Origin: Nemertoderma westbladi
Taxonomy: Eukaryota > Animalia > Xenacoelomorpha
Assembly (NCBI GenBank): GCA_032718475.1
Contig: JAUCBJ010003566.1
Span: 1-44,800, forward strand
DNA length: 44,800 nt
Direction of reading: 5' to 3'
Shown here: positions 1 to 44,800 of the stretch, piece by piece
How the letters are laid out: each line of letters opens with the position of its first letter
Position numbering within the stretch: the stretch's first letter is position 1
The notes under the pieces: generated by a model
The model's database searches: none
Told to the model about the DNA's origin: nothing
Seen by the model: the letters and a program-made list of their open reading frames with translations, nothing else
Translations under genes and position numbers: made by a program

Positions 1-1271
1 ATGCCTGGGTAAAACTTTCATCGCTAACCAATGCTGCCGATTTATCGGCCACTTTACTTTTACAAACACTAGCAAAGTGGTTTCTCTTTTTACAACGGTT
101 GCAAGTTTTACCTTGGGCAGGGCAGGTTTGACCCGGCCGGTGGCTTTCGTAGCCGCATTTGGTACATTTAGGTAAACTCGAATCGCGAGATCGATATTTG
201 TATCTATCCGAGCTTTTTCGACTGGAGGATCGGTATCTTCCCCGTGGATATTGGTTTTTCCCGGTTCCGGACGTTGCCCCTACCGACAGGTGCGGAGGGC
301 CGGACCTCGACCTCGACATGCGTTTTGCGTGCGCTCGCGCTGCCTCCTCGCTACAAACAAACTTTACAGTTTCCTTATGAGTGAGACCCGGTGACTTCGC
401 CAAAAGATCCTGGCGGATTTCCTCGTCGGAAATCCCGACTGTTATTAACGTCGACATCCAGGCATCTTCGTCCATATCGCGCAACCCTGCGGTTTCTGCC
501 ATTTCGCTTAATCTCGTATAGAAATTGTCGAACGACTCTGATTCCTGCTGTTTACAGGTCGTCAGTTCCCACCGGTCCAGCGCGACGTTTTGTTTTTCCT
601 TTAAATATCCCTCGAGTTTATCGAGAACTTCTTCTAGAGTCATAGTGGTATTCTGAGGGATTTCCACAGCGTATTGCAATTTTGAAAGGAAACTGGGGCT
701 GCAATACCCGAAGAAGGCAGATATTTGTTCGTCCCGTGGTTGTAAATGTAATTTAATAGTCTTAGCATAGTTACCCCACGAAATTCTCCATCTGTTGAAC
801 CTTTTTAAATCCACCTCCTCGTCAAGGGCGGGGGGGGCGGTTTACCGGTGCACGTGGGGCGTTGTCTTGCTTCTGGGTTGTTGTTCCCTGAATATGTGAC
901 GTGGACTGTAGCGGATCAGAGCCAGGCGACTGAATCTGAGAAAAATTGGCAGTAACTTGTTTCATAATAACTGCGATATCGTGGCGGTAACGGATCATCT
1001 CCATCGAGATATCGTCGAATTGGGTTTCTTCCGTCCCGCAGTCTGCCTCGGATTGCTGGAGAAGTTCTAACGATTCCCCGAGTTTATCGTATGTGTTCTC
1101 CAACTTATATTTCAATCGCTGAACATCTTCCATTAAAGATTGAGGACGTTCATCAGGATGCAGCTGCGTTAATTGGTCTAACGCAGCTTCCAACTGATTT
1201 TTTACCCTCGTATAATTCGATTTAAACCCGGAATGGCTTTTTTTCGAATGTGCGACGGTTTTCGCTTCCAT
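1..1271 (-). pseudogene. gag: Ty3/Gypsy LTR retrotransposon gag with two frameshifts (Mag-like, two CCHC knuckles); element continues off the left edge
   Basis: ORF 1271-822 continues after a frameshift at the G-run near 830 into PPALDEEVDLKRFNRWRISW...LDKLEGYL...KQQESESFDNFYTRLSEMA...GISDEEIRQDLL (capsid-like). After a second shift near 355 it reads CTKCGYESHRPGQTCPAQGKTCNRCKKRNHFASVC (about 166-62), two zinc knuckles typical of Gypsy gag. Confidence 0.88.
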
Positions 1272-1453
1272 TGTAAGATAGTAGTACCTACTGCTGTACA
1301 GTAGTACCGGTACGTGTAGTATGCCTACCGTACCTGCGTAGTGTACTTTTCCGGAAGGCAGGCGGTCCGTAGGCTCTCCGCTCCTTCAGTCCCGTCCTTT
1401 TTAGCTTCAGCAGTCCGTGTACAGTGCGGTTTCTTTGAATGCGTATATTAATA

Positions 1454-1465
1454 CACACTGCGCCA
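1454..1465 (-). promoter_or_regulatory. Primer-binding site of the Gypsy element (possibly tRNA-Ser)
   Basis: Minus strand reads ...CACAACA|TGGCGCAGTGTG, with TGG immediately after the LTR-terminal CA and upstream of gag. The tRNA identity is inferred from TGGCGCAG only. Confidence 0.7.
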
Positions 1466-1687
1466 TGTTGTGTTATCCCCCGAGCGTGGGAAATACATCA
1501 GGTTAGTTACATCAGATATATTCATTAGTCTATTGTCACAATACACAATAATCTATAATATACCGACACCATGCACGATACTGCAGTACCTGCATACCAA
1601 CAATAGGTTCACTGCCTGACTCATATATATAGCACCACCGGTATCCTACCTACAGTAGAATATCCTAGAGCACTCTACATTGTTACA
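1466..1687 (-). mobile_element. 5' LTR of the Gypsy element (about 214-222 bp)
   Basis: On the minus strand it begins TGT (at 1679 or 1687, ambiguous), ends ACA at 1466 next to the PBS, and has a TATA-like TATATATA at about 1624-1631. The partner LTR is outside the window. Confidence 0.65.
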
Positions 1688-1721
1688 GTATATTTTTATA
1701 TTCCACCACCAACTAGCTACT

Positions 1722-1923
1722 AATTTTGTTATGGGGGTTTTAATGCTTGGTGATTTCATTTCCGATATCAGTTTTCATGTATTACGTCATCAACATTGTC
1801 TGTTAAGCTGTCGGTCATATTTTGGCGGACAGACCGACATCAATTGAGACAGAATGACGCAGTAAAATCAGAAAACTGACTTCAGAAGTGAAATCAACGA
1901 CCCGGAAAACCCATGCAAAAATT
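1722..1923. repeat. Degenerate palindromic (MITE-like) element
   Basis: Left arm ...tgatttcatttccgatatcagttttc... pairs imperfectly with right arm ...gaaaactgacttcagaagtgaaatca... Confidence 0.45.
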
Positions 1924-2522
1924 GTTCAGCTGAGTTGTGCGCATTCTAACAGTTGAATTAATTAAATTACCCTAACGATAAACTTTAAATGCATTTTCTG
2001 AAGAATGCAAATTTTAAAATTCAAAATCAAAGCTTTTCCAAAAATGAACGAATTTGCATGAAATTTGGCTTATCAAAAAAAATTATTGCATAAATTATGT
2101 TAATTAGTTAATTAATTTCAAATTTTTTTTCCACCTATGACCTATGCATTATACAAGTGTGTAAAACATTAATTAATTTGGATAAAATCCAGTCTTAAGG
2201 GGATGAACATTTTTAGTTAATTAGTGAACCCCCCCCCCCCCCCACCCCCAAATGGACTCTATTTTTATGGCTAATCGCCGACACTATTGGACACTCTTTA
2301 GGGTGTACACTACACTCTGACCACAACTGACAAGCAAATCATTATTAATCATAATTAATTAAAATTAATAAAGTTAATTATCAATTAATTTTGGGAAGGG
2401 AACATGTGTTCCGTGAAGCTCTTAACTCCAATTAAATAATAATTTTCACGAGAAATACATGTCACGGGTTTCTCCATAAAATCTGCTCCACCCAAGGTCA
2501 CCAAATAACATAATAATGTATA

Positions 2523-3507
2523 ACTAAATAACAGGTCATGCAGCGAGCGGATTGCTGAAATTTCCCTATTTATGACACTATTTTCATAATATTTTCTTAG
2601 AAACCTCTTTTATGCTACTTTGGTTAGGCGGATATGATGACTAGGGTTCATAGAAATGTAATAAAATGTCTTTCTGGAATTTTTATATTGTTGTTGTCAT
2701 GGTAACCGGGTACAAATTCAAACTTTGCGTGTCTGTAATTCAAGACGATGGGGGATTCTGTTCTTTAGATTTGGCAGGTGAGTATAGGAAATAAAAGTCA
2801 TCAAAATATTTGAAAGGTACACTTTTTTCAATCCCGTTTCCATGGTAATGAGTGTAACGATAATTTCACATTATGACCGCCAGGTAGAAATTGGGCTAAT
2901 ATTTTCTATTTATATCATTTGTAACTGACGTCCCTGGGACCTGTCCTTTTTTTCTAATAATTGCAAACCAAAATTTAATATTCTGGAATCTTAAAATCAT
3001 AATATCCACAGTTCTTGCTCTCTGATTGGACAGTTTTGTTTATTGGCACTTTATGACCTTTGCAATTAAGATTCACAATTGACGATTGATAAAATATTAT
3101 AATGTTGGTATTTTTAACTTAAAAATGGTGTTTTATAGAATTGGTTGACAATTATTCAAATTTTTCATTATACATATTACCATGGCAACGGGATTGAAAA
3201 AATATTATTTAAATGTAGAAAACTTTGATAAACCCTCACTCCCATTACTCGCCTACCAAATCTCAAGAACAGAATCCCTCGTCGTCTTGAATTACAGACG
3301 GGCAAAGTTTGAATTTGTACCCGGTTACCATGACAACAACAATATAAAAATTCCAGAAAGACCTTTTAATACATTTCTATGAACCCTAGTCATCATATCC
3401 ACCTAATAAATGTTGCATAAAATAAGTTCCTTCTGAAAATTAATGAAAATAGAGCCATAAATAGGAAAATTTCAGCAATCCGCTCGCTGCATGACCTGTT
3501 ATTTAGT
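2523..3507. mobile_element. Non-autonomous foldback element/MITE with about 340-bp inverted arms
   Basis: actaaataacaggtcatgcagcgagcggattgctgaaattt (2523 onward) is the reverse complement of aaatttcagcaatccgctcgctgcatgacctgttatttagt (ending 3507). Similarity continues inward to about 2860/3170. No clean TSD and no coding capacity. Confidence 0.88.
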
Positions 3508-3977
3508 ACACCTTGGCTCCACCCCAAACCGCTCCACCCTCTAACCGCTGACTTAGTGTCCCGCTTCTGTCTCAGTGTCTGCTCCCACCGCATACACCAT
3601 TATGTCTAATGATGTCCTATACATTTTTTTAAATAATAATAATAATAACATATTACAGTGGAAGGCTATTCTAACCAAAACACTAAACTAAAGTCAATAT
3701 GAGAGGTTACAGTTTCATATTTGTCGGCGTGGCGTTTACAATCCCCACCCAATCACTTACAATAACCTCAGATTATCCATACACTCCCCCCTTTCCTTTA
3801 GAGCAATGACAATGAAACTTTAGAAAACTGATCATAATCATTTTCATAATCCATCTAATTATGGAAATATATAACTTATTATAAATACCGAGTAATCGAG
3901 CTACCGATTTATAGTAGCAAACAATGATCTACTAATAAGCATCTTTACTATATTACCGGTATATACGATAACGAAAC

Positions 3978-6388
3978 CCTCCTTGCGCCCGTGGCCCGCG
4001 TGAAGGTGAGCTTCCAAGCTCCTCCTTGCGCCCGTGGGCCCGCGTGAAGGTGAGCTTCCAAGCTCCTCCTTGCCCGCGTGGCCCGCGTGAAGGTGAGCTT
4101 CCAAGCTCCTCCTTGCGCCCGTGGGCCCGCGTGAAGGTGAGCTTCCAAGCTCCTCCTTGCGCCCGTGGGCCCGCGTGAAGGTGAGCTTCCAAGCTCCTCC
4201 TTGCGCCCGTGGCCCGCGTGAAGGTGAGCTTCCAAGCTCCTCCTTGCACCCGTGGCCCGCGTGAAGGTGAGCTTCCAAGCTCCTCCTTGCGCCCGTGGCC
4301 CGCGTGAAGGTGAGCTTCCAAGCTCCTCCTTGCGCCCGTGGCCCGCGTGAAGGTGAGCTTCCAAGCTCCTCCTTGCGCCCGTGGCCCGCGTGAAGGAGAG
4401 CTTCCAAGCTCCTCCTTGCCCGCGTGGCCCGCGTGAAGGTGAGCTTCCAAGCTCCTCCTTGCGCCCGTGGCCCGCGTGAAGGAGAGCTTCCAAGCTCCTC
4501 CTTGCGCCCGTGGCCCGCGTGAAGGAGAGCTTCCAAGCTCCTCCTTGCCCGCGTGGCCCGCGTGAAGGTGAGCTTCCAAGCTCCTCCTTGCGCCCGTGGC
4601 CCGCGTGAAGGAGAGCTTCCAAGCTCCTCCTTGCGCCCGTGGCCCGCGTGAAGGTGAGCTTCCAAGGTCCTCCTTGCGCCCGTGGCCCGCGTGAAGGTGA
4701 GCTTCCAAGGTCCTCCTTGCGCCCGTGGCCCGCGCGAAGGTGAGCTTCCAAGCTCCACCTTGCGCCCGTGGCCCGCGTGAAGGTGAGCTTCCAAGCTCCT
4801 CCTTGCGCCCGTGGCCCGCGTGAAGGTGAGCTTCCAAGCTCCTCCTTGCGCCCGTGGCCCGCGTGAAGGTGAGCTTCCAAGCTCCTCCTTGCGCCCGTGG
4901 TCCGCGTGAAGGTGAGCTTCCAAGCTCCTCCTTGCGCCCGTGGCCCGCGTGAAGGTGAGCTTCCAAGCTCCTCCTTGCGCCCGTGGCCCGCGTGAAGGTG
5001 AGCTTCCAAGCTCCTCCTTGCGCCCGTGGCCCGCGTGAAGGTGAGCTTCCAAGCTCCTCCTTGCGCCCGTGGTCCGCGTGAAGGTGAGCTTCCACGCTCC
5101 TCCTTGCGCCCGTGGCCCGCGTGAAGGTGAGCTTCCAAGCTCCTCCTTGCGCCCGTGGTCCGCGTGAAGGTGAGCTTCCACGCTCCTCCTTGCGCCCGTG
5201 GCCCGCGTGAAGGTGAGCTTCCAAGCTCCTCCTTGCGCCCGTGGCCCGCGTGAAGGTGAGCTTCCACGCTCCTCCTTGCGCCCGTGGCCCGCGTGAAGGT
5301 GAGCTTCCAAGCTCCTCCTTGCTCCCGTGGCCCGCGTGAAGGTGAGCTTCCAAGCTCCTCCTTGCGCCCGTGGTCCGCGTGAAGGTGAGCTTCCAAGCTC
5401 CTCCTTGCTCCCGTGGCCCGCGTGAAGGTGAGCTTCCAAGGTCCTCCTTGCGCCCGTGGCCCGCGCGAAGGTGAGCTTCCAAGCTCCACCTTGCGCCCGT
5501 GGCCCGCGTGAAGGTGAGCTTCCAAGCTCCTCCTTGCGCCCGTGGCCCGCGTGAAGGTGAGCTTCCAAGCTCCTCCTTGCGCCCGTGGTCCGCGTGAAGG
5601 TGAGCTTCCACGCTCCTCCTTGCGCCCGTGGCCCGCGTGAAGGTGAGCTTCCAAGCTCCTCCTTGCGCCCGTGGCCCGCGTGAAGGTGAGCTTCCACGCT
5701 CCTCCTTGCGCCCGTGGCCCGCGTGAAGGTGAGCTTCCAAGCTCCTCCTTGCGCCCGTGGCCCGCGTGAAGGTGAGCTTCCAAGCTCCTCCTTGCGCCCG
5801 TGGTCCGCGTGAAGGTGAGCTTCCACGCTCCTCCTTGCGCCCGTGGCCCGCGTGAAGGTGAGCTTCCAAGCTCCTCCTTGCGCCCGTGGCCCGCGTGAAG
5901 GTGAGCTTCCAAGCTCCTCCTTGCGCCCGTGGTCCGCGTGAAGGTGAGCTTCCAAGCTCCTCCTTGCGCCCGTGGCCCGCGTGAAGGTGAGCTTCCAAGC
6001 TCCTCCTTGCGCCCGTGGCCCGCGTGAAGGTGAGCTTCCAAGCTCCTCCTTGCGCCCGTGGCCCGCGTGAAGGTGAGCTTCCAAGCTCCTCCTTGCGCCC
6101 GTGGTCCGCGTGAAGGTGAGCTTCCACGCTCCTCCTTGCGCCCGTGGCCCGCGTGAAGGTGAGCTTCCAAGCTCCTCCTTGCGCCCGTGGTCCGCGTGAA
6201 GGTGAGCTTCCACGCTCCTCCTTGCGCCTGTGGCCCGCGTGAAGGTGAGCTTCCAAGCTCCTCCTTGCGCCCGTGGCCCGCGTGAAGGTGAGCTTCCACG
6301 CTCCTCCTTGCGCCCGTGGCCCGCGTGAAGGTGAGCTTCCAAGCTCCTCCTTGCTCCCGTGGCCCGCGTGAAGGTGAGCTTCCAAGCT
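3978..6388. repeat. GC-rich satellite, 43-bp unit, about 56 copies
   Basis: Unit ctcctccttgcgcccgtggcccgcgtgaaggtgagcttccaag; the 43-aa periodicity in all three minus-strand ORFs confirms the unit length. Confidence 0.98.
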
Positions 6389-6694
6389 TCTCTGTAGATT
6401 TCTGTTACCAAACATTTTGCAGGTAAATGGCTCTCAGCTGCGATTCAGCACAGTTGCGTGGCGCACAGCTGCTTGTGGAGCTCGATTCTCTGTAATAGTG
6501 TTGCAACGGGATCCCGATCCAGATGGAAAAATATCGGGATTTGCTCTATCTGAATTTATATGCCCTGCAGCTCAAAATTTGTAAAAATGTTACCAATAAC
6601 AGAAACAACAATTTTTCAGATAGGGGGGGAAACTGGACACACACATAAAAATATCTCTCCAGGGGAAACTGGACGCAAATCCCAGAAATGGTGA

Positions 6695-7161
6695 ATTTGG
6701 GATTTGGATTTTGGTAATAAGGAATTTGGGAATAAGGAATTTGGGATTTGGGAATAAGGTATTTGGGATTAAGGTATTTGGGATTTGGGAATACGGTATT
6801 TGGTATTTGGGAATAAGGTATTTGGGATTTGATTTGGGATTAAGGTATTTGGGATTTGGGAATAAGGTATTTGGGATTTGGGAATAAGGTATTTGGGATT
6901 TGGGAATAAGGTATTTGGGATTTGGGAATAAGGTATTTGGGATTTGGGAATAAGGGATTTGGGATTTGGGAATAAGGGATTTGGGATTTGGGAATAAGGT
7001 ATTTGGGATTTGGGAATAAGGTATTTGGGATTAAGGTATTTGGGATTTGGGAATACGGTATTTGGTATTTGGGAATAAGGTATTTGGGATTTGATTTGGG
7101 ATTAAGGTATTTGGGATTTGGAATTAAGGTATTTGGGATTTGGGAATAAGGAATTTGGGAT
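6695..7161 (+). repeat. Left subterminal telomere-like array (about 22-bp unit GGGAATAAGGTATTTGGGATTT)
   Basis: Directly visible G-rich array built from TTTGGGA and TAAGGTA subunits; reverse complement of 13876-14256. Confidence 0.95.
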
Positions 7162-7718
7162 CTGCCATTATTGGTTCTCTGAAGAAGATAAGCAATGCGA
7201 ATCTCATTACGCCTCTCCTCAACAAGTCAACCCCACCGACTAGCGGCTCTGGCTGTTTCCGCTGACGGGTCTCAGTTGAACAACGCGTCCTTTGGGATCT
7301 GGGATTTGGGATTAACGTTTTTTGTTTATATTTCAACAAACGAACAAAGATTATATAAATGAATACTGTAGAGTTATTGCCCAGGCCAAATGACCTTTAC
7401 ACGACCTATGGTCAAGCATATTGTTCGATCTTCCTTGGACATGTGGTATGTACAGTAATACATATTTGTGCCATTAAACGTTAATCTTCTATGAACCTAA
7501 TATCCTCCTTAGTCAATTGGCAGAGGTAATAATATAATAATATAATAATATATATAATAATATAATATAACGGCAGAAAGTCTGGTATTCTTCACATGGG
7601 CCCTGCAGTTTGCAGTTGAATAATACTAGTAGTAGTGTTTTATTATTAGTTTTTTAAGAGGCGTTTTCGTTAAGATATTCAATTATCTTAATATTTAATT
7701 TTCATACTTTCTTTGGTG

Positions 7719-9023
7719 ATGTTTTGCTGTGGGTTTCGCATGAAGACTATTGAGATTAGAGCAGATTGGTATGGAGAAAGTGGCAAAAAAGAATTTGTTG
7801 GGGTGCGATATAAATGTAGGGGAAATTCTCGACAATTTGTGAAGGGTTGTGGAAGAAATTTAAAGCCTGGATTAACCATAACTGAGTCCACATTTGAGTA
7901 TACTAATTTTGCCAATGATGCAATTGTATTTTGGGTGACAAATGTTAGTGTGTTTTCAAAATCTTTATTGAATCGATTTATAAGAGAATTGCACGTATTT
8001 GGTGCTACATTTGATGCTATTGCGATTAATTACCGAATAGAAACAGGTTGTGAGATAGAAAAACATTTATTATCCCAGGCTTTAGTCATGTATCGAATGC
8101 TGCAGTTCCATGTTATATGTAATTTACCTCCTATATTACAAAAATCATCTGTTATAGAAAATATGACATCGCATCATTTTGACATAGAGACATTTCTGGA
8201 AGGTAGTGGCTATGCTTCACATATTGATGAGTTACTACACAATAATCATTTAAATTGTAATGTTCCGAAATGTTCAGATGTAATTGTCGTTGATGGAAAT
8301 TATAAGCTTTTTCGAGGTATGTGTGGCAGGCCTCTAGATAACGGCGACGTTTGTGATTCTTCTGTAAAATTAGAAGCCGATGGCATGGTTAGGTGCAAAA
8401 TACATGGACCAGTTTCCAAACCTACAAAATCCTCAGAGTGCGATCTTCAACGTACAGATATGGAGTGTTCAAAAGTAGTGCCGAAGTTTTCAGGCCGTAC
8501 ATGTGGTGTTCTATTTGGGGTTAGGTCATGCGGATATGTCGAGTCATTTGCTGAAATGTCAAAAAAGGAAAGTCTGAAACAAGTTGCTGATTTTATAAGC
8601 GTTGACTATAAGGATACCAAATTAATAATTTATGATTATGCATGTGGACTTGATAAGTACGTAACTAGCCGTCGTCCCCATGAATGGTTGTTCATGGTAG
8701 ATAAATTCCATGTAAAAGGCCATAAATCACCAGAGTGTAAACCTGGTGGAGTCAATTACTTTTCTCATTCAAAGTTTCTGGAATACGAGCACATTAATTC
8801 TTCTGCAGCTGAACAATTTAACAAAAAGGCCAATCGTTCGAAGTCTACACTTAACTTTTGTTCGAAAAATATGTTTTACTTTTTCCTGCGATCTTATATA
8901 GTTTTCTATAATACATATGGGTCAATAAGCTTAAAAGTGGCCAATGGTTTGTCCGGAAGTTACGATATAATTTTAAATGCTTTAATTTATTCGTATTTAA
9001 TAAAGTTATATATTATTTTGTAG
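7719..9023 (+). CDS. KDZ (Kyakuja-Dileera-Zisupton)-family transposase with CxC5/CxC6-like cysteine clusters, 434 aa from first ATG
   Basis: Ordered motifs: HLNCNVPKC-VIVVDGNYKLFRGMC (first Asp), GVRSCGYV..FAEM..KES, IIYDYAC (second Asp), VDKFHVKGH..C, INSSAAEQFN (Glu), then an F..FL...I...N helix. N-terminal CC...YG.SG...YKC...C and C..PL...C...RC.IH clusters. Intact, intronless and inside the TIRs. Confidence 0.88.
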   Translation: MFCCGFRMKTIEIRADWYGESGKKEFVGVRYKCRGNSRQFVKGCGRNLKPGLTITESTFEYTNFANDAIVFWVTNVSVFSKSLLNRFIRELHVFGATFDAIAINYRIETGCEIEKHLLSQALVMYRMLQFHVICNLPPILQKSSVIENMTSHHFDIETFLEGSGYASHIDELLHNNHLNCNVPKCSDVIVVDGNYKLFRGMCGRPLDNGDVCDSSVKLEADGMVRCKIHGPVSKPTKSSECDLQRTDMECSKVVPKFSGRTCGVLFGVRSCGYVESFAEMSKKESLKQVADFISVDYKDTKLIIYDYACGLDKYVTSRRPHEWLFMVDKFHVKGHKSPECKPGGVNYFSHSKFLEYEHINSSAAEQFNKKANRSKSTLNFCSKNMFYFFLRSYIVFYNTYGSISLKVANGLSGSYDIILNALIYSYLIKLYIIL

Positions 9024-9903
9024 CTAATTTATTTGCGCAGCTTACGCACTAAAAATGATCAAAATCTGTAAAGGCAGTCAAAAGAAATGCCCCATCAAAG
9101 ACTGAAATATCGTGAAAATCACTTGTCCCTTACATGACAAGACCACAAACAACTGTAAATTGTATCACCCCACGTGGCAAATATATAGGAAACCTATATA
9201 TTGTTGGGGAGCTTAGATGTTTTGCTTTCTTTTCCGATATATTTCAGGCCATAATATTCATGTTGAACCATTTGAGATCGATACATAAAATGGGCATGGA
9301 TTTTTCAATTTTTGTGTCACATCTGTAACATTTACGTCTAGAATCTGAAGTAGTAACTGTAGGTTTTCAGTTTTGATATATTTAGAATCTACAGGGTTTC
9401 TAACATATATAGGCCAAATATCACATACAAAGGACAAGGTCATCTCATTTGGGAAGCATTTATGTTTAACAAAGTCAATATAGAAAGCATAAACGTCCAT
9501 ATCTGTAACGCTACAAATGTGGCCATAGATTTTGATAATATTAATCTCATACAAGTATAATGGTACGTGTGGAAAGGCAATTTTAATTTATGCCGCATCA
9601 ACCCCAAGAGTTAATGTGATAAATAAACACCTATGATGTATGGCGGTGGTAAGCGTTTTTGTCAACCATCTGTAACGCGTCACCGTTACAGTGCAGTGCG
9701 TTACAGATAGGGCATGTCTCATCTGTAACGCATTATATAACCAGTTATCGATGCGTTAAGACTATAGGTTTTCAGTCATATCTATATGACAGTCTATCTG
9801 TAACCTGAAATACAATAAGGCATCACTGACAATATTTGAATGCTTACGCGTTTGAGACGTCATTCGTCTTCCTACTGACATCCTGCTCATGGTAATGTGG
9901 TAG

Positions 9904-10195
9904 TGTAAGATGGGTAAGTGTAAAACGCGGAACCGGATGCAGGATCCGGATCGGTACCCGGATTTTGGGGTTAAAACGCGGATCCGGATTTTCATGAAAT
10001 CCGGAAATGAGTCCAAAATGCGTTTTCAAGATAATTTTCATTGTCAAGTGTTACTGGATCCCGTAAGGGGACTAAAACACGGATTCATGTTTATCTCTAT
10101 CCGGGAAGAGGTGATTGTGGATTCTGGGGAGTAAAGCGCAGATTCACTTCACCTATGAAATTGTATGAATCCAGAGCTTCTGGGTCCGTGGTAAA
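9904..10195. repeat. GC-richer patch of short palindromic ATCCGGAT/GGATCC motifs, probably a nested MITE fragment
   Basis: taaaacgcggaaccggat...ggatccggatc...taaaacgcggatccggattttcatgaaatccgga. No clear TIR or TSD. Confidence 0.4.
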
Positions 10196-11460
10196 TAATT
10201 TAGGAATTAATTGCAAATATATACAATCTCCATCTTATAAATTTTATGTATTAATAAAATGTGCTTTCTGGAAAATTTCGCTTTATTTCGTTTAGAATTG
10301 TAGAAGATACATTTCCTACAAACAGTGTTTTTTTTAACATACAATATATTGTACAGACGGTCCTTTGCCCAATGTTTTGTTTTTCGTTTTTCATGATTAG
10401 GGTCTGCAGACGTACAGTATATAGATAGACTTCAATAAATTTGTATGTCTAATTTCATCTGACATGAAGCAATAAATAAACAAAAGTAAAGAATCCACTG
10501 ACTGTTATCAGTGAGTCTTGTGTAACTTCAATGTAATGTAAGATTATAATTTACTCTAATGATTAAATTCTCTAATGCGTATAAAAGGCCTATATTTTAC
10601 TATCAATTTCTAAATCATTGGCTTAACATCACTTACTTACTTACATGACGGACTTGTGCACTACTTATATTATTGTGATAAGTTTAGTCAGATCCGTTTA
10701 TTGGATGAGTTAATGGGCGTCTCTGAATCAGTTGCAGAGAAACGCCAGGGAGCGGTTAAATAAGTACAGAGAAAAAATGGACCGCGGTTGTTATACAGAG
10801 TATTTTAAACAAGCATAAAAAGCGGCGCGATAGAGAAAATTTAACACGGGATAAAAAAAATCGTGTAAAACAAGATTATCGGTTACACAGAAAAATGTTA
10901 ATGAAAAACTTTTTCTATATTTATTGGAAATCATATGTATTAAGTACATATATAATTTTGTGGATGCGTTGGTTATGGTCAGATATCTCTGTTTGTTACA
11001 GATGTTTGTCCAATAAATTACCTTATTGTCGAAGCAATAAGTTATAAATACTGCAAAATCCATATAACATAATTACCGTTACAGATGGCCGTTACAGACG
11101 TTTGTCCCATAAATGTCATCACTGTAATGCGTTACAGTGGTAGACAAAAACGTTACAGATATGACATTAGTTTTTGCCATATATATCCCTTTGAGCAGCG
11201 CGTCATGCTCTCCCTCTACCATCACAAGATTCGCCATGAAATTAACTTTCGAATGGTGTATGGTATGGCACTAATTTCCGACAAAAATTTTTCGGTCAAT
11301 TTGTACCCCTTTTTGGCCACTTTTAAGCTTATTGACCCATATATATTGCATTAAACTTTGTTTTTCCCTACTAATACTTTTCATAATATTGGTTATTGTC
11401 GGTACATTAAATACAATTCGCATAATACCGGGTACTGTATTATTATATATATTATGGAAG

Positions 11461-12651
11461 ATGTCTAAACTGCTGCAATATACAACGAATAAATCTCAAT
11501 CTGCTGGTTGTACAAGTGGGCAGATAGCTATTCAGTTGATAAGTGCAACGTCAGTTATAATGGGAAAAGCAACAGTTAAACTTACCGATAATTGGTATGA
11601 GCCAGTCTTGGTATGGGCATGTAATATAGCGCAAAGTGGCTCCAATAAAAGTGCCGGGAGTAATGAATTGTGTGAAAGCATGAGGTTATTTGATGACGTG
11701 GGATACTATACTGACTTTACTATTGAAAAACTTTTGGCTGATCTGTCAACTAAAAACAGTAGAGCAACTTTGTTTTACGACGAGGGAAAACTATTCTTAA
11801 ACCAAACAGGAAGAGACAAGGCTCTGAAATCACGGGCACATTTGAATAGTCTGTATGGGGGTGGTTCAGTAGTTAAAGATACTGTAAGTGGTGGCAAAAT
11901 GGAAACTGAGTCTACGCGAGTTGCTGTGTTGATGAATATACAGCCGGGCCCATTCATAGATAAATTATTGGGAGATGATAACAATGATGGTTTAGCATCA
12001 CGATTTTTATTGGCCTTTAAAGAAGATCGCGAAGTGAGAACGTTTGAAAGTTTGAAATCTATTCCAAAGTTATCGACTAAAATCGCTGATATAATAAGCG
12101 CTGTACATAATTCTGCAGAGGGGATGGAATTTGTCTTTTCAGAAAATGCTGAACAAGAGTTTGCAGCATTCCACAATGATCACGAAGAAAGAATTAAAAG
12201 CCGTGATACAATGAAAGTAGATGTGATTCGCGATGCATTAAGTAAGAATAAAGGTATGGTGTCACGTATTAGTGCATGCATTCATGTCCTTGAACTGGTC
12301 TTCAGTGGGAAACCTATTGATAATGAAATAATGGGCAGCGATATTCAATACGCTATTGAACTGGTTCAGAATAGTGAGAACGCTCTTACAGTTCTAAGTG
12401 AATTAGGATACAACATACATGAAGAAGAAAAAAGTAAAGATCTTATCAACAATTTAAAACGTATTGTCGACAAAACACTTAAGGCCAACAAGAGCTTTAC
12501 ATACCAGACAATGAACGATCGTTGTTCTTCAATGCTAAAAGCTTTCAATATATCATCTCAAGAAGAATGGATATCACTTATGCAACGTCATGGTTTCGTG
12601 AAATCCCAAACGCTTAGAGGAAATAGGATTTGTTTCCAAGTTGAACAGTAA
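11461..12651 (+). CDS. DUF3987/YfjI-like AAA+ ATPase/helicase (396 aa from first ATG) with possible C-terminal winged helix
   Basis: Walker A-like IAQSGSNKS, DFTIEKLLADL, Walker B LFYDEG, LNSLYGG..V.KD, MNIQPGPF and DGLASRFL (Arg finger-like), in the order and spacing typical of DUF3987 proteins. Intact and intronless. Confidence 0.82.
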   Translation: MSKLLQYTTNKSQSAGCTSGQIAIQLISATSVIMGKATVKLTDNWYEPVLVWACNIAQSGSNKSAGSNELCESMRLFDDVGYYTDFTIEKLLADLSTKNSRATLFYDEGKLFLNQTGRDKALKSRAHLNSLYGGGSVVKDTVSGGKMETESTRVAVLMNIQPGPFIDKLLGDDNNDGLASRFLLAFKEDREVRTFESLKSIPKLSTKIADIISAVHNSAEGMEFVFSENAEQEFAAFHNDHEERIKSRDTMKVDVIRDALSKNKGMVSRISACIHVLELVFSGKPIDNEIMGSDIQYAIELVQNSENALTVLSELGYNIHEEEKSKDLINNLKRIVDKTLKANKSFTYQTMNDRCSSMLKAFNISSQEEWISLMQRHGFVKSQTLRGNRICFQVEQ

Positions 12652-12784
12652 ATTCTAACTAATTTCATATCTATCTATGTATCACATTGTTATACTGTAA
12701 TTCATATATATATCAGGCTTATAACTCATATATAGAGGCATATTATACTCTTCTACCTCAAGTCATTTATCGGTAAATCCGCAT

Positions 12785-13876
12785 TTCATTTTTGTATTCA
12801 TGCATATGCCTTTGTAACCCATTCTTTTACTAACCTGCATAACACGTGACACGTGTTATCTTTCGTTTATTGTTTTGGTTCTATCTACATGCTTCCGTAA
12901 CCTGCTCCTTTACTAACCTGCATAATCTTGTAACACGTGTTAACTATCGTTTATTGTTTTGGTTCTATCTACAGGCCTCTGTAACCAGCTCCTTTACTAA
13001 CCTGCATAATATTGTAACACGTGTTAACATTAACTATCTTTTCTTGTTTTTGTTTTATCTGCCCGCCTCTGTAACCTGCTCATTTACTAACCTGCATAAT
13101 CTTGTAACACGTGTTAACTATAGTTTATTGTTTTGGTGCTATCTACATGCCTCTGTAACCAGCTCCTTTACTAACCTGCATAATCTTGTAACACGTATTA
13201 ACTATCGTTTATTGTTTTGGTTCTATCTGCCCGCCTCTGTAACCTGCTCCTTTACTAACCTGCATAATCTTGTAACACGTGTTAACTATCGTTTATTGTT
13301 TTGGTTCTATCTACCCGCCTCTGTAACCTGCTCCTTTACTAACCTGCATAATCTTGTAACACGTGTTAACTATCGTTTATTGTTTTGGTTCTATCTACCC
13401 GCCTCTGTAACCTGCTCCTTTACTAACCTTCATAATCTTGTAACACGTGTTAACAATCGTTTATTGTTTTGGTTCTATCTGCCCGCCCCTGTAACCTGCT
13501 CCTTTACTAACCTGCATAATCTTGTAACACGTGTTAACTATCGTTTATTGTTTTGGTTCTATCTGCCCGCCTCTGTAACCTGCTCCTTTACTAACGTGCA
13601 TAATCTTATAACACGTGTTAACTGTCGTTTATTGTTTTGATTCTATCTGCCTGCCTCTCTAACCTGCTCCTTTACTAACCTGCATAATCTTGTAACATGT
13701 GTTAACTATCGTTTATTGTTTTGGTTCTTTCTACCCGCCTCTATATCCTGCTCCTTTACTAACCTGCATAATCTTATAACATGTGTTAACTATCGTTTAT
13801 TGTTTTGGTTCTATCTACATGCCTCTGTAATCTGCTCCTTACTAACCTGCATAATCTTATAACATGGGTTAACTAT
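12785..13876 (+). repeat. 84-bp tandem array (about 13 copies) inside the right part of the KDZ element
   Basis: Unit tactaacctgcataatcttgtaacacgtgttaactatcgtttattgttttggttctatctacccgcctctgtaacctgctcctt; 28-aa periodicity in ORF 12846-13640. Confidence 0.97.
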
Positions 13877-14256
13877 CCCAAGTACCTTATTCCCAAATTC
13901 CAAATACCTTAATCCCAAATACCTTATTCCCAAATCCCAAATACCTTATTCCCAAATCCCAAATACCTTAATCCCAAATACCTTATTCCCAAATACCTTA
14001 ATCCCAAATACCTTATTCCCAAATCCCAAATACCTTAATCCCAAATCCCAAATACCTTATTCCCAAATCCCAAATACCTTAATCCCAAATCCCAAATACC
14101 TTATTCCTAAATACCTTAATCCCAAATACCTTAATCCCAAATACCTTATTCCCAAAACCCAAATACCTTATTCCCAAATCCCAAATACCTTAATCCAAAT
14201 ACATTATTCCCAAATCCCAAATACCTTAATCCCAAATTCCTTAATCCCAAATCCCA
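13876..14256 (-). repeat. Right subterminal telomere-like array (AAATCCCAAATACCTTATTCCC)n
   Basis: Reverse complement of the 6695-7161 array; sits just inside the right TIR. Confidence 0.95.
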
Positions 14257-14965
14257 CATGGTATTTGCGTCCAGTTTCCCCCCCTGTCTCCAATTTTTTG
14301 GTTAACGGTTTTGATTTTACAACTACCTACAGTCAGTGCTACAGAGATATACAAGAATGTATCATATTATAAAATAATAGAAACACTTGTTGCTTTTTAT
14401 TGAATATGATAAACATATTGAAGTGGCAACGATTCAGTCAGACTGCAGTAGATATATGGGAAATAAACTACGACTGTGAAAACCATAAAAAAAAGTCGGT
14501 GGACATTTTTACATATCATTTTCTAGAACATGAGAACATGATTTTTACTCCTACAAAGATGGCAGGGCAGGACATCGATATCGTTTTGGAAAACATCGTT
14601 TTGGATGAGTTAATGGCCGCAATAAAATTAAAAATGCCGATCCCGACAGTGGCAATCCCGATCCCCTTGCTACACTATTCTCTATAGTAGAACTATGTGA
14701 CGCCTGTGATGTCTGCAGCAGAACTATCTGCTGCACAAGTTCATGAGTGTCATACACTCTAGTACTTTTTGTCGAAGCCAGCGGCATATAGGATGCAGCT
14801 GGTTCGAAAAGGGCTGTCTGATGTGTCATGATTTAGGGAGAACGATGAATCGAATATTACGTTTTAATGTAATTTTAACTTCAAAGAGCCATTTAACTAT
14901 GGAAAGTGTAATAATTCGAAAAAACTATAAATTAACTAACTTATTACCATTGGGGTTTCACGCTG

Positions 14966-15297
14966 CAGTGTTTATACGGGATCACGATTCCGGAACGTCG
15001 CGAACCGGCGAAAAATATAATCCCGATCCCGAATTTTGTTGGAAAGGGATTCAGAAGTTTAAATAGTGAAGTTAAAATTATCGAATATCCGAAGAATAGT
15101 TGCAGAAGGGCAGAAATGTATTGATTATATATACCGAATTGATATGTCAGTAAACCATCCAGAAATCAACTATAAGGGGGCGGGGGTTCATAAACAATTC
15201 ACGCAAGCTCGATCCCCCCCCCCCCCCCCCTCCTCCCCTTCGAGAGCTGCAATCCCGTTCCGGAAATCCCGAAATGTCTAAACCCCAATAAACACTT
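14966..15297. mobile_element. Degenerate hAT-like MITE resembling the outer element at 6495-14678
   Basis: CAGTGTTTATACGGG versus CCCCAATAAACACTT (12/15 inverted match) with ATCCCGA/ATCCCG subterminal motifs. No TSD found. Confidence 0.4.
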
Positions 15298-15485
15298 AGT
15301 GTCTAGTTTTAACTGGCCACGCTAATAAATATAAGGTCGGAGGCAACAAGGAGACTCGCTAAACTATATATAATTATATTTAATATATCAGTGGTGGATA
15401 TATATATATATATATACCGGTACGGTAATAATGTTATACCTTCTTTTACACCAGGAGGTTCATTAATTAATTAATAATCACCAAC

Positions 15486-15714
15486 CTGACTTTGTCGCAG
15501 TCGCTTTAGGAGCACCAACTTGGTTTCCTCGGCGGCCAGCTGTTCCGTTAAGGTCTTTATTTTCCGTCGGACCAGCGTCAACCCCGATCCGTCGATGGCC
15601 TTGGCGCGAGTTCGACGGGACACCGGGGGGAGATTGGTCGCGCTGGGGACACTGCCGCTGGAGGCGCTGGAGACAGACGCCGGGGAGTCCGGTTGGGAGA
15701 GACTCGCGTACCGA
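15486..15714 (-). CDS. GATAD2: GATAD2/p66 (NuRD subunit) exon encoding the CR1 coiled coil
   Basis: IKTLTEQLAAEETKLVLLKRLRQSQ matches the p66 CR1 motif (L..EE.KLVLLK.LRQSQ). Acceptor tgtttatcccccAG at 15716-15715 and donor GTTGGT at 15485. Confidence 0.85.
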
Positions 15715-15851
15715 CTGGGGGATAAACAATCACGGTGGTTACAGGGGAGCAATCGGCGGGATCTCGGTGAATTAATATATATACCGCTACTAAATGTCCA
15801 ACCAGTACCGGTAGGCCTACTGCATAATACCGGTACCGGTACCAATTACAT

Positions 15852-15968
15852 GGTGGTCGGCCCATGACTTTCTTGAGACGCATCTTAAAGGACACTCGCC
15901 TTGAAGATGCGGATGATCTAGCAAATGTCATGGGTGATAGGGAGTTGTGGCGGTGCAATTTTGTCGAT
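15852..15968 (+). mobile_element. 3' fragment of an RTE-like LINE ORF2 in a GATAD2 intron
   Basis: Translates as GGRPMTFLRRILKDTRLEDADDLANVMGDRELWR, matching the GRP...DR..WR C-terminal signature. Confidence 0.65.
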
Positions 15969-16199
15969 AAGCCGGCACAGCATTCTTAAAAATGCAGCTG
16001 CAATGCATCATGCCGATCCTAGTAGTAGGTACCAATTAATTATTTAGTGGGGTAGTAAATTACACAGACCCTATTGATTTCATATGGTTTTCAGTCGAAA
16101 TCGCTAACTCTAGAAACGGGTAGTGAAATAAATGAATACCGGTACCAAATGATGGAAATAATTTATTTATGATGGGTAACTGTAACCTCTCCAACTCAC

Positions 16200-16922
16200 C
16201 TTATCGGTTTATCCGGGTACAATTTATCGCCATCGTTGTCGCTCGCCTCTTCCAGCTCGTCAACCGCCATAGCGGAAGGGATGTCTACCCGATCCGAATC
16301 AACCGAGGTTGGGTTGACTGGAGTAGAAGAACCATCATCCATCTCTTCGGGCCCACTGTCCATATCAACCTCTACATTGTCTGCAACCTCCATCAGTGAA
16401 CCATCACCACCCTCTGACGCGCTCTTCACCGCCTCAGGCACATCGCCAATCTCCACCACCGGCTCGGGCACACTGTCCATATCAACCTCTACATTGTCTG
16501 CAACCTCCATCAGTGAACCATCACCACCCACTGACGCGCTCTTCACCGCCGCAGGCACGTCGCCAATCTCCACCACCGGCTCGTTCTCAACACCCAGAGG
16601 TGCGAAAACGCCGCTACGCTTAGCGGCTACCGTGTCCGACATGAGAGAGGCGAAATCGACGGCCTCAACCGCGAGGGTGTCGCGTTCTGTAGTGGTGCCT
16701 CCGTGGAGTGCCCCCGAGGAGGGCTCGGTGGCACCGTCGGGGTAGCACTCCGCCTCGTCCGGATCGGACCCCGGACAGCCATCCGAGTCGGGGAGATCCT
16801 CCGAGCCGGAATCCAGACCCCCATTCACCGGATGGGTGTCGGTGTCGTCCCATCCGACACCGTTGTCCCCATTACTAAGCCGGACCTGCTTAGATGAAGG
16901 CTCCAAATTGTCCCCACATTCA
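16200..16922 (-). CDS. GATAD2: GATAD2 upstream acidic, low-complexity coding exon
   Basis: Open GC-rich frame, acceptor tttttttatttAG at 16924-16923 and donor AG|GTGAGT at 16199. Both ends are phase 2 and join in frame to the flanking exons (AC+T, AG+T). Confidence 0.78.
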
Positions 16923-17069
16923 CTAAATAAAAAAAAACAATAGGAACCCGGGTAATACAGTAGGCCGACCGCTACCGGTAATTGTAACCGGAGAAGGCAG
17001 TAAGAGTAAAGACATTTAACTTATAATATTACGGTTAAACCGTAATTAGTTTACAATTGAGCGACTTAC

Positions 17070-17209
17070 GTTGCTAGATTGTTTTCTGGCGACATATTCA
17101 CCTCGTGTTGCCGTTTACGACTAGCGGCCGTAGCCATTCGGTCTACTCCTGGTAGATCGGTGATCCCGTCCCCATTGGTGTTTCCCAGACAATCAGTAAT
17201 CCCATTCAT
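17070..17209 (-). CDS. GATAD2: Probable first coding exon of GATAD2 (MNGITD...)
   Basis: Acceptor ctgttacAG at 17229-17228, ATG at 17209, donor AC|GTAAGT at 17069, phase-compatible with the next exon. Confidence 0.65.
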
Positions 17210-17719
17210 ATTTCGGCCTGTCAATATCTGTAACAGATAGTACCACGTTTCCTTTTCATTCGGCCTCAATGCCAGTATTTTTTTACTATTTTAAGAATTG
17301 TTAAAAAAAATTAAACAACAAAATGTCACAACTTAATACACATAAGAAACCTTTAGCTCGTAATGGTAATGGGGGGCAGTGACTATCATTATTATATTAA
17401 TATTTTAAGTATTTATAAAAATTTTATTGTAATTTAAATGTTAAATTGAATTTGAAGGTGGAAGAAAAGCATGCACCTTCGTCTACTATTCGTAGTTACT
17501 ACTATGTTATATTATTATGAGATGTTTTTTATTAATACAAAAATTTATTTTCCATATTGGTTAGAGTGTTAGTGCAAAAAATAATTATTTAGCAATTGAA
17601 CAAAACGTCACAATGATAAATCACTTTGTGACGTCATATCCGCAACAGTTTTGGAATTATCATATTATAACAGTATAATCCCCACCCCAAATCACCTTTA
17701 CTAGAACCAGTTCCAACTG

Positions 17720-17900
17720 GTACTCACATGTATCCCACATGACACTTAATTTCGCGAAATATTATTCGGCAGGCAGCGGAAGTAAATTGTTTATGAAGGA
17801 CAGTCTGGTTACCCGGGTGAAATATTTAGCCAATCGGGAGTGAGCGCCGAAGGAGCGGCTGTTGGCTTGAGGATTGGCAGAGAGCAATGCGCCAGGGCCA
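17720..17900 (-). promoter_or_regulatory. Candidate GATAD2 promoter and non-coding first exon
   Basis: Locally GC/CpG-richer, with CCAAT boxes near 17830 and 17873, a minus-strand GTGAGT donor at about 17726, and a TGACGTCA site at 17629-17636 nearby. Confidence 0.35.
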
Positions 17901-18320
17901 GGCCAACCCAACCGACAGAATACGCACGCTGCATGCGGTTGGTAAATAATAAGTGCTGGGTTGATTTGAACCAAGGAGCACAAATCATTAATTTGGCACC
18001 AACGCCCAGCCGGTAAGATTGCGGAAATGTCGATCCCCATAAAAAAATTAAAAGATTATACGACACCGACTTCAGATTATAATATAACACAATCATAGGA
18101 AACAAAAAATACTTCATTTACATTACATTACAGCTTGATTTCAGTCTTCCCAACCACTGCATTGCGGAAAATGACCAATAAAACGAATTGCACTTGCACG
18201 GCGCAAATGAAATATAATTCTGTAATAATTGGTTGACTAAGTTAAGTAAGTCTAAAGCACAAAACGCGACAGGTACCGCGAAGTCCAGGACGGGACAAAG
18301 TTTATACAAAATGGGACTAA

Positions 18321-18623
18321 GGCCCGACGCACACTAGAGATGCAAGATGCACGATGCAATTTTTTTTAGAATACATTATTTCCTATCAGACCACGCACAC
18401 TAGAGATGCAAGATGCAAAAAAGGATATCCTCGAAGTTCTATTTTTTCGCACACTAGAGATGCAAGATGCATAATAAATTCTTTGAAATATGCATTAATA
18501 TAATCAAAGTATAATATATAAAATAAAATACGATGCATCTTGCATCTCCAGTGTACGTCGGGAACGATTTTTGCATCTTGAATCTTGCATCGCGCATCTT
18601 GCATCTCTAGTGTGCGGCGGGCC
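18321..18623. mobile_element. PIF/Harbinger (Tourist-like) MITE, 303 bp
   Basis: TIR GGCCCGACGCACACTAGAGATGCAAGATGC versus GCATCTTGCATCTCTAGTGTGCGGCGGGCC, with TAA TSD at 18318-18320 and 18624-18626. Internal repeats of cgcacactagagatgcaagatgc. Confidence 0.9.
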
Positions 18624-18844
18624 TAAGACATGGGCTTCAAAACTTGTCTGGTGACACTCAATTCAATTAAATAATAGTTATTATTATTGCGGAAAACAGT
18701 AGAAAGACAAGTCTTATTTGCGATTTTGATGGAAATTTACTGAAGTAGCTGTTAGCAGTTGTCGTCGTCGTCCACAAAAAGAGGGCCACGAACGGTAAGG
18801 GTAGAGGGAAACGGGGCGGGGCACGTTCCACAGGCTCAGATGAA

Positions 18845-20728
18845 GAGGGAAACGTTCCTGACAGAGAGAGAGAAACGTTCCCCATAGGGAGAGGGAAACG
18901 TTCCTCACAGGGAGAGGGAAACGTTCCTCACAGGGAGAGGGAAACGTTCCTCACAGGGAGAGGGAAACGTTCCTCACAGGGAGAGGGAAACGTTCCTCAC
19001 CGGGAGAGGGAAACGTTCTTCATCGGGAGACGTTCCTCACAGGGAGGGGAGAGGGGAACGTTCCTCACAGGGAGAGGGAAAAGTTCCTCACAGGGAGAGG
19101 GAAACGTTCCTCACAGGGTGACGGAAACGTTCCTCACAGGGAGAGGGAAACGTTCCTCACCGGGAGAGGGAAACGTTCTTCATCGGGAGACGTTCCTCAC
19201 AGGGAGGGGAGAGGGGAACGTTCCTCACAGGGAGAGGGAAAAGTTCCTCACAGGGAGAGGGAAACGTTCCTCACAGGGTGACGGAAACGTTCCTCACAGG
19301 GAGAGGGAAACGTTCCTCACCGGGAGAGGGAAACGTTCTTCATCGGGAGACGTTCCTCACAGGGAGGGGAGAGGGGAACGTTCCTCACAGGGAGAGGGAA
19401 ACGTTCCTCACAGGGAGAGGGAAACGTTCCTCACAGGGAGAGGGAAACGTTCCTCACAGGGAGAGGGAAACGTTCCTCACCGGGAGAGGGAAACGTTCTT
19501 CACAGGGAGAGGGAAACGTTCCTCACAGGGAGAGGGAAACGTTCCTCACAGGGAGAGGGAAACGTTCCTCACAGGGAGAGGGAAACGTTCCTCACCGGGA
19601 GAGGGAAACGTTCTTCATCGGGAGAGGGAAACGTTCCTCACAGGGAGAGGGAAACGTTCCTCACAGGGAGAGGGAAACGTTCCTCACAGGGAGAGGGAAA
19701 CGTTCCTCACAGGGAGAGGGAAACGTTCCTCACAGGGAGAGGGAAACGTTCCTCACAGGGAGAGGGAAACGTTCCTCACAGGGAGAGGGAAACGTTCCTC
19801 ACAGGGAGAGGGAAACGTTCCTCACAGGGAGAGGGAAACGTTCCTCACAGGGAGAGGGAAACGTTCCTCACAGGGAGAGGGAAACGTTCCTCACCGGGAG
19901 AGGGAAACGTTCTTCATCGGGAGACGTTCCTCACAGGGAGGGGAGAGGGGAACGTTCCTCACAGGGAGAGGGAAAAGTTCCTCACAGGGAGAGGGAAACG
20001 TTCCTCACAGGGTGACGGAAACGTTCCTCACAGGTAGAGGGAAACGTTCCTCACATGGATGGAAACGTTCCCTAACAGGGCAGGAAGAGGAAAACGTTCC
20101 ATACATGAAGAGGGAAACGTTCCTCACAGGGAGGGAAACGTTCCTCACAGGGAAACGTTCCTCACAGGGGAGGGAAGTGTTCCGCACAGAAAGAGGGAAT
20201 CGTTCCTCACAAGAGAGGGAAACGTTCCTCACAGAAAGAGGGGAACGTTCCTCACAAGAGAGGGAAACGTTCCTCACAAGAGAGGGAAACGTTCCTCTCA
20301 AGAGAAGGAAACGTTCCTCACAGAAAGGGGGAAACGTTCCTCACAAAGAGAGGGAAACGTTCCACACAGAAGAAAGAGGGAAACGTTCCTCACAAGAAAG
20401 GAAAACGTTCCTCACAAGAGAGGGAAACGTTCCTCACAGGGAGGGAAACGTTCCACAAAGGGAGAGGAAAACGTACCTCACAGCAGGGAGATGGAAACGT
20501 TCCTCACAGGGAGAGGGAAACGTTCCTCACCGGGAGAGGGAAACGTTCCTCACAGAAAGGGGGAAACGTTCCCCATAAGAAGGAAAACGTTCCTCACAAG
20601 AGAGGGAAACGTTCCTCACAGGGAGGGAAACGTTCCTCATCGGGAGATGGAAACGTTCCTCACCGGGAGAGGGAAACGTTCCTCACAGAAAGGGGGAAAC
20701 GTTCCTCACAAAGAGAGGGAAACGTTCT
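18845..20728. repeat. Satellite, 23-bp unit, about 80 copies, with a 160-bp higher-order repeat at left and a degenerate right third
   Basis: Unit gggagagggaaacgttcctcaca; variant blocks recur at a 160-bp offset (19118 and 19278). Confidence 0.98.
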
Positions 20729-23010
20729 ATAACTCAGCCCTGCAGTTTCGGACTACATTCGAGAACCGGCTTAGGTACGTAGTAGCGCACATTGACAACA
20801 AGTGAAATAAAGTCACGTTTATTGTTATGGTTAGAAAACACCCCCACTGTAACCTGCTCCTTTCCCTTATTGTTTTAAATTAATTAATTTTTCAAACCCA
20901 CTTAACACAAATTTGGTGGTTGCGGTCATTGTACACCATTGAGTTGAGTCACGAAGTTGGGTTGGGTATGAATTGATGATTCTCGATCTCGAATAGATAA
21001 TACTATATGACACTCAATGCAGTGGAAATGCGTAAGGACGCAATAATATTTAATTAGTATTTAGTAATTCTGGAATTGTAATCTGGAACTATTAGTCTAT
21101 GTATAATAATAATGAATGACTGGAAAAGACCAAAGATAATAATTTTTATAACAATTTTATTTGTTTTTTTTGTATGGATATGTTGGCTCCATAATAGGGC
21201 GGGTCAACCACCCCCCCCCCCCCCCCCCCCCCCCCTAAAATATTCCTACTGAATTCCCCAGGGCCATGCCCTGTAAATTCCCCAGGATTGCTGTTATTTC
21301 CACCACAGGCGATCGCCTGGAATTCCGGCTCCACCCAGATGTGCCACACACTTTTATAAAGCAATGAGCAGATGAGTCACATAGATTAATATTGCTCAGC
21401 TTATAAGCTGTTAAACTAATATAACAAAACAAAATAGTAGGCATATGTGCTATGTCTCCATATTCATAATAATAATAATAATTACAATATAAACCTACCG
21501 TTACCAGGTTCAGATAATATTGGATATGACGTCAGAAGTCACTCACTTCTGATGTGCTGCTTTTTCTCGGTAACGATTTATTGAACTTTATCTTGAACTC
21601 TGACTTATTGAAATCCTTAAACGACGAAAGTTGTCAAAGTCTTTAAGAAGCGATACCACACTCGAATTATAAGAAATGGGCCAGATCCCCAGATTACAGA
21701 CACAAATTAATTATACACCGAATGTGAATTTTAACGAAACTTGTATATGTTGGTTGACTCATCAATAAATGCCGCGTTGATGGAATTAGTAGAATGGAGT
21801 CACACTCATATGAGAGATTAGGCCTATTGATATATACTGATATATGTACAAAGTAATACGGTGCAATACTGTAATACATATATGTTAGAGCTACAGGTAT
21901 GTTATGTTAAGTACTTTAAATTCCGCTCAAAAACAACAAACTGGAACGTAAGAACTTATAACATTAATTAAAGAATTTTAACCAATAAAAGGTACTAGAC
22001 AACGACAGGGTATATCAGAATTCAGACCCCTCATATAGCAAAGACGAATCGAAATGGCCGACCACAAATGAATATTAAACGAGTTATGAGAATAAACCGG
22101 TTTAAACTGGTTCCTTTATCCTGTTGATATTGCTTTAATTTCGCGATAAATATATTAATGTGGATAACAGCCATCTATTGACGATCATTGGAATTCTACC
22201 CAACTCAACGTGTGTCATTCCCTATTGGCTCTTCGGTAGTGCCACACAACTAACACTACAACTACTGTTAGCATGCCTGTTAGAGCAGAAAGGAAGGCCA
22301 GGGAAGAAGGTAAGGCCAATGTAGGATAAAGCTCCTCTAGTCAAAGCCGGGAATATAAATAATACATAACAAAACACCAAACCTGCACTACTTATTCGAA
22401 CACAAACAACTGTTTCAGAAATCATCCCATATTCCCATGGCAGTTGAAGTGCAATGCAAGAGGCCTGGCAGGGTCGTAGGAGTATTGGAGTTGTGTTCAT
22501 TCTGGAGTTTGATATCTCTACATTATACATCATACTCCAAGGGCAACAACAATAACATTAGGCACAATTCATTTAGAAAATCAAAATTAATTTCAAAAGG
22601 TAACAATTAAATAATAAATTATCTTTAAAACGTCTTTTCAGTGATCAAATCTCGTTAAAAGGTTTTTAAACGACTTGTTAAACGACTTTTAAGTCAGCTT
22701 GTAGTTGAAATAACCTGAATGAATATTTCTGAAAGTTGGTTGTGGGGCGAGTAAAAACTGCGAGTCCAGGAGTGCAAACTGTTATAATATATTTCATGCT
22801 GTTTTCCAAAAGTCTGTTTAGTTGTGTGTGTGTGTCGGATCGGAAGCCATGATTGTCGGAAGCCAATATCAGAATAGGCCTATATAACTAGAGCCATAGT
22901 ATATTATATAATTATTTTATTTATTTGTATGGAATTAATTTCGCACTACCAAATCGCCAGGGCGACATATTTTCCAACTTTATATCGCAGTGCGACATTA
23001 TTTCTCAGAA

Positions 23011-23301
23011 TGTGGGGCGATCAACGCAGTCAGGTCGAGCCTTAATGCGTAATTATAATCAGTGAATAGGGCAAAATTCATGCCCGTCTGTCTGTCCGTC
23101 CGTCTGTCCGTCATTCGTAAATAACTTTTGAAGATTTTAACTATTTTCAACTAAATTTTGTATGGGCATACTAGAGAAAAATTTACAATATTTTTGAAAG
23201 TTACGGGCAAATATACCTCTCGAACTTTTGACTCCAGATCAAATCGAACTTGTTTCGAACTTGCTCAAGTTCGCGTGCTGCGCGACGCCCATCGAACGTG
23301 T
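23011..23301 (+). mobile_element. DINE-1/Helentron-like non-autonomous element, copy 1
   Basis: (GTCY)n microsatellite, gtggggcg...cgccc subterminal inverted motif, and high similarity to 37324-37617. Confidence 0.7.
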
Positions 23302-24119
23302 CCCTACGCCAAACATTTACCATGTATTTCCAGTATACCCAGTATCGCGTCATTATTAGGTTGTTCTCAAAAGTTTAAGTATGAATACAATAATTAAAAG
23401 ATAATTCCCTACAAATAAGTAAAATTAGATTCGCCATTGTTCATAATTAGCACTTTAAAAGCTTTTACGGCCCTCTCTCGTGCCGTAACGCTATAAAGCG
23501 CTATTTTATGAACAATGACGTATATCCAGTAGTTAATAATTGTTCACTGAGATGGTTTAGCTTTTGCTGCACGAAGGCCCCACTACTCGTGTACTCGTGA
23601 GTCGGTCAACTTATTATGAATAGGTAATCACCATTATTATACCTGTTAGCTTCGGAAAGTCTGTTCACTGACTCCGAAAGCAAGTCGTTTACATTTGATT
23701 GGATATATAGTTTGATTGCACCTGCCACAAAGTGGCACTGCTTAGTGAGATATTAATTCTAAACCACTTTCAATCGTTTCAACTCCCCGAACCTACATTA
23801 ACAAACAAATATAATTATTCCGTCAAGCTTCTGTTAGCGATAATGCGGAACGTGTTGAATTTGATGAAAAAGGCCCATAAATCGCTCTATCTATGTAAAA
23901 ACTTTAAAAATATCCTCGAAATCGTTAGAACCGTTTTGAGCACTCAACGTAAGTTTTCAGTAAGAACCAAGTCTACCACGACTTCTTACTAATGTCCCTT
24001 CAATCCCTTCATCATATTGCTAGCTAATTGAATCCATTGAAACAAATCGCAGTTATTTTTTAACTAATTAATTACAGATAGATTAGTATACCGGACCGGT
24101 ACTATGTATTTCCCGCGCC

Positions 24120-24335
24120 AATGTCAAGAATACCAAGTTTCCACTTTTAGTCGAAATTTTATATATCAAGAATAGTGTTTTATAACACTTATTTAAATAT
24201 CTTATAACAAACAACCTGTACAGATACTAATTCGTTTATTGTTTTGGTTAGATTCAGCCCTTCTGTAACCTGGGTATTAAGTGAAACCCTTTATGGTATA
24301 TATTCTTCACATGGGGATAAACTGCAAAGTGAAAA
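24120..24335 (+). mobile_element. Diverged partial copy of the 27611-27953 MITE
   Basis: Shares aagaatacca..., tactaattcgtttattgttttggttagattcagcccttctgtaacctg and ttcttcacatgggg..aactgcaaagtgaaa with 27680-27916. Confidence 0.75.
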
Positions 24336-27300
24336 AAAAAAACAGCTAAAAAGTTTTAAAAAGTTTGGTATACTTAGAAAAGGGCCGGGCCCCATTTACA
24401 ATTGAAATAAATTGAATTACTAGCTCTTATACATTTGCGTTTTGCCAGAGTTGGCAGGGTTTATGGCGGGGTTTATGGCGGGGTTTATGGCAGTGTATGA
24501 TAACGTCAACTGTGTTCACATGTCAATACAAGAGGACAGAGTATCGTCGTTCAACTCAATCTATATTAATCGCGCCTTTTAATGAAAATGGAATTCTGAA
24601 TTGTAACTTTTTTTAATTTTGTTTAAATATAAATTAACGGGTTTTTAATGACACTTAATTTTTGTTTAAAAATTTACTCTCAGTAAAATACATTTAAGGT
24701 TAACAGTTCCCAGATATATTAACTTATTATGCGAAATGTTTAGAAGATTTATCAATCCGAAGCGGCGAATTAATAAACGGATGGAGTTGAACCTTAGAGA
24801 ACTTCTAGACAAAGAAATCTAAAGAAATTTAAAGTCTTTACATTTAATATAAACACTATAGCGCCCCCTAGCAGCTGTCTAGTGCCCTAGAATCTATAAC
24901 AACAACAACAAACTTCCAGTAGAGTGGTGGTAACTGTATATGCTAAGTAAATAATTATAGATACAAATAGTCCCTATGAAACAAACATTATGTTTAGAGT
25001 AACTGAATTGTTGTAAAGTTATAAATTGGTATTCTAGAAAAAGTTTCCGATTAATATAATGTTCCAGAAGCCAACAACATTTGGTTTCTATACCAAATTA
25101 ATGTTAAGATTGTATCCTAGGAGACTAAAAGGCATAAATACAGGTTCCTATTTGGCTATTAATTCCTAATTTTAATTCCCTAATATGGTTTATTAGGGGG
25201 GGGGGGGGGGGGTATGTTATCAGTTCAGGGAAAGGAACAGGTTACAGTTGCTTGTTTTCTAACAAAAACAAATCCCAATAGCACAGGATACGAGTTTAAT
25301 GCAGAATCCCCGAATATAATAATAATAATTGAAGTATTTAATATCGATTTTAATATTCATTTACGTATTTCAAACTGTCAGTATTTCTTATCGATGAATT
25401 GTACGAAGTTAATAACAAATATTACACAACTCCATACGGAGAGCCAATGCGTGGATTTTAGAAAGTAAAATAAATCACAAATAGTGGGGTTGTTTAGTTT
25501 ACAACTAGGGATATTAATCTACCAGAGATTCATTAAACGTTTTACAATTCAAAATGGCAAATAGTAACTCCAGTGACTAATTCTAGCGGCGCATTCAGAT
25601 TTTGGTCAAGGTGGTTGGCGATCTTGTACCAATCTAACATTATCATATCAATTAAGGGAAAGAAGCAGCCCCCCCCCCCCCCCCCCCCCCCCCCATCTCT
25701 CACCCAAGACGAGAACCACAAGAACGGCTGCAGAAAAACAACAAGAAAGAACTTAAATTAATCACCAATAATCACCTTATTATCTCTGTAGACGATCAAC
25801 TCTTCTCTTTCTATTAACTCCAATTGTCCGTAAAGCTGATTGTGTATACAGTATTCGTATTGCCACCTCTTGTGTATTCTAAAATAGGAAACAAAAACAG
25901 ATTCATTAAACTTAACATTGTCTGTCTGTTCGTAAAGGGGCCACCAATTCCACTATACCAGGTCAATTACAATGTCAATTTCTGGGGAAACGGGGGGGGG
26001 GGGGGGGGGGGGGGGGGCAAATCCCGTCTCGGCTAATACATTTATTGTCCCAATGTTCAATTATCAATTAAAGGAAAGGAGCAGGTTACGGAGGCAGGTT
26101 ATTCAAACCGACACAATAAACTTAAGTCAAATTAACAGGTTACAGTTGTATTTTTGGGAGTGATCGTATGTTATTTGCGTCGATTTTCATTGATCCCCCC
26201 CCCCCCCCCCATCCGCTCCCCTGCGTCTGGGTTAGGTTTAAAATAAGTGTTCTACATAACAATAACTTATAATAACTTATTTACAATAACTTATTATTAT
26301 TAAATATTTAGTAGACTTTTTGGTATACAAATTTTATAAAACATAAAATTCAGTTTCCCATATTCATATAAGAAATAATTTTGGGGAAAATTATTATTAA
26401 TCATGACAGTGATTGTCGCCTAAACGCCACAGGTTTGTTTCAGATTTCACTGTTTCAGGTACCGTGGTAGCAGGGTAGTGTTGGAGAAAATGATTGAAAG
26501 AATAATGAGTCACAATTTTTGACCGTCACAAATTATTAAATATAGTAATAATCCTATTTCAGATGACCAGTTACTCTAATTGAATTATATGGGAAGTTAT
26601 AAAAGTAAAAAAAATAAATATATATGTGACGTCACATTGCCAACTGGAAATTTCCTCCAATCTATCGCTTAAAAATCCGGCTTGCTATTGGCAGGCTGGT
26701 TGCCATAGCAATAATCCATATAGATATACGCAGGAGCCGTTAGGTAGTGGTAGATTGTTAGAGCCAGTTGTGTGTTGTAGTGAGATGGGGGGGGGGGGGG
26801 GGGGGGCAATAAAGATGTGAGTGATCGTGTGGTTATATGACATCGGGCAGCGGTAGCAAGCCGGTAAACCTTATATATGTTTTAGCGGGTGAAGGAGCCC
26901 TACATGGCCAGCAACATAAACTCATTGGGCTCTGTAAATCTCTCAACTCAACCATGCAAAATGTGTATCAGATTAAGACCCTCAACCGGTTACGGAAAAT
27001 AACTAGACTAAGAAGCTAAAAAAATAAATACATCCCCAGCCCCCCGCCCCCAGTAGTATTATTTGTTTTATTTATGTAAGTAAAATAGGCCTAATAACAT
27101 AATAATACGAAGACATCATTTGTAAGTAAATACCCAGGTCATAGCAGTAGCAGAGCTAAGACTAGGCCTACAGTTGTTAGTGCTAGAGATTTGATTCAAC
27201 ATGGATGGTAAAGGCCCACCACATATCAAATACTGACTACAAATCTATGTATCAAAGAGTAACTGGAAAGTGCGGAACGAGAAATAAAGAAAAATTACAA

Positions 27301-27610
27301 CAATTAGGCTAATTAATAAATACAACATTACGGCCATTCATTACACTCACCTCTCAAAACTTTATGATTGTAGTCGATTTATTGGGTTTAAGATAGAGCC
27401 TATTGTGGTCCTTGGTTACCTTGGTTGCGACGGTTAATTTTGAAGAGACTAACTGAGACTTGTATTACGATCACTATAATCAGACACCTCTATAGTATAA
27501 CTATTAATATTTAATAAATATTAATAAATAATAACAAATAACTGGAGGCCTACAACGATACTAACTAACTACTGTGTTGTAGAAATAGCGTTAACAATAG
27601 ATAAACTAAA

Positions 27611-27953
27611 GGGCCCATATGAAGAATACCAGACTTTCTGCCGTTATATTTCACTTTGCAGTTACCGGGGTTACCCCCATGTGAAGAATACCAGGTTTTC
27701 ACTTTTCGGTCGACTTTTTATTGGAATTTTATATATTGAGATTTTTTATTTTTTTTTAATTTATCTTCATTAAGTGTTTTATAGCGCTTATTTCTGTCTT
27801 ATAACCTGTACATATACTAATTCGTTTATTGTTTTGGTTAGATTCAGCCCTTCTGTAACCTGTGGTTTTAGTGAAAACCTGGTATTTCTTCACATGGGGG
27901 TAACTGCAAAGTGAAATATAACGGCAGAAAGTCTGGTATTCTTCACGTGGGCC
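27611..27953. mobile_element. MITE with about 55-bp TIRs
   Basis: GGGCCCATATGAAGAATACCAGACTTTCTGCCGTTATATTTCACTTTGCAGTTACC is inverted at 27899-27953. Confidence 0.85.
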
Positions 27954-28167
27954 AAGAATACCAGGTTTTCACCAAAAACACAGGTTACAGAAAGGCTGAA
28001 TCTAACCAAAACAATAAATGAATTAGTATATGTACAGGTTATAAGACAGAAATAAGCGCTATAAAACACTTAATGAAGATAAATTAAAAAAAAATAAAAA
28101 ATCTCAATATATAAAATTCCAATAAAAAGTCGACCGAAAAGTGAAATCCTGGTATTTTTTACATGGG
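27954..28167 (-). repeat. Inverted duplicate of the MITE interior 27676-27890
   Basis: Near-perfect reverse complement over about 215 bp. Confidence 0.9.
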
Positions 28168-29237
28168 CGGAATTAAGTATCGTATAAATTGTCTAAATCT
28201 ATATCAAGAGCATCAATCAACGCATCAATTGCAATATTGGAGTCATTTATTGACGCTGACGCATCAACCAACCGAGAAACCCAAACTATTAAAATTGTAC
28301 CGGAATAAAATAAATCGTATACGTCCACGATGTTGGCGAATCTAACCCGAATAACTAACTGACTCGGTATAACCAGGCAACCGGGGTATCGGCAGTGTTG
28401 TGTGGAAGTGAAAAGTAAAACACAGTTAAACAAAGATGAAAAAAAGTCAGGAAAATCCCTGACATGGTGGTTTATTATTTGTATAAAAATATTTACAAGA
28501 ACCGGTTTAAACCGGTCATCACATAATGTTCGCGACATTTTAATTTCGCGAATATTATTCTCTCTGACGTCACCGGTTCTCAGGAATATATAATTTACAA
28601 ACATCTCATAACAAAATGCGCTTTTGCGAACAGCTGATTGGCTACTTTCACAACATACTAGAAGGCCATTACTTATCCAATGGGTATTTGGCAGCAATAA
28701 CGGTAACTACACTGTTACCAACATTACAAAAACACACTCACCGGTAACTGTGCTACCTTCACCTTTACCCATATCGCGGATGTCTGCATTCTGGGACATA
28801 TTTTAGAAAATTACGTTTTTGGGAAATCCTTGAAAGTTATGAATAGTATCAACGGTGTAATTTACCATTTTCACGTATGTTCATGTTCCTGGATGATCAC
28901 TATTTTACCATAAACGTACACATCAGCCATACTACTAACAGCAAACCAGCATTACTGTACAGCATGCTTTGGATTTAGGCAGTTTAAATGTCGCATGCAT
29001 GCCGTTCCCCAATAGGTTAATTTATCTATCGTGTTCCGTACGTCACTTGCATTTAATGTTACAGTAATTCCAAAATATTAAATATATTTCTCTGTTTCTC
29101 ATCACGGGCGCCTTCATCTCATAACTTTACCTTGTCAAGATTTAACTGTTACCTGTGTCATTGTTTCCCGTTTATTGTTTTGGTTAGAATAACGTGCCAC
29201 TGTAACCCACTACTTTCTATTAATTAATCAACCTAAT

Positions 29238-29818
29238 CGGCCCTTCGTCCCAAATGGAACACCGTCCCGTCCGGCCTTTCGTCCCAAATGGACCATCGGC
29301 CTGTTCGGGCCTTCGTCCGAAATGGACCACCGTCCCGTCCGGCCTTTCGTCACAAATGGACCATCGGGCCTTCGTCCCAAATGGACCATCGTCCCGTCCG
29401 GCCCTTCGTCCCAAATGGACCATCATCCCGTTAGGCCCTTCGTCCCAAATGGACCATCGTCCCGTCCGGCCCTTCGTCCCAAATGGACCATCATCCCGTT
29501 AGGCCCTTCGTCCCAAATGGATCATCGGCCTGTTCGGGCCTTCGCCCCAAATGGAACATAGTCCCGTCCGGCCCTTCGTCCCAAATGGACCATCATCCCG
29601 TTAGGCCCTTCGTCCCAAATGGACCATCGTCCCGTCCGGCCCTTCGTCCCAAATGGACCATCATCCCGTTCGGCCCTTCGTCCCAAATGGATCATCGGCC
29701 TGTTCGGGCCTTCGCCCCAAATGGAACATAGTCCCGTCCGGCCTTTCGTCCCAAATGGACCATCGGCCCGTCCGGCCTTTCGTCCCAAATGGACCATCAT
29801 CCCGTTCGGGCCTTCATC
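29238..29818. repeat. Minisatellite, 34-bp unit, about 17 copies, with a 170-bp (5-mer) higher-order repeat
   Basis: Unit gcccttcgtcccaaatggaccatcgtcccgtccg; ORFs at 29483 and 29653 repeat at a 170-bp offset. Confidence 0.96.
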
Positions 29819-30573
29819 CTGGAACCTTTCCCACAGTAATTGTGGATGATTCAGATTCACTGAGAGTTATCTGTTTCTTTGGGAGTGATCTTGTGAAAGT
29901 TTCATCACACACACCTTCTTCGTGAGATCCTTTCCTAAGTTAGATGCGTGTTCTTTAGTTATATTGTGATGTGATCGAGAAATACTGTAATACTTAAATT
30001 ATATGTTCTTACTGTAATAAATCGTTACCGCACCTACATTTATTTCTGCACTTTCCCTGTGAATTTCATTGAATTTTGAGGAAATCCTTGGAATTTGGGC
30101 CCTTAGTGGCAGTTAAGTTAGTCTGTCGTTCTAAGGCAAAAATCACTGAACTCGAATTTTGACGAACATGCTATTTATAGTGGTATCATTTTAAAGCTTA
30201 CGGGTACGGCTGGTAGTGGTACTGTATAACTTATACAGTAGACAAGCTTGCCAGCCGAGAGCTGCCAATAATGGGCGGATCCATTGCTATCTATATATTT
30301 TTGTTGTAATAATTTACGCGCCTATGCAGGGCAGCCTAATAACGAAAAACTAAACATTGGGCGAAGTACACAATTGTATTGTAGTATATAATATTGTATG
30401 TAAAAAAAACACTGTTTGTAAGAAAGGTATCTTTTCCTACAATTCTAAACGAAATATAGCGAAATTTTGCAGAAAGCATGTCCAATAGAAGCTCCCTATG
30501 GGGTGTCGACAGAATTTTTATTGAGTGAATTCTACGATTATGATCGGTCATTCTAGAATTAATTTCAATGTTG

Positions 30574-30696
30574 CTAGGCTACCAACAGGTCCCTCGCAAC
30601 CAAAACCTTGCATACACAACTAGGTCCGATAGTGAACTTATCATCAAAGTTGCATCCAATTCCATCAACATTAAGTGCAAGAATTTGTGTGTAGGC
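30574..30696 (-). CDS. Possible terminal exon of a cystine-knot (Spaetzle/neurotrophin-like) protein
   Basis: Strong acceptor ttttgtttgtttgtAG, then AYTQILALNVDGIGCNFDDKFTIGPSCVCKVLVARDLLVA-stop with a terminal CxC. Upstream exons were not found. Confidence 0.25.
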   Translation of the reverse strand, partial: AYTQILALNVDGIGCNFDDKFTIGPSCVCKVLVARDLLVA

Positions 30697-31410
30697 CTAC
30701 AAACAAACAAAAACAATAAAACAAATACACACACAAACACGTGAGAAATAAGGACATCCAATTCTTGGATCCGTCCAAAAATTTACCTAGAGCGATTAAA
30801 AAACGATTAAATCTCAAATTTGATGCATTTATTAATTATTTATTTATGTGAATTTCTTAAGGCTTTCTTTAGCTTTGTTTGATCAATAATCACAATAAGT
30901 AATTATTATAGGGATATTTCAAACAAAAAGATGCAGAATATATCCAAAGTAAATGAAAGGCATTTATTGCACAACATAAAAAACGTAAGAGAGGAACATC
31001 GACAAAAATAATAGAGGATTACACTCAAAATAAAACTGTTACCTGTTCTATTGTGTAGTTTATTGTTTTGGTTAAAATAACGTGCCACTGTAACCTGCTC
31101 CTTTTCCTAAATTAAGCATTTACAGTAACTTTGAGGCGGGATTCGCCAAGACGGGATTTGCGTCCAGCCCCCCCCCCCCCCCCCACCCCTCTGTCTCGAG
31201 AGGAATGAAGTTGACTTCGCCTCATCTAAATTAATAAGTTAGCTTTATGTTCGCCGGAATACACAAGCTTATAAAAATCAAGCCTTATTGCTGCAACTAA
31301 ATCCGCTTTATTTAGTTAACAGTTTAACTGATAAGACGGTGTAAAATCTCTGATTTTAAACGATCACAACAGAAAGATTACATATCTGAGCCCCTAAAAT
31401 GGACATGGCG

Positions 31411-31530
31411 TTATATTTTTTTTAATTACGTTCAAGAGTTTCCTCTGGGGAGTATAATTCGGGGGGGGGGGGGGGGGGGCGAATTATACTCCCCAGAGGA
31501 AACTCTTGAACGTGATTATAAAAAATATAA
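31411..31530. repeat. Hairpin with a 34-bp perfect stem and poly-G loop
   Basis: acgttcaagagtttcctctggggagtataattcg (31428-31461), G18, then cgaattatactccccagaggaaactcttgaacgt (31480-31513). Confidence 0.95.
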
Positions 31531-32249
31531 TAATTCGTCAGACTTTGTGGGTAGTACATAACCTAAAGGCCGAATAAAACTTTCTAATTTATCTAAATAA
31601 AGATTCAAATCCTTTAGTCATAAAAATGTTCACACAGACATTCACATGTTTTCGTGCAGATACGATAACTTTAGATTGATTTTTCTCTAAAACGCGATTT
31701 TTTCATTTTTTTACGGCAGTATTGGGTAAGGATAAAGGATAAATAAGGATAATAGGATAATAAGGATATAGGATAAACATAAATCTACGTTCGAAAATTA
31801 AATAAATTTGTATTCTACATTTTTTTAGGACTCAAACATAGTCCAAGTAACCCAAGCGAAGAAAATTAAACTTAAACAATAACGTGACATTAAAAGTCGC
31901 AAGGAAATAATTATACTTCAAATATCATTACAATTCGAATTCGGTATTATTTTCATTAACTGATATTATGTTGTATTATATTGTTATACTGAAATTATGT
32001 TGCCCATTTATCATGACGATGTAAGCTATACATTTCATGTTCGGATAATTAATTAATTATATTGATGAGGTGTTTAACTAAATCTATTTCAAATCAACTT
32101 GAAAACTGGCAAACTGCCTTATATGGCAGCTCCCGAGATGAAGGGGGCACCAACTTCGACAAGGAACAGAATATTCTCGGACCCGCCGTCACATCTACGG
32201 CGTGGAAATTCCCTATCGCAATTCTATTATATTCTATGGAGTGGAGATC

Positions 32250-32400
32250 CTGAATAAATTATTCAATGCTGCCCCATGACTTCCCTTTACGTATCCGCAG
32301 GTCTCCCTTCTCATGACTTCCGGATCCATGATCCCAAATAGCAGAAGTCATCCACATCATCCACAAGTCAAGCCAACCCTGGAGCTTATGCCCATACGAT
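32250..32400 (-). mobile_element. Degenerate LINE (RTE-like) reverse-transcriptase C-terminal fragment
   Basis: Frameshifted VDDFCYLGSWI / GDLRIRKGKSW / AALNNL, the YLG motif region of non-LTR RTs. Confidence 0.6.
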
Positions 32401-32479
32401 CAGAGATTACTTGAGGTCTGTCATAGATAGGTATTAATTTATCGCCACTAAGTGAAAGCCACCCCAAATTAGATGATTT

Positions 32480-33030
32480 CACACCAAAAAAATTATTTAG
32501 CACCAAAAATAATTTTTGCTGATTTGCATTCAAAAATTTTGAATATATCTCTCACCAAAAACAATTCATCCCCCAAAAACAATTATCCATCCCCCAAAAA
32601 CAATTATTCATACCCCAAAATAAATTATTCAATCTCACTAAAATAATTACTTGTCAATCAAAAACAATTCTCCAAGCATCAAATATTTTATGGAAAATTT
32701 AATTTATATATTATATAAAATATATAAATTCATTCATTATTTATTTCCATAAATCAAACAAAATGTTTAATCATATTAGTCCTATACCGACGATCCTCGG
32801 GTGAGTACAACACAAAGACCCAATTATATACACCTGCATAATCTTGTAACATGTTAAATTTATTATTTTGGGGGTTTTGTCATTTATTTTGGTGTGAATA
32901 ATTGGTTTTGGGGAGCATTTATTTAGTTTGGCGTTGAATAATGTTTTTGGTGTTGAACAATTTATTTTGGTTTTTGAATATCTTTTATTTGGGATGACTT
33001 TATTTTATTAAAATTAACGTTTCTGGTGAA
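32480..33030. mobile_element. Degenerate element with inverted subterminal tandem arrays
   Basis: Repeats of ccaaaaa(c/t)aatt at 32480-32670 and their reverse complements (aataa..ttttggtg) at 32860-33030. Confidence 0.55.
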
Positions 33031-33473
33031 AAAATCCACCCGTCAAACCTAGATTAAAAATACTGACAAGCATATAAAACATATACACTCCAAAATCGCA
33101 AAATCTACTAACGGCGTCTTATCATCTGCATCATATTTTCCCGATAAAAATAATTTCTAATTAGCCTGTTTATTTCACTTTATTAAATCCGTACCTGAAC
33201 TACGGCAACGAATCTCATGTATGTAAAAATATTGACCCCCCCAGTTGCAATGGAGTTCGTGCAGTTGGGCTACACTAGATCTGCTATTAATTGCCCGACT
33301 ATGCGGCATTAAATATATACCGGTATATCGTTTCTTGTTACATTAGTATCTTCGCGCAATAAAACAATATAATGCCAATACTGTTATTATTCTAGAATGA
33401 ATCATTATTAGCAAATAAATCGATTTAATGACAATATAAATAAATTACCAACAAATAACTAAACATGAATAAC

Positions 33474-33744
33474 AAGTACGTGGGGACTTCGCGCAGCACG
33501 TGAGTCTAGATGAGCCTTTACTTTACAGGTAAAGGTCGAGGTACAATTAGTGGACCTAGACCTGGTTGACAGATGAACTATAGAAGGAAGTCTGCCTGAG
33601 TGTAGAATTTCTAAACATTTTTCATCAAAGATTGACTGATTTATTGGCATTCAAATATTTTCGACAACTACCACGCGCAGCACGGGTCCAATAATTGTAC
33701 ATCTACGCAAAGGCGAACCTGGACTTACGTGGCTCGCCCCACAA
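33474..33744 (-). mobile_element. Related DINE-1/Helentron-like element with a different interior
   Basis: Minus strand begins tgtggggcgagccacg and ends cgtgctgcgcga..ccccacg, the same ends as 37324-37617. Confidence 0.55.
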
Positions 33745-34524
33745 CTGCATCAAAATAAATCAGACGACATATACGATTGACATTCCTTTTGAAATAACAA
33801 ACAAACTCTTTAATGCAATATGGAGTAATTATATATGGCTCTGAAGGAAATGTGATAAATTATGGATTTCCTTTAAAATTATTTTAAATAATTAAATTAA
33901 ACTGATTTAGAAAAAAAAACTACTTAACTTTGCTATTTTTTTTTTGTTTTTTAGTAAATCTCCAATATGAATAGAGCATTACCTGATCGTCAGGATTCGA
34001 ATAGTAAATTCCTGATTGTGACACTGACATTCCAAATTAGTGGAATAATTTTGCCACATTTAGGCCCAAATGTTAACAACGGTAGCCTAGTGTTTCATAG
34101 GGAATAAAGTATTTTGTTTTTGTAAAAAGAAACCATTATATCCGGTAGCGAAATATGCCAAATGGATATTAAACAGTTCTCAGTTAAAGTGTGTGTGATA
34201 CTCAGAATAACTCTCATCAGAGTGCCGATGTAGGCTACCAAGCTGCTGGTGTTTACTACTGTTTAAACCATAATAAATGGATCCGATTCCAACCACATAT
34301 GATATAGCCCTACATAAAATAATTTCATACAACATACATCCAAATCCAAAGCAGACAAAGTCTAACTAATCGATATAATAACATAACAGTCTGGCAGTAC
34401 AGCAGTAGGCTATCGTGGTTGGTAGTCTAGTCACATCGGAAATCAAGGAATGTCAATGAATAAGGTAAAACAATTATTACTACGACTAAATCCTACCGGC
34501 AGCAGGCAGACCGGTAACAATAAC

Positions 34525-34875
34525 TTATTTGTTGAAGTTTCGGTGGAGAGATATCTGTACGTTCATAACGAGATCGATTAGTTTGGATATCACTTCCTCG
34601 CTCTTCTCCTTCACCTGGTGGTCCATCTCCTGGATCTGTCGATCTGTTTGCTCTTGTATTTGGCGTTGGACTTCCTCTTTGGACCCCATATGCTTTTTCT
34701 CGTGCTCTCGGTACTGTTGTTCGCGCTCCTCGTTGTATTTCTTCACTTCCGCCTGTGCCTCCTCTTTCGCTTGTTTCAGCCGTCGTCCTTTCTTCTTTCT
34801 CGCTTCCGCTACTTTCTCGGCCGCTCGCTTTTCCGCTGCTAATAGCTGCTGAATCCCCTGAGTCTGGGACGCCAT
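34525..34875 (-). CDS. ATP6V1G: V-type proton ATPase subunit G, intronless CDS, 116 aa
   Basis: [43 protein letters not shown]...HMGS...LHRNF is the canonical animal subunit G sequence, full length. Confidence 0.98.
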
Positions 34876-37323
34876 AATTCAGTGATTTGAATTTGCGAAA
34901 ACCGGTATGGCCTACCGAGGGCTGTAGCAGTAAGGTGTACGGGTACAGCGGTATCAGCAGATCAGGGTATGCTGGTATTTTACTACTGTCTGACTGTACT
35001 ACAGTGCTACCGGTACCCCTATAGCAGCACTACACACAGCAGCAGTAAAGCAGTAAAAAGGGAAAACTGTTGTCAGTTGTTGTCTGCAGTTTATAATATT
35101 ACTACTGAGTAGTAGAACTACCGGCGACGCACAAGGCCTACAAGGTACAGTAATTACGAAATTTTCGATATTTCACGAAAAAATTCTAATTTTAATAAAA
35201 ATAATGTATCAGTTTATTTATATCATCAGTAGCCTACTGTTTGATGTATTTTATTAAATACTGTATCAAGCGAATTTATACTTTTAAGGGGAGGGTGGTA
35301 CTGACTTTTAAATATTTGATTAATTTTTATAAATTAATTTTTTATTTTTTTTTCTACTGTATGTCATCTTACAGTCAACAGTCTTAGAGTACACCATGTC
35401 CCGTAATATAGTGTAATAATACCCCCCCCCCCCCCCCCCTCAGATTTTTCTACAAATCTTTATCATATTGCTTGAAATTTGAAACACAACTAGTTCCACT
35501 CACCGTCGATGACCCCATGAAGCCGGAATTTTCGATTTTGCCTTTAAATTTTTTTTATAAGCGTTTTAAAAAAGTGTCTTTTGCGAAATCGCACCCTCTG
35601 TATCGTAGCCATTCTTCACATTAGTCGTAATTTTTTCATATCATTAAAAAGCTTGCGTTGCAAGGATTCCAAATATGTAACAATATCTGAATTTCGTTGA
35701 GAAACAGCTGAGATATATGAGATCTGAGGAATGTGAAAATAATTAAATTAGTCTGTTTGGTAAATATGTTGATAAAATGCAGACATGGTACGTAAATGTC
35801 AGATTTGTAATCGGACAATAATTTTTTCGGAATTTTAACTATTTAATTATAACTTTTTGGGGGAATTTTTAGGATTTGGCTATTCTGTTATTGACGAAAA
35901 TAACTAAAAAGTACAGTAACTACTGAAAAGTAGTTTAAGTGGAAAGTGTTGCTGAATAGAAAAGATTCGGAAGAGAAGATCAAAGAAAAATTAATTTCAA
36001 ATTATTAGACAGTTAGGTGGATTTTGGTTTTAATGTGGTCTTATTCAATGAATAACTCGATACGTCGTTGTTCATAAAATAGCCCTTTATAGGCCTAGAG
36101 TTTTGACACGAGTGTGTTGTTTCCCGAGCGACAGCGAGAGAAATAACAAAACGAGGGCCGTAATAGTTATTTATTACATGGAGAAAAAAGTGGAACTTTT
36201 TTTCGTTATTCTCGATGAGGCATTTCATCTACCGAGCGCTAGGGAGGTTAACAAAGGTTCGAGAGAATATTTTAAAAAATGTTCTACGTCTTTTTCCCCA
36301 TGTAATAATACGTAATTTTCTTTTAAATTGGTACTTTTTTGTTGCTTATATGTAATTCTTCAATAAAACATAGAAAGATGTAGTGATAGAAAATAAATTG
36401 AACTGTAGTATTAAACTATATTGCTTCCATAGTTTCTGCGATTCAAATTATTGGACTCTTCAACTCCTAGTGCTGCCTTACTCAATGTTCAATAATTTAG
36501 TGTTTACGAATATTTATTACGTAACTAGAGAGCCGCTTAACTACATAAACCAATATTGGATATTGAGTTCCGTTTTGGAGTTCGCCTTGCAGACACTAAA
36601 GTTGCAATAACTTTTGAGTGTGTGAATGGATTTTGCTCAAATTACTTGCAAACCTTTTATATGTCGAGCTCTTTCAACACATTAAATAAAATTTAAGAAA
36701 TTCCACCAAAAATATTTTTATTTACTTTTTCGCCGGGAAGAAAGTAAAAGCAGCAATCATTTTTTTCATCATCCTATGGGTTACTTTGCGGCGGCCTTGA
36801 AAGTTCAAACAACTATTATTGAGTATTCTAGGCATATGCTCAAGTTAGGTGATTGTCGATTCGCCCCTAAACTTATGTAATCTATGTATTATTGATTGGA
36901 TTAAAATAAAAAAATGTATTTAATTGGTACAAATATTTGGTTGAATTAAATTTTGAATTAAAAAAACTATTCCGTAAAAATATAACTATTTAAGTGGAGT
37001 GGCAAAAAAAGTAGGTTTTTTTGTAGAGCGAAAGCAAGACAACAAATGTTACTTTTTGCCACTCTTCTCACTTTTATCTGGACCTATTTTTAGGTATAAA
37101 TATCGTCCATCGAAGTGTCTTCCATAGAAAAATACCGTTATATAAAGCGAAATAGCAAAACAGGGTCTGTAATATAGGCCCTCTATTATGATATTTATAG
37201 TATTCTAGAATATTAAGTAACCTGTGGATACAATAAGCGCTATCTATTTAAATGTAATTATTATTAATGTCATGGAAATTACGTTTAAATTTGAATCGAA
37301 CATAACTTTTGTTGACAAAGAAG

Positions 37324-37617
37324 TGTGGGGCGAGCCACGCAGTCAGGGTGAGCCTTAGCGCACAATTATAATTAGTAAATAGGGCAAAATTTCATGTCCG
37401 TCTGTCTGTCTGTCCGTCCGACTGTAACGAAAAATTCATTCGTAAATAACTTTTGAAGATTTTAACCATTTTCAACCAGATTTTATATGGGCATACTAGA
37501 GAAAAAGTTCTTGAAAGTTACGGGCAAATACCTCTCGAACTTTTGACCCCAGATCAAATCGAACTTGTTTCGAACTTGCTCAAGTTCGCGTGCTGCGCGA
37601 CGCCCCACGAACGTGTT
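37324..37617 (+). mobile_element. DINE-1/Helentron-like non-autonomous element, copy 2
   Basis: gtggggcg...cgccccac inverted motif, (GTCY)n tract, and long identity to 23011-23301. Confidence 0.7.
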
Positions 37618-37958
37618 CTTAGGTATTGCTGTATTTCCAATTCATCACATCCCGTAAAGCCTTTCAGCTTATTTCCAAAATCGGCGTTATGTTTCAAAAA
37701 TTTATGATAATTACTACGATATTTTTTGGTTACAAATAATATAAATAATCTACTGTATACTAACCTAAAACTGCTATAATAATTAATTAATTACAGAAAT
37801 AAATATCACAACTTCACAATAAATGAATAAAAACCTAATGACTTACACACATAGGCCTACGCGAATAAAATCTACTGTAGGCCCGATTACTATTTACAAT
37901 GCAAAAATTAATTATCAAATTTACTGTATTCACTACGAACTTTAGGCCTCTATAAGGT

Positions 37959-38210
37959 TTAAAGACTGTAATCACTGATTTCTGTGTATCTCCCTAATGT
38001 AGCAGTTGAGAGTGAAGTTGATTCTATTGCACCATGGTCCTGCAGACATCGCCTTAAACTATTGTAACTGCCGCCAACACTTTGGGGAGTCTTCAGCCCG
38101 CCACTAGGGTGGTTCATGAGGAAGTCTCCATCCAAGAAGGCCAGTCTGGACATGATGAATGCGTGGAGGGAATACAAAACGCATTGAAGGTTGCCAGGAA
38201 ATTCGACAAT
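37959..38210 (-). CDS. SNTG: Gamma-syntrophin-like, terminal exon (end of SU domain plus tail)
   Basis: Acceptor ttttttatAG at 38212-38211, phase 0. IVEFPGNLQCVLYSLHAFIMSRLAFLDGDF resembles the gamma-syntrophin EF..L..VL..IHSFI.AK.A..D..F motif. Confidence 0.78.
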   Translation of the reverse strand: MVEFPGNLQCVLYSLHAFIMSRLAFLDGDFLMNHPSGGLKTPQSVGGSYNSLRRCLQDHGAIESTSLSTATLGRYTEISDYSL

Positions 38211-38226
38211 CTATAAAAAAAAGTAT

Positions 38227-38790
38227 AATATGGGTGGTGTACACGCACACTACATGTAATATGGGTGGTGTACACGCACACTACATGTAATATGGGTGGT
38301 GTACACGCACACTACATGTAATATGGGTGGTGTACACGCACACTACATGTAATATGGGTGGTGTACACGCACACTACATGTAATATGGGTGGTGTACACG
38401 CACACTACATGTAATATGGGTGGTGTACACGCACACTACATGTAATATGGGTGGTGTACACGCACACTACATGTAATATGGGTGGTGTACACGCACACTA
38501 CATGTAATATGGGTGGTGTACACGCACACTACATGTAATATGGGTGGTGTACACGCACACTACATGTAATATGGGTGGTGTACACGCACACTACATGTAA
38601 TATGGGTGGTGTACACGCACACTACATGTAATATGGGTGGTGTACACGCACACTACATGTAATATGGGTGGTGTACACGCACACTACATGTAATATGGAT
38701 GGTGTACACGCACACTACATGTAATATGGGTGGTGTACACGCACACTACATGTAATATGGGTGGTGTACACGCACACTACATGTAATATG
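38227..38790. repeat. Minisatellite, 31-bp unit, about 18 nearly identical copies, in the last syntrophin intron
   Basis: Unit aatatgggtggtgtacacgcacactacatgt. Confidence 0.98.
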
Positions 38791-39162
38791 TGTGGACAAA
38801 GGAAAATTAAAAAAATATATTTAAATAGCAATAAATAATACATATTTAAGTGGGGTGGAGAAAAAAGTAGACTTTTTTTCGACCGATATTATTTGGCGAG
38901 AGTAGCGAGACAATATGACGATTTGTTTAAACACCAGTAGGTACTACTACAGTACTGGTGTTTAAAAACAGTCAAGTCTACCTAATGCTACTAACTCTAC
39001 CTAAGTGCTTATCCTAATTTAAAAATTAGTGTTTGTTGTAGGGCAGGGCCTACTAAATTCATTGTGCTCATGCTCACATAGTATATAGTCAGTCAGTCCT
39101 TGTCAATGTCAACTATAAATAACTACTGTTGAAATTAATGTAATAATAATTCAATAAACGAC

Positions 39163-39354
39163 CTCTGTTATTACTGGTCGGTTCTGTGGCTGAAATCGTA
39201 AAGTTAATCGGTTTGCCCCGTCATCTGAACTTCCAGACAGTTGGTGTAGACGGTAGAGTTTGCAGTCGTTATCCGATTCTAGAATAATTCCTCGCGTTAC
39301 ATCGATAGTCAATAAACAAGGAGAAAGGTTCCACAAACATTCGTAACTTATAGC
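39163..39354 (-). CDS. SNTG: Gamma-syntrophin-like, penultimate exon (SU domain)
   Basis: AISYECLWNLSPCLLTIDVTRGI...QLSGSSDDGANRLTLRFQ contains the QL.GSSDDG..R..L.FQ syntrophin signature. ttttAG acceptor and GT donor at 39162, phase 0 on both sides. Confidence 0.8.
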
Positions 39355-39626
39355 CTAAAATGTTATTATATTTAATTTAAAAAAGCGAGTAATTCGTTTA
39401 CCGGTACTCAAATAAATTATCGCTTAAAATTATGTTTAGATGTTTTCATATTCAATATTTTATACTATTTATTGGGATATCAACTTATTTAATTTTTAAT
39501 TCATATATTACGTAGTTTCAGTCGTATTAACTAAGTCAGTCTTGGATTCAATTAGTTATAGACATTATTTTATTTGTCCACTACGTCTACATTACTACCG
39601 GTAGTGGACTATATGTGCTTTACCTT

Positions 39627-42600
39627 ACTGTCCACGTACCTACAGTACCTTACTGCGGTGTACCAGAGAGTAGGTCCCTGTACCTACCTTACGGCGGTGT
39701 ACCAGACAGTAGGTCCCTGTACCTACCTTACTGCGGTGTACCAGACAGTAGGTCCTGTACCTACCTTACGGCGGTGTACCAGACAGTAGGTCCACGTACC
39801 TACCTCACTGCGGTGTACCAGACAGTAGGTCCCTGTACCTACTTTACTGCGGTGTACCAGACAGTAGGTCCCTGTACCTACCTCACTGCGGTGTACCAGA
39901 CAGTAGGTCCCTGTACCTACCTTACTGCGGTGTACCAGACAGTAGGTCCACGTACCTACCTTACTGCGGTGTACCAGACAGTAGGTCCCTGTACCTACCT
40001 TACTGCGGTGTACCAGACAGTAGGTCCCTGTACCTACTTTACTGCGGTGTACCAGACAGTAGGTCCCTGTACCTACCTTACGGCGGTGTACCAGACAGTA
40101 GGTCCACGTACCTACCTCACTGCGGTGTACCAGACAGTAGGTCCCTGTACCTACTTTACTGCGGTGTACCAGACAGTAGGTCCCTGTACCTACCTCACTG
40201 CGGTGTACCAGACAGTAGGTCGCTGTACCTACTTTACTGCGGTGTACCAGACAGTAGGTCCAAGTACCTACCTCACTGCGGTGTACCAGACAGTAGGTCC
40301 CTGTACCTACCTTACGGCGGTGTACCAGACAGTAGGTCCACGTACCTACCTCACTGCGGTATACCAGACAGTAGGTCCCTGTACCTACTTTACTGCGGTG
40401 TACCAGACAGTAGGTCCCTGTACCTACCTCACTGCAGTGTACCAGACAGTAGGTCCCTGTACCTACCTTACGGCGGTGCACCAGACAGTAGGTCCACCTA
40501 CCTACCTTACTGCGGTGTACCAGACAGTAGGTCCCTGTACTTACCTTACGGCGGTGTACCAGACAGTAGGTCCACCTACCTACCTTACGGCGGTGTACCA
40601 GACAGTAGGTCCACGAACCTACCTCACTGCGGTGTACCAGACAGTAGGTCCCTGTACCTACCTCACTGCGGTGTACCAGACAGTAGGTCCCTGTACCTAC
40701 CTTACGGCGGTGTACCAGACAGTAGGTCCACCCACCTACTTTACTGCGGTGTACCAGACAGTAGGTCCCTGTACCTACCTCACTGCGGTGTACCAGACAG
40801 TAGGTCCCTGTACCTACCTTACGGCGGTGTACCAGACAGTAGGTCCACCTACCTACCTTACTGCGGTGTACCAGACAGTAGGTCCCTGTACCTACCTTAC
40901 GGCGGTGTACCAGACAGTAGGTCCACCTACCTACCTTACGGCGGTGTACCAGACAGTAGGTCCACGAACCTACCTCACTGCGGTGTACCAGACAGTAGGT
41001 CCCTGTACCTACCTTATGGCGGTGTACCAGACAGTAGGTCCACGTACCTACCTTACTGCGGTGCACCAGACAATAGGTCCCTGTACCTACCTTACTGCGG
41101 TGTACCAGACAGTAGGTCCACGTACCTACCTTACTGCGGTGTACCAGACAGTAGGTCCCTGTACCTACCTTACTGCGGTGTACCAGACAGTAGGTCCCTG
41201 TACCTACCTTACTGCGGTGTACCAGACAGTAGGTCCACGTACCTACCTTACTGCGGTGTACCAGACAGAAGGTCCCTGTACCTACCTTACTGCGGTGTAC
41301 CACACAGTAGGTCCACGTACCTACCTTACTGCGGTGTACCAGACAGTAGGACCACGTACCTACCTAACTGCGGTGTACCAGACAGTAGGTCCCTGTACCT
41401 ACCTCAATGCGGTGTACCAGACAGTAGGTCCACGTACCTACCTTACTGCGGTGTACCAGACAGTAGGTCCACCTATCTACCTTACTGTGGTGTACCAGAC
41501 AGTAGGTCCCTGTACCTACCTTACTGCGGTGTACCAGACAGTAGGTCCCTGTACCTACCCTTACTGCGGTGTACCAGACAGTAGGTCCACGTACCTACAG
41601 TACCTCACTGCGGTGTACCATACCGTAGATCCACGTACCTACCTTACTGTGGTGTACCAGACAGTAGGTCCACGTACCTACAGTACCTCACTGCGGTATA
41701 CCATACCGTAGATCCACGTACCTACCTTACTGCGGTGTACCAGACAGTAGGTCCACGTACCTACCTCACTGCGGTGTACCAGACAGTAGGTCTACGTACC
41801 TACCTTACTGCGGTGTACCAGACAGTAGGTCCCTGTACCTACCTTACTGCGGTGTACCAGACAGTAGGTCCACGTACCTACCTTACTGCGGTGTACCAGA
41901 CAGTAGGTCCACGTACCTACCTTACTGCGGTGTACCAGACAGTAGGTCCCTGTACCTACCTTACTGCGGTGTACCAGACAGTAGGTCCACGTACCTACCT
42001 TACTGCGGTGTACCAGACAGTAGGTCCCTGTATCTACCTTACTGCGGTGTACCATACAGTAGGTCCCTGTACCTACCTTACTGCGGTGTACCAGACAGTA
42101 GGTCCACGTACCCACCTTACTGCGGTGTACCAGACAGTAGGTCCCTGTACCTACCTTACTGCGGTGTACCAGACAGTAGGTCCCTGTACCTACCTTACTG
42201 CGGTGTACCAGACAGTAGGTACACGTACCTACCTTACTGCGGTGTACCAGGCAGTAGGTCCCTGTACCTACCTCACTGCGGTGTACCAGACAGTAGGTCC
42301 ACGTACCTACCTTACTGCGGTGTACCAGACAGTAGGTTCCTGTACCTACCTTACTGCGGTGTACCAGACAGTAGGTCCCTGTACCTACCTTACTGCGGTG
42401 CACCAGACAGTAGGTCCACGTACCTACCTTACTGCGGTGTATCAGACAGTAGGTCACTGTACCTACCTTACTGCGGTGTACCAGACAGTAGGTCACTGTA
42501 CCTACTTTACTGCGGTGTACCAGACAGTAGGTCCCTGTACCTACCTCACTGCGGTGTACCAGACAGTAGGTCCCTGTACCTACTTTACTGCGGTGTACCA

Positions 42601-44765
42601 GACAGTAGGTCCCTGTACCTACCTCACTACGGTGTACCAGACAGTAGGTCCCTGTACCTACCTTACGGCGGTGTACCAGACAGTAGGTCCACGTACCTAC
42701 CTCACTGCGGTATACCAGACAGTAGGTCCCTGTACCTACTTTACTGCGGTGTACCAGACAGTAGGTCCCTGTACCTACCTCACTGCGGTGTACCAGACAG
42801 TAGGTCCCTGTACCTACCTTACGGCGGTGTACCAGACAGTAGGTCCACCTACCTACCTTACTGCGGTGTACCAGACAGTAGGTCCCTGTACTTACCTTAC
42901 GGCGGTGTACCAGACAGTAGGTCCACCTACCTACCTTACGGCGGTGTACCAGACAGTAGGTCCACGAACCTACCTCACTGCGGTGTACCAGACAGTAGGT
43001 CCCTGTACCTACCTCACTGCGGTGTACCAGACAGTAGGTCCCTGTACCTACCTTACGGTGGTGTACCAGACAGTAGGTCCACCTACCTACTTTACTGCGG
43101 TGTACCAGACAGTAGGTCCCTGTACCTACCTCACTGCGGTGTACCAGACAGTAGGTCCCTGTACCTACCTTACGGCGGTGAACCAGACAGTAGGTCCACC
43201 TACCTACCTTACTGCGGTGTACCAGACAGTAGGTCCCTGTACCTACCTTACGGCGGTGTACCAGACAGTAGGTCCACCTACCTACCTTACGGCGGTGTAC
43301 CAGACAGTAGGTCCACGAACCTACCTCACTGCGGTGTACCAGACAGTAGGTCCCTGTACCTACCTCACTACGGTGTACCAGACAGTAGGTCCACGTACCT
43401 ACCTTACGGCGGTGTACCAGACAGTAGGTCCCTGTACCTACCTTACTGCGGTGTACCAGACAGTAGGTCCCTGTACCTACCTTACGGCGGTGTACCAGAC
43501 AGTAGGTCCACGTACCTACCTTACTGCGGTGTACCAGACAGTAGGTCCCTGTACCTACCTTACTGCGGTGTACCAGACAGTAGGTCCACGTACCTACCTT
43601 ACTGCGGTGTACCAGACAGTAGGTCCACATACCTACCTCACTGCCGTGTACCAGACAGTAGGTCCACGTACCTACCTTACTGCGGTGTACCAGACAGTAG
43701 GTCCCTGTACCTACCTTACTGCGGTGTACCAGACAGTAGGTCCACGTACCTACCTTACTGCGGTGTACCAGACAGTAGGTCCCGGTACCTACCTTACTGC
43801 GGTGTACCAGACAGTAGGTCCACGTACCTACCTTACTGCGGTGTACCAGACAGTAGGACCACGTACTTACCTAACTGCGGTGTACCAGACAGTAGGTCCC
43901 TGTACCTACCTCACTGCGGTGTACCAGGCAGTAGGTCCACGTACCTACCTTACTGCGGTGTACCAGACAGTAGGTCCACGTACCTACCTTACTGCGGTGT
44001 ACCAGACAGTAGGTCCACGTACCTACAGTACCTCACTGCGGTGTACCATACCGTAGATCCACGTACCTACCTTACTGTGGTGTACCAGACAGTAGGTCCC
44101 TGTACCTACCTTACTGCGGTGTACCAGACAGTAGGTCCCTGTACCTACCCTTACTGCGGTGTACCAGACAGTAGGTCCACGTACCTACAGTACCTCACTG
44201 CGGTGTACCATACCGTAGATCCACGTACCTACCTTACTGTGGTGTACCAGACAGTAGGTCCACGTACCTACAGTACCTCACTGCGGTATACCATACCGTA
44301 GATCCACGTACCTACCTTACTGCGGTGTACCAGACAGTAGGTCCACGTACCTACCTCACTGCGGTGTACCAGACAGTAGGTCCACGTACCTACCTTACTG
44401 CGGTGTACCAGACAGTAGGTCCCTGTACCTACCTTACTGCGGTGTACCAGACAGTAGGTCCACGTACCTACCTTACTGCGGTGTACCAGACATTAGGTCC
44501 ACGTACCTACCTTACTGCGGTGTACCAGACAGTAGGTCCCTGTACCTACCTTACTGCGGTGTACCAGACAGTAGGTCCACGTACCTACCTTACTGCGGTG
44601 TACCAAACAGTAGGTCCCTGTATCTACCATACTGCGGTGTACCATACAGTAGGTCCCTGTACCTACCTTACTGCGGTGTACCAGACAGTAGGTCCACGCA
44701 CCCACCTTACTGCGGTGTACCAGAGAGTAGGTCCCTGTACCTACCTTACTGCGGTGTATCAGACA
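39627..44765. repeat. Satellite, 39-bp unit, about 130 copies, probably intronic to syntrophin
   Basis: Unit acctaccttactgcggtgtaccagacagtaggtccctgt; 13-aa periodicity in the ORF track. Confidence 0.98.
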
Positions 44766-44800
44766 GATGTAGGGTGCGTGGTCAAAATGACTCCAGTCAG

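Follow-up and report, generated by a model that had tools for sequence, protein, structure and literature searches.

To our knowledge, KDZ (Kyakuja-Dileera-Zisupton) transposons have seen little biochemical study, and those known are large and rich in introns. Transposition aided by an ATPase is textbook knowledge for bacteria, as in IS21, Tn7, Mu and the CRISPR-associated transposons, and our literature searches turned up no eukaryotic DDE element described as having an AAA+ partner. In the reports cited here, KDZ elements measure 6.4-31.7 kb and code for proteins that span several exons and reach 1,400 aa (PMC12730594, PMC11343200, PMC9297572, PMC12477816). Among them, Zisupton in the narrow sense is presented as a long multi-exon protein with CxC4 and SWIM (PMC11343200, PMC9297572), and fungal Kyakuja is presented with a 7-bp target-site duplication (TSD), CA..TG ends and no TIRs (PMC12730594). 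An earlier note on the DNA examined here had supposed that helicase genes may have been reported in other eukaryotic DDE transposons, and had named Lanisha. The general point stands, with KolobokH described as encoding a RecQ helicase (PMC9587614) and AcademH a helicase (PMC10045372), but Lanisha is treated in the available account as a CMCT-clade lineage similar to EnSpm, in a clade with TSDs of 2-5 bp, and not as KDZ (PMC12730594). The DUF3987 domain has been placed in superfamily 6 (SF6) as an MCM relative that carries a winged helix at its C-terminus (PMC4889955). Assays of one bacterial member are reported to show an oligomeric 5'-3' helicase (PMC11724360).

The element reported here lies at 6617-14290 of a 44,800-nt window (the whole stretch of DNA analysed) on contig JAUCBJ010003566.1 of Nemertoderma westbladi, and it is a real KDZ DNA transposon with both ends and its insertion scar. 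It measures 5.25 kb without a nested insert, and we see about an even chance that its second gene, which codes for a predicted ring helicase of the DUF3987 type, provides the element with its own DNA-unwinding motor in transposition. The features of the locus are:

6494..14679, strand not applicable: older host repeat with the KDZ element inside, 20-bp inverted ends (18/20)
6609..6616, strand not applicable: left copy of the 8-bp target-site duplication, CAATTTTT
6617..6638, + strand: left TIR, 22 bp
6695..7161, + strand: left subterminal array, G-rich 7- and 15-bp units
7719..9023, + strand: ORF1 as read, 434 aa, open frame
7719..8918, + strand: ORF1 codons 1-400, CxC5/CxC6-like cysteine clusters and KDZ catalytic domain
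8919..11338, strand not applicable: nested TIR element, 2,420 bp, perfect 26-bp TIRs
11343..11354, + strand: final three native codons of ORF1 with its stop (403 aa in total), displaced by the nested element
11461..12651, + strand: ORF2, 396-aa stand-alone DUF3987 AAA+ ATPase
12808..13877, + strand: tandem array of 84-bp units, 12.7 copies
13875..14256, - strand: right subterminal array, inverted relative to the left array
14269..14290, - strand: right TIR, 22 bp
14291..14298, strand not applicable: right copy of the target-site duplication, CAATTTTT, exact

The outline given in the earlier note was borne out at both borders. The TIRs agree at 20/22 positions, the terminal base being one of the mismatches, the element ends in CA..TC, and the left TIR core recurs at 6662-6677. 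The perfect duplication that the note described is likewise present: an exact match of this 8-mer has a chance of ~3e-5 by flank base composition, and its frequency within the window is 1.1e-4 per position. Its length, observed at one insertion, falls within the 7-8 bp of the KDZ superfamily. The same note had called the element complete and intact, which is true of the ends, the TSD and both frames (co-oriented, open, single-exon and uninterrupted), but it overlooked the 2,420-bp element inserted in the end of ORF1, and this KDZ copy is hence not pristine.

The nested element contains no recognised gene, is flanked by an ATAT duplication (or AT/TA) at 8915-8918 and 11339-11342, and has a 7-bp motif in both halves, oriented inward. 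Its longest perfect inverted match is 30 bp, as against 20 bp or less in 200 simulations. The insertion point falls in the last codons of ORF1, and residues 401-434 of the 434-aa reading are encoded by the insert. Homologues end at a median of 9.5 residues beyond the column of N398 (52 rows); the native ORF1 ends 5 residues beyond it and the read-through form 36. Without the insert the element measures 5,250 bp, with 403 residues in ORF1 and 106 bp between ORF1 and ORF2.

The direct Pfam KDZ match of ORF1 is weak (E 0.0048, 17.1 bits against a cut-off of 26.6), and the KDZ assignment, made by the earlier note from the catalytic motifs, therefore depends on homologues and motifs, which agree with it. 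ORF1 has 156 homologues at E<=0.001, the best with 35% identity over residues 44-388, and Pfam KDZ was matched in 47 of the 61 that were scanned. D192, D306 and E365, which we take to be the KDZ catalytic residues, are conserved in 38/41, 54/54 and 52/53 of the rows with a letter, and D328-x-x-H331, H335 and C340 are also conserved in the homologue alignment. No direct Pfam CxC match of ORF1 was found, and neither CxC4 nor SWIM was matched at E<=1; the cysteine cluster is recognised from alignment of ORF1 over its length with CxC5-bearing homologues. The nearest Atlas clusters carry CxC5/CxC6, with a recognition score just below the threshold. Its sequence identifies ORF1 as a compact KDZ transposase of the CxC5 type. 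CxC5/CxC6 is a mark of Kyakuja; in the transposase tree, which was built without named reference sequences, ORF1 sits on a long branch and its place is unsure. Single-sequence fold predictions of the two proteins had pLDDT values of 35 and 33 and were unusable, and word-index protein searches returned 0 matches among 1,274, 3,561 and 922 candidates.

The identity of the second gene as DUF3987, proposed in the earlier note, was confirmed by a Pfam match of E 1.2e-33 (117 bits against a cut-off of 27). The motor motifs of ORF2, namely Walker A K63, Walker B D107-E108, Q161-P162 and the arginine finger R181, all align with 22 bacterial DUF3987 members, and a profile from 20 bacterial proteins alone matches ORF2 with E 1.9e-35. 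Comparison with PHROG gave a DNA helicase (E 7.3e-19), and the nearest Atlas clusters are ~400-aa, mostly viral DUF3987 proteins (score 0.97). No sequence match was found for ORF2 among PDB sequences, phages and plasmids, a profile of the KDZ-linked partners gave chance matches only against PDB, and Pfam found no DEAD or Helicase_C in the ORFs. Its motifs and profile matches make ORF2 a whole DUF3987 ATPase of the MCM-related superfamily 6. A spliced ORF1-ORF2 fusion is set aside for now: 8 in-frame GT-YAG pairs are present and none has a consensus donor. A frameshift fusion is conceivable, since the ORF2 frame is open 45 codons further upstream in the native, insert-free layout.

The G-rich arrays at the two ends had been described in the earlier note as mirrored and telomere-like. 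They are mirrored and G-rich, but TTAGGG is absent from each and TTAGG occurs 0 and 1 times, which together with the 7- and 15-bp units rules out a telomere origin. They are subterminal repeats, likely bound by the transposase. The note omitted the 84-bp array at 12808-13877, whose units have a mean pairwise identity of 92% (11 units). A core of this unit is common to 8 dispersed places in the window, so the unit derives from, or fed, another repeat family. This dispersal, with the precedent of the 2.4-kb insertion in ORF1, would agree with ORF2 and the 84-bp array being a separate mobile unit that inserted into one KDZ copy. We regard that as very unlikely, because ORF2 is not flanked by any pair of inverted or direct repeats and begins 106 bp beyond the native stop codon of ORF1, and because in L001, the metagenome locus closest to ORF1, the transposase is likewise followed by a tandem array (82-bp units).

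The pairing of the two genes, whose co-occurrence the earlier note had proposed to check, recurs in other KDZ lineages. Of the 6 informative metagenome loci, 4 have a DUF3987 gene adjoining the KDZ gene. All four fall in one transposase clade (100/100), distant from ORF1, in a tree computed without L008 (a near-copy of L004), and they are therefore counted as one observation. The genes are head-to-head in L004/L008, L007 and L010 and in tandem in L009, where the gene order is that of the ORF1-ORF2 element and inverted arrays lie at both ends. In a rotifer gene model (CAF1043593.1), a DUF3987 tail is joined to a KDZ domain; the match is a 77-residue piece with E 2.3e-5, below the Pfam cut-off, and profile comparison did not recover it (probability 0.5%). 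ORF2 shares 20-22% identity with the other KDZ partners (phmmer E 0.01-0.016). In the ATPase tree, from which the candidate outgroup L014, a Gordonia phage helicase with a weak DUF3987 match, was omitted, four KDZ-linked ATPases lie on one side of a branch with support 74/88 and share N-K in Walker A. That branch is weakly supported and long branches meet there. N-K is not a unique marker of KDZ partners, being also present in the bacterial protein L152. G051, with many DUF3987 copies, was considered as a second KDZ family and rejected, as it gave no KDZ match. Searches of viral contigs with ORF1, ORF2 and two KDZ alignments yielded no locus, although two stretches passed tblastn in one search.

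These data bear on the possibility that the DUF3987 gene is cargo, gained more than once by KDZ elements and kept for a role such as counter-silencing, or merely hitch-hiking. Varied accessory genes are common in KDZ elements as described in the cited reports (PMC12477816, PMC11343200, PMC12730594), the partners are highly diverged and their tree gives no clear single origin. Moreover, no ATPase is present on either side of the L001 transposase (1,068 bp upstream, 951 bp downstream), or in the 2,581 bp upstream in L006. Nevertheless, a cargo origin seems unlikely, since the ATPase adjoins the transposase in three separate lineages, and ORF2 has kept a 396-codon open frame with all motor motifs although it shares ~20% identity with the partners of another KDZ clade.

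In 3 of 4 runs, public contigs have their start exactly at position 6617 and show 0 differences. Other left ends carry other flanks, which indicates that the family is multi-copy and supports the recent mobility suggested in the earlier note, of a young KDZ transposon. A search of JGI metagenomes did not find the exact left end. Of the interior words, the shares present in other runs were 0.76, 0.74, 0.69, 0.40 and 0.10; as 43% of the query is nested element, they do not prove linkage of ORF1 and ORF2. No RNA dataset was among the listed holders of these words. The host repeat measures ~504 bp without the KDZ element, and its left part occurs in many diverged contigs in 4/4 runs.

Three other left ends with listed flanks match the site from 6605, 6609 and 6616 onward, a hint of target preference that would fit a dedicated partner of the IstB/TnsC/MuB kind, which binds and bends target DNA and recruits and activates the transposase without unwinding. 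AAA+ regulators of transposases are established in the source cited (PMC11208146), and the co-oriented two-gene layout with a 106-bp spacer is as in IS21. We consider such a partner rather improbable, given that ORF2 belongs to the MCM-related SF6, whose assayed member unwinds DNA, and that its relatives vary in gene orientation. IstB and TnsC, in addition, belong to a different AAA+ clade from SF6.

DDE chemistry suggests that the transposase would bind the TIRs and subterminal arrays, cut the ends and join them to target phosphates 8 bp apart. If ORF2 is instead an unwinding motor, it would oligomerise and load where single-stranded gaps or 5' tails occur, either at the new junctions or at the donor site. 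From there it would run 5' to 3', unwinding DNA or stripping the transpososome, so that host polymerases could finish the event. Self-replication of the element is unlikely, since no primase or polymerase gene was recognised within it. A broader proposal, of a widespread undescribed eukaryotic DDE lineage whose obligatory second subunit is an MCM-like ring motor of phage origin, is offered tentatively, at a little less than even confidence. The gene pair would also be an instance of a phage-type replication gene recruited into eukaryotic transposons, and it would account for some of the orphan DUF3987 genes annotated in animals. Two single-exon genes of ~400 codons with defined ends and a TSD make a small system for the role of a helicase in cut-and-paste transposition and, were the motor obligatory, this compact, intronless and recently mobile element would be a minimal, directly testable one.

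In agreement with the earlier note, which called the pairing possibly undescribed, our literature searches found no description of a KDZ-DUF3987 pair, although the Repbase sequences of PMC12730594 and Repbase Reports may contain such a family. The closest bacterial parallels are IS21 IstA/IstB, Tn7 TnsB/TnsC and Mu A/B, in which, as here, an AAA+ gene lies close behind a DDE transposase gene and the pair is enclosed by inverted ends that contain repeated binding sites; these systems are prokaryotic, and the ATPase is described there as remodelling target DNA and activating the transposase (PMC11208146). ORF2 itself resembles the SF6 helicases with a DUF3987 domain that occur in phages and bacterial mobile elements, such as AgaPH, in domain, motifs and size of ~400 aa as reported (PMC4889955, PMC11724360), but helicases of the AgaPH type are described as accompanying a primase or primase-polymerase, whereas ORF2 adjoins a transposase in an element in which no primase was found. 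AcademH and KolobokH are also eukaryotic DDE transposons with a helicase gene in the cited accounts (PMC9587614, PMC10045372, PMC10799480), and in Academ the helicase-bearing lineage is described with a separate TSD length, although they belong to other transposase superfamilies and carry RecQ or DEAD/Helicase_C helicases rather than a phage-type MCM-related AAA+ protein. The KDZ assignment of ORF1 and the 8-bp TSD separate the element from Lanisha. Unlike Zisupton in the narrow sense, ORF1 has 403 aa in one exon and no CxC4 or SWIM match, and unlike fungal Kyakuja, the element has an 8-bp TSD, CA..TC ends and 22-bp TIRs. The locus has in common with KDZ elements at large the catalytic domain, the preceding cysteine cluster, TIRs, extra genes and nested insertions, and it shares the 8-bp TSD with Zisupton, Dileera and Cryptococcus KDZ1 as these are described. 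It differs from them in its 403-aa intronless transposase, its 5.25-kb size and its extra gene, a DUF3987 ATPase here as against TET/JBP or an unknown ORF in the KDZ elements of the available reports.

Our analysis established the ends, target-site duplication (TSD), open frames, protein motifs and multi-copy left end of the KDZ element, as well as the recurrence of its gene pair. The site comprises the following features:

6494-6616 and 14299-14679: older host repeat, ~504 bp with 20-bp inverted ends, surrounding the KDZ element
[quoted passage not shown]
6695-7161 and 13875-14256: mutually inverted subterminal arrays, units of 7 and 15 bp
7719-9023: ORF1 as read, open frame
8919-11338: nested element, 2,420 bp, perfect 26-bp TIRs with ATAT on both sides
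11461-12651: ORF2, open frame
12808-13877: 84-bp tandem array, 12.7 copies

An earlier note had claimed 22-bp TIRs pairing at 20 positions and an 8-bp TSD, and comparison of the ends bore this out: once the final 22 bases are reverse-complemented, they agree with the opening 22 at 20 positions, the terminal base being among the mismatches, and CAATTTTT flanks the element on both sides, a match with a chance of ~3e-5 from flank composition or 1.1e-4 from window frequency. The unpaired terminal bases are 6617 and 14290; other left ends show that the base at 6617 is the one typical of the family. The mirrored G-rich arrays of the same note are present and inverted, but they are not telomere-like, with units of 7 and 15 bp and TTAGGG absent from both. 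A ~45-bp core of the 84-bp unit is common to eight dispersed window sites (3688, 20817, 24234, 26121, 27824, 28019, 29170 and 31058), which argues that the satellite within the transposon arose by amplification of a widespread repeat motif. In the metagenome locus L001, the corresponding place is taken by an 82-bp array of unrelated sequence. Upstream of ORF1 (~7570-7610), a 40-50-bp piece matches a dispersed repeat twice (27603-27650; 27915-27953) at 94-97%.

Interior words of the element were found in five runs among the eight listed (three studies; one possibly the source sample). Collecting copies through the termini, as had been proposed, yielded other left ends in all four sequencing runs compared (X1-X4; X2 and X3 are one sample), some with foreign flanks; the left-end pieces and loose ends were those listed, 30 of 334 and 24 of 119, respectively. 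Contigs of 72, 60 and 71 bases from X1, X2 and X3 start exactly at 6617 with 0 differences, at depths of 250, 464 and 193 against mostly 10-30 in the other listed pieces, depth not being a measure of copies. Other contigs, whose flanks are foreign, meet the window sequence at 6605 (X1), 6616 (X2) and 6609 (X4), and X3 also contains a diverged left end with 7 differences. These results support a family of several copies whose left ends are almost the same; they concern left ends alone and say nothing on ORF2 in those copies. A variant at position 6658 is common among copies.

The element had been described as complete and intact. Both ORFs are open and both ends are present, but a 2,420-bp insert in the last codons of ORF1 had been overlooked. 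Self-comparison of the window exposed it through 35 bp at the end of ORF1 that recur, inverted, ahead of ORF2; an AT or TA duplication with 27-28-bp TIRs fits equally. Perfect inverted matches in the interior reach 30 bp, whereas none of 200 simulations gave more than 20. Its subterminal motifs point inward: a 7-bp motif is present five times on the plus strand, always in the left half, and seven times on the minus strand, five of them in the right half. The nested element ends in GGG and contains no frame of 120 codons, and two of its short frames have no Pfam match; Sola or ISL2EU are candidates for its superfamily. A 130-bp stretch within it (10262-10391) is 82% like window 30338-30478. Removal of the insert leaves 5,250 bp of KDZ element, with an ORF1 of 403 residues whose stop lies 106 bp before the ORF2 ATG. 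Homologues end a median of 9.5 residues past the N398 column (52 rows), compared with 5 in native ORF1 and 36 in the read-through form. In giant KDZ elements of Ectocarpus, nested insertions are described as often fixed among copies (PMC12477816). The surrounding host repeat has many diverged copies in all four runs. The site holds three nesting levels.

Other features of the window are:

2-1385 (-): frames resembling Gag, with weak similarity to a zinc knuckle (zf-CCHC_5, E 7.5e-5)
34528-34878 (-): one unbroken frame for V-ATPase subunit G (Pfam E 1.1e-33)
3978-6392, 18844-20727, 38226-38795 and 39646-44766: long tandem repeats, with units of 43, 23, 31 and 39 bp

The Gag-like frames are probably part of an LTR retrotransposon, the V-ATPase frame could be a retrocopy or else a gene with a single exon, and the long ORFs in the four arrays are by-products of the repeats. 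The V-ATPase frame also shows that the host is a eukaryote, probably an invertebrate animal.

The assignment of ORF1 to KDZ holds through its homologues, although its direct Pfam match is weak and under the cut-off (E 0.0048). Exhaustive search gave 156 homologues at E<=0.001, the best at 35% over residues 44-388. Among the 61 scanned with Pfam (of 150 listed, taking top matches and longer ones), 47 matched KDZ, 16 CxC5, 11 CxC4 and one DUF3987. The residues D192, D306 and E365, which we take to be catalytic, are kept in 38/41, 54/54 and 52/53 of the rows with a letter there. Proteins that carry CxC5 align with its N-terminal half, and the nearest clusters of the Atlas protein collection carry CxC5/CxC6 (recognition 2290, slightly below threshold). 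In catalytic-domain trees, the placement of ORF1, on a long branch, is uncertain. Two homologues, P0027 and P0090, have a chromodomain inserted ahead of the catalytic part.

The identity of the second gene was confirmed by Pfam (DUF3987, E 1.2e-33), a PHROG 'DNA helicase' match (E 7.3e-19) and a profile from 20 bacterial proteins alone (E 1.9e-35). All 30 Atlas matches are DUF3987, and the best three are mostly viral, with a length of ~400 aa. In an alignment with 22 bacterial members, ORF2 shares Walker A, Walker B, the QP motif and the arginine finger. Walker A of those members reads RK, KK or GK and once NK, so the Asn before K63 of ORF2 does not indicate decay. DUF3987 proteins are described as SF6 helicases, distant MCM relatives with a C-terminal winged helix, usually primase-linked (PMC4889955), and one member as an oligomeric 5'-3' helicase requiring both Walker motifs (PMC11724360). 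In one bacterial genome bin (G051; L149, L153, L155, L157-L163) there are 10 diverged paralogues of DUF3987 with a GC content of 66-70%; the Walker motifs of several are altered, and no KDZ gene accompanies them.

A JGI metagenome scan with seven ORF1 homologues returned 13 loci, or 12 given that L004 and L008 are 99.5% identical; in six the sequence next to the transposase frame extends for 1 kb or more, and the rest were too short. A DUF3987-type frame lies beside the transposase in four of these six:

L007: DUF3987, Pfam E 3.4e-9
L010: DUF3987, Pfam E 4.1e-13
L004/L008: DUF3987, frame split in two, Pfam E 4.4e-5
L009: DUF3987-type through its match to L007 (E 1.8e-55), no Pfam match of its own

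The genes are head-to-head in the first three and in tandem, as in the window element, in L009, where the pair lies between inverted end arrays. The L009 ATPase frame (4805-7594) comprises 930 codons and has a long tail that is acidic and repetitive, and its element ends are a G-run plus short AT-rich repeat arrays. No DUF3987 frame was seen at L001, the locus closest to ORF1 (1,068 bp upstream, 951 bp downstream), or at L006 (2,581 bp upstream, 98 downstream), and the positive loci form one transposase clade (100/100) of ~50% GC, far from ORF1. A Brachionus calyciflorus gene model, CAF1043593.1, joins a KDZ domain to a DUF3987 tail (E 2.3e-5, under the cut-off; missed by profile comparison) and is placed elsewhere in the tree than that clade. 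The pair is thus seen in three lineages: the window, the metagenome clade and, weakly, the rotifer. With the gene seen at some loci and not at others, it might be a recurrent cargo of KDZ elements, which we consider unlikely. In a tree with the 22 bacterial proteins, a branch supported at 74/88, and flagged for long-branch effects, separates ORF2, L007, L009 and L010 from the rest, compatible with one origin or several; the tree left out the split L004/L008 frame, the rotifer piece and L014, as well as L158, L159 and duplicates among the 30 bacterial loci.

Following DDE chemistry, the transposase would bind the ends, cleave and transfer strands with an 8-bp stagger, and the clean TSD matches the trace left by ordinary DDE integration. 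The ATPase would serve as a ring motor at junctions with gaps or tails, where it would unwind DNA or clear away the transpososome and so let host repair finish the event; this is our leading reading, held at about even odds. No primase or polymerase gene was recognised within the KDZ element. A rival reading makes the ATPase a target-capture regulator like IstB/TnsC (PMC11208146); for a protein whose matches include a DNA helicase family, we regard this as doubtful. Separate insertion of the DUF3987 gene into this copy seems improbable.

By its domain, cysteine cluster and TSD, the element is a KDZ member. It does not fit narrow-sense Zisupton as described in PMC11343200 and PMC9297572, and its ends differ from those of fungal Kyakuja described in PMC12730594. 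The DUF3987 literature, by titles and abstract openings, concerns prokaryotes or viruses throughout; neither PMC12730594 nor PMC10799480 contains the term 'DUF3987'. Neither a KDZ-DUF3987 pair nor an SF6 helicase or YfjI combined with a transposon turned up in the literature searched, which covered neither Repbase Reports nor supplements nor subscription papers. Helicase partners of eukaryotic transposases are themselves known from KolobokH, with RecQ (PMC9587614), and AcademH (PMC10045372, PMC10799480). The contribution of the present element is a compact copy that has its two ends, a TSD and a pair of open genes, each of a single exon.

Follow-up and report, generated by a model that had tools for sequence, protein, structure and literature searches.

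What does a gene for a DUF3987 ATPase, a family for which all the literature found is prokaryotic or phage, do in the genome of the animal Nemertoderma westbladi, and what could its product bring to the DNA that carries it? The window analysed here is a stretch of 44,800 nucleotides of this genome, in which the gene lies inside a DNA transposon. The features to which the following argument refers are these:

6609 to 6616, plus strand: target site duplication, left copy, 8 bp, CAATTTTT
6617 to 14290, plus strand: whole DNA transposon, 7,674 bp as assembled, reduced to 5,250 bp when the nested insertion is left out
6617 to 7161, plus strand: left end, with a 22-bp terminal inverted repeat followed by a G-tract-rich 22-bp subterminal array (6695 to 7161)
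7740 to 8918, plus strand: likely KDZ transposase ORF, interrupted near the 3' end where the nested element sits; its empty-site form has 396 codons
8919 to 11338, no strand given: nested inverted-repeat element of 2,420 bp with ATAT on either flank, a host repeat
11461 to 12651, plus strand: DUF3987 ORF of 396 aa, with an AAA+ domain (about 1-315), a long helix and a predicted winged helix (about 345-395)
12808 to 13877, plus strand: tandem array with an 84-bp unit (12.7 copies) that separates the helicase gene from the right end
13875 to 14290, minus strand: right end, with the inverted subterminal array (13875 to 14256) and the terminal repeat (14269 to 14290)
14291 to 14298, plus strand: target site duplication, right copy, 8 bp, CAATTTTT
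15471 to 17020, minus strand: spliced p66/GATAD2-like gene with a P66_CC domain and GT donors, outside the transposon

The limits of the transposon are set by its ends, whose terminal 22-bp repeats agree at 20 of 22 positions and which match each other at 84.5% over 426 columns. The flanking 8-bp duplication is exact at this one insertion site, whereas random pairs of non-repeat 8-mers from the flanks are identical at a rate of 8.6e-5, a chance figure to be read with the few registers that were possible. Two genes were found in this compact element, the KDZ-like ORF and the DUF3987 ORF; some Pfam matches on a frame of the 84-bp array were rejected as repeat artefacts, as no stretch of it passes. 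The subterminal arrays (6695-7161 and 13875-14256) carry 38 and 29 G3 tracts, respectively, on the strand that runs 5'-3' inward from each end, with a mean G4Hunter-type score of about 0.9. Going by their composition, it is possible that these G-rich ends form quadruplexes, which would make them a candidate substrate for a helicase.

The first of the two genes, to judge from its sequence, likely belongs with the KDZ transposases. Its ORF is numbered here from 7740, the first ATG of the frame being at 7719, and the Pfam KDZ model matches it at E-values of 0.0016-0.005 (17-18.6 bits, under the cut-off of 26.6). Its Atlas neighbours are KDZ, CxC5 and CxC6 clusters, and eight of its ten best named matches agree in family or clan with scores of 0.90-0.94 (recognition 2298, against a guide of 2300). 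The CxC5 and CxC6 neighbours presumably point to Kyakuja, and D185, D299, H324/H328 and E358 are candidate catalytic residues. The element is classed as KDZ-like and not as Kyakuja because it combines an 8-bp duplication with long terminal inverted repeats (TIRs), whereas the fungal Kyakuja elements show 7-bp duplications and CA..TG ends, and lack TIRs (PMC12730594, in part). According to the same source, it shares the 8-bp target duplication, seen here at one site, with Zisupton and Dileera, and the TIRs with Zisupton. A KDZ-like transposase, an accessory gene and a nested insertion are likewise traits of KDZ elements (PMC12730594, PMC12477816 and PMC9297572, each in part), although the transposase frame has about 396 codons here as against more than 1,300 aa there, and the accessory gene encodes an SF6 helicase instead of the TET/JBP proteins described in PMC12730594.

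In the assembled copy, and in this copy only, the transposase and helicase genes are separated by the nested element, which is absent from contigs that span the site. Such contigs join position 8913 to 11338, skipping 2,424 nt, and were found in three of four DNA runs, from two studies. One contig of 2,179 nt in run X1 goes from the transposase into the helicase; its transposase portion has 0 differences from the window, and its helicase portion shows 2 differences and 11 gap letters. A contig of 1,833 nt in run X2 likewise leads from one gene into the other, with 0 differences. Since these contigs span the nested site and are near-identical to the window, there is a form of about 5.25 kb (5,250 bp) in which the two genes are uninterrupted and co-directional, with the stop of the transposase frame 106 nt ahead of the helicase ATG. 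An in-frame fusion of the two proteins was considered and rejected, given the 2,424 nt skipped, the different frames and the stop 106 nt before the ATG; a fusion by splicing may occur.

The contigs across the join have depths of 195-1,394, as compared to 9-182 for most other small joint contigs of the same runs, which hints at several young copies, with the proviso that depth is unusable as a copy number because runs X2 and X3, from one sample, differ about sevenfold. Run X4 has zero cover over the transposase and the 5' portion of the helicase ORF, in a data set whose contigs show presence and not absence, and the best-matching run may be the window's own sample. The substitutions seen in the contigs are four, two silent and two residue-changing, too few for a test of selection. 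Contigs that start near 12153-12197 (region 12153-12790) have a depth unlike that of the contig upstream, which hints at non-autonomous derivatives that retain just the 3' portion of the helicase ORF. The nested element itself contains no wholly internal frame of more than 109 aa and is deep in all four runs; its ends allow two readings, GGG..CCC flanked by a duplication of 4 bp (ATAT) and TGGG..CCCA flanked by one of 2 bp (TA). Shorter, internally deleted forms were also seen, with joints from 9333/9334 to 11294/11298, and a repeat within it (10262-10391), 82% like 30338-30478 on the opposite strand, is the deepest stretch in all runs.

The second gene runs from an ATG at 11461 to a stop at 12649-12651, 396 aa without any in-frame stop. 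An earlier note, made from the letters of this DNA alone, had read it as a DUF3987 ATPase, and that identity is upheld by the Pfam DUF3987 family (PF13148; E 1e-33, 117.2 bits against a curated cut-off of 27) and by structural matches to MCM and DUF3987 proteins. PHROG 2373, 'DNA helicase', is also matched (E 7e-19), and 30 of 30 Atlas neighbours are DUF3987 clusters. All five motifs pointed out in the note are found where it had placed them: AQSGSNKS at residue 57, DFTIEKL at 85, FYDEG at 105, NIQP at 159 and DGLASRFL at 176. It was also right that the protein has no primase domain. The MCM match of the structural model begins at residue 1, no primase family was found in the ORF or in the 21 other frames or frame pieces scanned in the window, and none is fused to the ORF or directly upstream of it, where the neighbouring gene is the KDZ-like ORF; among the scanned frames of the transposon, polymerase and HUH nuclease families were equally absent. 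The claim that the gene has no introns stands from the ATG to the stop; upstream of the ATG the gene may have a short exon, as 59 residues precede the Walker A glycine against a median of 83-93 in its relatives. Pfam gave no winged-helix match in the ORF and Rfam no match at all. A PDB sequence search gave no hit with the protein, and with the profile only weak P-loop and LexA-type hits.

The same note had singled out a variant Walker A, with Asn in place of Gly before the lysine, in an ATPase that otherwise retained its K-S, DE and arginine residues. The Asn is present and the second half of this statement holds, but the Asn is not supported as a notable variant. Residues were counted over the best 150 of 587 phmmer matches at E <= 0.001, in which the position before the lysine is Leu in 29, Gly in 22, Lys in 20 and Asn in 16, with others making up the remainder, whereas K63, S/T64 and E108 are each conserved in 149/150 and R181 in 150/150. 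Gly occupies this position in 22 of the 139 prokaryote-type rows and Asn in 8, and in a 10-member clade nearer to the ORF it is Asn in every member. On these alignments the Asn is an ordinary residue at a position that is free in DUF3987, and no defect. The ORF does keep K63-S64, D107-E108, Q161, R181 and R269, which include the presumed arginine finger and sensor. Among the 32 columns conserved at 80% or more, it retains 21 (K63, D107, E108, Q161, R181 and R269 included) and deviates in 11, with changes such as G158M, P187K and R141T, T141 being common to the ORF and the Asn clade. The catalytic positions are all retained, yet the best relatives share just 25-32% identity.

A model of the protein was built with AlphaFold2 on the 150-row alignment and reached a mean pLDDT of 87.8; because the rows are mostly prokaryote-type, it depicts the fold of the family. 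Another model, on a 9-row alignment, had a pLDDT of 39.5 and was discarded. All 50 structural matches listed from the PDB are MCM proteins (Z 18.8-20.8), the top one with Z 20.8 and an rmsd of 3.5 over 275 residues, covering model residues 1-312, and the best viral matches include phage DUF3987 proteins, with E-values down to 6.5e-16, as well as helicase and primase-helicase proteins. The matches listed in this structural comparison, of a kind that the note had proposed, are MCM AAA+ proteins and, among viral ones, DUF3987 proteins. The winged-helix-like, helical C-terminus that had been noticed in the letters reappears in the model as three helices and a two-strand wing (345-395, pLDDT 64-78), and certain structural alignments extend to residue 396, which they pair with the end of Mcm5/Mcm4. 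The model has no MCM N-terminal tier. The ORF is predicted to encode an MCM-like AAA+ domain plus a winged-helix tail, and this tail agrees with the classification of DUF3987 proteins as SF6 members that have a winged helix at the C-terminus (PMC4889955, in part).

One alternative is that the gene is prokaryotic or phage DNA brought in by contamination or misassembly. The prokaryote-type profile does score the ORF highest, with 198 bits against 115 and 91, through rows that were themselves selected by the query. However, the 8-bp duplication is exact in the host flanks, a host repeat is nested within the transposon and part of it recurs at 30338-30478, and the stretch, in whole or in part, is present in runs that three studies made from the same organism. 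Besides, the spliced p66/GATAD2-like gene, to our knowledge of an animal-specific family, lies 1.2 kb from the right end of the transposon and is transcribed towards it. Farther along the window, a gene for V-ATPase subunit G, which consists of one unbroken frame (34525-34878), scores 90-100 bits with 118-aa PDB entries, which we take to be mammalian, and at most 48 with the others. The spliced gene, the V-ATPase G scores, the 8-bp duplication and the nested repeat make contamination very unlikely. Two more proposals of the earlier note are borne out in this way: residence in an animal genome, by the duplication, the contigs of the same organism and the nearby spliced gene, and the status of transposon accessory, by the position of the ORF within the bracket of TIRs and target duplications, beside the likely KDZ transposase gene. 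The ends of the transposon, its target duplication and the nested insertion are additions to what the note had described. A long acidic exon of the p66/GATAD2-like gene contains a duplication of 117 bp (16347-16583); neither the GATA finger pattern nor later p66 exons were found in the window.

With regard to the relatives of the helicase gene, a first tree of 73 rows grouped the query with P0038, which was rejected as a long-branch join, and the final tree was rebuilt from 42 of the 73 rows, with P0038, P0046 and P0161 among those left out. In the latter, the query, on a long branch, and two related clades are separated from 27 prokaryote-type rows (95/98), whereas an AU test does not reject a position of the query beside two prokaryote-type rows (p 0.16), and C-terminal profile scores of 0-8.6 bits are too weak to place it. 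The label 'prokaryote-type' is based on one member, a Planctomicrobium YfjI, and on the fact that 59 of 126 have a long N-terminal extension. The two clades grouped with the query are probably eukaryotic. One of them has 63 members found, on contigs of up to 10 Mb, and the ten related-clade clusters looked up contain numerous copies, complete and partial, spread over different contigs, a pattern that suggests mobile genes in large genomes. The DUF3987 family is likely of prokaryotic or phage origin, one ancient transfer into eukaryotes is plausible and independent transfers may have occurred; the nearest relative is only 25-32% identical. Word-index homolog searches gave 0 of 3,561 candidates with the single protein and 5 of 7,993 with the 9-row alignment, and tblastn against phages gave no match to the protein. 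Insensitive pattern scans for related-clade genes found none in three sets of viral contigs (0/13, 0/17 and 0/34) and one hit in 11 prokaryote genomes, a 23-residue match (E 7e-4) that was not counted, together with 4 of 165 in metagenomes, on contigs of 1.0-1.5 kb with frame breaks and no neighbours.

As for the function of the protein, the reading that we favour, with a probability of roughly 55%, is that of a ring helicase serving the transposon itself: during transposition it would unwind the DNA of the ends or of the donor site. The protein would form an oligomer, hydrolyse ATP and unwind in the 5'-3' direction, by analogy with its relatives, among them AgaPH, a bacterial DUF3987 protein described as an oligomeric, Walker A/B-dependent 5'-3' helicase (PMC11724360, in part). 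Since neither primase nor polymerase was found in the transposon, it would act on transposition intermediates or alongside host replication and repair enzymes. This reading is supported by the position of the ORF between the TIRs and target duplications, co-directional with the transposase gene and 106 nt past its stop, by the contigs from two studies that each run from transposase into helicase, and by a fold that matches MCM in a protein that keeps its catalytic positions at 25-32% identity. Precedents exist in KolobokH and AcademH, DDE transposons that bring along a helicase (PMC9587614 and PMC10799480, in part). Against the reading stand the 11 deviating conserved columns and the absence of an MCM N-terminal tier. 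In addition, KDZ transposition has no general need of a helicase, as none figures in the descriptions of fungal and fish KDZ elements (PMC12730594 and PMC9297572, in part).

An ATPase in this position could also serve as IstB, TnsC or MuB do, coating or bending target DNA and recruiting or activating the transposase with no need for unwinding. The order of transposase then AAA+ ATPase is that of IS21, where IstB is essential (PMC12486865, in part), the DUF3987 protein has neither an N-terminal DNA-encircling tier nor a primase partner, and its winged helix could dock a partner. Against this, the structural comparison lists MCM and DUF3987 proteins and no transposition regulators, and the sole characterised DUF3987 protein found, AgaPH, is a true helicase (PMC11724360, in part), so that such a role seems unlikely. 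It is distinctly unlikely that the gene, functional or recently so, is passenger cargo dispensable for movement. Accessory genes are frequent on KDZ elements (PMC12477816, in part), TET/JBP genes are said to travel between lineages 'passively' (PMC12730594, in part), and the deviating depth of the contigs from about 12153-12197 would fit derivatives with only the 3' part of the gene; on the other hand, the transposon is compact, with just two genes found, the catalytic residues are all retained over deep divergence, and the related clades, whose numerous complete and broken copies are scattered over different contigs, resemble mobile genes in this respect.

Finally, a slender chance is left for replicative movement of the copy-out or peel-off kind, in which the helicase would open the transposon from a nicked end and host polymerases would copy it. 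Phages and islands use DUF3987 proteins as replicative helicases (PMC4889955 and PMC11724360, in part), and the long inverted arrays give each end an inward-running G-rich strand, but no primase, polymerase or HUH nuclease family was found in the scanned frames of the transposon, whose TIRs and 8-bp duplication are typical of ordinary Zisupton/Dileera elements (PMC12730594, in part). Going beyond the reading as the transposon's own helicase, it is a rather doubtful proposal, tentatively made, that the element is a young, near-intact member of an animal DDE transposon lineage dependent on a phage-derived AAA+ ring motor, either as a eukaryotic counterpart of ATP-driven transposition in the IS21/Tn7/Mu style or as a replicative TIR element.

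The ORF resembles the DUF3987/YfjI SF6 helicases in its predicted MCM-like AAA+ fold, C-terminal winged helix, K-S/T, DE, Gln and arginines. In contrast to the DUF3987 helicases of phages and islands, it has no fused or nearby primase and no PriCT domain, and it sits in a eukaryotic TIR transposon; its segment behind Walker A is much shorter, with 26 residues from K63 to E89 as compared to a median of 71. A transposase and host repair are taken to be all that eukaryotic cut-and-paste transposons require. RecQ helicases are monomeric, and IstB, TnsC of Tn7 and MuB of Mu are target-capture regulators from a different, non-MCM-like AAA+ clade. These last systems are prokaryotic, whereas the DUF3987 ORF is MCM-like and found in an animal, although IS21 also combines in one element a transposase followed by an AAA+ ATPase (PMC12486865, in part). 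A RecQ-type helicase is carried by the DDE TIR transposons KolobokH and AcademH (PMC9587614 and PMC10799480, in part), where, as here, the helicase is encoded next to the transposase or downstream of it; their helicase is of the RecQ type (SF2) and not AAA+ SF6, and their transposases belong to other superfamilies. In the accessible portions of this literature no tests of what transposon-borne RecQ helicases do were found.

No DUF3987-bearing eukaryotic transposon was found among the papers covered by the literature search, and the parts of PMC5718144, PMC9297572 and PMC9940879 at hand contain nothing on one. An intact SF6 helicase gene on a KDZ-like TIR transposon is thus a pairing that was not found in print, although a prior annotation, for instance in Repbase, could exist. 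With it, the KDZ-like element adds to TIR transposons a second helicase class, unrelated to RecQ, and brings a phage replication module into the animal mobilome. Because its genes are short and in single frames, and near-identical copies occur in independent samples, the transposon offers a practical system for the role of the helicase and for KDZ movement, and if a lineage dependent on an AAA+ motor were real, the 5.25-kb two-gene form would make it directly assayable.

The remainder of the window contains other repeats. Minus-strand frames at 2-1385, truncated at the window start, resemble the gag of an LTR retrotransposon (zf-CCHC_5, E 7.5e-5, under cut-off). GC-richer minisatellites, several of which yield long spurious open frames, are located at 3978-6392 (units of 43 bp), 18844-20727 (23 bp), 29238-29819 (34 bp), 38226-38795 (31 bp) and 39646-44766 (39 bp). 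Long inverted-repeat pairs at 2523-3507 (262 nt at 90%) and 27671-28172 (216 nt at 96%) are probably fold-back or MITE-type elements.
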